The translations under genes and the position numbers were made by a program. A stretch of DNA of 64,000 bases, from positions 256,001-320,000 of the forward strand of contig CAVZJB010000017.1 of assembly GCA_963775425.1 (NCBI GenBank). Reading direction: 5' to 3'. Of this stretch, positions 1-64,000 are shown piece by piece (position 1 is the stretch's first letter; each line of letters opens with the position of its first letter). The notes beneath the pieces were generated by a model. It did not search any database and was not told where the DNA came from. It was given only the letters and a program-made list of their open reading frames with translations. Source of the DNA: an uncultured delta proteobacterium. GTDB taxonomy: Bacteria > Myxococcota > UBA727 > VGSZ01.

Positions 1-2
1 TC

Positions 3-488
3 GCCGGCGCCCTCAACGCCGGCACCGACGCGCTGATGAAGGCGGCGCAGGGCGAGAGCCTCGGCCCCGCGCAGACGCCGGCGCCGTTGCGCCGTCACGT
101 ACCCTGGTCGTCGTACTTCTTCCCCGTCTTGCTGGTGTTCTTGTTCATGTTGCGGCTGCCGCGCCTCGTGCGCGCGCCCATCTTCGGCGTCGCCGGCGCC
201 GTGCTCGGCTGGGCAATCTTTCGCTCGCTCGTCGCCGTCGGCGTGGTGTCCGCGGTGGGCGTCGCCCTCGGCGCGCTCATCCCCTCCGGCGGCGGCCGAG
301 GCGGAGGAGGAGGACGCGGCGGCTTCGGCGGCGGCGGGATGCTGTGGTGGTTGCTGCCGTCGATGATGGGGTCGTCGCACCGCGGCTTCGGCGGCGGCAG
401 CAGCGGCGGCTTCTCCGGCGGCGGCTTCGGCGGCTTCTCCGGCGGCGGCGGCGGCTTCGGCGGCGGCGGCGCCTCGGGGCACTGGTGA
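3..488 (+). CDS. TPM-domain (YgcG-like) membrane protein, 5'-truncated; TM helices plus Gly-rich tail
   Basis: Frame is open from the window edge. Hydrophobic helices are followed by the GGFSGGGGGFGGGGASGHW tail typical of TPM proteins. The stop overlaps the next ATG (TGATG). Confidence 0.8.
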   Translation, partial: AGALNAGTDALMKAAQGESLGPAQTPAPLRRHVPWSSYFFPVLLVFLFMLRLPRLVRAPIFGVAGAVLGWAIFRSLVAVGVVSAVGVALGALIPSGGGRGGGGGRGGFGGGGMLWWLLPSMMGSSHRGFGGGSSGGFSGGGFGGFSGGGGGFGGGGASGHW

Positions 489-1111
489 TGCGCGCGTTCG
501 ACGAAACGTCCTTGAAGGCCATCTCCGACGCCGTCACCGAGGCGGAGCGGAGCACGTCGGGCGAGATCGTCGTCGTGGTGGCGCCGCGCAGCTCCGGCTA
601 TGACGGGCTGCGCGCGGCGGTGGCGATCGTCGTCACCACGCTGCTCGCGCTCGCCGTGACGCTCCTGTGGCCCGCGCTCCACGCGAGCTGGATCGCGCTC
701 GCCCTGCCCGTGGTGTTCATCGCGGCGTACGCGACGGCGGCGGCGCCGGCGCTGCTGCGGCTGGTGTTGTCGCGTGACGACGCGGAGGCGGCCGTGGCCG
801 ACGGGGCGCGGCTCGCGTTCATCGACCGCGGCGTGCACCGCACGCGCGATCGCTCCGGGGTGCTCGTGTACATCTCGCTGCTCGAACGCCGCGTGCAGGT
901 GCTCGGCGACGCGGGCATCCACGACGTGATCGGCGAAGCCGGCTGGCAGAAGACCGTGACGCGCATCGTCGAGGCGTTGGTGAAGCGCGAGCCCGCGGCC
1001 ATCGCCGACGTGGTGCGGGACATGGGCGCCACGCTCTCGGCGTCGTTCCCGCGGCGCGCCGACGACAAAAATGAGCTGCCGGACCAGGTCGTCGTCGCGC
1101 AGAGGCCTTGA
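488..1111 (+). CDS. TPM-domain membrane protein (second gene of the TPM pair)
   Basis: AEXXTSGEIVVVV start, two TM helices, TRDRSGVLVYISLLERRVQVLGDAGI, C-terminal NELPD. Confidence 0.85.
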   Translation: MRAFDETSLKAISDAVTEAERSTSGEIVVVVAPRSSGYDGLRAAVAIVVTTLLALAVTLLWPALHASWIALALPVVFIAAYATAAAPALLRLVLSRDDAEAAVADGARLAFIDRGVHRTRDRSGVLVYISLLERRVQVLGDAGIHDVIGEAGWQKTVTRIVEALVKREPAAIADVVRDMGATLSASFPRRADDKNELPDQVVVAQRP

Positions 1112-1168
1112 CACGACGACGTTGCCATGGGGCCGTCGCGCGGGTAGCACGCGACCAAGGAGTCCTCC

Positions 1169-1933
1169 ATGCGCACCGCCCTCGCCACCCTTCCCCTGCT
1201 CGCCGTCCTGGGCGCGTGGCCCGCGCTCGCCGCCGCGCCGTTCGCCGGCACCATCGAGATGAAGATCACCACCGACCACGGCGGCAACGGCAACATCAAG
1301 ATGACCATCGGCTCGGCCGGCGTCGTCAACGAGCTCACGATGCAGGGCCCGCAGGGCTCCATGGCCATCAAGTCCATCCTCAAGAAGGACAAGCCCGACT
1401 TCGTCTACCTCGTCAACGACACCAAGAAGTCGTACGTCCAGCTCCCGGCCAACGGCCCGATGCCTCCGCAGAGCGACGAGACATGGACCATCAAGAAGGT
1501 CGGCAAGGAGACCATCGCCGGCTACCCGAGCGTGCACGTCCAGGGGACGTCGTCGCAGGGCAACGCCATCGAGCTGTGGACCACCAAGAACATCATGGAC
1601 GCGGAGCAGTACGCCAAGGCCATGGGCGCCGGGCGCAACAACAGCGTCACCGGCTCGGTGATGGCGGCGCTCAAGGAGAAGCACCTCGACGGCTTCCCGG
1701 TGAAGATGATCGCCAAAGGCAAGGCCGGCGGCACCACCACCATGGAGCTCGTCAAGGTGAAGAAGGGCGCGGTTCCCGCCTCCACGTTCGACATCCCGAG
1801 CGGCTACCAGGAGGCCTCGATGGGCCCGCCCATGGGCGCCATCCCGCCCGAGGTGCAGAAGAAGATCCAGGAGAAGCTCGACTCCATGACACCCGAGCAG
1901 CGCGAAGCCATGAAGAAGGCCATGGCGCATTGA
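1169..1933 (+). CDS. Secreted DUF4412-like protein
   Basis: AGGAG RBS, signal peptide, GKETIAGY and ELWTT motifs, C-terminal FDIPSGY. Confidence 0.7.
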   Translation: MRTALATLPLLAVLGAWPALAAAPFAGTIEMKITTDHGGNGNIKMTIGSAGVVNELTMQGPQGSMAIKSILKKDKPDFVYLVNDTKKSYVQLPANGPMPPQSDETWTIKKVGKETIAGYPSVHVQGTSSQGNAIELWTTKNIMDAEQYAKAMGAGRNNSVTGSVMAALKEKHLDGFPVKMIAKGKAGGTTTMELVKVKKGAVPASTFDIPSGYQEASMGPPMGAIPPEVQKKIQEKLDSMTPEQREAMKKAMAH

Positions 1934-1950
1934 GCTGAGCGGCGTGACGG

Positions 1951-2550
1951 TCAACACGCGCCGCGCGCGAGGCGGACCATGGCGCGGGTGGCGTCGTCGA
2001 GGGAGCCGCCCGCGGCGAGGCGGGCGCCGACGGCCTCGATCCCGGCCACGACGGCGAAGACGGCGACCGGGTGCGGCGCGCGGGGGAGCTCGCCGCGGCG
2101 GTGGGCGTCCGCGAGGGTCTCTTCGAGGAGCGCGGCAAAGTGGGCGCGCAGCTTCTCCTGCCGGGCCTCGAAGCGGGGCCCGGCGGCGCGGCCCTCGGAG
2201 AAGAGCACGCGGGCGAGGCCTGCGTTTTGTGACACCAGCGACAGGAGCGCGCGGATGCCGCGCTCGAGCCGCTCCTCCACCGGCGAGCGCTCGATCTCCT
2301 CGTCGACGAAGCGCGTCGCGAGCTTGCCGGACGCGTCGTGCACGGCGGCGAGGACGTCGGCGAGGTCGTCGAAGTGCTCGTAGTAGGTGCGCCTGCTGAC
2401 GCCCGCCTCGCGCACGATGTCCTCGACGCTGGCGCCGGCATAGCCGAGCCGCGCGAACACCGCGGTCGCCGCCTGGACGAGCGCGCGCCGCTGCGCCCTC
2501 TTGCGAGCGGCCGGGGTGAGGGTCCGATCGTACTTTCCGCGCTCCGGCAT
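1951..2550 (-). CDS. TetR/AcrR family transcriptional regulator
   Basis: AATAVFARLGYAGASVEDIVREAGVSRRTYYEHF HTH signature; 199 aa. Confidence 0.93.
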   Translation of the reverse strand: MPERGKYDRTLTPAARKRAQRRALVQAATAVFARLGYAGASVEDIVREAGVSRRTYYEHFDDLADVLAAVHDASGKLATRFVDEEIERSPVEERLERGIRALLSLVSQNAGLARVLFSEGRAAGPRFEARQEKLRAHFAALLEETLADAHRRGELPRAPHPVAVFAVVAGIEAVGARLAAGGSLDDATRAMVRLARGAC

Positions 2551-2572
2551 CGGATCATCGTCGCATGACGCA

Positions 2573-2618
2573 ATGGAAACATCTATGTTTCTATTCATTG
2601 AAACGCTGATGTTTCCAT
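2573..2618. promoter_or_regulatory. Tandem palindromic operators (GAAAC-N6-GTTTC x2), probable TetR binding sites
   Basis: GAAACATCTATGTTTC at 2576-2591 and GAAACGCTGATGTTTC at 2600-2615; outer inverted repeat ATGGAAACATC/GATGTTTCCAT; AT-rich island between divergent genes. Confidence 0.75.
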
Positions 2619-2634
2619 GACGTCCGGAGGACCC

Positions 2635-4005
2635 GTGAAGCCCGCGCCGCTGTTGTTCATCCTCGCCGCCGCCGCTGCCTGCGGCCCCGCGCTCGACGAC
2701 CCCTCCGACCTCGCCGGCGACGGCGCGCTCGAGTGGGGGGCGCCGGCCCCGGACGTCCCCGTGGGCGAGCTCATCGACGATGGGATCGCGATCGACGGCG
2801 ACGTCATCGATCCCGACGCCCTCGTCGCCGCGGTCTATCCCGCCGACCTCGATGATCTCGACCTCGGCGAGCTCGGCGACGATCGCTCCGACCCCGCCTC
2901 CGGCGACGCGCCCGCGCTCGACGACCGCCGCGGCGAATTCGGGCTCGACGGCGCGGCCGCGGGCGACGACGGCGACACCGGCGACGGGGCCGACGGCGAC
3001 ATCGACGACGGCGACATCGACGCCGGCGCCGGGGCGGACGGCGTCGCGGGCCCCGACGAGGGCGGCGTGGACACAGCGGTCATCGCCGCCGCCGGCCCGG
3101 CGGCGGGGTCGAAGATGATCACGAAGCGCTACGCGGCGTTTCACCGCTCGGCATCGACGTCGTCGTCGCTGCTGTCGGTGCCGCCCCACAACGGGGTGCA
3201 TGACTCCGGGCTGCACCGGTGGGGCAACCACAACGGCGTCGTTCCTCCGGGGCACACGGTGCGGCTCAAGAGCGCCACCGCGCACCACGGGTTCTACAAG
3301 GTGAGCTACGAGGGAAAGACCGGCTGGATCGCGAAGTCGAAGCTTTTGTGGAAGAACCCCGCGCTGTCCCGCGTCCACCTCGCGCTCAAGTCGCCGAACA
3401 CGTTCTTCAAGAACCAACTGCACCGCGCGCGCTTCAACAAGGACGGCCCCTCGACGTCGGGCAACTGTGCGCCCACCAGCCTCGCCATGGCCGCGCTCGT
3501 CCTCGGCAGCGAGCCGGCGGGGCTGAGCGTCGAGCAGAGCATCCACCGCGTGCGGCACAAGTACGACCCCGGGCTCCACGAGACCACCGGCACAACGCGG
3601 GCGCAGATCCAGAGCGCCGCCGCCGCCATCGGCCTCCACGTGCACGGCCTCACCACGGCGCTCCGCCCGAGCGCGGCGCTCGCGCGCGTCGCCCACCAGC
3701 TCTCGCTCGGGCACCTCGTCGTCCTCACCGGCCAGCCCGGCAAGGCCGGCGCCACGCCCACGGCGTACCAGAAGCGCTTCAACCAGGCCTACGCGGCCGC
3801 CCTCGCCGACGGACAGTCGCTGGTCCACTCGCGGTACACGTTCGACGGACACCACGCCATCCTCGTGCTCGGGCGCACAGCCACAGGACGGTACGTCGTC
3901 GGCGACCCCATCTCCGAGGTGGGCTTCGTGTCGCTCACCGGCGCCCAGTTGAAGGACTTCATGGCGCGCTTCGGCGGCGGCACCGGCAACGCGGTCTGGC
4001 GGTGA
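2635..4005 (+). CDS. Lipoprotein: acidic N-terminal region, SH3-like domain, C39-like papain-fold peptidase
   Basis: GGAGG RBS before GTG 2635; lipobox AAAC; SH3-like GFYKVSYEGKTGWI; catalytic-type NCAPTSLAM (Cys), GHHAILVLG (His), GDP (Asp). Confidence 0.75.
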   Translation: MKPAPLLFILAAAAACGPALDDPSDLAGDGALEWGAPAPDVPVGELIDDGIAIDGDVIDPDALVAAVYPADLDDLDLGELGDDRSDPASGDAPALDDRRGEFGLDGAAAGDDGDTGDGADGDIDDGDIDAGAGADGVAGPDEGGVDTAVIAAAGPAAGSKMITKRYAAFHRSASTSSSLLSVPPHNGVHDSGLHRWGNHNGVVPPGHTVRLKSATAHHGFYKVSYEGKTGWIAKSKLLWKNPALSRVHLALKSPNTFFKNQLHRARFNKDGPSTSGNCAPTSLAMAALVLGSEPAGLSVEQSIHRVRHKYDPGLHETTGTTRAQIQSAAAAIGLHVHGLTTALRPSAALARVAHQLSLGHLVVLTGQPGKAGATPTAYQKRFNQAYAAALADGQSLVHSRYTFDGHHAILVLGRTATGRYVVGDPISEVGFVSLTGAQLKDFMARFGGGTGNAVWR

Positions 4006-4093
4006 CAGGGCCATCGCGCACACGCTGGGCCGCCAACGGGGTGCCCACACCCAGGCGGCGCCGCACGAGCGGTTGTGAACGGGCCTTTACCCC

Positions 4094-4109
4094 CGGCACG
4101 CCTCCTGCT
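4094..4109 (+). promoter_or_regulatory. Candidate sigma-54 promoter
   Basis: CGGCACG-CCTC-CTGCT gives GG-N10-GC, resembling TGGCACG-N4-TTGCW, about 35 nt upstream of the 4144 start. Confidence 0.45.
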
Positions 4110-4143
4110 TGATGCCGCTCGCCGTTGAAGGCGGGAGTCCCCC

Positions 4144-4872
4144 ATGAGCCGATTTGTTGATGTCGATCCCACCACCTTCGCCGACGCAGGCGCGACGCTG
4201 CTCGGGCACCTGATGCTCCCGGTGGTCCACGACCTCAACAACCTGCTCACCGCCATGACCACCCTCGCCGAGGTCGCCGCCGAGGGCTTGCCCGAGGACA
4301 GCGTCGCGCGCGCCGACTTCGTGCAGCTCCTGCGCTACGCCGAAGGAGCCGCGGAGCTCACCCGGCGCTTGAAGGCCGTCGGCACGCCCTCCGCCGGCGC
4401 GTCGTGCATCGACGCAGGCGAGGTCGTGCGGGATACGCAGCGGCTCATCGCGTGCGTCCTCGGCAAGGACACGGTCGTCGACGTCGACGCGCCGCCCGTC
4501 GCGCGCGCCGTGCGCGTCGACCGCACCGAGCTCGAGCGCGTCATCCTCAACCTCGCCGCCAACGCGCGCGACGCGATGCGCGACGGCGGACGCTTCTCGC
4601 TCACCGTCGAAGAACGGCTCATCGAAGACCGCCCGGGCCTGGCGCCCGGACGGTACGCGGCGATCGTCGCCGCCGACACCGGCGCCGGCATCCCCGCGGA
4701 GACCCTCGGGCGCGTGTTCGAGGAGTCGTTCACGACCAAGAAGAACGGCCGCGGCGTGGGCCTCGCCTCGTCGCGCTCGCTCATCCGCGACGCCGGCGGC
4801 GACATCGAGGTCGTGAGCGGCGGCGCCGGAGCGGGCACCACGTTCACCGTGCTCCTCCCTCTCGCGCCGTAG
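4144..4872 (+). CDS. Histidine kinase core (HisKA + HATPase) without sensor or receiver domain
   Basis: H-box HDLNNLLT, N-box NLAANARDAM, G1 DTGAGI, F-box FTTK, G2 GVGL, GTTFTVLLP. Confidence 0.88.
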   Translation: MSRFVDVDPTTFADAGATLLGHLMLPVVHDLNNLLTAMTTLAEVAAEGLPEDSVARADFVQLLRYAEGAAELTRRLKAVGTPSAGASCIDAGEVVRDTQRLIACVLGKDTVVDVDAPPVARAVRVDRTELERVILNLAANARDAMRDGGRFSLTVEERLIEDRPGLAPGRYAAIVAADTGAGIPAETLGRVFEESFTTKKNGRGVGLASSRSLIRDAGGDIEVVSGGAGAGTTFTVLLPLAP

Positions 4873-4879
4873 CGCGGGG

Positions 4880-7357
4880 TCAGCGGACGGCGTACGTCGC
4901 GCGGTCGACGGGCTCCGCGACGCCGGGGAGATACAGCGCCACCGTGTGCGTGCCCGGGACCGCGTCGATCCACGTCGAAAACGGCGCGCGCAGCGTGAGG
5001 AGGTCGCCGCCGTCGGTGCGCACCAGGACCGTGTCGACGCCCGGCGGCGCGCGCACCTTCACGGGCACCCCCTGCCCTGCGGGCACCCCGGGCTCGCGCA
5101 GCAGCTCGTCGCCGTCGACGGGGCTCATGAACCGCGCGGCGGCGCGCACCGGCGGCCCGCGCGCGCCGCAGTCGCGAGCGCCGTCTTCGAGCGCCAGGCC
5201 CTCGGCGCGCGCCCACGCGGCGTAGCGCGGCTCGAACCTCAACGCGCGCACGCCGGGTGAGCAGCCGCCCGCGCCGTCGGCGACGATGTGGTGCGAGGCG
5301 CACGTCTCCGTGGGCGCCGTGCCTTTCAAGAAGTGCTCTTCGAAGGCGCCGGCGCACGCGGGGCCCGCGCGCTTGCCCGACAGCGGGCAGATCTTGACGG
5401 TGTCGAAGGCCGTGTCGTCGACCAGCGGCGCCGGGTGAACGCCCCGCATGGCCGCGAGCATCACGCGGCGAAAGATGACGCCGGCGCCGGTGATGCCCGA
5501 GACGTTCCGCATCGGAGTGCCGTCGAAGTTTCCGGCCCACACGGCCACGGTGCGCTCGTGGGTGAAGCCGGCCGTCCAGTTGTCGACGTACGCGCGGCTG
5601 GTGCCCGTCTTCGCCGCCACCGGGAACGGCAGCGACAGAGCGTTGTCGGGGCCGAACGCGGGCACGCGCGAGGGCTTGTCGATGAGGATGTCCGTGAGGA
5701 GCGCCACCGCGTCCCGCGGCAGGAAGCGCCGGGGCGAAGACGGCGCCGCGATCGGCAGCGCGCGACCGTCGCCGTCCTCGGCGCGCTCGACGTCGACGAG
5801 CGGGGACACGACGCCGCCGCGGGCGAGGCCGCGGTAGGCGCGCGCCATCTCGTACAGCTCGATGTCGCCGTCGCCGAGGACGATGCCGACGCCGTAGTGC
5901 TCGGGAGGCTCCGTGAGCGAGTCGAACCCCGCCGCGTGCAGCGTGTCGAGGATGCGCGCCGGGCCGAGCATCTCGGCCACGCGCACCGCGGGGATGTTGT
6001 AGCTGTTCTGCAGCGCCGCGCGCAGGCGCACCGGCCCGTGCACGCGCTTGTCGTAGTTGCGCGGCGAATAGGTGCCGGACTCGGTGGCGAGGTTCAGCTC
6101 GAGGTCGGGGATGAGCGTGGCGGGCGTCATGCCGTGCGAGAGCGCGAGCCCGTAGACGAACGGCTTGAGCGCGCTCCCCGGCTGCCGGCGCGCGCGGACG
6201 CCGTCGTTTTGGCCCTCGTGCGCGACGTCAAAGAAGTCGCGCGAGCCGGCGTAGGCGAGGACGTCGCCGGTCTTGTTGTCGATGACGACGACGGCGGCCT
6301 GGCCGACGCGCGCGGCGGCGAGGGGGCCGCCGAGCTCTTCGTCGATGACGCGCTCGACCTCGCGCTGCAGCGCGGGATCGATGGTGGTCTCGACGGTGAC
6401 GGCGCCGCCGAGCCCACGCGCGTCGAGGGACGCGAGGAGGGCGCTCGTGAAGTGCGGCGCCCGGAGGGAGGCGCGGGTGGCGTCGACATCGAGCGGCTCG
6501 TCGAGGGCGCGCGTGAGCGCGGCGGCGTCGAGCGCGCCGGGGACGTCGTTCATGCGCGCGAGCACGACGGCGCGCCGGCGCAGGGCGCGCTCGGGGTGAC
6601 GCAAAGGATCTTCGCGCGCGGGGGCGTGGGCGAGCCCGGCCAGGAGCGCGGCTTGCGCGGGAGAGAGCAGCCGCGCGGGGCGGCCGAAGTAGAAGCGGCT
6701 CGCGGCTTCGACGCCGACGACGCCGTTTCCGAGCGGGACGCGGTTCAGGTACTCGACGAGGATGCGCTCCTTGTCGAGGTGCGCCGACAACCGCAGCGCC
6801 CACAGCGCCTCCCACGCCTTGCCGGGGAGCGTGCGCGGCCGCGGCACCAGCCGCCGCGCGAGCTGCTGCTGGATGGTGGAGGCGCCGCTGGTGAAGCGGC
6901 CGGCGCCGGCGGAGTCGCGGACGGCGCGCGCGACGGCGCGCAGGTCGATCGGCAGCGCGCGCTCCTCGAAGCGCCGGTCCTCGGCCGCGAGGAAGGCGGC
7001 CTTCACGAGCGGCGGCACGCGATCGTCCTCGAGCGGGACGCTGCGCGCGCCGTCGGCGGCCGGGATCTCGCGAAGAGGATCGCCGTTGCGATCGAGGATG
7101 GCGAGCGACGTCACCGGCCGCCGCGCCAGCAGCGACGAGGACAGCGGCCACGCCACGAACGCCCCCGAGACGACGACGACGGCGGCGCACGCGCAGGCCA
7201 GCCCGCGCGCGATCCGGGCTCGAGTCACCCGGCGGAGCGCGCGCCACGGGGGCGCCCCCGTGGCGCCACCCGTCGTCGTGCGCGCGACGGTCGTCGTGGG
7301 CGCGACGGTCGTCGTGGGCGCGGCCTTCGTCGTGGCGCCCTCCGTCGGCGGGCTCAC
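4880..7357 (-). CDS. pbpC: Penicillin-binding protein 1C
   Basis: Transglycosylase AEDRRF and GASTIQQQLAR; transpeptidase QPGSALKPF, SYN, KTGTS; C-terminal PBP1C domain; coupled to an alpha-2-macroglobulin gene. Confidence 0.92.
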   Translation of the reverse strand: MSPPTEGATTKAAPTTTVAPTTTVARTTTGGATGAPPWRALRRVTRARIARGLACACAAVVVVSGAFVAWPLSSSLLARRPVTSLAILDRNGDPLREIPAADGARSVPLEDDRVPPLVKAAFLAAEDRRFEERALPIDLRAVARAVRDSAGAGRFTSGASTIQQQLARRLVPRPRTLPGKAWEALWALRLSAHLDKERILVEYLNRVPLGNGVVGVEAASRFYFGRPARLLSPAQAALLAGLAHAPAREDPLRHPERALRRRAVVLARMNDVPGALDAAALTRALDEPLDVDATRASLRAPHFTSALLASLDARGLGGAVTVETTIDPALQREVERVIDEELGGPLAAARVGQAAVVVIDNKTGDVLAYAGSRDFFDVAHEGQNDGVRARRQPGSALKPFVYGLALSHGMTPATLIPDLELNLATESGTYSPRNYDKRVHGPVRLRAALQNSYNIPAVRVAEMLGPARILDTLHAAGFDSLTEPPEHYGVGIVLGDGDIELYEMARAYRGLARGGVVSPLVDVERAEDGDGRALPIAAPSSPRRFLPRDAVALLTDILIDKPSRVPAFGPDNALSLPFPVAAKTGTSRAYVDNWTAGFTHERTVAVWAGNFDGTPMRNVSGITGAGVIFRRVMLAAMRGVHPAPLVDDTAFDTVKICPLSGKRAGPACAGAFEEHFLKGTAPTETCASHHIVADGAGGCSPGVRALRFEPRYAAWARAEGLALEDGARDCGARGPPVRAAARFMSPVDGDELLREPGVPAGQGVPVKVRAPPGVDTVLVRTDGGDLLTLRAPFSTWIDAVPGTHTVALYLPGVAEPVDRATYAVR

Positions 7358-10300
7358 GGCGCGACGACCTCAAAGGTGCCGCCGTCGGAGCGGCCCGAGG
7401 TCTCCGGGGCGTACATCTCCTCGGCCGTGGCCGGCTTCAAGACGAACGTCCCCGGCGTCGTCGCCCGCGCGGTGATCGACGTGGTGTGCACGCCCGGCGG
7501 CAGGTCGTCGGAGAAGAACACGGCGCGGTCGTCGCGCAGCTCGACGTGGTTGAACGGGCTCCACACGGCGTACTCCTCGCCCTCGCCCTCGCCCTCGTCG
7601 CCGTACTCACCGTCCTCGCCGCCCTCGCCGCCCTCGTCTCCCTCCTCGCCCGCCGGCGCGTGAGACGCCGTGGACGCAAGGCTCTCGTCGACGATCTCGA
7701 GGCCCGCCGGCAGCGGCACCTCCACCGCCACGAACTTTCGCTCCGCCGATGTCGCCACGCGCGCCTTCACGCGCACGAGCTCACCGGCGCGGACCTTCAA
7801 GGCGCGCCCCGTCCCGGGCGCGGTGCTCCACGGCTCGAACCAGCGCTGCACCGCGATGCCCGCGTCGAGCGGCGTGGTGGGCATCTCCTTCTTCGCGTAG
7901 CGCAGCGCGGCGGTGTAGCTGAGCGTGCCCGAGCCCGTCTTTTCGAACACGAGCGGCGCCTGCCCGCCGGCGCCGAGCGCGCTCATCGGCACGAGCTTCT
8001 CGAAGATGTCGAGGCTGCGACCGTCGAAGCGCTGCGTGATGAGCGGCTTCCCCGCCAGCGAGACCGTCGCCTCGAAGCGCGGCGGCTCATGCTCCTTGGC
8101 GCGCACCACCTCCGTCAGCGCCATCAAGGCGAACGCCGCCTCCTGCGTGCTTCGATAGCGCCCGCCCTTGCGCTCCGTGCCGAGCCAATGCGCGATCTTG
8201 CCGACGAAGGGATGGTCGGGCTCACCGTCGACGAGCGTCATCAGCACCACCGCCGACGTCCGCACGTCGCTCGACCAGTAGCTGCTCCAGCGCCGCGGGT
8301 CCGTCTCCTCGAAGTGCACGTCGCGCGCGGTCTCCTTGGCCCCGTTCATCACCTCCTGCAACAAGACGCCCGCGCGCTCGTCGTCGGCCTTGCCCACGTA
8401 GCTCGCGTCCGCGAGCATCGCCTTGGCGAACAGCGGCAGGTCCGCGCGCTTGTCGAAGAGCCCCTCGATGAAGCTGTTCTTCGGCTCCCCGGTGCGCGCC
8501 AGCGCCCACACCGCGAACGCCCGCTCCACGAGGCTCGCGTGCCGCTGCCAGCCGCACGAGGGCAAACGATCGGCGGCCACCTTGGTCGCGAGGAACCTCT
8601 TCGCCTTGCTCACGGCGGAGTCATCGACGGCATAGCCGAGCTCCTTGGCCCGAGAGAGGGCGAGCGTGGCGTACGACGACGCCCACGGGTCGCTGCACGA
8701 CGACGAGCCCCAGTAGCGGAAGCCGCCGTCGTCGCTCTGCAGGTCCTCGAGCGCACGCACCGTCTTGTCCGCGACGCGGTCGGGGTCCGGCACGCCGCCG
8801 GCGGCGTCGGCGTCGAGCCCCAGCCAGTGCGCCGTTCGTTGCTGCTCGGCGTCGCCGCCCTTGTGCGGCACACCGAACGCGCCCTCCAGCTCACGCAGCG
8901 CCATGAACGGCACCAGGCGCGACGAGAGCTGCTCGGCGCAGCCGTAGGGATACGCGACCAACTGCTCGAGCGCGTCCTGGTAGCCGGCGAGCGCCGTGGA
9001 CGCCAGGCTCACCTGGAGGCCACCCACGCCGGGGTAGACCCCCGCCGGCGGCGCCAGCGCCTCCTCGCGCTTTCCGTCCGTGTCGCCGGTGGCGGCCACC
9101 GTCTCCATCACCATGGGGAGCACCACGGGCAAGAGGTGCTCCACGCCGTCCCGCTCGCCGCCTCCGATGACCTCGAAGCGCAGCCGCGCCGTCCCCGGCG
9201 ATTTGGCCGCGAACGAAAACCGCACCTCGCGCGCGCGGCCGGCCTCGACGCGCACCGTCTGCTCCGGCGGCCCGTCGAGCGCGAGCCCTTGCGCGTCCAC
9301 CTTCACCTTCACGTCGCCGGCCTGCTGCGCGTGCACGATCACGCCCGCGGAGAACGTGTCGCCGACGCGCGCGAGGCGCGGCAGCGCCGGCAACGCGAGC
9401 AGCGGCTTCTGCACGACGATGTCGGTGCGCCCGGAGCCCGCGCGATCGCCCTCGGTGACGGCCAGCGCCATCACGCGGTAGGTGGTGAGGTCGTCCGGGA
9501 GCTTCACCTCCACCTCGGCGCGGCCCTGTTCGTCCGTCTCCACCTGGGGCACGAAGAACGCCGTGGTCTTGAAGTTGGAGCGGAAGCCGCCGCCGACGCC
9601 GGCGCCGCCGTCGCCGCCGGGGGGCCTGCCCTTCTCGCCGTAGCGCTGCTTCTTGATGAGGAAGATCAGCGGCTCACCGAGCCGCACGCTCAAGCCGCGC
9701 GGCGGGTGAATGGCCGCCACGGGATCGGGCACGCTGTAGTCCGTCAAGCGCAGCACGGCCTCGTCCACCGCCCACAGCGCGACCTCCGCGGGCGCGCCGT
9801 GGCCCTCGAAGTCCTTCACCGCGATCTTGAGCTTGAGCTTCTCGCCCGGCCGGTGCGTGCCCGCGCCCGCGTCGACGGCGACGTCGAGCCGCTTCTCCCG
9901 CTTGTCGACCTCGAGCTTCGCGTACCCGACGCGCACCTGCGGCCTGCCCGGGTCCGCCTCACGCGCGGCGGCCGACGCGGCGTCCTTCGGGCTCGCGGCG
10001 TCGTCGGGGACGCGGCCCCGGACGACGACGACGCTCACGAACACGTTCGGCACCATGCCGTCGGTGATGGGGATGTCCACGGTGCTCGACGGCGACACCT
10101 TCTGCCGCCGGGTCCACAGCACGCCCTCACGCTCGACGGTGACGAGCGCCTCCGCGTCGGGCCACGGGCTCTTCACGAGCACCCTGGCGGTGTCGCCCGC
10201 CTCGTAGAGCTTCTTGTCCGCGACGAGGTCGATCTGGTCGCCGTCGGTGCGCTGCCAGCTCACCCAGGCGCCGCCCACGACGTAGGTCGACGTGGTGGTG

Positions 10301-13248
10301 GTCTGCTTCCTGCCGTGATCGTCGGTGGCCGTGGCCTCGATGATGTAGAGGCCGGCGCGTTCGGGGGTGACGTCGCAGCCGACGTCGGCGGAGGCGTCGC
10401 TCACCTTGCTGCACGTGGAGACCGGCGTCTCCTGCGGCTCGCTCATGGTGATGAAGCGGCCCGTGTCCGGGTCCTTCTTCTTGATGCTCTTCCACTCGCG
10501 CCGCTTGACCGCCACCTCGATGTGGGTCCCCGCCACGCGCTGTCCATCGACGCCGACGGCGATGAGCCCGATGTGCAGCGGCTTGTTGACCTCCCCGAAG
10601 CCATCCCCCGTGCGGACGCCCGCGTACACCGAGGCGGGGTGCACGATGACGCGCGCGCGGTTGGCCACCCGTTGCCGGCTCACGTCCTCGACCTCGGACT
10701 CGATCTCGTACGCCACCGTCCGGCCGGCGACCGCCTCGGTCTCGCCGACGTCGACGGCGAGGGTGCCGTCGGCGCCGACGTCGTCGCTCTTCCTGAAGAC
10801 CACCGCCGACGCGCCCTCGGGCTCGCCGTCGTCGAAGCCCCACACGTTCTTGCCGAACGCGTACTCGTCGAAGCCCTCAGGCGTGAAGTCCGCCGTCTCG
10901 CGCACCACCGTGGTGTCCACGTGGGCTCCGGGCATGGCGCCGCCGAAGAGGTAGCGCGCGTCGACGTGGGCGATCAGGTGCTCGCCCGCGACCACCGCAG
11001 GCCTCTCGGTGGTGACGTCCACCTTGAACTTGGGCGCGCGGTACTCCTCCACGCGAAACGACGTCGACAGGTCGATCTCTTTCCCCGCCACCGTGGCGCT
11101 CGCGGCGAGCTCGTGCCAGCCGAGCGAGCCTCCTTCGGGCAGCTTGACCTTGGTGCTGAACGTGCCGAAGCGCGTGAGGGGCACGTCCTGCTTGGCGACC
11201 GTCTTGCCGTATGTCCTCACCTCGACGTGCACCTCGCTGTCGATCTTCGGGAGCGAGATGACGCCGCGGCGGCGCAGGCGGACCACGCCCTTGATGTCCA
11301 CCTCGTCACCGGGGCGATAGATCCCGCGCTCCGTGGCGACGAAGCCGAGCGCGCGCGGCACGTCTCCGTCGAAGTCGACGTCCATCCCGGCGCTCGAGGG
11401 GCCGATCTCGCCCTCCCACGACGAGAACGACACGCCCGTGTCGCCGTCCTTCTGCGCGGACACGAGCACCTCGGGCGCGGAGTAGTAGCCTTCGATGTTG
11501 CTGCCGGCGACCAGGTCGGCGAGGCCCTTCACGTGCGCGATGCCGTCGTCATCGCTGGTCTCGCTCTCGAGCGCTTTTCCGTGCGTGTCGTAGAGCGTGA
11601 CGGTGGCGCCGGCCACCGGCGCGCCCTTGGACAGCGACGTCACCCACACCACGCCGCTCGTGGCGCCGAGCTTCGCGTGCGCGACCAGGTCCGTGATCTG
11701 CCCGAGCACGTAGCTCGGCTCGTGGCCCACCTCGGGCGCGATGAGCGCGAGGCGGAAGAGCTTGGGCGCGCCCGAGGGCAGGAGCGCGCCGAGCTTCAGC
11801 GGCACGCGCACCGCCACGTTGCGTTCGGCGGAGGTGTCGACGGTGGTGGCGATGGCGTCCTTGCCCACCACGTGGGCGCGCGGATCGCGCATGAGCCCCG
11901 CCATCTCCGCGGGCAGGAGCGGCAACACCGAGACGCGCACCTCGTCGACGTTGACGGCCTCGACGGGATAGCTGTCGTCGCCGCCGCCCTCGATGAGCGC
12001 CAGCGAGCTGTCGACGCGCAGGTCCGGCTCGACGTCGTCGAGCTTGAACGTCCCCGAAAACGCCGGCGCCTCCTGGCCGAGCGCGTCCTTCACACCGGCG
12101 TCGACGACGATCTTGTAGTGGAGCCCCGGGCGGAAGCGCGCCTGGATGCTGGCGGTGGCGCCGTCGTGCACCGAGGTGCGCGAGCCGATCTCGTCGTCGT
12201 CGATGACCGCGGGCGGATCGAAGTGCACCTTGCCCAGCAAGCTCTCGACGTCGGGCTCGTTGGTGGCCTGGAGGACCACGGGCCCGTACGGACACGTCTC
12301 GCGCCACGACTCGCACGCGCGGACGCCCGTGAAGCGCATCGCGCCCGCCACGGCGAAGGAGAGCTGCTTGGGCTCGGCGGTGATGGGTCCTTCCTTGCCG
12401 GCGAGGCTGCCGTCGACGGAGACCGTGAGCTTCTCACCCGACGCGAGCGTGGCCTTGGGCTTCAGCACGTAGCGCGTCTCCCGGCCCCACGACGAGCGCG
12501 CCGGCGGCGCCGCGTGCTGCTTCTTGGCGCGCTCGGCCTCGACGTCGACGACGTCGACGACGTCGTAGGCGACGGGCTTGCCGCCGCTTTTGATGGTGAC
12601 GTGACGCGCGAAGTCGTCGGCCATCGGCTGGTTGAAGACGAGCGCGATCTTCCCGTCCGGCGGGAGCCAGCGCCAACCGGCCTCGGGGTCGCTGCGCACG
12701 ACGCGCGGGTGCACGGTCTCGAAGGAGAAGGTGTAGGGCTTTTGGAGCTTCTCGCCGTCGACGGCGACGAGGCCGTCGCCCAGCGTGACGGTGAATTTGG
12801 TGGCGTAGGGGAGCACCTCGTCGGGAGCGAATTCGATGCTCGACGAGCCGATCCACTTCCACGCGCCCTTCACCGCGGGCTCGATCCGCGCCTGCGGCGG
12901 CTTGGCGGCGTCGCGGTCGCCGAGCGCCACCACGGGCTTGTTGAAGGTGACCGCGGGGCGCGCGCCGCTGCTGTTGACGCCTTGCGGGCGCGCGACGACG
13001 ACGGTGAGCGGACCCGCGGGGATGCCGGCGAACGCGCCGCTTTGGATGTGGACGGCGGGCGGCTCGGGGAGGGGCAGCAGCTCGAGGGGCTCCTTTTCCG
13101 CGGGGACCTTGAGCGTGTCGGTGTGCGCGAGGTCGGGCTCCTGCTTGCCGCAGCGGTTGCATGAGACGGCCGTCGCGAGCGATGCGGTGACGACGGCGAC
13201 GACGGCGAAGCGATGACGGCGAGCGTGCACGTGGACCCCCGGATGCAT
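7354..13248 (-). CDS. Bacterial alpha-2-macroglobulin (YfhM-like) lipoprotein
   Basis: Lipobox-like AVSC, TERGIYRPGD, FRVEEY, LPDDLTTYR, thioester motif YPYGCAEQ, C-terminal AEEMYAPE; directly upstream of pbpC. Confidence 0.93.
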   Translation of the reverse strand: MHPGVHVHARRHRFAVVAVVTASLATAVSCNRCGKQEPDLAHTDTLKVPAEKEPLELLPLPEPPAVHIQSGAFAGIPAGPLTVVVARPQGVNSSGARPAVTFNKPVVALGDRDAAKPPQARIEPAVKGAWKWIGSSSIEFAPDEVLPYATKFTVTLGDGLVAVDGEKLQKPYTFSFETVHPRVVRSDPEAGWRWLPPDGKIALVFNQPMADDFARHVTIKSGGKPVAYDVVDVVDVEAERAKKQHAAPPARSSWGRETRYVLKPKATLASGEKLTVSVDGSLAGKEGPITAEPKQLSFAVAGAMRFTGVRACESWRETCPYGPVVLQATNEPDVESLLGKVHFDPPAVIDDDEIGSRTSVHDGATASIQARFRPGLHYKIVVDAGVKDALGQEAPAFSGTFKLDDVEPDLRVDSSLALIEGGGDDSYPVEAVNVDEVRVSVLPLLPAEMAGLMRDPRAHVVGKDAIATTVDTSAERNVAVRVPLKLGALLPSGAPKLFRLALIAPEVGHEPSYVLGQITDLVAHAKLGATSGVVWVTSLSKGAPVAGATVTLYDTHGKALESETSDDDGIAHVKGLADLVAGSNIEGYYSAPEVLVSAQKDGDTGVSFSSWEGEIGPSSAGMDVDFDGDVPRALGFVATERGIYRPGDEVDIKGVVRLRRRGVISLPKIDSEVHVEVRTYGKTVAKQDVPLTRFGTFSTKVKLPEGGSLGWHELAASATVAGKEIDLSTSFRVEEYRAPKFKVDVTTERPAVVAGEHLIAHVDARYLFGGAMPGAHVDTTVVRETADFTPEGFDEYAFGKNVWGFDDGEPEGASAVVFRKSDDVGADGTLAVDVGETEAVAGRTVAYEIESEVEDVSRQRVANRARVIVHPASVYAGVRTGDGFGEVNKPLHIGLIAVGVDGQRVAGTHIEVAVKRREWKSIKKKDPDTGRFITMSEPQETPVSTCSKVSDASADVGCDVTPERAGLYIIEATATDDHGRKQTTTTSTYVVGGAWVSWQRTDGDQIDLVADKKLYEAGDTARVLVKSPWPDAEALVTVEREGVLWTRRQKVSPSSTVDIPITDGMVPNVFVSVVVVRGRVPDDAASPKDAASAAAREADPGRPQVRVGYAKLEVDKREKRLDVAVDAGAGTHRPGEKLKLKIAVKDFEGHGAPAEVALWAVDEAVLRLTDYSVPDPVAAIHPPRGLSVRLGEPLIFLIKKQRYGEKGRPPGGDGGAGVGGGFRSNFKTTAFFVPQVETDEQGRAEVEVKLPDDLTTYRVMALAVTEGDRAGSGRTDIVVQKPLLALPALPRLARVGDTFSAGVIVHAQQAGDVKVKVDAQGLALDGPPEQTVRVEAGRAREVRFSFAAKSPGTARLRFEVIGGGERDGVEHLLPVVLPMVMETVAATGDTDGKREEALAPPAGVYPGVGGLQVSLASTALAGYQDALEQLVAYPYGCAEQLSSRLVPFMALRELEGAFGVPHKGGDAEQQRTAHWLGLDADAAGGVPDPDRVADKTVRALEDLQSDDGGFRYWGSSSCSDPWASSYATLALSRAKELGYAVDDSAVSKAKRFLATKVAADRLPSCGWQRHASLVERAFAVWALARTGEPKNSFIEGLFDKRADLPLFAKAMLADASYVGKADDERAGVLLQEVMNGAKETARDVHFEETDPRRWSSYWSSDVRTSAVVLMTLVDGEPDHPFVGKIAHWLGTERKGGRYRSTQEAAFALMALTEVVRAKEHEPPRFEATVSLAGKPLITQRFDGRSLDIFEKLVPMSALGAGGQAPLVFEKTGSGTLSYTAALRYAKKEMPTTPLDAGIAVQRWFEPWSTAPGTGRALKVRAGELVRVKARVATSAERKFVAVEVPLPAGLEIVDESLASTASHAPAGEEGDEGGEGGEDGEYGDEGEGEGEEYAVWSPFNHVELRDDRAVFFSDDLPPGVHTTSITARATTPGTFVLKPATAEEMYAPETSGRSDGGTFEVVAP

Positions 13249-13255
13249 GACGGAG

Positions 13256-14185
13256 TTAGCGGCCCGCGCGGCGCGGGCCTCGGTCGGAGCGCGGCCGGGC
13301 GGAGGCGCTCTTTGGAGAAGGGGGCCGGCGTGACAGCTCCCACAGGATCACGGACGAGGCGCAGGCGACGTTCATGCTCTCGACGGCGCCGCTGCCGGGG
13401 ATGGCGACGACGACGTCGGCCTCGTCGAACAGCGCGCGGCTCAAGCCCTGCCCCTCGGAGCCGAACAGGACGAGCGCGCGCCGCGGCAGCGGCACGTCGC
13501 CGAGCCGGGTCTCGGTGTGGCTCGAGGTGGCGACGACGCGGTAGCCGGCGGAGCGGAGCGCGCGCAAGGAGGCGAGGCCGTCTCCCGCCGGCACGACCTC
13601 GACGTGCTCCGCGCCGCCCTCGGCCGTGCGCATCGCCGCCGGGGACAGCGCGGGCGTCTCGCCCGCGGCGAGCACGGCGCGCACGCCGAAGTGTGCACAG
13701 ACGCGGAGGATGGCGCCGAGGTTGTGCGGGTTCTTCACGCTCTCGAGCATCACGACGACGCCGGCGCCCTTTTCCTCGACGAGCCGGCGCAGCACGCGCT
13801 CGGCGGACACGGGCGGGCGCAGGCGCGCGATGAAGCAGACGCCGTCGTGGTGCACCGTCTCGGCGATCTGATCGAGGTCGTCGCCGGTCTTGACGTGATA
13901 GGCGATGCGCTGTTGGGCGCACCACTTGAGCACGTCGCCGAACGCCTTGAGGTTCTCCTCGGTGACATACACGCGGCGGATGTCGTCGCGGCGGTTCTCG
14001 AACAGCGCGCGGCAGGCGTTCCTGCCGGCGACCTTCATCTCGGGCGCGTTGTCCGCGCGCGGGTGACGCCCACCGCGGGCAGCGGACGTCGCTTCGGGCT
14101 CGGCGTGTGCCTGACGCGCCGGAGCGCGCCCGGCATCGGCCCGTGGCGACGGTCGAGACCTCGAGCGCTCGTCGCGATTTCGCAC
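13256..14185 (-). CDS. TrmH/SpoU family RNA 2'-O-methyltransferase (start uncertain; alternative ATG at 14038)
   Basis: NPHNLGAILR, LFGSEGQGL, IPGSGAVESMNVA SPOUT motifs. Confidence 0.9.
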   Translation of the reverse strand: MRNRDERSRSRPSPRADAGRAPARQAHAEPEATSAARGGRHPRADNAPEMKVAGRNACRALFENRRDDIRRVYVTEENLKAFGDVLKWCAQQRIAYHVKTGDDLDQIAETVHHDGVCFIARLRPPVSAERVLRRLVEEKGAGVVVMLESVKNPHNLGAILRVCAHFGVRAVLAAGETPALSPAAMRTAEGGAEHVEVVPAGDGLASLRALRSAGYRVVATSSHTETRLGDVPLPRRALVLFGSEGQGLSRALFDEADVVVAIPGSGAVESMNVACASSVILWELSRRPPSPKSASARPRSDRGPRRAGR

Positions 14186-14290
14186 GGCGCGACCGTAGCA
14201 CGCCCCTGGAAAGACGCGGCCGCAGCCCGCGCGTGCCACCGGATCACACGCGCGCACACGGATCTTCGGGGGAGCCGCCAATGCGTCCGC

Positions 14291-14827
14291 ATGAAGACGA
14301 CCCTCGCGCTCCCGGCGCTCCTCGCGCTGTCCGCCTGCAACGGCATCGTGGGCGCGGTGCCCGTCGAGGTCTCCGGCGGCACCCTCACCGCCTCCGGCGA
14401 TGCGCACCGCGCGGTGCTCCGCCTGTCGGAGGCGAGGTCTGCGCCCGGGTGCGGCGTCGAGGAGCCGAGCGACGTCGAGGTGGTCATCTCCCTCGCCAAC
14501 GACGCCGGCATCGACCCAGGCGTCTACGACATCACCGGCGGCGCGCGCTCCGCCGACGCCCGCCTCACGCTCACTGACAAGAGCTGCGCCGCCCTGCGCG
14601 ACGACGCCGCCACGAGCGGCGCCGTGCACGTCAACACCATCGACCTCCATGCGCGCGCCACCGGCTCGTACGATCTCGTGTTCGACACGGGAGAGCTGTC
14701 GGGCCGCTTCGACGCGGGCGCGTGCGTGCTCGCCGGCGGCGGCGACGTCGACGTCGCCGACTGCGACGACGTCGACCATGACGGCGAGCCCGGCGGCACA
14801 TCCGGCGGCGGCGGCGACGGCGACTGA
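14291..14827 (+). CDS. Hypothetical lipoprotein
   Basis: MKTTLALPALLALSAC lipobox; beta-rich body; acidic Gly tail. Confidence 0.7.
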   Translation: MKTTLALPALLALSACNGIVGAVPVEVSGGTLTASGDAHRAVLRLSEARSAPGCGVEEPSDVEVVISLANDAGIDPGVYDITGGARSADARLTLTDKSCAALRDDAATSGAVHVNTIDLHARATGSYDLVFDTGELSGRFDAGACVLAGGGDVDVADCDDVDHDGEPGGTSGGGGDGD

Positions 14828-14884
14828 GGGTCGCGGCTCCCCCCGTCGTGGGCAGGCTTGTGCGGCGCGTCGGGCGGCGCGCGC

Positions 14885-15553
14885 TCAACCGCCGCCGAAC
14901 CGCTCGTCGACGACGCGCTGGGTGAAGACCCGGCGCAGGTAGAACCCCTGCGGGGGCGCGCGATAGGCGACGCCGGCGACGTCGGTGGCGCTGCGCTCGA
15001 CGCGGGCGTCGCGCGCCTTCGGGCGGAGCTGCAGGAAGCGGCCGCGGCGTGCGGTGACGGCGAAGCCGAGGCCGTGGGCGACGAGGTCGGCGAGGTCTTC
15101 CCAGTCGGCGCGCAGCGCGCGCTCGTCGTCCTCCCCGGGGCTCCACAAGAAGGCCGTTCCCACGCGGCGCTGCTCGCCGCGCGCCTCCACCGGAACGAAC
15201 AGCACGCGCGCGAGCTTCGCCCGCGCCCGCGACGTCGCCCACGTCTCTTCCTTGATGCTCTCGGGCGAGGCGCTGCACACCCACGTGGACTCGACGACGC
15301 GGCCGCCGTCGACGGGCAGCGTCTTCACCTCCACGCCGGCGGCGGCGAAGTCCGGCCCGGGTGCGCTCGAGCGCGGCAGCCCGAGCGCCCGCTCGACGAG
15401 CTCGCCGACGCCGCCCTTGCCCACCGCCACGCCGAGCGACGACACGGTCCGCCCGGCGAGGGCGTGCGCGCGGGCGAGGATCTCGACCTCGTCGACGACC
15501 TCCTCGACGACGTCCTCGACGACGGCCTCGACGGTGATCACGGCGCGCGCCAC
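14885..15553 (-). CDS. mutH: MutH/Sau3AI family endonuclease
   Basis: KGGVGELVERALG, PDF...GVEVKTLPV, ESTWVC, LWSP, LRADWEDL, LQLRPK and GFYLRR-F-T parallel the E. coli MutH motifs. Confidence 0.85.
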   Translation of the reverse strand: MARAVITVEAVVEDVVEEVVDEVEILARAHALAGRTVSSLGVAVGKGGVGELVERALGLPRSSAPGPDFAAAGVEVKTLPVDGGRVVESTWVCSASPESIKEETWATSRARAKLARVLFVPVEARGEQRRVGTAFLWSPGEDDERALRADWEDLADLVAHGLGFAVTARRGRFLQLRPKARDARVERSATDVAGVAYRAPPQGFYLRRVFTQRVVDERFGGG

Positions 15554-15864
15554 ATGGACGCGGTAGCAGGCGGCCGCGGCGCGCGAAAGGCGGGCGCGGT
15601 CGCCGGTCGGTCACGCGACGAAGCGCCGCCTCTCGAAGCGGTGCAGGCCCGTGAGCGTCTCGCGCCCGTGACCGAACATCGACGTCGACGCCGGCGTCCA
15701 CCCTTCGAACGCGCCGCGCCACGAGCGCGACCGGCCTGGGGGCTCCCGCGTGCGGTCTCACCCATGCCATTGGGCCGGCACGCCCGGGTGTGGACGCAGC
15801 CGCGCGCTGCGACGCGCTTGCGCGACGTGCGATTCGGCACGGTGCTTGGAGAGCCGGTGGTGCC

Positions 15865-17070
15865 ATGAGCCGCTTCACCGCCCCCGCCGTCGTCGCCGCC
15901 ACCGCCACGCTCCTCGCCGCCTCCGGTGGCGCTCTCGTCGGCGCTGGCGCCGCCCGCGCGCAGCCTGACGCGGGCTGGGTCGCGCGGATGGATGCGCTCG
16001 CCGTGGCGCTGTCGCAGTTGCTCCCGGACGCCCTGGGCGACCCGCCGTCGAGCGCCGAACAGCAGGAGGCGCGCGACGAGAGGCTGCGCAAGAACACGCG
16101 CGCCCTCGCGACCCTCGCGCACGACCTCAGGATGGTCGACCCCTCGCGCCTCCCCGACAACGACCCGACGGTGCCGCTCCTCGCGCGCGAGCTCGACAGC
16201 GCGATGGCCGACGTCGAGACCGCGCGTGGGGATCGCTTGAAAGACGCGTCGCTGCTCGTGGCGTCGACGTGCATCGCCTGCCACACGCGCACGAACGCGG
16301 GCGCGCCGCGGCCGCGCATGCGCCTTCCTGCCGTGGACCCGTCGCTCCCCGCCTGGGTGCAGGCCGACGTCCTCGCCGCCACCCGTCGCTTCGAGCCGGC
16401 GCGCGCCGCATACCGCGCCGTCATCCGCGACGAGAGCTTCGCCGAGAAGGAGCCGATGCTCTGGGAGCACGCCGTCAAGCGGGCGCTCGTCCTCGAGGTG
16501 CGCACCGCCCGCGACCCCCGCGGCGCGCTCGAGATCGTCGAGCAGGTGCTCCACACGCCCGCGCTCGAGGGGCGCGAAGGGATGCTGCGCGACGCCGCCG
16601 GCTGGCGTACGAGCCTGCGCGCGTGGGCCGCGGAGCCGCAGCGGCCGCGCACGCGCCAGGCGCTCTACGCGCAGGCGCAGCGCCTGATGGATCAAGCCAA
16701 CGCCCTGGCGCGCGCCCCCGACGACAGCAGCGCCGACATCCTCTACCTCCGCACCACCAGCGCCCTGCACGAGCTGCTCTCCAAGCTCCCCGCGGACGCC
16801 AAAGCGAAGGGCGTGCGCGCGCAGGCGCTGTCGTGGCTCGGTGAGAGCTACGAGGCCTTGCGCGACGTCGACGTCTGGTCCCTGTACCTGCTGTACGACG
16901 AGGCCTGCATCGAGGAGGCGCCGCACTCCATCATCGCCGGCGAGTGCTACGACCGGCTCGTGCGCGCCACGCGTGTCGAGGAGAGCGGCAACGGCGGCGC
17001 CCCCCTCGACGCCGTCACCCGCGCCCGCCTCGAGCGCCTCAAGGACCTCTCCGTCTCCCACCCCCGCTGA
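15865..17070 (+). CDS. Secreted monoheme c-type cytochrome with C-terminal helical (TPR-like) region
   Basis: Signal peptide; a single CIACH heme motif after a helical bundle; Ala/Leu helical repeats. Confidence 0.65.
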   Translation: MSRFTAPAVVAATATLLAASGGALVGAGAARAQPDAGWVARMDALAVALSQLLPDALGDPPSSAEQQEARDERLRKNTRALATLAHDLRMVDPSRLPDNDPTVPLLARELDSAMADVETARGDRLKDASLLVASTCIACHTRTNAGAPRPRMRLPAVDPSLPAWVQADVLAATRRFEPARAAYRAVIRDESFAEKEPMLWEHAVKRALVLEVRTARDPRGALEIVEQVLHTPALEGREGMLRDAAGWRTSLRAWAAEPQRPRTRQALYAQAQRLMDQANALARAPDDSSADILYLRTTSALHELLSKLPADAKAKGVRAQALSWLGESYEALRDVDVWSLYLLYDEACIEEAPHSIIAGECYDRLVRATRVEESGNGGAPLDAVTRARLERLKDLSVSHPR

Positions 17071-17159
17071 ACGCCCCCGCGGCGGCCCGTGGCCGGCGGC
17101 GCACACGCCGTGCGCGCCGGCTCGTCCGCCGGCTCGCGGGCGCGGTAGCTTCGGAGCGC

Positions 17160-17822
17160 ATGGATGCCGCCACGTCCGCGCTCGTCGACGAGGTGCGCCG
17201 TCTCTCTCCCGAGAAGGCGTTTCGCGCCTATCTCGAGCTGTGCGACACGGCGCCCGACAAGGCGCAGGTGGCGGCGCTCGCGCTGCGAGACAAGGCGCGG
17301 GCGGGCGAGCTCCCCGACGACTGCGTCGCCCTCCTCGACACCTGCCTCGCCGAAGCGCCCGACTCCGTCTGCGCGGCGCACCTCGCCAAGGCGCTCGCCG
17401 CCTTCGGCCGCCGTGCGCAGCCCGCCGCGCCCACGCTGTGCGCCCGCATTCGCGACCTCCACGTCACCGACGACGTCGGCTACTGGATCCTCGACGGCTG
17501 CCTCTTCGCCCTCGGCTTCCTCGGCGGCGCCGCCGCCAAGGCGCTCCTCGACGCGCTCGACGCCGAAGCCCCGAGCCGCGCGGTGCGCTCGGACTCCGTC
17601 TATGACGGAGAGCTGTCCCGCGAGGAGCGCGGGCGCCGCTACGCCGACGCGCTCGCCCGCGTGCGCGCCCTGGTCGAGCAGCGCGACCCGGGCGTGTGGC
17701 GCCCGCAGCAAGCGCGCCCCACGCGCGCGCCGTCGCCGCGGCCGCCCGCGACGGAGGGGACGCCGGCGCCCGCGGAGGAGCCGAAGGCCGGGCCGTCGAA
17801 GAAGTCCTGGATGGTGCGCTGA
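17160..17822 (+). CDS. Hypothetical helical (HEAT-like) protein
   Basis: Codon-consistent ORF with amphipathic helices and a Pro-rich tail. Confidence 0.6.
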   Translation: MDAATSALVDEVRRLSPEKAFRAYLELCDTAPDKAQVAALALRDKARAGELPDDCVALLDTCLAEAPDSVCAAHLAKALAAFGRRAQPAAPTLCARIRDLHVTDDVGYWILDGCLFALGFLGGAAAKALLDALDAEAPSRAVRSDSVYDGELSREERGRRYADALARVRALVEQRDPGVWRPQQARPTRAPSPRPPATEGTPAPAEEPKAGPSKKSWMVR

Positions 17823-17842
17823 GGCTCGGCTGCAGGCCCGGC

Positions 17843-18283
17843 TCAGCCACGCACTTCGATGCGCGTCTCGCCGATGCGGATGAGGTCCCCGAGCGCGAGC
17901 TCGGCCGACGGGATGCGCTTGCCGTTCAGGAACGTGCCGTTGGTGGACGCCATGTCGAGCAGCGAAGCGCCGGCCTCGTCGACGAAGACCATGGCGTGGC
18001 GCTGGGAGACCGAGTCGTCCTGGAGGCCGACGTCGGTGTCGCGCTCGAAGCTCGTGAGCAGCGCGCGCGCGCCGGCGTTCTTGGGCGTGGCGCGGATCTT
18101 CAGGTGGCGGGTGACTGCCTTTTCGTCTTCGTCGGACAGGCGGTGCGACGAGTGCTGCGTGATCATGCCCGTGGCGCCGATGAGGGTCTGGCTGCGCCCC
18201 ACCATCACGCAGTGCCCGACATTGACCACAATGGAGCGGCCGAAGTCCTTTCCTTTGACCACGACGAGGACGGCGCGTTTCAT
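17843..18283 (-). CDS. Stand-alone FHA-domain protein
   Basis: VGR, VSQRHA, DMASTNGTFLNG, LGDLIRIG; start overlaps the stop of the SIR2 gene. Confidence 0.9.
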   Translation of the reverse strand: MKRAVLVVVKGKDFGRSIVVNVGHCVMVGRSQTLIGATGMITQHSSHRLSDEDEKAVTRHLKIRATPKNAGARALLTSFERDTDVGLQDDSVSQRHAMVFVDEAGASLLDMASTNGTFLNGKRIPSAELALGDLIRIGETRIEVRG

Positions 18284-19827
18284 ACGGTCTTCGAACCTAC
18301 ACCAAACGAGCCTGGGCGGATACCGAGCCTGCGCAGGAGGCGTTCGACCTCGGCCCAGGCGCCCGTCTCCTTCTCCTCGTCGCTCGTGGCCCCGACGAAG
18401 CCCTCGAGGCGCTCGCGCAACGCGCGCTCGCCCGGAGTCAACACGCCGTCGTAGCGCCGATCACCGAGGTGCGCCGTGGCCGCCGCCGCCTGCTGCGCCA
18501 TGCGATCGAGGAAGATGTCCACGAGGCGCGCCTGCTCCGCGAGGGAGCCGGCGAACGTGATCCAATCGAGGTCGCCGCCCCACAGCTCCTCGGCCAGCGG
18601 GTTCGGCTCGACGACGAGCGTGGTGCCGAACTTGCCGGGCCCGATGGACTGGCGCACGGCGTGGGCGATGCGGTGGAAGTTGTCGTCGGTAAAGGAGAAG
18701 CCGACGAAGAGCATGTGCCGTGTGAGCAGCAGCGCCTGCACGATGCCGGCGAGCGCGGTGCGGTTCTCCTGGAACTTCAGGTAGTCCTCGCGCGTGAGCA
18801 CGATGGTCTCGGGCTTGGTCACGCTGCCGTGCATCTTCAACAACCAGCGCTGCCCGCGCGCGACCTCGCCGCCCGGCAGCACCGTCACCGGGCGCTCCAC
18901 GGCGAGCGACGCCCGCTCGAAGAGGTCGTCGTAGTTGGTGGTGATGACCTCGTCGACGGGCAGGCTCGCGAGGAGCCCGTGGCCGAGCGCGTGGCGCCGC
19001 GCCCGCTCCCGCAGGAGCGCGGCGACGACCGCGCCGAGCGGCTCCTGATCGTGCAGCCGGCGTTGAATCACGGCGGCGCGATCGAGCTCGCCGAGCTGGG
19101 CGAGCGCCGCCTTGGTGGCCGCGTCGTCGACGCCGGCGCGCTCCTCGGCGAGGTCTTCGAGCATCGTGGTCCACGACGGCAGCCCGGCCCCCTGGCTGAC
19201 ACCCGCGCCGAGGAAGACGACGAGGTCGCCGCTCCTGGCCTTGCTCGCGAGGGCGTCGGCGGCGGCGAGCTGCCCGGGCGACAGCGTCGCCCACGTCTCG
19301 ATGGCGGCGCGCTCGTGTTGCGCCGCCGCCCACGCGGGGCCGTCGCGCAGCACGAGGGCGACGTCGACGTCTGCGGCCTCCGCCTCCTCGTGCAGCGCCG
19401 GCAGGAGCAGCCGCACCACCTCGCCCGAGAGCCGGGCGCCGCCGCCGCCGCCGGTGCCCGCGAGCGGCAGCGCGAGCAGGTGCTTGTGGCGGCCGAACAG
19501 CGGCGCGCGCTTCTTGTCGCGGAGCACGCGCGCCGCGAGCTGAACGAAGTGACGCGCGCCTTCGACGTACCAGGGGGGGCCGTCGCGTTTTGTGCCGATG
19601 ACGTCGGTGAGAAACGGCAGGGGCTCCGTGGGGGAGACCTCGGCGAGCAGCCGCGCTCGCGGCCGGCCCTCGTCGGACCAGCCGGCGGGCAATTCCAGCC
19701 AGGCCTCCTGCGGCGGGAGCGCGGTGCGCCAGCTCTCTCCCGGCGAGCGTTCGCTGCCCGGGACGAGCCACGCGTCGCACGTGAGCTGCATCAAGTCGCC
19801 GCGGAGCACGAACACGTGGGAGCGCAT
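18280..19827 (-). CDS. Macro-like domain fused to SIR2 (SIR2_2-type) domain
   Basis: N-terminal VLRGDLMQLTCDAWLVP and LPLAGTGGGG (macrodomain-like); C-terminal FLGAGVS-GLPSW, TTNYD, KMHGS, FVGFSFTD. Confidence 0.85.
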   Translation of the reverse strand: MRSHVFVLRGDLMQLTCDAWLVPGSERSPGESWRTALPPQEAWLELPAGWSDEGRPRARLLAEVSPTEPLPFLTDVIGTKRDGPPWYVEGARHFVQLAARVLRDKKRAPLFGRHKHLLALPLAGTGGGGGARLSGEVVRLLLPALHEEAEAADVDVALVLRDGPAWAAAQHERAAIETWATLSPGQLAAADALASKARSGDLVVFLGAGVSQGAGLPSWTTMLEDLAEERAGVDDAATKAALAQLGELDRAAVIQRRLHDQEPLGAVVAALLRERARRHALGHGLLASLPVDEVITTNYDDLFERASLAVERPVTVLPGGEVARGQRWLLKMHGSVTKPETIVLTREDYLKFQENRTALAGIVQALLLTRHMLFVGFSFTDDNFHRIAHAVRQSIGPGKFGTTLVVEPNPLAEELWGGDLDWITFAGSLAEQARLVDIFLDRMAQQAAAATAHLGDRRYDGVLTPGERALRERLEGFVGATSDEEKETGAWAEVERLLRRLGIRPGSFGVGSKTV

Positions 19828-19857
19828 GGCGACGGATCTACCGCGCCCGGGCCGCGC

Positions 19858-19900
19858 TTGACTTCAATGCATGGTGCATATATGTTCTATGCATATATGC
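19858..19900 (+). promoter_or_regulatory. Sigma-70-like promoter overlapped by repeated palindromic operator
   Basis: TTGACT (19858)-N17-TATGTT (19881); TGCATATATG at 19875-19884 and 19890-19899; perfect palindrome GCATATATGC at 19891-19900. Confidence 0.65.
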
Positions 19901-20601
19901 CGAGAGCATCAAAGTCCCTGAGCGCGTTCCCCCGGCCGTCGGTGGCCGTGGACGTGGTGGCGATGACCGTCGAGAGCGGCGCGCTCCACGTGGCGCTCTA
20001 CAAGCGCACGGAGCCGCCCCAGCGCGGGCACTACGCCCTGCCCGGCGGCTTCGTGCGCATCGACGAGTCGCTCGACGACGCCGCGGCCCGCTTGCTCGCG
20101 CAAAAGGCGGGGTTCACCGACGTCTTCCTCGAGCAGCTATACACGTTCGGCGACCTCCGCCGCGACCCGCGCGGCCGCGTCATCGCCGTCACCTACTACG
20201 CCCTCGTCGACGCCGCCCGCTTCCGGAACAAGACGTGCGTCGATGCGCGCGTGACGGTGCCTTGGCCGGGCGAGACCGGCGGCCCCGTCGACGTCGTCGG
20301 CGACGACGGCGCGCCGCTGCAGCTCGCGTTCGATCACGCGGACATCCTCGGCCTCGCGGTCAAGCGGCTGCGCGGCAAGCTCGACTACTCGCCCGTCGGC
20401 TTCCAGCTCCTGCCCGCGGAGTTCACGCTCCGCCAGCTTCAGGAGATCCACGAGGCCGTCCGCGGTGACGAGCTCAACAAGGACTCGTTTCGGCGGCGCA
20501 TGTTGACCTCGGGTGTGCTCGAGGCCACGGGCGCGCGCGAGCGCGACGTGCTGCACCGGCCCGCCGAGCTCTATCGGTTCGTGCGGAGGAGCGCCGTGTA
20601 G
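19897..20601 (+). CDS. nrtR: NrtR-family regulator (degenerate Nudix + winged HTH)
   Basis: PSVAVDVV; LPGGFV..ESLDDAAARLLAQKAG with the Nudix glutamates lost; EQLYTFG..RDPRGR, LAFDH, FTLRQLQ, FRRR, RPAELY. Confidence 0.9.
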   Translation: MPRASKSLSAFPRPSVAVDVVAMTVESGALHVALYKRTEPPQRGHYALPGGFVRIDESLDDAAARLLAQKAGFTDVFLEQLYTFGDLRRDPRGRVIAVTYYALVDAARFRNKTCVDARVTVPWPGETGGPVDVVGDDGAPLQLAFDHADILGLAVKRLRGKLDYSPVGFQLLPAEFTLRQLQEIHEAVRGDELNKDSFRRRMLTSGVLEATGARERDVLHRPAELYRFVRRSAV

Positions 20602-20691
20602 GAGGGAGCGATGGGAACAAGACAGCAGCCGATGACAACAAAACGCATCGAGCCGGCCCTGGTGCCGGCGAGGACGGGAGGGAGGAACACC

Positions 20692-21714
20692 ATGGCGGAG
20701 ATCAGGTCCTTCGTTTTCGTGCGCCACCTGCGGGCCGAGCCCACCACGCACGTGTTGTTCTTCCGCGGCGGCGCGCTGCGCGCGAGCGGCCGCGGGCTCG
20801 CTTTGTGGTTCTCGCCGCTCGGGGCGTCCATCGCGCAGGTCCCCCTCGATGACCGCGAGCTCCCGTTCCTGTTTTCGGGGCGGTCGGCGGACTTCCAGGA
20901 CGTCGTGGTGAACGGCGTCGTGACCTTCCGGGTGAGGGACCCGGAGCTCCTCGCGTCGCGCGTGGACTTCTCCATCGACACGCGCACGGGCCTCTTCAAC
21001 AAGGAGCCGCTCGACAAGCTGGCGCTCGTCGTCAAGGAGCTGTCGCAGCAGCTCGCGTCGTCCTTCCTGAACCGAACGCCGCTCAAGACCATCCTCGACC
21101 AGGGCATCGAGGTCATCCGCGACGCCATCCACGTGGGCCTGGTCACCGACGAGGGCGTCGGCGCGCTCGGCCTCGAGATCGTGTCCACGCGCATCTCGTC
21201 GGTGAAGCCCACGAGCGAGATGGAGAAGGCGCTGCAGATGCCGACGCGCGAGCGGATCCAACAGGCGGCCGACGAGGCGACCTTCGGGCGGCGGGCGCTG
21301 GCGGTGGACAAGGAGCGCGCCATCCAGGAAAACGAGCTGTCGAACCAGATCGAGCTCGCGCGCCGCGAGGAGCAGCTCATCGCGCAGCGCGGACAAAACG
21401 AGAGGAAGCGCGCCACCGAGACGGCCGAGTCCAAGCGCATCGAGGTCGAAGCGGCGGCGCACAACGTGAAGCTGAACGCGGCGGCGCAGGCGGAGAGCAT
21501 CAAGGTGCTCGAGGACGCCAAGGTCGTCGCCGAGCGCGAGCGCATGGACATCTACCGCGACCTGCCGCCCGCGGCGCTCATGGGCCTCGCCGCCCGCGAG
21601 CTCGCCGGCAAGCTGCACAACATCGAGCACCTGAGCCTCACCCCCGACATCCTCGGCTCGCTCCTGCAGCGCGTGCTCGGCGCCGGTGCGGACAAGCTCG
21701 AGCGCGACGCGTAG
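20692..21714 (+). CDS. SPFH/band-7 domain protein (NrtX-like)
   Basis: GGAGG RBS; SADFQDVVVNG, DFSID, C-terminal coiled coil, IEHLSLTPD; lies between nrtR and an NADK-like gene. Confidence 0.85.
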   Translation: MAEIRSFVFVRHLRAEPTTHVLFFRGGALRASGRGLALWFSPLGASIAQVPLDDRELPFLFSGRSADFQDVVVNGVVTFRVRDPELLASRVDFSIDTRTGLFNKEPLDKLALVVKELSQQLASSFLNRTPLKTILDQGIEVIRDAIHVGLVTDEGVGALGLEIVSTRISSVKPTSEMEKALQMPTRERIQQAADEATFGRRALAVDKERAIQENELSNQIELARREEQLIAQRGQNERKRATETAESKRIEVEAAAHNVKLNAAAQAESIKVLEDAKVVAERERMDIYRDLPPAALMGLAARELAGKLHNIEHLSLTPDILGSLLQRVLGAGADKLERDA

Positions 21715-21733
21715 GGCGGGGGCTTGCCCCCCG

Positions 21734-21769
21734 TCGACAAGAGCCCGCCTCGACAAGAGCCCGCCTCGA
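21734..21769. repeat. 16-bp direct repeat x2 (TCGACAAGAGCCCGCC) preceded by a GC hairpin
   Basis: Units at 21734-21749 and 21750-21765; hairpin GGCGGGGG/CCCCCGTC at about 21715-21735. Confidence 0.8.
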
Positions 21770-21781
21770 GAGGAGCACGCG

Positions 21782-22681
21782 ATGTCCAGGTCCCTTCCGC
21801 CGAGAGCCGTCGTCGTCACCAGGCCCACCGAGCTCGAGGCGCTCCTGCTCCACCACGGCACGCGCGAGCAGGCGCGCTTCTTCCTCGAGACGCGCGGGCG
21901 CAAGCTCGACGAGGTCGTCGACCGCCACGAGACCCAGGAGCGGGCCCTTCACGCGGTGGCGGCGCAGGTCCCCATGGCGTGGCGGCGGGCCAAGGTGTCC
22001 CGCGCCGAGCTCGATCGCTTCCTGTTCGAGCCGGAGGACGTCGTCATCGCCGTGGGCCAGGACGGGCTCGTCGCCAACGTCGCCAAGTACCTCGACGGGC
22101 AGGTCGTCGTCGGCGTCAACCCGTCGACGTCGCTGTACGACGGCGTCCTCGTGCGCCACCCGCCCCCCGCCGTCGCGGACCTGCTCGCCATGAACGCGCG
22201 CGGCGCCCTGGCCGTCGAGGAGCGCTCCATGGTGCGGGCGAGCACGGCGGACGGTTCGAGCCTGGTGGCGCTCAACGAGATCTACGTCGGTCACCGCACA
22301 CACCAGAGCTCGCGCTACACCCTCGCCGTCGCCGGCCGGGCCGAGCGCCACTCGTCGTCGGGGCTCATCGTGTGCAGCGGCACGGGCGCCACCGGCTGGG
22401 CGAAGAGCGTGTCGCTGCGGCGCCAGGGCTGCCCTGCCCTGCCCGAGGCAACGTCGACCACGCTCGCGTTCCTCGTGCGCGAGGCGTGGCCGAGCGTCGC
22501 CACCGGCGCCGAGCTCGTGCACGGCCTGCTGAAGCAAAGCGACGAGATCATCGTCACATCGGAGATGAACGAGGACGGCGTGGCCTTCGGGGACGGCATC
22601 GAGGACGACAACCTCGCGCTGCCCTACGGCCAGGTCGTCACCCTGCGGCGCGCCGAGCAGGCGCTGAGGTTGGCGGCATGA
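21782..22681 (+). CDS. Divergent ATP-NAD kinase-like protein (NrtY-like)
   Basis: VGQDGLVANVAKY (GGDG variant), GVNP, ALNEIYVG, SSGLIVCSGTGATGW. Confidence 0.82.
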   Translation: MSRSLPPRAVVVTRPTELEALLLHHGTREQARFFLETRGRKLDEVVDRHETQERALHAVAAQVPMAWRRAKVSRAELDRFLFEPEDVVIAVGQDGLVANVAKYLDGQVVVGVNPSTSLYDGVLVRHPPPAVADLLAMNARGALAVEERSMVRASTADGSSLVALNEIYVGHRTHQSSRYTLAVAGRAERHSSSGLIVCSGTGATGWAKSVSLRRQGCPALPEATSTTLAFLVREAWPSVATGAELVHGLLKQSDEIIVTSEMNEDGVAFGDGIEDDNLALPYGQVVTLRRAEQALRLAA

Positions 22682-23292
22682 GCACGAGAGTCCACAGCCC
22701 CCTCGAGGAGCGCGCCGACGAAGAGGGGCTCGGTCTGTTCCGCATCCCCTTCGTGCGCATCGTCGACGACGTGCTCAGCGCCGCCGAGTGCCGCGCGCTC
22801 GTCGAGCGCGTCGAGTCGATGGGCATGGACGTGGCCACCATCAATCGCGGCAACGGGAAGACCGAGCTCAACACCCGCTACCGTGACAACGACCGCGCCA
22901 TCTTCGACGACGTCGACCTCGCCGCGGACCTCCATCGCCGCCTCGCCTGCGCCATCCCGGAGACGTGGAGCGGTGGCGCCCGCGCCGTGGGGTTGAACGA
23001 GCGCTTTCGCGCCTACCGCTACGGCCCCGGCCAGCGCTTCCTCCCGCACTTCGACGGCTGCTTCCGCCGCGACGAGCGCGAGGCCAGCGAGATCACGGTG
23101 CTCGTGTACCTGAACGACGCCGTCGCTGGCGGCGCTACCCGGCTGTGCGACTTCGGCTTCGACGTCGTCCCCAAGCGCGGCATGGCCCTGCTCTTCCAGC
23201 ACATCGTGCTGCACGAGGGCCTGCCCGTCACCGCGGGCAACAAGTACGTCCTGCGCAGCGACGTCATGTACCGCTCCGCGCGCCCCGGTTGA
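22678..23292 (+). CDS. 2OG-Fe(II) oxygenase (prolyl-4-hydroxylase-like)
   Basis: LSAAEC, GLNERFR-YRY, HFD, LVYLN..GGAT, HEG, KYVLRSDVMY. Confidence 0.9.
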   Translation: MSTRVHSPLEERADEEGLGLFRIPFVRIVDDVLSAAECRALVERVESMGMDVATINRGNGKTELNTRYRDNDRAIFDDVDLAADLHRRLACAIPETWSGGARAVGLNERFRAYRYGPGQRFLPHFDGCFRRDEREASEITVLVYLNDAVAGGATRLCDFGFDVVPKRGMALLFQHIVLHEGLPVTAGNKYVLRSDVMYRSARPG

Positions 23293-23314
23293 CGCTCGCG
23301 GGAAAGCGAGGGCG

Positions 23315-23384
23315 CCATTGCCGGCGCCCCATTGCCGGGGCCCCATTGCCGGCGCGCCATTGCCGGCGCGCCATTGCGGACGCG
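23315..23384. repeat. Intergenic tandem repeat, 5 x 14 bp (CCATTGCCGGCGCS)
   Basis: Units start at 23315, 23329, 23343, 23357 and 23371; no spacers. Confidence 0.9.
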
Positions 23385-23426
23385 CCTGTCGACGGCGCCC
23401 GGGCATCGCGTGTACGGTCCGCGCCC

Positions 23427-24362
23427 ATGCGCCTCGCCGTCGTCGTCGATCGCCTCTGCCCCGCCTTGGCGTGCGCGCTCCTGGCCGGCTGCCTCGCGCT
23501 CGCCGGCTGCCCCTCTTTGCAGAGCTTCTATCGCGCCCGCGACGACGTCGGCGCCAGCATCGACGTCGCGTACGTCAACGACGGCCTGCACAAGCACCGG
23601 CTCGACGTCTACCACCCGCGCGACGCAGACAAGCCGTGGCCCGTGGTGGTGTTCGTCCACGGCGGCTTCTGGCGCGGCGGCGACAAGACCTACTGGCAGG
23701 CCATCACCGGGCTCTATGGAAACGTCGGCGTCGCGCTCGGTGAGCTCGGCGTCGGCGGCGTCGTCACCAACTACCGCTTGTGGCCGGGCGCCACGCTCGA
23801 GGAGATGCTCGACGACGTCACCGGCGCCCTCCTGTGGACGCACGCGCACATCCGCGAGATGGGCGGCGACCCCGACCGCATCTACCTGGCCGGCCACTCC
23901 GCCGGCGCCCACCTCGCGGCGCTGCTGGGCGCGGACCCGAGCCTCTTGCGCGCGCGCGGCTTCGATCCCGCGTGGCTGAAGGGGGTGGTCGCCGTGAGCG
24001 GCATCTACGACATCCCGGCGGCGCTGCCGCTCGTCGAGCCCGAGCTGCGCGACGGCGTGTTCACGGGGCTGTTCGGGCGGGAGCTGGCCGGCCAGAGGAA
24101 GGCCTCGCCGATGTTCCACTTCGGCGCGCACATGGCCCCCACGTTCTTCCTCGCGGGCGAAGAAGATTACCCGTCGGTGACGCACGACTTCCTCGAGGCG
24201 CAAAAGCAGCTCGCGCCCCTCGTCGGCGATCGCGCGTACTTCGAGCTGGTGCCGGGCAACACCCATGAGGAGATGGTGCTCGAGATCGGCACGGCCGACG
24301 ACGAGGTCGCCCCCGCCATCGCCGCGTTCGTGCGGGCGATGGACGCCCGCCGCGCGCGCTGA
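23427..24362 (+). CDS. Alpha/beta hydrolase (HSL-like esterase/lipase), probable lipoprotein
   Basis: HGGFW oxyanion motif, GHSAG nucleophile, late His (NTHEEM); N-terminal LAGC. Confidence 0.9.
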   Translation: MRLAVVVDRLCPALACALLAGCLALAGCPSLQSFYRARDDVGASIDVAYVNDGLHKHRLDVYHPRDADKPWPVVVFVHGGFWRGGDKTYWQAITGLYGNVGVALGELGVGGVVTNYRLWPGATLEEMLDDVTGALLWTHAHIREMGGDPDRIYLAGHSAGAHLAALLGADPSLLRARGFDPAWLKGVVAVSGIYDIPAALPLVEPELRDGVFTGLFGRELAGQRKASPMFHFGAHMAPTFFLAGEEDYPSVTHDFLEAQKQLAPLVGDRAYFELVPGNTHEEMVLEIGTADDEVAPAIAAFVRAMDARRAR

Positions 24363-24398
24363 GCCGCGATCAGCGCGGCCGCTCCCTCCGGTCGCTGA

Positions 24399-24665
24399 TC
24401 AGCCTTCGGGGACGAAGTCCGGGGGCAGCTTGCTTCCGTCGCCGAAGAAGAACTGCTCCATCTGCTGCTTGAGGATTTGCCGCGACGACTTGTCGGAGAG
24501 GTCGATGCGGTATTCGTTCATCAGCATCTTTTGATGCTCGAGCCACATGCCCCACGCCTCTTCGCTCACGTTCTCGAAGATGCGCTTGCCGAGCTCACCG
24601 GGGAGCGGCGCCTTCTCGAGGCCAGGGGCGTCCTTGTCGAGCTTCACGCAGTGAACGGTTCGCAT
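24399..24665 (-). CDS. yggX: Fe(II)-trafficking/oxidative damage protection protein
   Basis: [37 protein letters not shown]. Confidence 0.95.
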
Positions 24666-24827
24666 GGGGTGGATGTAGTGCGTCCGCGCGAAATCGCAAC
24701 CGAGTGTCGCGGTCTTGTAGGCGGCGGCGCGGGCGCGCGTATCGGTTCTTCGGCCGGGGCTCGGATGATCCCCCGTCCGTTGTTGGACGACGTCACGACC
24801 CGCCACGGCGCTCGCTAGCGTAACCAC

Positions 24828-26864
24828 ATGCTCGCACCGCTCCTCGCAATCGCCCTCGCCGCCGCGTCGCCGTCGCCCGTCGCCCGCGCCCCCGGAGGGG
24901 CAGGCCCGTCGCGCGTCGTCCCCGGACGCGCGCTTTTGAAGCTGAAGGGCATCGACGGCCACCGCCTCGCGCTGCCCCGCGCGAGCGACACGGCGGCGCG
25001 CGAGGCGCTCCCGAAGCTCGCCGGGCGCCACGACGTGACGCTCTCCCTGGTGAGGCCGGTGGTGCTCGGCTGGGCGCTCGTCGAGATCAGGGACGCCGCG
25101 TGGCCCAAGCGCATCCCCGGCGAGGCCGAGACCGAGGCGCTCGTCGCGCGCCTGCAGGGAGACGACGCGCTCGACGCGGTGAGCCCCGAGCATTGGTGGC
25201 GCAAGCTCGCGGTGCCGAACGACCCGGGCATCGGGCAGATGTGGCACTTCGACGCCATCGGCGCCGAGCGGGCCTGGGACGTGACGACCGGGACGGCGTC
25301 GCAGCGCGTGGGCATCGCGGACACCGGGCTGCTGTTGTCGCACGAGGACGTCGGCGACCGCGCCGTCGCCGGCTTCGACTTCGTCAGCGACGCGTTGTCT
25401 TCCAACGACGGCGATGGCCGCGACGGCGACTTCAATGACCCCGGCGACTCCTGCCAGGGCGAGCCGTCGTCGTTCCACGGCACGCACGTCGCCGGCACCA
25501 TCGGCGCGCGCGCGAACAACGGCCGCGGCGTCGCCGGCCTCAACTGGAACGCGGGCCTCGTCGTCGCGCGCGTGCTCGGCCGCTGCGGCGGCTCCGACGT
25601 CGACATCATGGAGGGCGCGGCCTGGCTCGCCGGTGCCCAGATCGACGGCGCGCCGGCCATCGGGGCGGACCGCGTGAGCGTGATGAACCTGTCGCTCGGC
25701 GGCGAGAGCGCGTGCTCGTCGTTCGACCAGCAGGTGATCGACTTCATCAACCAACAGGGCGTGGTGTTCGTCGCCGCGGCAGGCAACGACGGCGGCGCCG
25801 TCGGCAGCCCCGCCAACTGCGGCGGCGCGGTGGCGGTGGCCGCGTTCGGGCCCGACGAGAGCATCGCGGGCTACTCGTCCTTCGGCAGCGAGGTGCAGAT
25901 CGTGGCGCCGGGCGGCGACGAGCGCTTCGGCGTCGGCGGCGGCGTGTTGTCGTCCATCGGACCGCAGGCGGGGGGCTACGCGTTCCTCGAGGGCACGAGC
26001 ATGGCGGCGCCCCACGTGACGGGTGCCGTCTCCCTGCTGCAGTCGATCGCGCCGGGATTGTCGCGGGCGCAGATCGTGTCGGCGCTTCAGGCCGGCGGGC
26101 AGTCCTGCAGCGGCTGCGGCGGCGTGGCCATGCTGAACATCCCCGCTGCGCTGGCCGCGGTGGGCGGCGCGCCGCCGCAGACGCAGCCGCCGCAGACGCA
26201 GCCGCCGCAGACGCAGCCGCCGCCGGTGCAGGACGACGCGTTCGAGGAAAACGACGACCTCGGCCACGCCACCATCGCCGGCTGCGGCGTCGACGACGAC
26301 TCGCTCGTCGCCGCGCCCGCCGACCTCGACGTGTTCACGTTTGTTCCTCCCGCCGGCGGCAGCATCGCCGTGTCCATCCACGCCGACAACGGCGCCGACC
26401 TCGACCTCTACGTCACGGACACGCAGGGGAACATCCTGGCGCGCAGCGAGTCGTCGACGGGCGACGAGCGCATCGCGGGGACGACGAGCGGGCGGCGCCT
26501 CGGCGTCGTGGTGAGCCCGTACGTCGACCCGGGCACGGGCGTGCAGAACACCGGGCCCTATCGCCTGACGATCGCCTGCGGGCAGGCGGCGCAGGCGCAG
26601 TCGAACGACGACTTCGTCCCCGGCGACGTCGACGTCGACGACTCCGGCGGCGCGTCCCTGGGGGACGCCGGCGGCGACACGTCCGGCGACCCCGCGGGCG
26701 CCGACGGCGCGCACTTCCCCGGCGCGCCGGCGCCGGCGAACGACGCGCTCACGCGCCCGCACGCCGACGGAGGCTGCGCGGCCGCGGGCACCGAGCCGGC
26801 GGCGGTGGGCGCGCTCGCGCTATTGCTCGTGGCGCTCGCGCGGCGACGCACCCGGGGCGCTTGA
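24828..26864 (+). CDS. S8 subtilase with PPC-like domain and MYXO-CTERM-like tail
   Basis: ADTG, HGTHVAG, AAGN, GTSMAAP; (QTQPP)x3 linker; GGC..TM..RRR C-terminus. Confidence 0.93.
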
Positions 26865-26896
26865 CCCCCGAGGAGGCCGCCGGGATAGTCCGGCGC

Positions 26897-29800
26897 ATGA
26901 AGCGCAAGCTGCTCCTCGGACTCGGCGTCGTCGTCGCGCTCCTCGTCGTCATCGTGGTCGCGGGCTTCGTGCTCATCAACCCGCAGAAGCTCGTCGCCGA
27001 AAAGAAGGACGACGTCCTCAAGCAGGTGTCGGCGAAGATCGGCCGGCAGGTCACCGCCGGCGACGTCACGGCCCACGTCGGCGGCGCGCTCACGGCGCGC
27101 ATCGCCAACGTGCAGATCGCCGGCGCCGACGCGAGCAAGAAGCCGCAGCTCGAGATGGGCGCGCTCGACATGCGCTTCTCGCTCCTGCACGCGCTCCTCA
27201 CGTTCGGAAAGGACCTCTACGTCGAGCGCTTCGACGTCCAGGGCCTCACCGTGCGGGCCGCGCGCGACGCCGAGGGGAGCTGGGACTTCCAGGACATCCT
27301 CGATCACCTGTCCTCCGGCGACGACGCCGCGGCCGAAAAGAGCGAGGGCGCGCCCGCGTTCCTCAAGGGCCTGCGCATCGCGAGCGCCCGCATCGAAGAC
27401 GGGCGCGTCGAGCTCGACGACAAGATGCTCGGCCGCCCGCTCGCCGTCGGCGCGCTCGCCGTCACCACGTCCGACGTCGAGCTCGGCAAGCCCCTCTCGG
27501 TCAAGCTCGCCTGCACGCTGGAGGACGGCGCCCGCAAGAGCCCCGTCGCCGTCTCCGCGAGCCTCGCGGTGCTGCCCGGGGATTTGTCGTTCAATCCCCT
27601 GCCCGACGTCTCCGTGAAGGCCAACCTCACGGACGTCGACCTCGGCCCCTGGGGCGGCCTCGCGCCGGCGGACGCGCCCGCGCCCGTCGCGGGCTCGCTC
27701 CGCGCGGCCCTCGACATCGCCGCCAAGGACGACGCCAAAAAGCTCGTCGTCGACGGCACGCTGTACGCGCGCGGCCTCGTCCTGCGCGACGCCGTCTCCG
27801 CCGCCGCCAGCGCCGCCGACAAGGCCTCCGCCCCCCGCGGCACCGCCCTCGACGCCGACGTCAACATCGCGCTCGACGTCGACCAGCAGGCGCCGCGCTA
27901 CTCCATCAAGCGGCTCACCCTGAAGGGCAACGGCCTGGACCTCAACGCAACCCTCGACGCCAAGGGCGCGTCGCTGGCCGCGCTCGACAAGGCGGACGTG
28001 CAGGCCTCCGCGCAGGACCTCGGGCGCGTGCTCGGGGTGTTGCCCCCGTCGCTGCGCGGGCTCCCCGAGGCCGTTCGCATCGAGGGTCCGCTCAAGGCCA
28101 AGCTCAAGAGCGACGGCGCCGACATCGACGCCTCCCTGGACCTCGACGGCGCCCGCGTCCGCTACATGGACGTCCCCGACGACGGCCCGGCGTCCCTGGC
28201 CACCGACGCGCTCTTTGACAAGCCGGCGTCGAAGGCGCTGAACGTCACGCTCCACGGCACGCGCGGCGGCAAGTCGCTCGACGTCGACCGCTTCGCCCTC
28301 GTCGTCGACAAGGCGAAGATCGGCGGCACGCTCTCGCTGCCCACCGACAAGAGCGCGCCGCTCGTCGCCGACATCAACAGCGGCCCTGTGGACCTCGCGT
28401 CGCTCCAGGACCTGGTGCCGCCCTTCAAGGCGGCCATCGGCCGCGGCCAGCGCGTGGCCGGCACCGCGGAGGTGAAGGTGAAGGCCTCGAGCCAGGGCGG
28501 CAAGCAACAGGCGGACGCGGCGGTGGAGCTCAAGAGCCTCGACGTCAACCTCGCCTCGACGATGGTGCGCGGCGGCGGCTCGGTGACGCTCAAGGCCGTC
28601 CCCGGCGCGGACGGCGTCGCGATCACCGCGGGGGCCAACCTCGACGCCTTGAGCGTGCAGAAGCACGGTGATGGCGGCGCCCTCGTCGTCAACAAGCCCT
28701 CGGGCCTCCCGCTGCGCCTCGACGTCGAGGCCAAGAAGGGAACGAACCGCGCCGACGTGCAAAAGGTGTTGCTCGCTATCGGCAAGAGCACCATCCAGGG
28801 ACACGGCAGCGTCAGCGCGCTCGACAAGGACACCCCCGTCCTCGACGTCGACCTCGGCGACGTCTCCCTCGGCTTCGACGACCTGCGCGCCGCCGTCCCG
28901 GGCGCGTCCAAGCTGCCGGCGGGCGGGCGCCTCACGGGCAAGCTCAAGCTCGGCGGCGGCACCTCTGCCAAGACCCTCGTCGTCGACGCCAAGAACATCA
29001 GCGCCACCTTCGGCCACAGCCGCATCGCCGGCGACGTGCGCGTGAAGGACCTCTCCGCCCCCGTCCTCGAGGTGAAGCTGCCGACGCTCGACGTGGCGTT
29101 CGACGACGTGCGGCCGCTGTCGGCGTCGGCGGCGGACCTGCCGGCGGGCGGGCGCTTCTCGGGGAGCCTGACCATGAGCGGTGACACGGCCCGGTCGTCG
29201 TCGGTGAAGGCGCACGTCAAGATCGACACGCTCGTCGCCGCCGGGAGCGACATGAGGGGCGACGTCGACATCCAGGACCTCGACAAGCCGCGCTTCGACC
29301 TCACGGTGACGTCGAGCAACCTCGACGTCGACAAGCTGCGCGACAGCTTCGGCGGCTCCGACGACGGCAAGCCCACGAAGCGGTCGGCCAAGGACAAGAA
29401 CAAGCACGGCCTCTCCCGGGAGACGCGCGCCATGCTGCGCGACGTGAACGGCAAGGGCTCCGTCACCGCGCGGCACGCGGTGGTGAAGGGCTTCCCCCTC
29501 GAGAACTTCAAGGGCGCGCTCGTCATGACCCGCGGCGTGGTGCGCTTCGACGCGCTCGACTTCGGCCTGTATGACGGCAAGGTCAGCGCCGCGGGCTCCA
29601 CCGTGGACCTGCCCGCGGAGCGGCTCGGTTACGACCTCAAGCTCAAGGGTGACAACATCGACTTCGGCTCGGCCGTGGCGTCGCAGACGGGGCTCGGCCA
29701 CGTCTTCTCGGGGCGCCTGTCACCCGACGTCGCCGTGACGGGCCGCGGCATCGCCGCGGGTGACTTCGCGCTGTCGGCGGAGGGGCCGGCGGGGCTCACG

Positions 29801-30385
29801 TTCAAGTCGCTGTCGCTGTCGTCGCTCGATCTGCTGTCGGCCATCACCGACGCGGTGAAGCGGACCGGCAAGGTCCCGGGGATGAAGGCGGCGTCGGCGT
29901 CGGACAAGGGCGTCGAGCTCCAGAGCTTCAAGGCCGCCACGCAATTCCTCGGGGGCAGGCTCAAGCTGCAAAGGCCCGTCGAGACCGAGAGCGGGCTCGG
30001 CAAGATCACCTGGACCGGCGCCGCCGGCCTCGACGCCGGCCTCGACCTCGGCGCCACGGTGAACCTCACGCCGCAGACCATCAGGAAGATGACCGGCGGG
30101 AAGCTCACGCCCAGGAGCGCGGTGCCGGTGCCGCTCAAGATCGGCGGCACGTGGGATCACCCGCGCGTCACGGGCGTCGACGTCGGCAAGCTCGTCGGCG
30201 CGCTCCTCGGCAGCGTCGCCGGCGGCGTCGTCGACGACATCAAGGACGACGCCAAGAAGTCCGGCACGCAGGCGGCCAAGGACCTCGCGGGCGACGCGCT
30301 CAAGGCGGCCACCGGCGACAAGAAGAAGAAGAAGTCCACCACCGACAAGGCCGTGGACGCCGCCAAGAAGCTCTTCGGCCACTGA
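26897..30385 (+). CDS. AsmA-family protein
   Basis: N-terminal TM anchor, IGRQVT, WDFQDI, long beta-strand repeats, LYDGKV, VPLKIGGTWDHPRV. Confidence 0.82.
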   Translation: MKRKLLLGLGVVVALLVVIVVAGFVLINPQKLVAEKKDDVLKQVSAKIGRQVTAGDVTAHVGGALTARIANVQIAGADASKKPQLEMGALDMRFSLLHALLTFGKDLYVERFDVQGLTVRAARDAEGSWDFQDILDHLSSGDDAAAEKSEGAPAFLKGLRIASARIEDGRVELDDKMLGRPLAVGALAVTTSDVELGKPLSVKLACTLEDGARKSPVAVSASLAVLPGDLSFNPLPDVSVKANLTDVDLGPWGGLAPADAPAPVAGSLRAALDIAAKDDAKKLVVDGTLYARGLVLRDAVSAAASAADKASAPRGTALDADVNIALDVDQQAPRYSIKRLTLKGNGLDLNATLDAKGASLAALDKADVQASAQDLGRVLGVLPPSLRGLPEAVRIEGPLKAKLKSDGADIDASLDLDGARVRYMDVPDDGPASLATDALFDKPASKALNVTLHGTRGGKSLDVDRFALVVDKAKIGGTLSLPTDKSAPLVADINSGPVDLASLQDLVPPFKAAIGRGQRVAGTAEVKVKASSQGGKQQADAAVELKSLDVNLASTMVRGGGSVTLKAVPGADGVAITAGANLDALSVQKHGDGGALVVNKPSGLPLRLDVEAKKGTNRADVQKVLLAIGKSTIQGHGSVSALDKDTPVLDVDLGDVSLGFDDLRAAVPGASKLPAGGRLTGKLKLGGGTSAKTLVVDAKNISATFGHSRIAGDVRVKDLSAPVLEVKLPTLDVAFDDVRPLSASAADLPAGGRFSGSLTMSGDTARSSSVKAHVKIDTLVAAGSDMRGDVDIQDLDKPRFDLTVTSSNLDVDKLRDSFGGSDDGKPTKRSAKDKNKHGLSRETRAMLRDVNGKGSVTARHAVVKGFPLENFKGALVMTRGVVRFDALDFGLYDGKVSAAGSTVDLPAERLGYDLKLKGDNIDFGSAVASQTGLGHVFSGRLSPDVAVTGRGIAAGDFALSAEGPAGLTFKSLSLSSLDLLSAITDAVKRTGKVPGMKAASASDKGVELQSFKAATQFLGGRLKLQRPVETESGLGKITWTGAAGLDAGLDLGATVNLTPQTIRKMTGGKLTPRSAVPVPLKIGGTWDHPRVTGVDVGKLVGALLGSVAGGVVDDIKDDAKKSGTQAAKDLAGDALKAATGDKKKKKSTTDKAVDAAKKLFGH

Positions 30386-30423
30386 GGCTGGCCCGATGGA
30401 CGGCGGAGCGGAAAGGAGCTCCG

Positions 30424-30570
30424 GCGGTGGCGACGTTGTCTCGCCTTCGCTGATTCCGAGCGCCCAAGCTGAAGACCCGTGGGCGCCCGATTACGAGCCC
30501 GCGGATGCTCCTGACGCTGTGGCTGTACGCGATAGGCCAAGGGATGGGGCGCCGGGGAGATCGCGCCACC
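30424..30570 (+). pseudogene. Decayed IS1182-family transposase fragment
   Basis: Reading from 30454 gives FRAPKLKTRGRPITSPRMLLTLWLYAIGQGMG, then a frameshifted AGEIA; resembles the IS1182 N-terminal GRP..dPRxLL.LWLYA..GvgSareIa; in-frame stop upstream. Confidence 0.7.
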
Positions 30571-30606
30571 TCGGCCGCGCGGGGCCGGCGATCGCCGCAA
30601 GCACCT

Positions 30607-31086
30607 TCAGACGTACGTGAACACGGCCGGGTAGTGCGGGATCGTCATCGCGCGCGCCTTCTCCACGTCGTCGGGCGTGGGGTGCACGAGCACGACGGGG
30701 CACTTCAGGTGCTTCACCAACGCGCCCGCGGTGCTGCCGAACGGCACGTCGACGGCGCTGCGCTTGGAGTGGCTGGCGATGATGGCGAGGTCGCAGTCAC
30801 GGCTGGCGATGGCGATGGGCAACACCTCCGAGGGACGCCCGTCGAGCACGAGCGCCTCCACCTCGACGCCCGCCTCGAGCAGGGGCTTCTTGAACGCCTC
30901 GAGTTTGTCGGCCACCGTCTCCGCCTGCGGCAAGAGCCCGAGCTTTGCCTGGCACGACAACAGCACGACGCGAGCCTTCGTCGACGACGCCATCGCCTGC
31001 GCGATGTCCCGCTGCCGCACCGCCGCCGGCGGCGCGTCGACGTAGCGTTGCAGGGCGACGGGGAGGGCGATCACGCGGTAGATCAT
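30607..31086 (-). CDS. Universal stress protein
   Basis: GRPSEVL..DLAIIASH..FGSTAGALVKHLKCPVVLV. Confidence 0.85.
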   Translation of the reverse strand: MIYRVIALPVALQRYVDAPPAAVRQRDIAQAMASSTKARVVLLSCQAKLGLLPQAETVADKLEAFKKPLLEAGVEVEALVLDGRPSEVLPIAIASRDCDLAIIASHSKRSAVDVPFGSTAGALVKHLKCPVVLVHPTPDDVEKARAMTIPHYPAVFTYV

Positions 31087-31140
31087 GCGACACCCTAGCT
31101 TCGTTCGGCGCCGCGCGCAGCGCTCTGTTCGGCACCGACG

Positions 31141-31842
31141 TCAGCGCCGCAGACGGTCGGGCCGGCGCGCGTCCTTGAGCGGCGCGCGGGTGACGTCGCG
31201 GACGGCGTCGACGAAGGCGTCGCGGGCCGCTTCGAGCGCGTGCAACGGGCCCTTGAGGAACGCGCCGCCGAAGTTCGTCTCGGACGGCGGCGGGATGTGC
31301 TTGGCGAGGTCGACGTCGGCGGCCTTCAGCGCGGCGTCGACGGCGACCACGCTCTCGAGCGGCGGCGCGATCAGGTACGCCATGGGCTCGCCCGCCGCGA
31401 TGCCGGCCTCCTTGGACAGGTACGTGCCGGTCTCGGTGACGACGTGCGCGAGGAACGCAGGAGCTTCGTCGGCGCCGACCGCGCCTTCGGCGAAGGTCTG
31501 GAACCGCACGACGCGCAGGTGCTCGCGCAGCGCCCAGAGCGCCTCTGCGACGTGGTCCGGGTGCGCGCCCGCCACGATGCCGAGGATCTCCCCGGACAGC
31601 GGCCCCGACGCGTGCTTGCTCCCGGCGTAGAAGCTCCGCGCGAAAACGACGTCGACGGCGGCGAACTTGGTGGCGTGGTCGAGCGCCACGTACATCGCGT
31701 CGTCCTGGTCGCAGGTCAGCAGGCCCGCGCTCTTGTGGCGCTCGGGATCGAGCCCCAACGCCCGCGCGAGCTGCGCGTCGACCGCGTCAATTTGCCGGCA
31801 CGACAAGAGCGTCGGCCACAGGTCGACGAGCGCGTCGCTCAC
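31141..31842 (-). CDS. eutL: Ethanolamine utilisation BMC-T shell protein EutL
   Basis: DHATKFAAVDVVFARSFYAGSKH, GEILG, YLIAPPLE, PPSETNFGG; GTGA overlap with eutC. Confidence 0.9.
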   Translation of the reverse strand: MSDALVDLWPTLLSCRQIDAVDAQLARALGLDPERHKSAGLLTCDQDDAMYVALDHATKFAAVDVVFARSFYAGSKHASGPLSGEILGIVAGAHPDHVAEALWALREHLRVVRFQTFAEGAVGADEAPAFLAHVVTETGTYLSKEAGIAAGEPMAYLIAPPLESVVAVDAALKAADVDLAKHIPPPSETNFGGAFLKGPLHALEAARDAFVDAVRDVTRAPLKDARRPDRLRR

Positions 31843-32729
31843 GCCTGCGACCGCTTGGCGACGACGACCTGCGGCCGCACGAGGTGCAGGCCGCCGCCGC
31901 CGGCCTCGAAGCTGCGCTTCATGAGCCGCGCGCACTCGAGCGCGGCCTGCGCCGGCGGCATGCCGAGGCCGCGGACGTTGCTGATGCAGTTCTTCTCGGC
32001 GTTTTCCTGTCCGAGCCGCGGCTTGTATGCCGTGTAGATCGACAGGGAGTCGCCCGTGCCGAGGCCGGGGCGCTCGCCGACGAGGATGGCCGTGCTCTTG
32101 CTGCCGAGGAGCACGCCGATGTCATCGGCGACGCCGATGCGCGCGTGGCGCACGAACAGCGGCTTGCCCGTGCTGAGGCCCTGGGCCCTGAGCGCCTCGT
32201 CGAGCGCCGGCAGCAACACCGGCCCCTGGGTGAGCAGCGCGAGCGCGGCGAGGCCGTCGCCGGCGATGACCTGCACGTCGGCGCCCTTGGTGCCCTCGGC
32301 GAGCAGGCGCGCGCGGCTGTCGTCGTCGAGCCGGCGGCCGAGGTCGGGGTGCAGGAGGAACTCCGCGTGATCCTTGCAGCGGGTGCGCAGCGCGATGCAG
32401 CCGTGCTTGGCCGGCCAGTCCTCGGGCACCGATGAGTGCACGGCGTCGAGCGCGATGGCGTGCTCCGCGCGGAGCTGGATGTACGTCGACGTCAAATAGC
32501 GCGTGCCCGTGCGCCCCTGCACCACGCGCGCGGGCGTGGCCTCGACGATGCGCCTGGCCTCGAAGGGATCGCGCGGCCTCTGCGGCGGCGCGTCGCGGGG
32601 GACGCAGCCGTCGTCGCACGCGTCGGCGCCGGCGCCGGCGCGCTCGCGCGCTCGTTCACCGATGACGTCGAGCGCGAGGGACTCCCGCACCACCGCGCGC
32701 ACGATCTCCTCGAGGTCGCGCTTGTCCAT
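31839..32729 (-). CDS. eutC: Ethanolamine ammonia-lyase light chain
   Basis: TPARV..GRTG, HAIALDAV, PDLGRRL, DGL, GERPGL, NCISN. Confidence 0.93.
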   Translation of the reverse strand: MDKRDLEEIVRAVVRESLALDVIGERARERAGAGADACDDGCVPRDAPPQRPRDPFEARRIVEATPARVVQGRTGTRYLTSTYIQLRAEHAIALDAVHSSVPEDWPAKHGCIALRTRCKDHAEFLLHPDLGRRLDDDSRARLLAEGTKGADVQVIAGDGLAALALLTQGPVLLPALDEALRAQGLSTGKPLFVRHARIGVADDIGVLLGSKSTAILVGERPGLGTGDSLSIYTAYKPRLGQENAEKNCISNVRGLGMPPAQAALECARLMKRSFEAGGGGLHLVRPQVVVAKRSQA

Positions 32730-34108
32730 CAGGCGGCCCCCGCGCGCGTCGAAAAGATGGAGGCGTCGCCGGCCTTCTTGGTGAGCTTGCCGTTTCGCCA
32801 CAGCCCCATGGACTCGAGCCACTGTTCGAACTCGGGCGCGGGCCGAAGGCCGAGCACCTCGCGCAGCGCGGCGTTGTTGTGAAACGACGTGGTCTGGTAG
32901 TTGAGCATCACGTCGTCGCCCATGGGGATGCCCATCAGGTAGTTCACCCCGGCCATGCCGAGGAGCATCTCGAGGTTCTCCTGGTCGTTCTGGTCGGCCT
33001 CGGCGTGGTTGGTGTAGCAGGCGTCGCACCCCATCGGGATGCCCATGAGCTTGCCCATGAAGTGGTCCTCGAGGCCCGCGCGCGTGATCTGCTTGCCGGT
33101 GGCGAGGTACTCGGGGCCGATGAAGCCGACGACGCTGTTCAACAGGAACGGCTTGTAGCGCCGAGCGAGGCCGTAGGCGCGCGCCTCCATCGTGACCTGG
33201 TCGGTGCCGTGATGCGCGTTGGCGGACAGCGCGGTGCCCTGGCCGGTCTCGAAGTACATGACGTTCGCGCCCTGCGCCGTGCCTTCACGCCTGGTGAGGT
33301 CCCACGCCTCGTCGAGGAGCTTCACGCTGACGCCGAAGTTCTTGTTGGCGCCCTCGCTGCCGGCGATGGACTGGAACATGAGGTCGAGCGGCGCGCCGCG
33401 CTTCATGGCCTCCATCTGCACGGTGAGGTGCGCGAGCACGCAGTTTTGCGTGGGCACGCGGAACCTGCGCATCAACGCCTTGGTGGCCTTGAGGACGTCT
33501 GCGCACTTGTCGACGTCGTCGGTGCTGGGGTTGACGCCGATGACGGCGTCGCCGTTGCCGAAGCTGAGCCCGTCCTTCACCGCGGCGAGGACGCCCGTGG
33601 GGTCATCGAGCGGGTGATTGGGCTGCAGGCGCGACGAGATCCTGCCGGGGAGGCCGATGGTGTTGTTGCAGCGGGCGGTGACGCGGATCTTCTTGCCCGC
33701 CATGACCAGGTCCATGTTGGACATGAGCTTGGCCACCGCCGCCGCCATCTCCGGCGTGAGCCCCGGGGTCACCGAGCGGACGTCGTCGCCGCTGGTGCCG
33801 TCGTCGAGGATCCACTCGCGCAGCTCGGCCACGCTCCAGCCGCACACGCGCTTGTAGGCGCGCGCATCGAGGTCGTCCTCGACGACGCGCGTGACCTCGT
33901 CGAGCTCGTAGGGCACCGAGGGGTTTTCGCGCAGGTCCTTGAGGGTGAGCTCCGAGACCACGCGCTTCGCCGCGGCCATCTCGCGCATGGAGCGCGCCGC
34001 CAGCCCCGCCTGCTCGTCGCCGGAGCGGATCTCGTTGGCGCGCGCCAACGCCTCCTTCACCGACGAGAAGGAGTACGACTCCCCGAAGAGCGTCGTCGAG
34101 AGCTTCAC
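32729..34108 (-). CDS. eutB: Ethanolamine ammonia-lyase heavy chain
   Basis: RSGD, LTPEMAAAV, RLQPNHP, GDAVIGVNP, YFETGQG, CYTNH, NYQTTSFH. Confidence 0.96.
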   Translation of the reverse strand: MKLSTTLFGESYSFSSVKEALARANEIRSGDEQAGLAARSMREMAAAKRVVSELTLKDLRENPSVPYELDEVTRVVEDDLDARAYKRVCGWSVAELREWILDDGTSGDDVRSVTPGLTPEMAAAVAKLMSNMDLVMAGKKIRVTARCNNTIGLPGRISSRLQPNHPLDDPTGVLAAVKDGLSFGNGDAVIGVNPSTDDVDKCADVLKATKALMRRFRVPTQNCVLAHLTVQMEAMKRGAPLDLMFQSIAGSEGANKNFGVSVKLLDEAWDLTRREGTAQGANVMYFETGQGTALSANAHHGTDQVTMEARAYGLARRYKPFLLNSVVGFIGPEYLATGKQITRAGLEDHFMGKLMGIPMGCDACYTNHAEADQNDQENLEMLLGMAGVNYLMGIPMGDDVMLNYQTTSFHNNAALREVLGLRPAPEFEQWLESMGLWRNGKLTKKAGDASIFSTRAGAA

Positions 34109-34168
34109 GGCGGCGTTGTCGCGCGCCCTCTCGTCGACGTCAAGGAGCCCCGCGCGCCCGCCGCCCCC

Positions 34169-35212
<1,044 letters not shown>

Positions 35213-35388
35213 GGACTCACCTCGACGACGGACGGTAGGCGCCGCACGCGCGGCCCACCATTCCCCGGAACAGGGGGAGCGGCCGCCGGCGGCGTCCGGA
35301 CGCCGCGTGCACGCGTCAAACCGGCCCTGAGGGGGCATGGACAGGGCCCCCGCTTTGGGACCATTGTGCCGCGCGCGGAGGATCGCTG

Positions 35389-36336
35389 ATGGCCCAGACG
35401 CTCGCGGATCTACAGAGGGACCACGCCGTCGACGGCGCCGCCTGGGAGGCGGGCCCGGGCGGCCTGCCCATGCTCATGGTCCGCACCGAGCAGTGCGAGG
35501 CCCGCGTGTTCGCGCACGGCGCGCACGTCGCCGCCTGGACGCCGGCGGGGCAGCGGCCGGGGCTGCACCTGTCGCCCAGGAGCGCGTTCGACCCCAAAAA
35601 GGCCATCCGCGGCGGCATCCCCATCTGCTTTCCCTGGTTCGGCGGCTTCACCAAAGGCGCGGGCCCGCAGCCGGGAGACCCCGACGTGAAGCTCCCCTCG
35701 CACGGCTTCGTCCGCACGCGCACGTGGGACGTCGACGAGGTGAGCCTCGAGGACAACGGCCGCGTGCGCGTGCAGATGAGCACCCGCGACGACGACGGCA
35801 CCCGCGCGCTGTGGGACGCGCCCTTCGAGGCGGTGCTCACCGCCACCCTCGGGCAGACGCTCGGCGTCTCGCTCGAGGTGAAGAACACCGGCGCCGGCGA
35901 CCTCGAGATCGAAGAGGCGCTCCACAGCTACATCGAGGTCGGCGACGTCGAGCAGGTGAAGCTCCTCGGCCTCGAGGGCACCGAATACATCGACAAGGTC
36001 GACGACTTCAAAAGCAAGCACCACGGCCGCGACCCCGTCGCGCTCACCGCCGAGATGGACAGCGTGTTCCTCGGCACCAGGAGCGCCGTCACCTTGGTGG
36101 ACCCGCTCCTCGAGCGCCACGTGAAGATCGAAAAGACCGGCAGCGCGGCCACGGTGGTGTGGAACCCGTGGCTGGTGAAGGCGCAGGCCATGCCCGACGT
36201 CGGCGGCGACGCGTGGCGCAGCTTCGTCTGCGTCGAGGCGGCCAACGTGCGGCCGCAACACGTGAGCATCCCCGCGGGGGCCAGCCACGTGATGTCGACG
36301 AGGATCGTGGTCATCCCCCAAACCCGGCAATCGTGA
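35389..36336 (+). CDS. D-hexose-6-phosphate mutarotase (aldose 1-epimerase family)
   Basis: AIRGGIPICFPWFG, HGFVR, ALHSY, VVWNPW, FVCVEAA. Confidence 0.92.
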   Translation: MAQTLADLQRDHAVDGAAWEAGPGGLPMLMVRTEQCEARVFAHGAHVAAWTPAGQRPGLHLSPRSAFDPKKAIRGGIPICFPWFGGFTKGAGPQPGDPDVKLPSHGFVRTRTWDVDEVSLEDNGRVRVQMSTRDDDGTRALWDAPFEAVLTATLGQTLGVSLEVKNTGAGDLEIEEALHSYIEVGDVEQVKLLGLEGTEYIDKVDDFKSKHHGRDPVALTAEMDSVFLGTRSAVTLVDPLLERHVKIEKTGSAATVVWNPWLVKAQAMPDVGGDAWRSFVCVEAANVRPQHVSIPAGASHVMSTRIVVIPQTRQS

Positions 36337-36347
36337 AGGAGGTCGTT

Positions 36348-36602
36348 ATGTCCGACGAAGATCTCAAGGCGGAGCTCGAGCGTCTCAAGAAGGAAAACGA
36401 GGCGCTCAAGCAGCAGAGCAAGCAGAAGCCCGGCCAGTTCACCATGAAGGTGAGCGAGAAGGGTGCCGTCAGCGTCTACGGCCTCGGCCGCTTCCCCGTC
36501 ACGCTCTACCAGGAGCAGTGGGGCAAGCTGCTCGACCACGCCGACGAGATCCGCGAGTTCATCAAGGCCAACGAGGGCTCGTTGAAGAAGAAGGAAGCCT
36601 GA
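36348..36602 (+). CDS. Small protein, coiled coil plus possible PC4-like ssDNA-binding fold
   Basis: AAGGAGG RBS; KVSEKGAVSVYGLGRFPVTLYQEQWGKLL; the PC4 assignment is inference only. Confidence 0.75.
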   Translation: MSDEDLKAELERLKKENEALKQQSKQKPGQFTMKVSEKGAVSVYGLGRFPVTLYQEQWGKLLDHADEIREFIKANEGSLKKKEA

Positions 36603-36603
36603 C

Positions 36604-37803
36604 ATGCCCACGAAGAAGAAGCCCGCCGAGGAGCCCGCCCCCGCGCCGCAGCCGATGGCGGGGCAGGTCCCCCCGGGCGCCTTCCCGCAGCCGGGCTACC
36701 CGCCGGGACAGTTCCCGCCGGGGCAGTTCCCGCCGGGCGCGTACCCGCAGCAGCCGGGCGCGTTCCCCCCGGGACAGATGGCCGGTGGGTATCCGCAGGC
36801 GCAGATGGGCAACCCGATGTTCGCCTTGATGCAGATGATGCAGCAGGCGTCCATGATGGGCGGCTTCGGCGGCGGCTTCGGCGTCGACCCTTCCGCGATG
36901 CCGTTTTCGCAGCCGGTGTCGGCGCAGCCCGACGGCGACCCCGGGCTCGACGCCGCCATCATCCGGCCGGCGGCGCTCGACAACCGGGTGAAGACGCAGC
37001 GGGCGCTGAAGCTCGGCAACGTGCTCGACCTCATGTGCCTCACCGACGACGGACAGCACGCGCTCGGCGGCGTGCCCGAGGGTTGCACCATCGTGTTCGT
37101 CGGACCGCCGGGCATGGGCAAGACCCGCACGGCCCTGTGCTCGCTCGCGCGCGTCGCGCTCACGGGGAAGAAGTGCGCGTTCGTCGTCGCCGAAGAGGGC
37201 TTTCACGACGAGGAGGGCCGCGGCCGCGACGACCTGTGCTCGCGCCTCGTCAAGGTCGGCATGGCCGTCACCGGCCTCGACGAGCAGAAGCTCGCCGACA
37301 AGGTCTTGTCGAACATGTTCGTGCTCGAGGCGCAGTACCACAAGAGCGTCACGTGGGACGACTTCATCAAGAAGTACCGCTACCTCGTCGAGAAGGAGGG
37401 CATCTCCTTCGTGGTCATCGACTCGCTCAACATGATCGACCCGACCAAGAAGGGCACCGCCGACAACCTCTCCGCCCTCAAGACGTACAACCACGAAAAG
37501 GGCGTCACCTGCATCTGCATCGGGCAGATCAAGGACACCGGCGAGCCCGTGGGCGGCGAGGCGCTCCAGCACACCGCCGACGTCGTCTTCCTCCTCGAGG
37601 AGATGTCGCTGTCGTCCAAGGAGATGGCCGAGCTGTGGGGCGGCAAGTACCGCGACAAGATCTCGGTGTTGCAGGTGGTGAAGAGCGTCACCACGCCCAC
37701 GCTGCAGTGTCTCGTGCGCGTCGATCGCAAGGACGGCACGGGGGAGCTGTGCGTCCACGACCTGCAGCCCAAGGAGTACCCACTCCTGCAGCCCAAGTCG
37801 TGA
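36604..37803 (+). CDS. KaiC/RAD55-type RecA-fold ATPase with low-complexity N-terminus
   Basis: LGGVPEG, Walker A GPPGMGKT, AEE, Walker B FVVIDS, GGEALQHTADVVFLL, VVKS. Confidence 0.85.
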   Translation: MPTKKKPAEEPAPAPQPMAGQVPPGAFPQPGYPPGQFPPGQFPPGAYPQQPGAFPPGQMAGGYPQAQMGNPMFALMQMMQQASMMGGFGGGFGVDPSAMPFSQPVSAQPDGDPGLDAAIIRPAALDNRVKTQRALKLGNVLDLMCLTDDGQHALGGVPEGCTIVFVGPPGMGKTRTALCSLARVALTGKKCAFVVAEEGFHDEEGRGRDDLCSRLVKVGMAVTGLDEQKLADKVLSNMFVLEAQYHKSVTWDDFIKKYRYLVEKEGISFVVIDSLNMIDPTKKGTADNLSALKTYNHEKGVTCICIGQIKDTGEPVGGEALQHTADVVFLLEEMSLSSKEMAELWGGKYRDKISVLQVVKSVTTPTLQCLVRVDRKDGTGELCVHDLQPKEYPLLQPKS

Positions 37804-37810
37804 GCGGCCG

Positions 37811-39781
37811 ATGACGGCGCGGCCGCACTTCGTCACCGGCGAGGAGGTCCGGGCGCACGCCAGGCAGGAGGGCCTCGGCTCGGTGTTTCGCGCCATCGGG
37901 CAGAAGCACCTGTCCGACGAGTACGTCGAGCGCATGCTCGGCCTCCCGCTGCACCTGCGCTTCGCCGTCGAGGGCAGGATGGACGAGGGCAAGAGCGTCG
38001 ACGACGACGTCCTCGCGAGCATCCCCTTCTACTCGTTGTGCAAGGGCCTCTTCCTCCCGCTGTCGATGCTGCAGCCGGAGGCGGCCGCCGCCTACTTCGG
38101 CATCCAGATCCCGCCGCCGCCCGATATGGCCGCCCGCGAGCAGCTCCTGCTCGACTTCCTCGGCAAGAAGGTCGGCCTGAGCCTGGTGCAGAAGCTCGCC
38201 TGCATCCTCGGCGATCCCTTCTGCGGACGGCGCTCCACGTTCAAGCGCGACTCGATGATCTCGCTTTTGGCGTCGATGTCGCTCGTCCCCAAGCGCGATC
38301 TCGTGGCGCGGCTGGCCCAGCCCGGCGTCGGCGACATCGCGGTGCTCTTCGCCGAGCACCGCCCCGCCGGCAAGGTCGAGCCGCTGCTCACGGCCGGCGA
38401 GGTGCTCGAGGCGCTGCGCCTGTTGCCGGGGGCGCCGCGCTCGCGGAAGTTCGAGGTGCTGCGCTCGCTCGTCACGCGCATGGGCAAGCTCGAGGCGTAC
38501 TTCCTCGCCAAGCTGCTGCTCCGCAAGGCGGCGTTCGGCTTCGACTACCAGGGCCCGCTCATCGCGCGCGCGCTCGCGGAGGCGTACGGCACGCCGAGCG
38601 CGCCCGTGGAGGCGGAGCAGGTGGCGCACGCGGTGGCGCTCACCGACGCCTTCAGGGTCGCCGCCGTCCTCGAGGAGGACGGGCCGGCGGGGCTGCGCAA
38701 GATCCAGTTGCAGCCGCTGGTGCCCATCCGTCCCGCGCTCGCGGCGCAGGGCGACGCGCCCATCACCAAGCTCCCGGTGTGGGTGGAGCGCAAGTACGAC
38801 GGCATCCGCCTGATGCTGCACAAGTCCACGGACCTGCGCGGCAACGTCCTCGTCGGCGCGTACACGCGTACGCGCGGAGATTGGCTCGAAGACATCGCCG
38901 GGCTCGAGGCCACGGTGAAGTACCTGCCCTGCCGGGACGCCATCGTCGACGGCGAGCTGCACGGCACCATCATCGACCTCGACGGCGACGGCGGCCGGCG
39001 GCCCGCGTCGGTCTACGACATCCTCGCGCACATCGGCGGCCAACCGCAGAAGCCGCTGCGCCTGCGCTACACGGCGTTCGACCTCGTGTACCTGAACGGG
39101 CGCGATCTCACGGCGCGGCCGCTGCAGGAGCGGCGGGTGCAGTTGCAGACGCTGCTGGCGCCGTTCCTGGCGGCGCCGTTGCCGTTGCCGGTGCCCATCG
39201 ACCTGAGCGAGGGCGCGCTCGCCGAGTCGATGGACGACGTGAACCGGTACTTCCATCACTTCAGGAACCAAGGCTACGAGGGCGTCATCGCCAAGGACCT
39301 CGACGGGCCCTACAAGATCGCCGCGCGCGATCCGTCGTGGGTGAAGCGCAAGCCGCTCGAGACGCTCGACCTCGTGCTCCTCGGCGGCGTGCTGGCGGTG
39401 ACCACCAAGGAGCGCGCGGGCATGTTCGGCTCGTACGTCATCGGCGCGCGCCGGCCCGACGGGTCCTTCGAGGACGTCGGCGACGTCGCCGGCGTCGACG
39501 TCGAGCGCGACCGCCTCATCCAGGCGCAGATCGTGCGCGAAGGGCTCATCACCGGTCGCCGCATCGAGCGCGCGTCGGCGTCGGGCGTGCGCCCCGGCCT
39601 CGAGCTGCGCCCGCAGATCGTGGTGACCATCAAGTGCGAGGGCGTGGTGCGCGACACCGTCACCAAGAAGCTCTCGCTGCGCGACCCGAAGATCGTCGTC
39701 CTGCGCACCGACAAGGGCGCCGGCGAGAGCGACACCACGCAGGCCCTCGAAGACCTCTACCGCAAAGAGCGCCTCGCGTAA
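37811..39781 (+). CDS. ATP-dependent DNA ligase
   Basis: Motif I ERKYDGIR, III VDGEL, IIIa AFDLVYLNG, IV EGVIAK, V WVKRK, VI SLRDPK..LRTDK; N-terminal helical domain. Confidence 0.92.
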   Translation: MTARPHFVTGEEVRAHARQEGLGSVFRAIGQKHLSDEYVERMLGLPLHLRFAVEGRMDEGKSVDDDVLASIPFYSLCKGLFLPLSMLQPEAAAAYFGIQIPPPPDMAAREQLLLDFLGKKVGLSLVQKLACILGDPFCGRRSTFKRDSMISLLASMSLVPKRDLVARLAQPGVGDIAVLFAEHRPAGKVEPLLTAGEVLEALRLLPGAPRSRKFEVLRSLVTRMGKLEAYFLAKLLLRKAAFGFDYQGPLIARALAEAYGTPSAPVEAEQVAHAVALTDAFRVAAVLEEDGPAGLRKIQLQPLVPIRPALAAQGDAPITKLPVWVERKYDGIRLMLHKSTDLRGNVLVGAYTRTRGDWLEDIAGLEATVKYLPCRDAIVDGELHGTIIDLDGDGGRRPASVYDILAHIGGQPQKPLRLRYTAFDLVYLNGRDLTARPLQERRVQLQTLLAPFLAAPLPLPVPIDLSEGALAESMDDVNRYFHHFRNQGYEGVIAKDLDGPYKIAARDPSWVKRKPLETLDLVLLGGVLAVTTKERAGMFGSYVIGARRPDGSFEDVGDVAGVDVERDRLIQAQIVREGLITGRRIERASASGVRPGLELRPQIVVTIKCEGVVRDTVTKKLSLRDPKIVVLRTDKGAGESDTTQALEDLYRKERLA

Positions 39782-39869
39782 TCGAGGCCGTCGCGAGCCC
39801 GCGCGGGAGGCGGCGGCGGCTCGATTCCTTGCGGGGCGAAAGGCCGGACGTACGATATCCTTGGGGCCC

Positions 39870-40646
39870 ATGCTCTTTGCGATTCCGCCGAGCCCGAGCC
39901 CAGACGCGCAGCGCGTGCATGCGCCGGCGCTGCAGGCCGCCCTGGCGCAACGCGTGCCCGGCGTCGTCGTCGAGATCGCACCGAGCTACGGCGCGCTCGG
40001 CGACGACTTGCTGTCGAAGCGCCTGACGGCCGCGTGGGCGCCGCCCATCGTGTGTGCGCGCGTGGAGATGGGCGGCGGCCGCGTGGCCCTCCGCGCCGTG
40101 CGCGGCGGCGTGACCACGTACCGCGCCGGGCTCGTGTGCCGCCACGACGAGCAGCTCGACCTGTCGCGCGCGGCGACGCTCGTCGCCGCGTGGGTCGACG
40201 AGGACAGCGCCGCCGGCTACCTGCTCGCGCGCTCCTGGCTCAAGGCGAGGAACCTCGACGCCGTTCGCGGCTTCAAGCGCGTTCTGTTCACAGGCAGCTA
40301 CGTCTCCGCCCTGCAGGCCGTGGCGGACCGGCGCGCCGACCTCGCCTCCATCTACATGACGTCGGAGGGCGCCGCGCCGCACAGCACGCTCGACGACGTC
40401 GACGACCTGTTGCGCGCCCGGCTGCGCGTCTTCGCCACCACCGGCGACACGCAGACCGACGGGATCGTCATCGCCCCCGGCGTCGCCGACGAGGAGGCCC
40501 GCGCGCTGGTGGACGCGCTCCTCGAGGTCGCCGCCTCCGACGAAGGCAGCCAGGCGCTGCAGGCCCTCCTCGCCTGCGACGAGCTTCGCCCCGCGCCCAC
40601 GCGCCCCACCTCCGCCGCGCTGCGAAACCTCGTCGACGTGAGCTGA
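39870..40646 (+). CDS. PhnD/SsuA-like substrate-binding-fold protein without signal peptide
   Basis: AWAPP, YRAGLV, AWVDEDSAAGYL, FTGSY..AL.AV..RADLA. Confidence 0.8.
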   Translation: MLFAIPPSPSPDAQRVHAPALQAALAQRVPGVVVEIAPSYGALGDDLLSKRLTAAWAPPIVCARVEMGGGRVALRAVRGGVTTYRAGLVCRHDEQLDLSRAATLVAAWVDEDSAAGYLLARSWLKARNLDAVRGFKRVLFTGSYVSALQAVADRRADLASIYMTSEGAAPHSTLDDVDDLLRARLRVFATTGDTQTDGIVIAPGVADEEARALVDALLEVAASDEGSQALQALLACDELRPAPTRPTSAALRNLVDVS

Positions 40647-40736
40647 GCGGCGTCACGTCTTGTGTCCGCCGTCGCCCGCGCCCCGGCGGCGATCGAGCGC
40701 CGAGAACCGGCGACGCGGCTCCGGTGTCCGTCGTGC

Positions 40737-41321
40737 GTGACCGATCTCGAACGGCGGCTCGCGCCGCGCGTGCTCGGCTCGCCCGTCGAGCGCTTCTGGC
40801 CCGTGCTCGCCGTCGTCCTGCTCGTCGACGTGCTCATCGTCGTCGCCCTCGTGCGCGAAGCGCGGCCGCGCCCCGCGTCGCTGCGGCTCGCCGCCGCCGC
40901 CGCCGTAGACCGCCCGATCGCCGTCGGCGCCGACGCCCACACCGCGCCGGCGCGCCTCGACCACGCGCCGCTGCTCCTCACGTCGGGAGCGCCGCGGGCG
41001 CCCGCGCTCGCGGAGGGCGATGGGCGACGCCTCGATCCCGGCGCCCTCGCCGATCGGGTCTGGGCCACCCGCTGCTCGGTCTGCCACGGCGCCGACGGGC
41101 GCGCCGACGGGCCGGCCACAAGAGCCCTCGAGCCGCGGCCGACGAGCTTCGCGAGCCCCGGGGCGCGGGGCAGCGACGCGGACCTCGCGAGCATCATCGT
41201 CGACGGCGGCGCGCGCTTCGGGTTGAGCCCGCTCATGGCCCCGAACAAAGACCTCGCGTCCAGGCCCGACGTCGTCGGCGCGCTCGTTCGCAAGATCCGC
41301 GGGTTCAGCGCACCTCGATGA
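40737..41321 (+). CDS. Membrane-anchored class I cytochrome c (start uncertain)
   Basis: TM helix, CSVCHG.DG..DG, PRPTSF, GLSPLM axial Met. Confidence 0.8.
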   Translation: MTDLERRLAPRVLGSPVERFWPVLAVVLLVDVLIVVALVREARPRPASLRLAAAAAVDRPIAVGADAHTAPARLDHAPLLLTSGAPRAPALAEGDGRRLDPGALADRVWATRCSVCHGADGRADGPATRALEPRPTSFASPGARGSDADLASIIVDGGARFGLSPLMAPNKDLASRPDVVGALVRKIRGFSAPR

Positions 41322-44300
41322 GCATCGCGGACAGCGGCAGGTGCGCCCACGTCGACAGCACGGGCTTGTTCGTGGCCGCCGACAGCGCCCGCGCGTAGGT
41401 GCGGAGCTGGCCGGCGAACGACCTCGAGAGCGTGACCGCGTCCTCGGTGATGTAGGTCTTGTGGTCCACGATGACGAAGCCCTCGTCCGTCTCGAGCACC
41501 AGGTCCATCTGCCCACGCACCACGGTGCCCGCGGGCAAGCGCTGCGTCACGTGCGACTCCCGGCGCACACGCGCGCCCGGCCAGCGCGCGAGCAGCGCGG
41601 CCCAGAGCCTGTCGGCGATGGTGACGACGTCGCCCGGCTGCAACAGCGCGGCGACGTCGTGGCTGTTCAACAGCCGCTCCGCCAGACGGAAGCGATCGTT
41701 GTCGTCGACGCTCTCCGCCGGCGCGAGCGGGGGCGCGCCCGCCGGGGGCACGCGCGGGTCCACGGCGAAGAACGCGTGCACCGCCGTCCCCAGGCGGGCC
41801 ATGGTGTCCTCGTCGGCGAAGTCGGCGATCATGAGCGGCGCCCCCAGCACCACCGGCTCCCCCGCCTCGCCCTCCTCGGCCACCGCCGACGGCGCCACGA
41901 ACGCAGGCGCGTGCTCGGCGGGCGGCAGCGGCGCGTACACCGCGCGCGTCCCCGGCGGCGGCGGCCGCGGCGGCCGCGCGCGCGGCTCGCGCACGCGCAT
42001 GACGACGTCGTGGCCGGCCCAGCGCGCGCGCCCTTCGCCGTCGGGCTCGCCGAGCGGCTGGCTGCCGTCGACGGCGAGGTGGCGCAGCACCGAGCTCTGC
42101 CCGGTCCACAGGTCGGTGCGTCCGCCGGGGCCGTTGTCGGAGACGACGCTCGGGAGGACGAGGCGGTCGCGGGCGCGCGTCCACCCGACGTACAGGAGAC
42201 GAAGCTCCTCGCGTTTTTGCGCGACGTCCATCGCCGCCTGCCACGGGTGTCGCGCGAGCACGTCGACGACGCCGCCCTTGCCGCGCTCCGTCGGCCGGTC
42301 CTGCCGATCACCGTAGGGGTGGGGCCAGTAGCGCACCCAACGGCCGCGCAGCGGATCGTTCACGTCGAGGCCGAGGCCGTCGCTCTCGACGTGCACGCCG
42401 CACACGCTCGGCGGCCAGTGGTGCACGAGCTGCGCGAGCACCACGACGGGCCACTCGCGGCCCTTGGCCTTGTGCCAGGTGGAGACCTCGACGGCGTCCT
42501 GGCCCGACACGTCGCCTTGCTCGTCGTCGGGGCTCTCCTCGCGGGAAGCGTCGTCGGCGAGCTCCTCGAGGCGCGCGAGGAAGCCGACCACGGTGGCGCC
42601 GGCGCCGGTGGCGACGCGCTCTTCGACGAAGCGCACGGCGAGCGCGCGCAGCGCGCCGAGGTTCGCGAGGCGCTGCTCGGCCTCGCCCCACGACGCGCAG
42701 ACGTCGCGCAGGCGCAGCGCCTCGATGACGAGGTCGACGGCGAGGACGACGCCGGCCTGGCGGTTTTCCTTGGCCACCTCCGCCACCGCCGCCACGTACG
42801 GGTCGACGACGAACGCGGCGGCGCCGTCGGGGCGAGGCGCGACGAGCGCGGCGAGCCACGCGTCGGGGTCTCCGGCGCCGCGGGTGAGGCGGGCGAGCTC
42901 GGCGGCGGCGAGGGCGTCGTGGCCGTCGTGAAAGAGCGCGAGGCCGGCGGCGAGGGCGCGCGCCTCGACGGAGGCGGCGAGGCCCCGCCGCCGTAGCACG
43001 GCGTGGATGCCCGCGTCCTGCAAGGCCGTCGCGATGTCGCGCGCCTGGCGGTTGGTGCGCGCGAGGACGGCGATGTGGCGGGCGGCGGCGCTGACGACGG
43101 CGCCGCTGCGCTCGCGCACGGTGACCTCGTCGTCCTCGATGAGCTCGGCGACGCCCGCGGCGATCTCTCGTGCGACGAGCTTGTGGTCGCTGAGCCGCCA
43201 CCGCTCGAGGAACGCGCCGAGGCCGGGCGGCTCCACCTCGAGCTTGGCGGTGATGTGCACCCGATCCGCGGGGACGCCCTGGGCGGCGAACGCCGGCGCG
43301 AACAGTGACGACGTCAAAGACACGAGCGCGGGCCGGCTGCGGTAGCTGACGCTCAAGGGCTCGGAGCTGGTGGCGATGGCGTCGATGACCGCTTCCATGA
43401 GGCGCGGGTCGGCGCCCCGAAAGCCGAAGATGGCCTGCTTCTGGTCGCCGACGAAGACGGTCTTTTCGGCGAGGGCGCTCAGCTCGGTGAGGATGGCGAG
43501 CTGGAGCGGGCTCGTGTCCTGGAACTCGTCGACGAGGACGAGGCCGATCTGCTCCTTGAGCTGCGGGCGGACCGACGGGTTTTGCAGGAGGGAGAGCGCG
43601 AACGCCTCCTGGTCGACGAAGTCGAACACACCCCACGAGCGCTTCTCCGCCTCGTAGCCGTCGCGGGCGCGGGCGGCGATGGCGAAGACGGTGCGCACGG
43701 CGAGCTCGAGGTCGGCACGCAACTGCGGGTGGTCGACGTGCATCTCGCCGAACCTGCGGAGCACCGTCATGTGCGAATCGCCGAACGCCCGCCAGCGCGG
43801 CCACGGGATGCGCTCGCCGCGCTTGAAGGCGCGCTGGACCTCGCGCAGCTCCTGCCGCTCCTGGCGCGCGCTGTCGAGCTTGGGCTCCTCGCCGGCGAGG
43901 ACCTGCTCGATGACGGCGAGGAGCTCTGTCTCGAGCGCGGCGCCGTCGCCGGGCGCGGGGAGGGTGGCGAGGAGCTCGTCGAGGCTGCGGCGCGCGCACT
44001 CGTCGAGGTCGACGGCGGCGCCGTTTTCGCGGGCGCGATCGATGATGACCTTGGCGGTGATGTGCCAGTTGAGGCCGCCGAAGCGGCGGTCGAGCTCCTC
44101 GAGGACGGCGCGCTCGTCCTCGGTGACCTGCTGCTCGAGGGCGTTTTTGAGCGACTGCTCGGCGAGGCGCTCGTCGAGGGTCATCAGCTCCGGGGAGAGC
44201 CCGAGCTCGAACGCGTGCTCGCGGACGATGTGCGCGCACACGGAGTGGATGGTGCCGATGCGGGCGGCGGCGAGGCGGTGCGCGAGCAGGACCTCACCGG

Positions 44301-44484
44301 CGTCGAGGAGCGCGCGGCGCACGCGCGCGGCGAGCTCGGCGGCGGCGGCGCGGGTGAAGGTGACGGCGATGACGCGCTCGGGCGCGATGGGGTCTTGTTC
44401 GCGGAGCAGCTCGCGCTTGAGCTCCTCGGCGAGCCTGTAGGTCTTGCCGGTGCCGGCGCTGGCCGAAATGACCTCGGTCCTCAC
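41305..44484 (-). CDS. UvrD-family helicase with C-terminal RecB-type nuclease (AddA-like)
   Basis: ASAGTGKT, TFTRAAA, VDEFQDTS, VGDQKQAIFGFRGA, HKAKGREW, LYVGWTRA; nuclease GQMDL..IVDHKT..QL..Y; GTGA overlap with the upstream gene. Confidence 0.92.
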   Translation of the reverse strand: MRTEVISASAGTGKTYRLAEELKRELLREQDPIAPERVIAVTFTRAAAAELAARVRRALLDAGEVLLAHRLAAARIGTIHSVCAHIVREHAFELGLSPELMTLDERLAEQSLKNALEQQVTEDERAVLEELDRRFGGLNWHITAKVIIDRARENGAAVDLDECARRSLDELLATLPAPGDGAALETELLAVIEQVLAGEEPKLDSARQERQELREVQRAFKRGERIPWPRWRAFGDSHMTVLRRFGEMHVDHPQLRADLELAVRTVFAIAARARDGYEAEKRSWGVFDFVDQEAFALSLLQNPSVRPQLKEQIGLVLVDEFQDTSPLQLAILTELSALAEKTVFVGDQKQAIFGFRGADPRLMEAVIDAIATSSEPLSVSYRSRPALVSLTSSLFAPAFAAQGVPADRVHITAKLEVEPPGLGAFLERWRLSDHKLVAREIAAGVAELIEDDEVTVRERSGAVVSAAARHIAVLARTNRQARDIATALQDAGIHAVLRRRGLAASVEARALAAGLALFHDGHDALAAAELARLTRGAGDPDAWLAALVAPRPDGAAAFVVDPYVAAVAEVAKENRQAGVVLAVDLVIEALRLRDVCASWGEAEQRLANLGALRALAVRFVEERVATGAGATVVGFLARLEELADDASREESPDDEQGDVSGQDAVEVSTWHKAKGREWPVVVLAQLVHHWPPSVCGVHVESDGLGLDVNDPLRGRWVRYWPHPYGDRQDRPTERGKGGVVDVLARHPWQAAMDVAQKREELRLLYVGWTRARDRLVLPSVVSDNGPGGRTDLWTGQSSVLRHLAVDGSQPLGEPDGEGRARWAGHDVVMRVREPRARPPRPPPPGTRAVYAPLPPAEHAPAFVAPSAVAEEGEAGEPVVLGAPLMIADFADEDTMARLGTAVHAFFAVDPRVPPAGAPPLAPAESVDDNDRFRLAERLLNSHDVAALLQPGDVVTIADRLWAALLARWPGARVRRESHVTQRLPAGTVVRGQMDLVLETDEGFVIVDHKTYITEDAVTLSRSFAGQLRTYARALSAATNKPVLSTWAHLPLSAMLIEVR

Positions 44485-47210
44485 CGTGCGCCCCGGGACG
44501 ACGTCGACTGAGGCGCCGACTGGACAGGCGGGGCGGCCGGCGACGACCCCGTCCCCCCCGAGGCCGGCGCGGCGCCCGCCGCCGCGGGCGCGCGGCCGGT
44601 GAGGTTCTCGCCGCCGGGGAGCGCGCGGCCGCACAGGAGGGAGAAGCGACAGTGCCGGCACGGAGGCGCGATCAAGAGGTCGTCGTCGAACGCCTGCGAA
44701 CGAAGCTCGTAGAGCCGCTTGCCGACGCCGGGAGCGTCGCAGCGGCCCGCGGCGATGTCGGCCTCGACGTCGTGCGCCTTCCGCTTGATGCGGTCGGCGG
44801 TCCACGCGACGTCGTGCGAGCCGGGGTCGACGGCCTGCTCGCCGCCGAGCGCCTCGTCCGTGGTCAACAGGCGGCGGCTGCGGATCTGGTAGTAGCCGAC
44901 GCCCGGCCACGGCGACGACGGCTCCCGCAACAACGACGCGTAGACCGCGAGCTGCACCGCCGTCCCCTGCAACAGCTCGCGCAGGCGCCGGCGCTCGCTG
45001 CCGCTCTTGTGATCGACGACGACGAGCGCGTCGCCGCGCTGCACCACAAGATCGAGCCGCCCGAGCATCGCGCGCCCCTCGACGCCCTTCTTGATGTCGA
45101 GCTCCACGTCGCGCACCGTGAAGCCCCGCTCGAGGAGCAGCTCCACGAGGTGCTCCGACGCCCTCGCCACAAGGTCGCGCGCCCGCGTACGCTGCGTGGC
45201 CTCCACGGGCCGCAGCAGCACCGCCGCTCGCCGCGGCACGCGCTCGTCGAAGATCGCGCGCGCGCGCTCCCCGGCCAGCGCCGCCGTCGCCGGCCGCTCC
45301 GCCAGCACCCGCGCCAGCACGTCGTGGGCGAGGTCGCCGAAGAGCTTCCCGCCCGACGGCAGCCGGCGCGCCCGCGCCTTCAGGCCTGCTCGCTCGAGCA
45401 CCGCGCGAAACGAGCAGCCGAGCAGCGACTCCGCCTTCGTGGCCGTCTCCTCGACGGGGCGCTGCACGCTCCCCGCCGGGAAGCGCCACGCCGCCTGCGG
45501 CGTCGCCACGTCGCGGCCCTTGAACCCCTTCTTCGCCATCCCGCGCGGCGCCAACGTCCCCACCTCGAGCGCGCGCACCGCTTCGGCGCCCGCCGCACGC
45601 GCGACGACCTCGTCCCACAACGGGTGCGGATGCCCCGCGTCTCCCTTGCGATCGCGGCGCGGACAGCACAGCACCAACGTCGACGACGCCGACGTCAGCG
45701 GCCGCTGAAACTGCGCCGCGCGCTGCTCCGCCGCCCGCCCCGGCTCCGGCAACGCGACGCCCATCTCGAGGAGCGCCGCCCGCTCCGCGCGCGTCACCGA
45801 CGGCGTCCGCAACGCCGGCTCCGCCGCGGCCGTGAAGCTCCACCACACCACGTGCGCGCACGGGCCGGCGACCGCGCCGGGGTCGCGCACCTGCGCGAGC
45901 CCCGCCGACGCCTTGCGCGCGCGCATCGGGCGCACGCCCGCCGTCGCCTGCTCGACGACGCGCATGAGCTCCGTGCGCGACAACGCCGGCGCTCCGAACG
46001 CGCGCGCGATGCGGCGGATGCTCGCGACCTGCGCGATGGCGCCGAGCACCCTGTCGCCGTCGGCGTCGCTCTCCATGCGGCGCTGCAGCCAACGATTCAC
46101 GAAGGTGAGCCGCTCCTCGAGCACCGCGAGCGGCATCGTCGCCGCGTCCGCCGACGGTGCGGAGAACAGGGCCGCCACGCGCGCGCGCGCCTTCGCCGCC
46201 TCCGCCTGCGGCAACGTCGCCAGACGGCGCTCGAGCGCTTGGCGCCAGGCGTCGCCGTCGACGGCCGGCTCCCTCGCCAGCGCGCGCGCCAGGGAGCCGG
46301 CGATGCGCTTGCGCAGCGGCGACGCCGGCAGCGTGAGCAGCTCGAAGGCGCGCTCCGGGTCGCGCTCGGGCCACGCGAGCGCCACGACGAGCGGCGCCAC
46401 CTGCAGCAGACCGTCGTCCCCGCGCTCGCCGCGGGCGCCCAGCGTCGGGAGGCCGAGCCGCGCGAGCCCCACGTCGAGGAGCGCGTCACCGCCGACGACG
46501 AGCACCGGCTCGCCCTCGGGCAAAGACGCGACATGCGCGGCCACCTCCGCGGCCGCCTCCTCCGGGCAGTCGGCGCGCAGGAGCTGCAGCGAGCCGTCGC
46601 TCTGCGGATGGAAGGGCGCGCGCCGCGCGCGATGGAGATCGAGGGCGCCGCCCGGGCCCTCCTCGAGCGCAGCCGGTGCGATCCGCGTCCCCCGCGCACG
46701 CAGCGCCGCGACCACGCGCCGCCACGCGGGCGAGAGCGCGTCCTCGGGATCGCAGAGCGCGACGTCGTCGATCGCGCAGGCGCGAGCGCCGAGCTCCCGC
46801 ACCACCGCCGCGAGCCGGTCACCCGGACCTGCGACGACGCCGCGGCACACGCCGACGACGTCGCGCAGACGCGGCGGCAGGCGCAACGCGTCGGCGTCGT
46901 CGAGCGCCGGGTCCAGGCCGGCGTCGACGAGCGCGTCGCGCAGCCGCAGCACCGTGCGCGCCACGGCGAGGGGATCCGCGTCGAGCGAACGCGACCACGC
47001 GCCCTCCCGCGTGCGCAGCGCCGGCACGAGCGACGCCGCGCGCTCGGCGCGGGTGACATCGCTGTGCAGCCCGCCGAGGCCGAGCCCGGTCTCGAGGATC
47101 TTCAGGAAGCCGAGCGGGCCGACCCACGCATCGTCGAGCGCGGCCTCGGCGTCCCCGAGGGGACCGGGCCAGGCACCGCTGTCGAAGCTGCTGCCGAAGA
47201 CGACGCGCAC
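44481..47210 (-). CDS. PD-(D/E)XK nuclease, AddB-like
   Basis: Degenerate helicase-like N-terminus; CSFR, GDLAH, GRLDL, DHKSG, QLAVY, CRHCRFSLLC (Fe-S-type Cys). Confidence 0.88.
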   Translation of the reverse strand: MRVVFGSSFDSGAWPGPLGDAEAALDDAWVGPLGFLKILETGLGLGGLHSDVTRAERAASLVPALRTREGAWSRSLDADPLAVARTVLRLRDALVDAGLDPALDDADALRLPPRLRDVVGVCRGVVAGPGDRLAAVVRELGARACAIDDVALCDPEDALSPAWRRVVAALRARGTRIAPAALEEGPGGALDLHRARRAPFHPQSDGSLQLLRADCPEEAAAEVAAHVASLPEGEPVLVVGGDALLDVGLARLGLPTLGARGERGDDGLLQVAPLVVALAWPERDPERAFELLTLPASPLRKRIAGSLARALAREPAVDGDAWRQALERRLATLPQAEAAKARARVAALFSAPSADAATMPLAVLEERLTFVNRWLQRRMESDADGDRVLGAIAQVASIRRIARAFGAPALSRTELMRVVEQATAGVRPMRARKASAGLAQVRDPGAVAGPCAHVVWWSFTAAAEPALRTPSVTRAERAALLEMGVALPEPGRAAEQRAAQFQRPLTSASSTLVLCCPRRDRKGDAGHPHPLWDEVVARAAGAEAVRALEVGTLAPRGMAKKGFKGRDVATPQAAWRFPAGSVQRPVEETATKAESLLGCSFRAVLERAGLKARARRLPSGGKLFGDLAHDVLARVLAERPATAALAGERARAIFDERVPRRAAVLLRPVEATQRTRARDLVARASEHLVELLLERGFTVRDVELDIKKGVEGRAMLGRLDLVVQRGDALVVVDHKSGSERRRLRELLQGTAVQLAVYASLLREPSSPWPGVGYYQIRSRRLLTTDEALGGEQAVDPGSHDVAWTADRIKRKAHDVEADIAAGRCDAPGVGKRLYELRSQAFDDDLLIAPPCRHCRFSLLCGRALPGGENLTGRAPAAAGAAPASGGTGSSPAAPPVQSAPQSTSSRGAR

Positions 47211-47257
47211 CGCGGGAGCCTACCGCGGATCACCACGGGCACGACCGCGCGCCGGGC

Positions 47258-49129
47258 TCACTTGTCGGGGAGGACCCGGTAGACGTTCTCCGCTTCACGA
47301 CGCGTGCGCTCGTACAGCGCGGCCTCGGTGTAGCGCTCGACGACCTTCGCGTCGGGCAGCTTGGAGTAGTCGGGCCGGCCACGCCGGGTCTTGCCGGCGA
47401 GCTCGGCGCGGGCGTCGTCTCGAACGTTGCGCTCTGCCTTGAGCAGGTTCATGTACGCGACGCCGAAGCGCGAGAGGGTCGTCTTGTTCCGGTCCTTGAT
47501 GAGCAACGGGTTCTCGTCGAGGCGGCGATCGATCTCGGCGCGGTGCGCCTTGTACGTGGCGAAGTCTCCGCTCGCCGCCGCGGCGGCCTCGACCGCAGTC
47601 GTGTGATCCGGCTTCTTGTCGTCGACCTTGTCGTCGTTCTTCTTGTCGTCGTCGCCCTTCTTGGCGTCGTCGCCCTTCTTGCCGTCGTCCGCCGCGGCCT
47701 TCTTGTCGTCGTCGCCCTTCTTGGCGTCGTCGCCCTTCTTGTCGTCACCCTTCTTGACGTCGTCCGACGCCGCCTTCTTGTCGTCGTCGCCCTTCTTGTC
47801 GGCGTCGGCATCCTTCTTGTCCGCGTCGTCGCCCGCCTTGGCGTCATCACCCTTCTTGTCGTCGTCGGTGGTGACCGTGGCGGCAGCGCCCGCGCGCACG
47901 GCGTGCACCGCGTCGACGATGCTGTTGACGCAGCGGTAGAGGCCGCCGAGGCCGGCGAGGATGGTGACGACGAGCATGAGCGTCTGCGCCCACTTCGCGC
48001 ACCGCCACGCCTTCACCCACGTCCAGCCGACGAACGGCGACAGCGGCGCCGTCACCGCCATCAACAGTGCAGGGATGATCTGCAGGAAGCCGGCCGCGCC
48101 GAACGACGCGGTGAGCTTGACGATCACGGCGGCGAGCAGCGTGGCGAGCGCGGAGGGGATGGCGGCGAGGAGGACCGCCGTCTCGCCCATGATCACGGCG
48201 TTGGTGCGCGTCTTCTCGTCGGTCTCGCCCTTGAAGATGCGCTCGATGACGAACTTGGTTACCGGGTGCGCGATGAGGCCGGCGACGACGCTGACGGCGA
48301 CGCCGATGGCGAGGGAGACGATGGGAAAGAAGCCGAAGAAGGAGAAGCCGCCGCCCGCGATGAGCGTACCGAGGGCGCCCGCCCACGAGCCGAGCAGCGT
48401 CGTCGCCAACATGGCCGGCAGGATGAAGGCGATGAGCTCGAGCGGCCCCATGGCCTTGAGCTTGGGGTTCTCGACGCCCTTGCGAATGGTGCCGATGGGG
48501 TTGAGCGCCATCAGCGGAACGGCCGCGAGGTAGTAGGCGATGGACTTCGGAAGAGCCGCGATCACCGCGCCGGCGCCGCCGCCGCCGCCCTGCAGCTCGT
48601 CGAGGTACGGGTCGTTGTGCGGCGGCACGCCGCTGTCCATGTCCTGCGGCGCCGACACGGAGCGCGATCGCTGCGAGGGCTCGGGCGGCAGGAGCGGCTC
48701 GGCGTCGGGCACCGGCATCGGCTGGCCCGAGGGCCCGCCGGCGCCGCGGCGCTGCATCTGGGCCGACGACGCCTGCGAGCGGCGTGATCGCGGATCGGAG
48801 GCGTCGCCGTTCTTCATGGCGCCGCGCTGGCCCGACGCACCGTCGACGCTCACGATCTCGAATTGATGCTTGGACAGGGCGAACACGAAGCCCGGCGCGA
48901 GGGGCACGGGCTCCGTGATGCGGCGGTTGTTGACGACGGTGCCGTTGACGCTCTTGAGGTCCTCGAGGAGCCACTGGCCGTCTTTGCAGAAGATGCGCGC
49001 GTGGCGCTTGCTCACGGATTGGTCGGAGACCGTGATGTTGGCCGGGCCGCCCGCGCGACCGAAGATCATCCCTTCGGGAGGGATCGCGAAGACCTCCGCA
49101 GATTGGACGTTCTTGACCTCACACTTCAT
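47258..49129 (-). CDS. FHA-domain multi-pass membrane protein with D/K-rich repeats
   Basis: FGR, VSKRHA, DLKSVNGT; about 5 TM helices; DDKKG repeats. Confidence 0.85.
   Translation of the reverse strand: MKCEVKNVQSAEVFAIPPEGMIFGRAGGPANITVSDQSVSKRHARIFCKDGQWLLEDLKSVNGTVVNNRRITEPVPLAPGFVFALSKHQFEIVSVDGASGQRGAMKNGDASDPRSRRSQASSAQMQRRGAGGPSGQPMPVPDAEPLLPPEPSQRSRSVSAPQDMDSGVPPHNDPYLDELQGGGGGAGAVIAALPKSIAYYLAAVPLMALNPIGTIRKGVENPKLKAMGPLELIAFILPAMLATTLLGSWAGALGTLIAGGGFSFFGFFPIVSLAIGVAVSVVAGLIAHPVTKFVIERIFKGETDEKTRTNAVIMGETAVLLAAIPSALATLLAAVIVKLTASFGAAGFLQIIPALLMAVTAPLSPFVGWTWVKAWRCAKWAQTLMLVVTILAGLGGLYRCVNSIVDAVHAVRAGAAATVTTDDDKKGDDAKAGDDADKKDADADKKGDDDKKAASDDVKKGDDKKGDDAKKGDDDKKAAADDGKKGDDAKKGDDDKKNDDKVDDKKPDHTTAVEAAAAASGDFATYKAHRAEIDRRLDENPLLIKDRNKTTLSRFGVAYMNLLKAERNVRDDARAELAGKTRRGRPDYSKLPDAKVVERYTEAALYERTRREAENVYRVLPDK
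47607..47866 (-). repeat. Coding tandem repeat (DDDKKG/DDAKKG)
   Basis: Repeated TCGCCCTTCTTG(T/G)CGTCG units. Confidence 0.85.
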
Positions 49130-49215
49130 GTCGTCTGGGATCCCTCGCCTCGTACGTTAAGTGACGACGACGCTCCCCCGCAATAAAGGCGTCGGCGCGG
49201 ACGGCATACACGCGC

Positions 49216-52200
49216 CTACATCCCCGTGTCCTCGGTGATGCCGAGCTTCATCTCGTCGCTGTTCGCCTTGATCTCCGGCGCATACATCGCGAACCCGGTC
49301 GCCGGCATCGCCGAGAACGCGCCCGGCAGCTCCGCCCGCAGCCGGTAGGAGAGCAAGAGCTTGCCCTGTGTCAGCTCGTTCAAGAAGAACACGACGCGAT
49401 CGTCGCGCAGCTCCATGTGCGCCCACGCCTCGCCGCCGACGGTGCCCGAGCGCAGCGCCACGGCCTCGGCGCCCGCCGGCTTGGGGTCCTCGAAGGCGAG
49501 ATAGGTGTAGTCGTTCTTCGACGTCAGCGTGAGCTCGACGAGGATGAGATCACCGCTGTTGACCTGGGCGCCGGACCTGAGCGGCACCTTCTCGTACGCC
49601 ACCTCGCGCTGCGACAGCGACTGGCCGCGGGCGCCGGCGACGTCGTGGAGGCGATCGTGGCGAACGAGCTTGTAGTACCGGCGGTCGACCTTGACCTCCA
49701 GGCCCGCCGCCTTGATGTCGTCCTCGAGGGTGAAGAACGAGAGATACGCGTTGAAGTAGACGGCCCCCTGCCCCGTGCGGCGCACGGTGATCGTGTGCTT
49801 GCCGCCGCCGATCTCCTTGCCGTGCAGGCGGAGGTCGCCGTCCACCAGGAACATGTTCTTGGCGTCGACGTGCACCTTCTTCTTCACGGCGCCGTCGACG
49901 AGGATCTCGAGGTCGTAGTCCGGGTGGCGCTCACCCGACACCTGCATGTGGTTGGCGAACGCCGCCACCACCTGCGCGGTGTCGCGCGTGGAGTCCCAAT
50001 AGAAGCCGTGCTTCCTGTGGTTCAACAGCCACTTCACCACCTGCGGCGCCGCCGGGTCGCCGGGGCGGATGGCGTCGAGCGCGCGCAGGTACAGCGCGTT
50101 GGTCTCGATGTCGTCGTTGTACCAGTACCACCAGCCGGCCGTGGCGGTCTCGACGTACGCGGTCTCGTCTTCGGGATCCTCTTTGCGGAGCTGATCCACG
50201 TTCTGCAGCAGGAGGCTCGCGTTGCCCTCGTGCTTCAGGTTCTTCTCGGCGAGGGCGAGCAGGAGCTTTCCGTACGGCGTCAGTTGGATGCGCCGCTCGT
50301 ACAGCAGGTTCAGGAGCTCCTCGTGCGTGTCGCCGAAGCGGCTCATGACCCACAGGGCGTAGGCGTCGGCGTCGTTCACCCAGCGCTTGTCCTCGTCCCG
50401 CTTGTAGCGCCAGATCTCGGCCTCCACCTCGCGGCGCAGCGCCGAGCGCCCGCGCGCGAGCATGTCCCCGTCGACGGCGAGGTCGGCGCCCTTGGCGTCG
50501 AGCAGGCCGGCGAGCACCAGCGAGGTCATGTACACGGAGGACTCGTCGTCGGCCCACCAGCCCCAGCCGCCGTCGCCGTGCTGCATCTTGCGGATGCGGG
50601 TCATGCCGCGGTCGATGATGTCCGCGAGGAGCGCGCTGTCGTAGATCGGGTTGCGGTCGAGCTGCCGGTGCTCGCGCTCGTTCCTCTTGCTGTCCGCCGC
50701 GCCGCCTTTGTGTTGCGCGTCGAGGTCGCGGTGCGCCTTGGCGAGACCCTCGAGGGTGACGCCGCCGGACTGCTGGAGCGCCCTTCGCGTCAACACCGCC
50801 GGCACGAAGCGCGACAGCGTCTGCTCCACGCAACCGTACGGGTAGTCGAGCAGATACGGCAGCGCGTCGATCATCCCACCGGCCAACGACGGAGACGTCC
50901 GCACCACCAGCTCGGTCTGGTCCTCGCGCCGCTCCTTCGGCACCTCCACCTCGACGCTCTTGTCCGCCGAAGCGCCGGCGCCGGCCGAGATGGATCCCGT
51001 GCGCGCGACCATCTTCTCCATGCCGTGCACCAGCACGGGGAAGGTGAGCTCCTTGGCGTCGCCGTCGTGGGCGCCCTTGGCGGTGACGCGCACCTTGGCC
51101 TGCCCCTCGCCGCGCACGGAGACGGAGAAGTCCACGCGCACCTCGCCGCCGGCGGGCACGCTCACGTCCCTCTGGCGCGCGCCGGCGACGGACAACAGGT
51201 CGTCGCTCACGTCGAGCGACACCTTCACGCGCTCGGCGGCCGCGCGCTTGTTCTGCACGATGGCCGACAGCGTCACGCGGTCGCGGTCGCGGAAGAAGCG
51301 TGGCGCCGCGAGGCGTACGAGCAGGTCCTTGGTGGTGACGATGGAGGCGTCGCCGCGGCCGACGCGCGCGCCCTGGTCGATGCCCACGGCGCGCACGCTC
51401 CACGTCGTGAGGTTCTCGGGGAACGTCACCGGCACGCGCGCCGTTCCGTCGGCGCCCGTGACGACGCTCGTGAACAGCGCGGTGTCGGCGAACTGGGTGC
51501 GCACATGGGGCGCGGGCCCGCCGGCGGACGCTCCCGTGTCTGCCTCGTCGCGCGCCGCGTGGCCCGACGGCGCCTTCTTCTCGCTTTGGCGATCGTCGGC
51601 GTCCTTCATGTCCGTCGACACCGACGTAGCCGGCGCATCCGCCCGCGCCGCCCCCTCGGCCTCGCCCTCGCGCGCGCGGCGGGTCTCTGCGCTCTTGGCC
51701 CGGCCGCCGCCGCCGAAGCCGACGCCGTTGGCTGCGAGCCCGTCGAGCGCCTCGTCGGCGAGGAGCGCGGTGGCCTCGCCGCCCTCCGCGTGCACGAAGT
51801 CGATCTGCCGCTGGAACCGCCGCTGCGCCCGGCTCTGGAGCTGCCACCGCGCCTGCTGGTCGGGCGCGGTGGCGCCTCCCCACACCGCCTGCGCGCGCCC
51901 GAGGCTGCTCGTGGCCGACGGCTGGTGCCAGCGTTTTCGTCCCCACAGGTGCTTGCGCACGTCGACGGTGGCGTCGGGGGCGATGGCGAGCACCGACGCG
52001 TCGAACACCGTGAGCGCCACCTCCGCGGCCACGGGCTTGCCCTGCCCGTCGGTGGTGGTCACCACGAGCTCGCTCTTGCCGCCGGGCTTCACCACGGCGG
52101 CGGCGGGCTTCACCGAGATGCGCAGGTCGCTCGCCGTGGGCGGCACGAACAGCTCGCGCGCCTCCTCGAACACCTGCGCGCCCGCGACCGTGGTGGCCTC

Positions 52201-55200
52201 GACGAAGAAGTTGGGCACGTTGGCGGCGGTGACGGGCACCTCGATGACCTCGCTCTTGCCGTCCTTCGGTAGATCGATGACACGCCAATCGAGCAGCGTG
52301 CCGCTGTCCACCTTGGTGGCGAGGAGCACCGACGCGCCGGCGCGGTCCGCGCTCACGAGGAGCCGCGCCGTGTCGCCGGGAGCGTAGGTGCGCTTGTCGG
52401 GGATGACCTCGACGCCGGCGAAGCGGTAGGTGTTGCCGGTGAAGTCGGGGCCCACCACCCACGCCACCGCGCTCGAGCGCACCTCGCGACCGTCCTTGTC
52501 GCGCGCGAAGAACGTGAAGCGGTACTGACCGGTCTTGGGCGCGCGCCAACGCAGCCGCGTGGCGCCTTTGTCGTCGGTGGCGAGCGGCTTTTCCTCGACG
52601 ATCTTCTCGCCGCGGACGGCGCCGTTTTCGGTGACGCCGAGGATCTCCTCGACGCGGAGCGTGCCCTGCACCGGCACGAGCGACCCGTCCGGGAGCAGCG
52701 TCGACACCAGCATCGAGACGTCGTCGCCCGCGCGCGCCCACCCGGCCTCCAGCTCGAGCGACGCGAGGAACGCCGTCCGCGTCACCGTCACCGCGCCCGA
52801 GCCCTTCACCACGTGCCGCGACAGATCGGTGACCTCGGCCTCCACGCTGTATTCGTGGTCGCGGTCGCCGAGGTCGTGCGCGGCGGCGGTGGTGTCGACG
52901 ACGACGGCGAGCACGCCCTTGTCATCGGTGACGCCCTCACCCTCGAGCACGAGCTCCTTGGGCGGCTCGGGCTTCGGGCCCCACCACGGGTACCAGAAGA
53001 TCGGGTGCGGCCCGCAGTCGTCCCACCAGGGGAACCACGAGTACGGGTACCAGATGCGGCCGTACCCCGGCCCGTACAGCCAGTCCCAGGGCGTGGGCGC
53101 CGCGTACGTGACCTCGTGGTCGCGACGGAAGATCTTGTAGTGCACCTTGGCGCCGTGCACGGGCCCGCCGGAGTAGTAGTCGGCGTGCACCTCGACGGGG
53201 ACCTTGTCGCCGAGGCGCGCCTGCCCCGCCGCCTTCACCGTCACCTGCACCTCGGGCGCCTTGTACTCCTCGACGCGGAATGTGGCGCCGCCGGTGTCGG
53301 CGTAACGGCCGTCGACGAGGACCTCCAGCCGATACGCGCCGAGCGGCGCGCCCTTCTTGAGCGGGAGGCGCAGCGCCGCGGAGCCCCAGGGGCCGGCCGC
53401 CTGCTCGTCGTCGATGACCTGCGCGCCGCGGCTGTCGTAGATGCGCGTGCGCATCCGCTTCACCCCGGTGGCCGGCTCGTACGCGCCCTTCTTCTTGTGA
53501 CGCGCCCACACCTTCAGTTGCACGGTGTCCCCGGGGCGATACACGGGGCGATCGGTGACGACGACGGCGACCTCCTCGTCCTCGCCCGTGGCGGTCGGCG
53601 AGTAGTTGTCACCGAGCCACTCGTCCACGGGCATGGTGAACGCGTCGCCCACGCGCACGCTCACCATGGCGTTCAGCTCGGCGTTCTTCGGCAACAGCGC
53701 GAGGCCGTGCTCGTCGCTGGTGAGCGCCACCTGTTTGGAGAGGCGAACCTCATGGTCGTCCACCCAGCGCGAGCCGTAGAAGAACACGTCGAGCGACGCG
53801 CCGGGGATCGGCTTCCCGCTCTCCGCGTCCACCACCCACGCCACGGTGCCGCGCGCGGTCTTCTTGAGCACGACGGCTGCGTCGTCGACGACGACGAGGG
53901 TGCGAGAGAGGACATCGGGCTTGCCCTTCTCCCGCGCTTCGACGAGCCACACGCCGGCCTTCGACAGCGGCGTCGGCAGCGTGGCTTCGGCGTACCGGAA
54001 GCTGGGATTGGGGTGGACGACGGCGGCGAACGTGACGACGTCCTTGGTCAGGTACCGCGAGGACTTGTTGGTCTCGTTGGCCTGCACGAACGCCCAGCCG
54101 AGGTTGTTGGGGTCGATGGCGCCGTTGTCACCTCTGCGCCGGCTGCCGTTCTTCCACCGCTTCTCGAAGTCGCTCAGCACCCGCTGGGCGTCGATGCGCG
54201 TGGCGGTGAAGTCGATGCCGCGCAGGTTCCGCAGCCGCACGGAGACGACGGCGGGCTTTCCGGCCGACTGCGCGCCCTTCGATTGGAAGACGACCTCGGG
54301 GCGGCGGATGCCGTTGAGGCTCGCGCGCACCTGGCCCTCGTGGGCGCCGCCCTTGTGCTCCTTCAGGTAGCTCTCGTAGGCGGCGACGGCGCGCGGGTAC
54401 TGCTGGCGCGACTGGAAATAGGTCCCCAACAGCGCCTCCGCTTCGTCCGCCGCCTTCGCGTGGGGATAGAGGCTCTGCACGCGCGCCAGCAGCCGCGGCA
54501 CGCTCTCGTCCGCGGGCACGGTGACACGGCGGACGCCGGTGGCGACGAGCGTGATGACCTCGTCGTCACCGAGGCGGAACATCTCTTCGTCCTTGGCTGC
54601 GTCCTTGTACGGGTAGCTGCCGCGCCACCACCAACTGCGCAGCCGGTCCAGCCGCTCGCCGCCGTCGCGCGTGCGGAACAGGAGCGCCTGCTGCAGGAGC
54701 GCCTGTGCCGCGGTCTCCTTGTTCGCGTCGTCGTCGACGGACTGCGCCTCCGCGAGGAGGAACTTGATCTTCTCGGTGTCGCCGAGCGCGGGGGCGTAGG
54801 CGCTCGGCTTGTCGGCGAACAGCACCGCGCCCTGGGGGGACACCGGCAGCCCGCGCGGCCGGGCCTGCTGAAGCGCGGCGCTCCACGACGTGTTGCGCCA
54901 CTCGCCGGCGTGCTCGTCGTCGCCCTCGGCGTCGGCGAGGCCGTCGTCGGGGCCGTTGTCCGGCGCCCACCACCACCCCCACGTCGCGTCGAACGCGGTG
55001 AAGCGCGCGACGGCGAGCGCGAGATCGATGTCGACCGCGGCACGCTCGCTGCCCTTGACGGCGGTCTCGTGCGCGAGGAGCTCGCGGGCCTCCTCGAGGT
55101 CGGCGACGGCGGCGGCGCGGTCTTCGGCGTAGGTCTGCGTCTGCTTGCCCTGGTCGTAGCGGCCGCGCAGGAATTCGCCGCCGCGGGTGGTTCCCCAGTG

Positions 55201-55728
55201 CGGCACGGCGAGCCTGGTCGACGCCAGCACGCGCAGGAGCCGGGCGCGCGTGACGACGTCGGCGGGGGCGTCGTACGCGCCGAGCGCGTCCTCGAAGAAG
55301 CGGAACCCCTCACCATACTCGCCGCGCCGAAACGCCATACGGAGCGCGCGCTCCACGGCAACGGGCGCGTGTGCGTCGTGCGGGAAGAACACCACGAGGC
55401 CCTCGTACGCCTCCTGCGCGTCCTTCCAGTTCTGGCTCTTGTCCTGCTCCTGGCCACGCTCCCACAGCGTCTCTTCATCGGCCTTGCGCAGGCTCTCTTC
55501 GAGCGCGTGCCAGCGGGCGTCACGGGCATCGCGCGCCGCCTTCTTGCGCGCCGCGGCGGCCACCGGATCCTCGGCTGGTGCGAAGTCCTCTCCGACGACG
55601 CCGGCGCTGTGTGCCGCACCGTCCGCGGGCAACGACCTGGCGCTGGCGTGCCCCGCGCAGGGTCCGGTGCACGCCGCGATGGCGGCTGCACACATCAGAG
55701 CACACGCGATACGGCGAGGATCAGCCAT
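49216..55728 (-). CDS. Second alpha-2-macroglobulin family lipoprotein with N-terminal TPR-like region
   Basis: IAAC lipobox; TPR-like helices; TDRPVYRPG, FRVEEY, FPENLTTW, YPYGCVEQ, AMYAPE. Confidence 0.92.
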   Translation of the reverse strand: MADPRRIACALMCAAAIAACTGPCAGHASARSLPADGAAHSAGVVGEDFAPAEDPVAAAARKKAARDARDARWHALEESLRKADEETLWERGQEQDKSQNWKDAQEAYEGLVVFFPHDAHAPVAVERALRMAFRRGEYGEGFRFFEDALGAYDAPADVVTRARLLRVLASTRLAVPHWGTTRGGEFLRGRYDQGKQTQTYAEDRAAAVADLEEARELLAHETAVKGSERAAVDIDLALAVARFTAFDATWGWWWAPDNGPDDGLADAEGDDEHAGEWRNTSWSAALQQARPRGLPVSPQGAVLFADKPSAYAPALGDTEKIKFLLAEAQSVDDDANKETAAQALLQQALLFRTRDGGERLDRLRSWWWRGSYPYKDAAKDEEMFRLGDDEVITLVATGVRRVTVPADESVPRLLARVQSLYPHAKAADEAEALLGTYFQSRQQYPRAVAAYESYLKEHKGGAHEGQVRASLNGIRRPEVVFQSKGAQSAGKPAVVSVRLRNLRGIDFTATRIDAQRVLSDFEKRWKNGSRRRGDNGAIDPNNLGWAFVQANETNKSSRYLTKDVVTFAAVVHPNPSFRYAEATLPTPLSKAGVWLVEAREKGKPDVLSRTLVVVDDAAVVLKKTARGTVAWVVDAESGKPIPGASLDVFFYGSRWVDDHEVRLSKQVALTSDEHGLALLPKNAELNAMVSVRVGDAFTMPVDEWLGDNYSPTATGEDEEVAVVVTDRPVYRPGDTVQLKVWARHKKKGAYEPATGVKRMRTRIYDSRGAQVIDDEQAAGPWGSAALRLPLKKGAPLGAYRLEVLVDGRYADTGGATFRVEEYKAPEVQVTVKAAGQARLGDKVPVEVHADYYSGGPVHGAKVHYKIFRRDHEVTYAAPTPWDWLYGPGYGRIWYPYSWFPWWDDCGPHPIFWYPWWGPKPEPPKELVLEGEGVTDDKGVLAVVVDTTAAAHDLGDRDHEYSVEAEVTDLSRHVVKGSGAVTVTRTAFLASLELEAGWARAGDDVSMLVSTLLPDGSLVPVQGTLRVEEILGVTENGAVRGEKIVEEKPLATDDKGATRLRWRAPKTGQYRFTFFARDKDGREVRSSAVAWVVGPDFTGNTYRFAGVEVIPDKRTYAPGDTARLLVSADRAGASVLLATKVDSGTLLDWRVIDLPKDGKSEVIEVPVTAANVPNFFVEATTVAGAQVFEEARELFVPPTASDLRISVKPAAAVVKPGGKSELVVTTTDGQGKPVAAEVALTVFDASVLAIAPDATVDVRKHLWGRKRWHQPSATSSLGRAQAVWGGATAPDQQARWQLQSRAQRRFQRQIDFVHAEGGEATALLADEALDGLAANGVGFGGGGRAKSAETRRAREGEAEGAARADAPATSVSTDMKDADDRQSEKKAPSGHAARDEADTGASAGGPAPHVRTQFADTALFTSVVTGADGTARVPVTFPENLTTWSVRAVGIDQGARVGRGDASIVTTKDLLVRLAAPRFFRDRDRVTLSAIVQNKRAAAERVKVSLDVSDDLLSVAGARQRDVSVPAGGEVRVDFSVSVRGEGQAKVRVTAKGAHDGDAKELTFPVLVHGMEKMVARTGSISAGAGASADKSVEVEVPKERREDQTELVVRTSPSLAGGMIDALPYLLDYPYGCVEQTLSRFVPAVLTRRALQQSGGVTLEGLAKAHRDLDAQHKGGAADSKRNEREHRQLDRNPIYDSALLADIIDRGMTRIRKMQHGDGGWGWWADDESSVYMTSLVLAGLLDAKGADLAVDGDMLARGRSALRREVEAEIWRYKRDEDKRWVNDADAYALWVMSRFGDTHEELLNLLYERRIQLTPYGKLLLALAEKNLKHEGNASLLLQNVDQLRKEDPEDETAYVETATAGWWYWYNDDIETNALYLRALDAIRPGDPAAPQVVKWLLNHRKHGFYWDSTRDTAQVVAAFANHMQVSGERHPDYDLEILVDGAVKKKVHVDAKNMFLVDGDLRLHGKEIGGGKHTITVRRTGQGAVYFNAYLSFFTLEDDIKAAGLEVKVDRRYYKLVRHDRLHDVAGARGQSLSQREVAYEKVPLRSGAQVNSGDLILVELTLTSKNDYTYLAFEDPKPAGAEAVALRSGTVGGEAWAHMELRDDRVVFFLNELTQGKLLLSYRLRAELPGAFSAMPATGFAMYAPEIKANSDEMKLGITEDTGM

Positions 55729-55849
55729 CGAGCACCTCAGTCTCGGCCTACAAACGGGCGAGGTGCGGCATTGATCTCACAGTGTCCCGAAGCTCGACGA
55801 CGCCCCGCGACGCGACACGGTCGAGCGCCTGCCGTGAGATGCTTTCAGC

Positions 55850-57889
55850 GTGGCACCGCGGCGTCACCACGTTTCGCTGTCCGTGGGCCTCGTCGCCGGC
55901 GTCCTCGCCCTCGGCGCGTGCGCCGCCGGCTGCGACCCCATTGCGCTCGCGTGCGACAGCTCGCGCGACTGTCCCGATGGCCAGAGCTGCAGCGCCAGGC
56001 TGTGCAGCGCCGCCCCACCCGGCGAGGGCGAAGGAGAGGGCGACGAAGGCGAGGGAGAGGGCGAAGGAGAGGGCGAAGGAGAGGGCGAAGGAGAGGGCGA
56101 AGGAGAGGGCGAAGGAGAAGGAGAGGGCGACGAGGGCGAAGGAGAGGGAGAAGGAGAGGGCGAGGGAGACGCCGGCGAGGGAGAAGGAGAAGGAGAAGGC
56201 GAAGGCGATCCCGTCTGCGGCGACGGCACAGTCGCGGGGACCGAGGAGTGCGACGACGCCAACGCCGTCGAGGGCGACGGCTGCGACAGCAACTGCACCG
56301 AGTCCCGCTGCGGCAACGGCGTCGCCTCATCCACCGAGGCGTGCGACGACGGCAACCTCGACGACGACGACGGCTGCGACAGCAACTGCACGCTCACCGG
56401 CTGCGGCAACGGCATCGTCACGTCCGGCGAAGACTGTGACGACGGCAACGACGTCGAGGGCGACGGCTGCGACAGCAACTGCACCGTGAGCGCCTGCGGC
56501 AATGGCGTGACAGCACCCGACGAGGCGTGCGACGACGGCAACCTCACGAGCGGCGACGGCTGCGACAGCAACTGCACCCTGTCGGGGTGCGGCAACAGCA
56601 TCGTCGCCGCCCCCGAGGTCTGCGACGACGGCGCCGACAACAGCAACGCCCCCGACGCCACCTGCCGGCTCGACTGCTCCCCCCAGCGCTGCGGCGACCA
56701 CATCATCGACGTCGCGCACGGGGAGGCGTGCGACGGAGCGCCCGGCTGCGATCCGGTCACCTGCGTCTTCGGCGCGCAGTTGTGCGTCAGCGACCAGACC
56801 GGGGCGCTGCAGTGCTGGCTCGACATCCCCTCGCTCGTCCACGGCGCCCCGCAACAGCCCGCGCCCGTCGACGGCGCCGCGCCCACGAGCCCCTACTTCC
56901 TCGACGTAAACCTCGCCTGCTCGAGCGCGCTCGTGAACATGAACGCGCTCACGGGCACCGCCGCCTCCCTGTGCGGCGTCAGCGTTCCGATGCAGATCGC
57001 CAACGACGGCGACGGCCAGTCCACCGCCATCTTCACCATGCGCTCGCTGTCCCTCAGCGGGCAGCTCCGCTTCGCCGGCAACAAGAACGTGCTCTTCGTC
57101 GTCTACGGCGACGTGAACATCGAGAGCGGGTCACGCCTCGACGTGAGCGCCGCCAGCACCACCGCGGGCGCGGGCGCGCGCACGTGCAGCAACGCCAACG
57201 GCGCGGGCGGCGGCGGCGGCGGCGACGACGGCGGCGGCGCGGGCGGCAGCCACGGCACCAGCGGCGCCCGCGGCGGCCGGAGCGGCAACGACACGGCCGG
57301 CGTGGTGCACGCGTCGACGGCCGCGGACATCCAGACCTCGCTGCTCCGGGGCTGCCCGGGCGGGCGCGGTGGAAACTCCAACAACTCCAACGGCCGCGGC
57401 GGCGGCGCCGGCGGCGCGCTGCAAATCTCTGCCGGCGGCACCGTCACCATCGCGGGGACGGTCAGCGCCAACGGCGGCGGCGGCACGCGCGACACCGTCG
57501 CCGACGGCGGCGGCGGCGGCGGCGGCTCGGGCGGCGACATCTACGTGCAGGCCGTGCGGCTCTTCGTCAGCGGCGCCGTCGTCGCACAGGCCGGCAGCGG
57601 CGCCGGCAGCAGCAACGGCAGGAACGGGCAGGACGGCTCCCCCGACCCGCTGCAACAGGCCGCCGGCGGCACCGCGGGCAGCAACGGCACCGCAGGCGGC
57701 AAGGGCGCGGGCGCGGCCGGCGACGGCAACATCAACGGCGCCACGGCCGGCGGCGACATCAGCGACACCACGTCCCACGGGGCCGGCGGGGGCGGCGGCG
57801 GCGCCGGCCGGGTGGGCCTCGCGCTCCCCTCCTGCGCGGGCCTGCCCGTGGCACCCTTTTCGCCGCAGCCGAGCTGCCAGGTCCGGTGA
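55850..57889 (+). CDS. Cysteine-rich repeat (DUF4215-like) surface lipoprotein with (GE)n linker and Gly-rich C-terminus
   Basis: Signal peptide with Cys; CGNG..EXCDDGN..DGCDSNC repeats; GGGGGGSGG blocks. Confidence 0.85.
   Translation: MAPRRHHVSLSVGLVAGVLALGACAAGCDPIALACDSSRDCPDGQSCSARLCSAAPPGEGEGEGDEGEGEGEGEGEGEGEGEGEGEGEGEGEGDEGEGEGEGEGEGDAGEGEGEGEGEGDPVCGDGTVAGTEECDDANAVEGDGCDSNCTESRCGNGVASSTEACDDGNLDDDDGCDSNCTLTGCGNGIVTSGEDCDDGNDVEGDGCDSNCTVSACGNGVTAPDEACDDGNLTSGDGCDSNCTLSGCGNSIVAAPEVCDDGADNSNAPDATCRLDCSPQRCGDHIIDVAHGEACDGAPGCDPVTCVFGAQLCVSDQTGALQCWLDIPSLVHGAPQQPAPVDGAAPTSPYFLDVNLACSSALVNMNALTGTAASLCGVSVPMQIANDGDGQSTAIFTMRSLSLSGQLRFAGNKNVLFVVYGDVNIESGSRLDVSAASTTAGAGARTCSNANGAGGGGGGDDGGGAGGSHGTSGARGGRSGNDTAGVVHASTAADIQTSLLRGCPGGRGGNSNNSNGRGGGAGGALQISAGGTVTIAGTVSANGGGGTRDTVADGGGGGGGSGGDIYVQAVRLFVSGAVVAQAGSGAGSSNGRNGQDGSPDPLQQAAGGTAGSNGTAGGKGAGAAGDGNINGATAGGDISDTTSHGAGGGGGGAGRVGLALPSCAGLPVAPFSPQPSCQVR
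56021..56206 (+). repeat. Purine-rich coding repeat encoding (GE)n
   Basis: GAAGGAGAGGGC-type 6/12-bp periodic repeats. Confidence 0.9.
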
Positions 57890-57951
57890 GCCGCCTGCGC
57901 CCTTGATCTCTCGGGGCCTCTCGCGGGAGCGTGCGCTCCACCGGGGCTTTG

Positions 57952-59865
57952 ATGGATTACACGCTGCGCGAACGCCTTCACTATCGCTTCGACAACCTGC
58001 TGGCGCGGGGGACCGTGGCGCTCGTGCTCGCGCTCGCCATGGTGAGCGCCGTGGTCATCGGGCTCATCGCCGCCGTCGTCGTCGTCAGCGGCGCACGACC
58101 CGCGGAGGCGCAGGAGCCGCTCGGCTTCGGCGAGGCCGCCTGGGAGAGCCTGATGCGCACGCTCGACCCGGGCACCATGGGCGGCGACACCGGGGCGCTC
58201 TTTCGCACGCTGATGTTCGTCATCACCATCTTCGGCGTCTTCGTCATCTCCACGCTCATCGGCATCCTGGCCAACGGCCTCGAGGGACGCATCGAGCAAT
58301 TGCGCAAGGGGCGCTCGCGCGTCGTCGAGCTCGACCACTCCGTCATCCTCGGGTGGTCGGAGCAGGTGTTCCCCATCGTCACCGAGCTCATCGAGGCCAA
58401 CGTCTCCCGGCGGGGCCGCGGCGCGTGCGTGGTGATCCTCGGCGACATGGACAAGACCGACATGGACGACGCCGTGCGCGAGGCCTTCCCGGACTCGCGC
58501 GGCACGCGCATCGTGTGTCGCACGGGCAGCGGCATCGAGTCCGGCGACCTGCGCATCGCCGGCATCGACAGTGCGCGCTCCATCGTCATCGTGGCGCCGC
58601 AGAAGAACGGCGCCCCCGCCGAAGACCCGGACGTCGAGGTCATCAAGACCATCCTGGCCATCACCAACAACCCCGCGCGCAAGAAGGGCCGCTATCACAT
58701 CGTCGCGGAGATCCGTGATCCCAGGAACTTCGAGGTGGCGCAGATGGTGGGCAAGGACGAGGTGGAGCTCGTCCTCGTCGGCGACCTCATCGCGCGCATC
58801 GCGGCGCAGGCGTGCCGGCAGTCCGGCCTGTCCGTCGTGTACCAGGAGATGCTCGATTTCTCTGGTGACGAGATCTACTTCACCGAGCAGCCCCCTCTCG
58901 CCGGCAAGACGTACGGCGACGCGCTGTTCGCGTTCGACACCAGCGCGCTCCTCGGCGTGCGCCCACGCGCGGGCATCCCCATCCTGAACCCGCCGCCGGA
59001 TACGCCCATCAACGCCGGCGACAAGCTCATCGTCCTCGCCGAGGACGACGACAAGATCTTCCTGCAGCAGACGCAAAAGCCGGAGCCGGACCACATCGCG
59101 CTCCACGAAGAGCCGGCGCGGAAGCCGGAGCGTACGCTCCTCCTCGGTTGGAACTGGCGGGCGCCGCATGTCATCAACGAGCTCGACGCGTACGTCGCTG
59201 CCGGCTCGAGCATCCACGTCGTCGCCGACTCCGCCGACGCCGGCGACGTGCTGGCCGAGCGCTGCGGCGGCTTGCAGCGCCAGACGCTCTCGTTCCAACG
59301 CGGCGACACCACCGACCGCCGCACGCTCGACGCGCTGCGCATCGAGACGTACGACCACGCCATCGTCCTGTGTTACTCGGACATGCTCGAGGCGCAGAAG
59401 GCCGACGCCGCCACGCTCATCACGCTCCTCCACCTGCGCGACATCTCCGACAAGACCAGGAAGCGAGTCCCCGTCGTCAGCGAGATGCTCGACATCAACA
59501 ACCGCGCCCTCGCGGAGGTCACCCGCGCCGACGACTTCATCGTCAGCGACCGCCTCGTGAGCCAGATGCTGAGCCAGATCTCGGAGAACAAGGAGCTGAA
59601 CATGGTGTTCCAGCAGCTCTTCTCTCCCGAGGGCTCCGAGATCTATCTGCGCCCCGCGTCGCTCTACGTGAAGCTCGGCGTGCCGGTGCGCTACGCCACG
59701 GTCGTGGCGGCGGCGTCCAAGAAGGAGCACACCGCCGTGGGCTTCCGGCTGGCGAAGTTCCAGAACGACGCCGACAAGGCGTACGGCGTGAAGGTGAACC
59801 CCAGGAAGAGCGAGACCATCACGTTCGGTCCGCACGACACCATCATCGTTCTCGCCGAGGAGTGA
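57952..59865 (+). CDS. CASTOR/POLLUX-like ion channel (TM + RCK domains)
   Basis: LHYRFDNLLARGT, TLDPGTMGGD filter, LRKGRSRVVE, QSGLSVVY, EGSEIY, GVKVNP. Confidence 0.9.
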   Translation: MDYTLRERLHYRFDNLLARGTVALVLALAMVSAVVIGLIAAVVVVSGARPAEAQEPLGFGEAAWESLMRTLDPGTMGGDTGALFRTLMFVITIFGVFVISTLIGILANGLEGRIEQLRKGRSRVVELDHSVILGWSEQVFPIVTELIEANVSRRGRGACVVILGDMDKTDMDDAVREAFPDSRGTRIVCRTGSGIESGDLRIAGIDSARSIVIVAPQKNGAPAEDPDVEVIKTILAITNNPARKKGRYHIVAEIRDPRNFEVAQMVGKDEVELVLVGDLIARIAAQACRQSGLSVVYQEMLDFSGDEIYFTEQPPLAGKTYGDALFAFDTSALLGVRPRAGIPILNPPPDTPINAGDKLIVLAEDDDKIFLQQTQKPEPDHIALHEEPARKPERTLLLGWNWRAPHVINELDAYVAAGSSIHVVADSADAGDVLAERCGGLQRQTLSFQRGDTTDRRTLDALRIETYDHAIVLCYSDMLEAQKADAATLITLLHLRDISDKTRKRVPVVSEMLDINNRALAEVTRADDFIVSDRLVSQMLSQISENKELNMVFQQLFSPEGSEIYLRPASLYVKLGVPVRYATVVAAASKKEHTAVGFRLAKFQNDADKAYGVKVNPRKSETITFGPHDTIIVLAEE

Positions 59866-59869
59866 GCCC

Positions 59870-61801
59870 ATGCACAGCGACGACGCCTACCTGCAAGCCC
59901 TCGCCCGCCGCTTCCCGTCGCGCGAGTCCGCGCTCGCCGAGATCGCCCACCTGAAGAGCGTGCTGGTGTTGCCCAAGGGCGCCGTTCACGTGGTCAGCGA
60001 CGTGCACGGCGAGGACAAGAAGCTCAGCCACATCATCCGGAACGCGAGCGGCCGCCTGCGCACGCTCGTCGACGAGCTGTTCGGTGAGCGCCTCTCCGCA
60101 GACGAGCGCCGTGAGCTGCTCACGCTCGTCTACTACGTGCGCGAGAGCTGGATGCACCTCGGCGTCTCCGACAAGCCGCGCGAAGAGCGCGCCCGCTGGC
60201 TGTCGACGCGCCTGTCGTGGATGCGCGACCTCATCCGCACGCTCGCCGAGGGGCACACCGCGCGCGCCGTGGAGCGCATCTATCCGGCGCCCTATGAGGA
60301 GCTGTTCCGCGAGATCGTCACGTTCTCCGGCGGCGTACACCGCGACGACGCGTACCTGCAGGCGCTGCTCGAGCCGTTCGTGGACCGCGGACAGGGCCTC
60401 GACCTCCTGCGCCTCGCGAGCCGCATCGTGCGCAACCTCTCGGTGCACGAGCTCGTCGTGGCCGGCGACCTCGGCGATCGCGGTCCGCGCCTCGACCGCG
60501 TGATCTCCATCCTGATGAAGCAGCCCAACGTCTCCATCGTGTGGGGCAACCACGACGCCGCATGGATGGGGGCGTGCCTCGGGCAGGAGGCGCTCATCGC
60601 CACCGTCGTCCGGGTGAGCCTGCGCTACCGACGCCTCTCGCAGCTCGAGGAGGGGTTCGGCATCACCATGGCACCGGTGGAGCGCCTCGCGCGGGACGTC
60701 TACGGCGACGACCCCGCCGACCGCTTCGAGTGCAAGGGCACGGGCCTGCGCGACGCATGGCTCATGGCGCGCATGCAGAAGGCCATGGCCATCCTCCAGT
60801 TCAAGCTCGAGGCGCAGGCCGCGGCGCGCAACCCCGAGATGGAGCTCGGTCATCGCTGCCTGCTGCGCAACGTCGACACCGAGAAGGGCACGGTGACCAT
60901 CGACGGCAAGGTGTACGAGCTGCGCGACCCGCGGATGCCCACGCTCGATCCGGACAACCCCGACAAGCTGAGCCCGGAGGAGCAGCGCTGCATCGATCGC
61001 CTCAAGCAGTCCTTCCTGGCGAGCCCGCAGCTCTGGCGCGCCATGCAGTTCGTGCGCGGGCGGGGCTGCATGCTGCTCGCGCGGGACCAGAACCTCATCT
61101 TCCATGGCTGCGTTCCCGTCGACGACAAGGGCGCGCTCCTGACCTTCCCCGTCGACGGCGAAGCGCTCGCGGGCAAGGCGCTCCTCGAGGGCTTCGAGCG
61201 CGTGGTGCATCGGGCGTTCCGCGAGAAGCGCGAGAAGGACCTCGACGTCCTCTGGTACCTCTGGACGGGCGCGCGCTCGCCGCTGTTCGGCAAAGACAAG
61301 ATGGCCACGTTCGAGAGCTATCTCGTCGCCGACGACGCCGCGAAGAAGGAGAACAAGAACCCCTACTTCAAGCTGCAGAACGAGGTGGCGTTCTGCGATG
61401 CGATCTTCGAGGAGCTCGGCGGGGATCCCAAGGTGGGCTTCATCGTCAACGGCCACGTGCCCGTGAAGGTCGAAAAGGGCGAGGAGCCTTTGAAGAAGAG
61501 CGGGCGCGCCGTGACCATCGACGGCGCGTTCAGCGAGGCCTACGGCGACCGCGGCTACACGCTCATCCTCGACGCGCACCGTACGGCGCTCGCGGAGCAC
61601 CACCACTTCGACTCGGTGGAGGCGGCGGTGGCGTCGGGCGCGGACATCGTCCCCAAGGTCACGGACCTCCGCCGCTTCGACAAAGTGCGGCTCGTCGCGG
61701 ACACCGAGACCGGTGCCCGTATCGCCAAGGAGATCGGGGCCCTCGAGGCGCTCATCCGCGCCTACGAAGAAAACCGCCTCCTGGAGACCGCCCCCGTCTG
61801 A
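59870..61801 (+). CDS. Fructose-1,6-bisphosphatase class III
   Basis: LPKG..HVVSDVHGE, GDLGDRG, WGNHD, FHGCVP, SPLFGKDKMATFE, NGHVPVK, IDGAFS.AY. Confidence 0.92.
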   Translation: MHSDDAYLQALARRFPSRESALAEIAHLKSVLVLPKGAVHVVSDVHGEDKKLSHIIRNASGRLRTLVDELFGERLSADERRELLTLVYYVRESWMHLGVSDKPREERARWLSTRLSWMRDLIRTLAEGHTARAVERIYPAPYEELFREIVTFSGGVHRDDAYLQALLEPFVDRGQGLDLLRLASRIVRNLSVHELVVAGDLGDRGPRLDRVISILMKQPNVSIVWGNHDAAWMGACLGQEALIATVVRVSLRYRRLSQLEEGFGITMAPVERLARDVYGDDPADRFECKGTGLRDAWLMARMQKAMAILQFKLEAQAAARNPEMELGHRCLLRNVDTEKGTVTIDGKVYELRDPRMPTLDPDNPDKLSPEEQRCIDRLKQSFLASPQLWRAMQFVRGRGCMLLARDQNLIFHGCVPVDDKGALLTFPVDGEALAGKALLEGFERVVHRAFREKREKDLDVLWYLWTGARSPLFGKDKMATFESYLVADDAAKKENKNPYFKLQNEVAFCDAIFEELGGDPKVGFIVNGHVPVKVEKGEEPLKKSGRAVTIDGAFSEAYGDRGYTLILDAHRTALAEHHHFDSVEAAVASGADIVPKVTDLRRFDKVRLVADTETGARIAKEIGALEALIRAYEENRLLETAPV

Positions 61802-61909
61802 GCGCGGTCATGGGGTGCGCCGGCGGCTTGGGGCGCACCGACCGTGAGCGCTGTCACCTCCGCGCCCGCGCGCGACACGGATCCCGGCTGCTGCCGCCAA
61901 CCCGCGCGC

Positions 61910-62512
61910 ATGTTGTTCTTCGCGCTCGCGCTCGCGTCCGTTTCGCCCAACCCGCCCGTCGTCGATGACGGCGCGCCCGCCGGCGGCGTCGACGACGTCG
62001 TCCGCACGTACGCGTGGCCCGGGACCTCCGTGGGGCCACGCTTCACCGACGGCGGCACGGCGCTCGGCTCGCTCGGCATCTCGTACCGGCTGAACGACTG
62101 GATCGAGCCCGAGGCGTTCGTCGGCATGGGGCTGCACGGCTTCGACGACATCCAGGTCATCGATCGCTTCAGCTTCGGCTCGCGCTTCGTGCTCCCGGTC
62201 GACGGCCTGCGCCCGTTCCTCTGGCTCGCCTTGCACCACGAGCACCAGGCGCAGTGGGGCGCCGTGCTGAAGAACCCAGTCGGCGCCAGCCTCGGCATCA
62301 GCGCGGTCGGCGTGGCGCACTATACCGGCGCAGAAGCCGGCGTCGGCGTCGCCGTCCCCGTGCCCATCGACGGAAACCCGTTTCAAGCGCTCGTGCGCGT
62401 GAACGTCGTGTACCTCCCCGCGTTCGGCGGCGAGGTCGCCGGCGGCGCGCAGATGAAGGACCAGCTCGCCCTCCTCGTCGACATCGCCGGCGGCGTGCCT
62501 CTGCGCTTCTGA
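61910..62512 (+). CDS. Hypothetical outer-membrane beta-barrel-like protein
   Basis: Short signal-like N-terminus, alternating beta strands, terminal Phe (VPLRF). Confidence 0.55.
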   Translation: MLFFALALASVSPNPPVVDDGAPAGGVDDVVRTYAWPGTSVGPRFTDGGTALGSLGISYRLNDWIEPEAFVGMGLHGFDDIQVIDRFSFGSRFVLPVDGLRPFLWLALHHEHQAQWGAVLKNPVGASLGISAVGVAHYTGAEAGVGVAVPVPIDGNPFQALVRVNVVYLPAFGGEVAGGAQMKDQLALLVDIAGGVPLRF

Positions 62513-62550
62513 GCGCCGTCGCGTGCGCCGCCGCCGCGTATACTCGCGCC

Positions 62551-63252
62551 GTGGAGATCGAAGCGCTCCCGCGGTGGGATGTCGACCGGGTGCGCGTCGA
62601 CGTCGACGCGCTCGCGGCCTGGGTGCTCGGCGCCGCGCGCCAGGTCGACCGGCGCGTGACCGACCTCGCGTCGCTCCACGAGGCGCTCGCCCCCGCCAAG
62701 GCGCGCGCGCTTGCCGAGCGCTTGACGCGTCAGAGCGCCGAGCGGGCGCCGCGCGCGTTGTTGCGCCGCGCCGTGAACGAGGCGCTCGCGCAGGACGAAG
62801 CGCTCGCGAAGCGCGCGGCGAGCCTCTGGGTGCAGCGCGTCGGCGTCGTGCGCATCCTCGTCCCCGGCGACGACGAGGCGCCGCTGCCACTGCACGCGGA
62901 TATTCGCCTCGGGCACGCCCCCGACGAGCGCAACCTGTGGATCGCGCTCACCGATGCGCGGGCCTCGGCCGCGCTGCAGGCGATCGACCTCGCGCCGTCG
63001 CTGGCGATCCTCGCCCGCTCGGCGAGCGCCTTCTTCGACCGTGACGACAACATCCGCGCCGCCGCCCGCGCGCGGCCCGTGCGCCGGGGTGACGCGCTCT
63101 GGTTCACGGCGTCGCACGTCCACGGCGCCACCGTGAACCGCACGAGCGCGACGCGCGTCTCCATCGACATCCGCCTGGCGCCGCACGCGCGCCGCGGGCA
63201 CCGGCTCCGCACCGGCGCGGTCTTCGTCCCCCTCGCGGCGGTGCCATCGTGA
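62551..63252 (+). CDS. 2OG-Fe(II)/PhyH-like dioxygenase
   Basis: LHAD, NLWIALT, HGATVN.T..TRVSIDIR. Confidence 0.75.
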   Translation: MEIEALPRWDVDRVRVDVDALAAWVLGAARQVDRRVTDLASLHEALAPAKARALAERLTRQSAERAPRALLRRAVNEALAQDEALAKRAASLWVQRVGVVRILVPGDDEAPLPLHADIRLGHAPDERNLWIALTDARASAALQAIDLAPSLAILARSASAFFDRDDNIRAAARARPVRRGDALWFTASHVHGATVNRTSATRVSIDIRLAPHARRGHRLRTGAVFVPLAAVPS

Positions 63253-64000
63253 CGCCCCGCATCCAGATCGGACCGGCGTTCGTCGACGCGCTCCCCGCCG
63301 TCGTCGACGACATCGCGCGCGTGCGGGGCGTGACCGCGGGCCCCGACGGCGGCCGGCTCGTCGACGTCGCCGCCGCGGACATCCCCGATGTCCCCGAGGA
63401 GCACGCCGTCGGCGCGGAGCTCGCCGTCACGGCCAACGCGAGGAGCCGCAGCGTCGCCAAGGTCCTGAGCGTCGGCCGCGCCTCCTTCGACGGCGGCGAG
63501 CGCCTCGTCTGGGTTCAAGACGCCGTCCTCGGCGTCACCTTCGAGGCGCTCGAGGACAAGATGCGCGCCGTTCAGGGCCGCGTCTCCCCCGGCGTCGCCC
63601 TCGCGCTCGCCGCCGACGTCGCGGCCGCGTTGGTCGACGCCGCCGCAGCGCCCGTCGGCGACCTCGCCCGCATGGATCTCTCGTGGCGCTCCTTCACCGC
63701 TTGCTGGGACGGCGTCGCGCGCACGCACCTCGATCCAGGGTTCGACTATCGACGCATGTCGGCGATCACGCCGGGGCTCCTGCAAGGACAGATGTGGGCG
63801 TTGACCCCGGAAGAGCTGATGGGCCTCCCGCTGGACGAGCGCCACCTGGTGTACTTGATCGGCCTGGCCGCCCACCGCCTGCTCGCCGGGCGGCACCCGT
63901 TCCCGTACGACGGCCCCGTCTTCGACGTCGTGCGCGCCGTCCTCGACGGCGGGGGCCGCGATGTCCTCGCCGCCGCGCGGCCCGACATCCCCGAAGCGAT
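63249..64000 (+). CDS. Ser/Thr protein kinase-like (probable pseudokinase), 3'-truncated
   Basis: GTGA overlap; open to the window end; VAKVL, RMDLS, LDPG, LTPEE, VYLIG..LLAGRHPF kinase-lobe remnants. Confidence 0.65.
   Translation, partial: MTPRIQIGPAFVDALPAVVDDIARVRGVTAGPDGGRLVDVAAADIPDVPEEHAVGAELAVTANARSRSVAKVLSVGRASFDGGERLVWVQDAVLGVTFEALEDKMRAVQGRVSPGVALALAADVAAALVDAAAAPVGDLARMDLSWRSFTACWDGVARTHLDPGFDYRRMSAITPGLLQGQMWALTPEELMGLPLDERHLVYLIGLAAHRLLAGRHPFPYDGPVFDVVRAVLDGGGRDVLAAARPDIPEA

Follow-up and report, generated by a model that had tools for sequence, protein, structure and literature searches.

The ATPase and ligase genes of the window

We analyzed a 64,000-nt stretch of contig CAVZJB010000017.1 (hereafter the window; all coordinates are positions within it), in which a mutarotase gene is followed by three co-oriented genes encoding a small protein, a RecA-fold ATPase, and an ATP-dependent DNA ligase. 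The gaps from the mutarotase to the small gene, from the small gene to the ATPase gene, and from there to the ligase gene are 11, 1, and 7 bp, as the first-pass annotation of this DNA had claimed, and a strong Shine-Dalgarno site, GAAGGAGG, lies 5' of the first of the three. GC content at third codon positions is 0.93-0.95 in all three frames, indicating that they are coding. The ligase gene has as neighbors in the window the mutarotase, small-protein, and ATPase genes together with genes for a PhnD-like protein and a protein without an assigned family. The features discussed below are as follows.

35389-36336, upstream of the small gene: mutarotase gene, Aldose_epim match (Pfam, E 1.4e-36)
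36348-36602, plus strand: open reading frame for the 84-aa protein, a coiled-coil/beta-hairpin/helix protein
36604-37803, plus strand: KaiC/RadB(aRadC)-type single-domain RecA-fold ATPase, 399 aa (PF06745, E 1.8e-13)
36604-36810, plus strand: low-complexity N-terminal region of the ATPase, rich in P/Q/G/M and with predicted disorder (pLDDT <50), residues 1-69
36811-36855, plus strand: Met-rich helix NPMFALMQMMQQASM, ATPase residues 70-84, helix predicted over 71-84
36886-36906, plus strand: DPSAMPF motif, ATPase residues 95-101, with D95, P96, A98, P100, and F101 invariant
36943-36969, plus strand: GLDAAIIRP pre-core segment, ATPase residues 114-122, a predicted ligase-docking peptide
37102-37125, plus strand: Walker A GPPGMGKT, ATPase residues 167-174, invariant columns
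37811-39781, plus strand: ATP-dependent DNA ligase, 656 aa, with N-terminal extension, DNA-binding domain, NTase, and OB (Pfam)
37811-38230, plus strand: ligase N-terminal extension specific to the family, residues 1-140, without a Pfam match or significant PDB match
38018-38041, plus strand: SIPFYSLC, ligase residues 70-77, within the N-terminal extension
38786-38809, plus strand: ligase motif I ERKYDGIR, adenylated lysine K328, with E326, R327, K328, D330, G331, and R333 invariant in 30 orthologues
41305 to about 44470, strand opposite to the ATPase and ligase: AddA-like gene, UvrD/PD-(D/E)XK
44481-47210, strand opposite to the ATPase and ligase: AddB-like gene

The ATPase contains one KaiC-type RecA domain (residues 154-338, 50.8 bits against a PF06745 cut-off of 26.6), and no Zn-finger or Lon domain was matched in a Pfam search. 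Together with low equivalog scores, this bears out its earlier description as a single RecA-fold domain that is neither RecA nor RadA (TIGR02012, 20.8 vs 325.3 bits; TIGR00416 for RadA/Sms, 18.4 vs 403; no extra domains). Circadian KaiC consists of two tandem RecA-like domains, CI and CII, and was likewise rejected as an identity for this single-domain protein (NF006799, 14.2 vs 408 bits). Scores for RadB/aRadC are also low (TIGR02237, 33.1 vs 172.4 bits; TIGR03881, KaiC_arch_4, 29.8 vs 247.8); judged by sequence, these proteins are the nearest relatives of the ATPase, which is not itself a member. Downstream of Walker A lie paired glutamates E197/E198 (after strand 2), presumably the KaiC-type catalytic pair, and then Walker B D273. 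GPPGxGKT and VVIDS are invariant across aligned ATPases, and the core is ~70% identical across three phyla. The top Foldseek matches are the KaiC CI domain, PH0186, and RadA (about 1e-12), with a TM to target of about 0.7 for KaiC CI, and a profile search gave Sso2452 (2w0m, E 7.1e-10) as the best solved relative with a single domain; the AF2 monomer model is poor (mean pLDDT 56).

Ahead of this core, ATPase residues 1-129 have no Pfam match at E<=10, and PGMM-type repeats of variable length occur in the N-terminal region of homologues. Four residues of the Met-rich helix (N70, M72, Q77, and M78) are invariant in 14 ATPase sequences, and the helix is also present in a homologue from a Thorarchaeota-labelled MAG; the N-terminal signature as a whole, helix included, was found at 76 of 78 testable loci. 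Within the GLDAAIIRP segment, G114, L115, I120, R121, and P122 are invariant in the ATPase alignment.

The NTase domain is the clearest part of the ligase (E 7.3e-21; PF01068, 75.2 bits against a cut-off of 26.2); the DNA_ligase_A_N and A_C matches are weak, with PF04675 reaching 23.4 bits on residues 132-243, slightly under its cut-off of 24.6. Profile positions 145-637 match chain residues 64-552 of the P. furiosus ligase (2cfm, E 7.9e-49), an alignment that begins inside the DNA-binding domain of that protein (chain residue 64), and its closest relatives of solved structure are ligases of Pyrococcus and Thermococcus (E about 1e-47 to 1e-49). As first annotated, all catalytic motifs are present. 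Across 30 orthologues, motifs I, III, IIIa, IV, V, and VI show no variation; we assign these names to K328, D330, G331; D380, G381, E382; F423, D424; E490, G491, K495; W510, K512, K514; and R632, D634, K635. The ~300-aa N-terminal domain of the earlier description resolves into the usual DNA-binding domain and a family-specific extension of ~100-140 residues. The extension, in which H48, F73, L76, C77, and P83 are invariant (30 orthologues), gave a best E of 1.1 in a PDB profile search, and it aligns with an archaeal-type homologue from residue 38 on.

With a DNA-binding domain placed before the NTase and OB domains, the ligase appears to be of LigB/Lig1 type, and within that architecture its sequence places it in a separate clade. 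None of the NCBIfam ligase models reaches its cut-off on this protein (PRK03180, the best, 147.5 vs 641 bits; dnl1, 134.6 vs 217.8; LigA_Halo, 128 vs 830; DNA_lig_bact, 68.1 vs 400), and identity to ordinary LigB-type ligases of the same phyla is only 28-34%.

Pairing of the ATPase and ligase across genomes

A lack of synteny between the two genes in other genomes had been set as a ground for refuting their association. Among 79 ATPase loci from Myxococcota, Acidobacteriota, and Planctomycetota records, a same-strand ligase lies downstream of the ATPase at 41, and the association thus withstood this test. No other widely conserved gene was found within -3.5/+5 kb of the ATPase at related loci. 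Membership in the known ligase systems was rejected, with neither a Ku nor a PrimPol domain found within the ligase or next to it that would place it in Ku/LigD NHEJ, and no Lhr, MPE, or exonuclease genes conserved across the 79 loci that would place it in the LigB repair cluster.

Co-occurrence was scored in 393 genomes of three phyla (151 of the window's own phylum, 121, and 121). The ATPase is encoded in 21 of these and the orthologous ligase in the same 21, with neither gene present without the other, a count that overstates the number of independent events because related genomes are not independent. In the window's own phylum, the nine ATPase carriers are also the nine with an orthologous ligase (E<=1e-177); in the second phylum each gene occurs in the same 10 genomes, adjacent in four and apart in six; and in the third both genes occur in two genomes, each known as a carrier beforehand. 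The two genes are unlinked in many Planctomycetota, and of five genomes examined in which no ligase lies near the ATPase, all five encode a ligase orthologue elsewhere (57-58% identity).

The histories of the two proteins also run in parallel. Their trees recover common clades and agree on two odd placements (L017 and L006), and their pairwise identities are correlated (r 0.61, 39 pairs). Over these 39 pairs, which come from three bacterial phyla, median identity is 70% in the ATPase core and 59% in the ligase. Sister genomes carry EutB, the small gene, and the PhnD-like gene in order without the ATPase and ligase; in the window, the small gene and the PhnD-like gene flank an insert of exactly these two genes. 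A weak search for a fused ATPase-ligase protein gave none. Two low-GC metagenome contigs also carry both genes in the same order. The ATPase they encode shares 66-79% identity with a protein of a Thorarchaeota-labelled MAG, the archaeal assignment of the pair resting on that label, and their ligase is 28% identical to that of the window over residues 38-635 (E 4e-50). Cultured carriers, according to record titles, include Chondromyces apiculatus DSM 436, Enhygromyxa salina SWB005, and Nannocystaceae bacterium ST9.

Synteny, co-occurrence, congruent trees, and the complex model described below strongly support the core of the first-pass proposal, in which an ATPase works with a ligase of its own, apart from the Ku/LigD, PrimPol, and Lhr settings. 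We found no published description of this pair in the literature searched.

A predicted complex and its possible roles

The first-pass annotation had called for a multimer prediction. The ATPase-ligase complex, predicted as 1:1, scored 0.68 in each of three runs, whereas the best of three controls scored 0.00; this score expresses model confidence and is not a measurement, and KaiC/RadA-type ATPases usually act as rings or filaments. Of 80 solved complexes, 58 attain the mark used for such scores, as do 2 of 110 mismatched pairs; these counts are a rough guide here, since the predictions ran on our own alignments. The runs share at least 56% of contacts, with partner pLDDT of at least 72. Contacts of lowest predicted error join ATPase residues 112-125 to ligase residues 69-80; the interface includes ATPase F101 of the DPSAMPF motif, draws mostly on ligase residues 35-122, and covers the N-terminal face of the ligase DNA-binding domain (residues 154-222). 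It coincides precisely with family-specific invariant elements of both proteins. These models support binding of the ligase by the ATPase.

On balance, we think it probable that the two proteins together form a conserved DNA-sealing module, in which the ATPase binds and positions a dedicated Lig1/LigB-type ligase. The pre-core segment PF...GLDxxIIRP (residues about 101-125) and a patch on the ATPase core would contact the N-terminal extension of the ligase (the SIPFYSLC region) and the neighboring face of its DNA-binding domain. Taking RadA paralogues as a guide, we propose that the ATPase might assemble in an ATP-dependent manner on damaged DNA, such as ssDNA gaps or annealed or aligned ends, and tether or position the ligase there, and the ligase so placed would seal the break. 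The ATPase would then be a dedicated platform for its ligase, as PCNA is for Lig1 and Ku for LigD. We infer that DNA is the substrate of the module and that the ATPase acts on it; DNA binding by the ATPase is suggested by distant relatives such as Sso2452 (E 7.1e-10), which is reported to bind ssDNA tightly (PMC8708640). LigB-type ligases are reported to seal nicks well unaided (PMC7470946), so the need of this ligase for a partner is not self-evident. More tentatively, and with rather less confidence, the pair could represent a dedicated holoenzyme shared by bacteria and Asgard-type archaea and moved between the two domains as a single two-gene unit, in which a ring or filament of the ATPase, loaded on gapped or broken DNA, anneals or aligns strands and carries the ligase on a flexible N-terminal tether; if so, it would constitute a break- or gap-sealing pathway without Ku or PCNA.

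Many KaiC-family proteins are signaling ATPases rather than DNA enzymes, and the ATPase could instead be a KaiC-like signaling or autokinase-type switch that does not itself act on DNA but binds the ligase and gates its activity or stability, e.g. during development or in stationary phase. KaiC CI domains as best fold matches, the paired glutamates after strand 2, and a predicted interface on the 154-222 face that could occlude or release DNA binding are all consistent with such a regulatory pair, as is the autonomous nick sealing noted above for LigB-type ligases (PMC7470946). We nevertheless consider it unlikely, since the ATPase is single-domain, unlike clock KaiC, its nearest solved single-domain relative by profile is an ssDNA-binding RadA paralogue, and conserved kinase, phosphatase, or sensor partners are absent near the loci.

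The first-pass annotation had proposed a three-gene operon in which the 84-aa protein, called PC4-like, is perhaps an ssDNA-binding accessory of an ATPase-ligase machine. Its gene positions and gaps stand, whereas the conserved unit proves to be the ATPase and ligase. The small gene is probably co-transcribed with the pair here. The 1-bp gap to the ATPase gene and the strong Shine-Dalgarno site favor the three-gene reading; all three genes stand side by side in the closest relatives (loci L001-L004 and genomes G120, G129, and G131), and all nine own-phylum pair carriers encode the small protein. However, it belongs to a far larger family (at least 7994 matches), occurs in 36 of the 151 own-phylum genomes compared with nine for the pair (27 of the 36 lacking the pair), holds its place in sister genomes without the pair, lies on a different contig from the pair in G034 and G073, and was not found in any of five pair carriers from other lineages. 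Nor does the likeness to PC4 find clear support: PF02229 has no match at E<=10 in the protein itself and a marginal one (E 0.03) in 1 of 24 family members, and Foldseek with the monomer model (pLDDT 76) returned nothing at E<=0.001, PC4 (4usg_A) ranking second at E 6.3 (TM 0.29/0.36); the best VIA-align Z is 3.0. The small protein therefore appears to be a resident neighbor and not a component of the conserved module, and we give its role as an accessory little credence.

Returning to the two-protein sealing module, its substrate might be something other than chromosomal DNA damage, as in repair of RNA or DNA-RNA hybrids or processing of extrachromosomal elements. The unmatched N-terminal extension leaves room for this, but the full Lig1/LigB architecture with DNA-binding domain and motif VI, nearest relatives that are archaeal replicative DNA ligases, and the lack of conserved RNA-repair genes near the loci make it very unlikely. 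That the pair is a cassette derived from a mobile element or defense system (phage or plasmid replication, or anti-phage) rather than host repair is highly improbable: its presence as an indel between conserved neighbors, some cross-phylum placements in both trees, and a patchy distribution (9/151, 10/121, and 2/121 genomes) fit such an origin, but the gene is single-copy with housekeeping genes on both sides, the trees largely track phyla, neither an integrase nor a repeat is conserved near the loci, no relative was found in viral_contigs, 72,556 plasmids, or 50,697 phage records, and PADLOC gave no meaningful match.

Relation to known ligase systems and genomic setting

To our knowledge, bacterial accessory ATP-dependent ligases are understood only with the known partners of Ku-LigD, LigC-PrimPolC, and LigB-Lhr, of which Ku-LigD acts in NHEJ and LigC-PrimPolC in BER. 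In these systems, in the full LigB-Lhr-MPE-Exo set, and in PCNA-Lig1, an ATP-dependent ligase is likewise genetically and probably physically coupled to a DNA-binding partner that targets it, but none of those partners is a RecA-fold ATPase. The pair described here would thus be a fourth kind of ligase partnership and points to an undescribed DNA-repair machine.

The ATPase resembles Sso2452/aRadC, RadB, and PH0186/PH0284 in its single-domain, core-only RecA fold, KaiC-type Walker A, and paired glutamates. It differs from RadB/aRadC in its bacterial distribution, its pairing with a ligase in every sampled carrier, and its unique disordered N-terminal region, Met-rich helix, PF motif, and IIRP segment. 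The phage protein Sak4, a RadB-like core-only RecA homologue that performs single-strand annealing and reportedly works with a partner on ssDNA (PMC5928155), is likened to the ATPase by fold class, and its partner is SSB rather than a ligase; viral_contigs and the phage records yielded no phage relative of the ATPase. The ligase shares the DBD-NTase-OB order and six nucleotidyltransferase motifs with LigB and archaeal/eukaryotic Lig1, but has the extra conserved N-terminal extension of ~100-140 aa, and it lies outside the Lhr-helicase/MPE/exonuclease cluster in which LigB is reported to lie (PMC7470946). The pair offers a function-linked handle on single-domain KaiC/RadA-paralogue ATPases outside archaea and on divergent LigB-type ligases, and the predicted interface between IIRP and SIPFY is a concrete, mutable target.

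The AddAB-like genes that the first-pass annotation had noted about 1.5 kb downstream are indeed present but on the opposite strand, and among the loci examined only one weak AddB match was found; they are neighbors only. The same genome also encodes two NAD-dependent LigA proteins, Ku and LigD, RecA, and three further ATP-ligase loci, and the ATPase-ligase module is an accessory one. Ku and a LigD-like gene are found together on a separate contig of this genome.

The ATPase and the ligase as a two-gene unit

The unit conserved across genomes consists of two genes, encoding an ATPase and a ligase, which in the window directly follow a small gene:

Features around the ATPase and ligase genes
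upstream of the trio, opposite strand: CAP-domain gene and EutB
35389-36336, upstream of the trio: aldose-1-epimerase (mutarotase) gene
36348-36602, + strand: small gene, 84 aa
36604-37803, + strand: ATPase gene, 399 aa
37811-39781, + strand: ligase gene, 656 aa
39861-40646, downstream of the ligase: PhnD-like binding protein
40662-41321, downstream of the PhnD-like gene: ORF without assigned function
41305 to ~44470, convergent with the trio: AddA-like gene
44481-47210, convergent with the trio: AddB-like gene

The trio is co-oriented as first annotated, with gaps of 11 bp (epimerase to small gene), 1 bp (small gene to ATPase) and 7 bp (ATPase to ligase), and GAAGGAGG stands ahead of the small gene's ATG. 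All three frames are coding, given a third-position G+C of 0.93-0.95 (the window as a whole has ~72%). A sigma-70 scan gave no match, and a + strand terminator search of 35000-41500 was likewise negative. Allowing up to one mismatch, the SOS-box consensus GAAC-N4-GTTC matched 13 times against 19.5 expected, with no match in 34910-40748.

A search for homologues of the ATPase, as suggested in the first-pass annotation, placed the ligase 3' of it on the same strand in 41 of 79 genome loci; the 38 loci lacking it include several whose downstream DNA is too short to tell. When 5772 ORFs around the ATPase at 80 loci were clustered all-against-all, nothing beyond the ATPase and the ligase, with the shadow frames of both, proved widely conserved, the remaining clusters being small and lineage-specific (Ser/Thr kinases, planctomycete DUF1559-like and TilS-like proteins, named by sequence inspection). 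Co-occurrence was complete, with neither an ATPase without the ligase nor a ligase without the ATPase found by whole-genome searches of the 393 sampled genomes. The ATPase occurs in 9 of 151 genomes of the window's own phylum and the orthologous ligase in the same 9 (E<=1e-177), while 10 others carry only ordinary LigB-type ligases of 31-34% identity; both genes occur in the same 10 of 121 genomes of a second phylum (adjacent in 4, apart in 6) and in the same 2 of 121 of a third, both known carriers beforehand, counts that overstate independent events because related genomes are not independent. Where the ligase lies away from the ATPase, an orthologue is encoded elsewhere in 5 of 5 genomes, and the unlinked ligases (L092-L096) have no consistent neighbours. 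No fused ATPase-ligase protein of 700-2000 aa was found at E<=1e-20, itself weak evidence.

Trees of the two proteins, built with FastTree only, have clades in common and repeat the same odd placements, one Planctomycetota row falling among Myxococcota and one Acidobacteriota row beside Polyangia; pairwise identities of ATPase and ligase correlate with r 0.61 over 39 pairs. The pair also occurs in several public MAG records (L040, L041, L049, L018, L053) titled Enterobacteriaceae or Alphaproteobacteria. Their ATPases and ligases nest among Myxococcota rows, two of the isolate names contain 'MYXO', and these labels are probably wrong.

Homologues of the ATPase core number in the hundreds and, going by record labels, come from Myxococcota, Planctomycetota and Acidobacteriota, with ~70% identity across the three; by record title, Chondromyces apiculatus DSM 436 is a carrier in culture. 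The family is tight and isolated: of the 1.84 billion representatives in a full-library search, only 117 matched at E<=0.001, 34 of them at E<=1e-30. One of the family, divergent at 44% identity, keeps the N-terminal architecture and clusters with a MAG protein labelled Candidatus Thorarchaeota by NCBI. Two low-GC metagenome contigs, L098 and L099, encode ATPases 66-79% identical to that MAG protein, each with a ligase gene directly 3'. The L099 ligase is cut by the contig end; that of L098 is complete (~650 aa) and can be aligned to the window's ligase across residues 38-635, a stretch that takes in the N-terminal extension, at 28% identity (E 4e-50). The Thorarchaeota label of the MAG protein is the basis on which these low-GC relatives may be archaeal in origin. 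Three further divergent family members (P0250, P0248, P0254), 36-37% identical to the Thorarchaeota-labelled protein, have C-terminal extensions; in P0250 and P0248 these are conserved between the two and end ...GTG(I/V)xGV(D/E)x(I/V)D(W/F).

Protein architecture and predicted contact

The ATPase contains one KaiC-type RecA domain (PF06745, residues 154-338, E 1.8e-13) and scores far under the cut-offs of the RecA, RadA/Sms, RadB, aRadC-type and KaiC models, bearing out its initial description as a single RecA-fold ATPase that is neither RecA nor RadA. Its first ~110 residues are rich in P, Q, G and M and predicted to be disordered, and this Met-rich N-terminus may resemble bacterial SSB with its disordered linker and PF tip. 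Three elements precede Walker A in every testable ATPase, namely a Met-rich helix, an xAxPF motif and a GLDxxIIRP segment; 76 of 78 loci match a regular expression for all three, and the other two carry visible variants.

In the ligase, the NTase domain is matched and the N- and C-domains only weakly. The catalytic motifs noted in the first reading are all invariant across a set of 30 orthologues. The protein falls under every curated ligase model cut-off, and archaeal replicative ligases are its nearest solved relatives (profile E 7.9e-49). The profile alignment to the Pyrococcus enzyme starts at residue 64 of that enzyme and position 145 of the profile, which makes the protein a DBD-NTase-OB ligase that carries an additional N-terminal extension, so that what had been taken for an N-terminal domain of ~300 aa is part DBD and part extension. 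The extension found no counterpart in the ESM Atlas, no significant match by sequence in the PDB (best E 1.1) and none in Pfam at E<=10.

Complex prediction, also suggested at first pass, took residues 64-399 of the ATPase together with the ligase alignment, and supports binding between the two modelled proteins: the score was 0.68 in 3 of 3 runs, and the best of three controls gave 0.00. Of 80 solved complexes 58 attain the mark for this score, as do 2 of 110 mismatched pairs, counts that hold only roughly because the analysis used its own alignments. Runs agreed in at least 56% of contacts, with a partner pLDDT of at least 72. In the model, the contacts of lowest error lie between residues 114-121 of the ATPase and 69-80 of the ligase; further modelled contacts involve ligase residues 35-122 and 154-222 and ATPase patches 251-259, 290-298 and 362-363. 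In both proteins these regions coincide with invariant elements peculiar to the family, and we know of no solved complex of a ligase with a KaiC-type protein that the model could have memorised.

Proposed role and alternatives

We propose that the ATPase behaves like RadA paralogues, probably assembling on damaged DNA, and holds the ligase through its pre-core peptide, which would deliver or position the ligase for sealing nicks or breaks; the long disordered Met-rich N-terminus may serve as a flexible tether or offer another site of interaction. The module is an accessory one: elsewhere the genome encodes two LigA genes, Ku with an adjacent LigD-like gene, three more ATP-ligase loci, RecA and a two-domain KaiC. 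Accessory ligases with a dedicated partner are a known general kind. In the portion of a review drawn on here (PMC7470946), the bacterial ligase contexts are Ku/LigD, LigC-PrimPolC and LigB-Lhr-MPE-Exo only. In the openly available full-text literature searched, we found no KaiC/RadA-paralogue ATPase linked with an ATP-dependent ligase, and an earlier mention of the pairing elsewhere is possible.

The ATPase could instead be a KaiC-like regulatory switch acting on the ligase, which we consider unlikely. By fold its core matches the KaiC CI domain, PH0186 and RadA, and its best single-domain solved relative in profile searches is the Sulfolobus RadA paralogue Sso2452 (E 7.1e-10), described as a tight ssDNA binder (PMC8708640).

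A true three-gene operon including the small protein, as first proposed, is distinctly less probable. The ATPase-ligase part of that proposal stands, and the small protein does not belong to it: its gene lies upstream of the ATPase in only 4 of 79 loci, all closest relatives, and was not found in 5 of 5 other carriers of the pair that were searched. Sister genomes have the order EutB, small gene, PhnD-like gene; in the window precisely the ATPase-ligase pair comes between the latter two, with CAP and mutarotase genes also present on the EutB side of the small gene. The pair thus behaves as a two-gene cassette beside a resident small gene, and co-transcription of the trio in the window is likely, though incidental. 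The small gene, found in 36 of 151 own-phylum genomes, belongs to a very large family (at least 7994 matches, mostly 82-85 aa), whose members are 70-92% identical among the 120 matches listed and share the invariant core VSxKGxxSxYGxGRFPVTLYxEQW. The model of the protein combines a long helix with a beta-hairpin and two helices, and neither Pfam nor fold searches gave a match. The PC4 likeness first suggested gains no support, PC4 appearing at insignificant level only across Pfam, Foldseek (pdb) and VIA-align wide; the ESM Atlas gave unnamed clusters. AddAB, like the small gene, is a bystander: the pair noted at first pass is indeed present, convergent, but is no conserved neighbour, with one weak AddB match (L065) among the loci compared.

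Less than half as credible as the switch is a ligase with a non-DNA substrate; its kinship with archaeal replicative ligases speaks against this. Least credible of all is a mobile or defence cassette, given that no relatives were found in viral contigs, plasmids or phages, that PADLOC gave only weak P-loop matches (mad8 3.5e-4, DrmD 4.4e-3) and that PHROGs gave generic families.

Other genes in the window

Two bacterial alpha-2-macroglobulin genes (1997 and 2186 aa) lie on the - strand within 4880-13347 and 49216-55776, the first adjoining a PBP1c-like transglycosylase/transpeptidase (4880-7369). A 527-aa protein at 18280-19863 (-) has a SIR2_2 domain (E 1.5e-29), which is common in anti-phage defence proteins. 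The ethanolamine ammonia-lyase large subunit EutB (E 6e-207) has a BMC-domain protein and a universal stress protein as neighbours at 31141-34108 (-), and the group may be what is left of a microcompartment. A Castor/Pollux-type RCK ion-channel homologue (PF06241, E 5e-28) at 57907-59865 (+) is followed by a class-3 fructose-1,6-bisphosphatase at 59798-61801.
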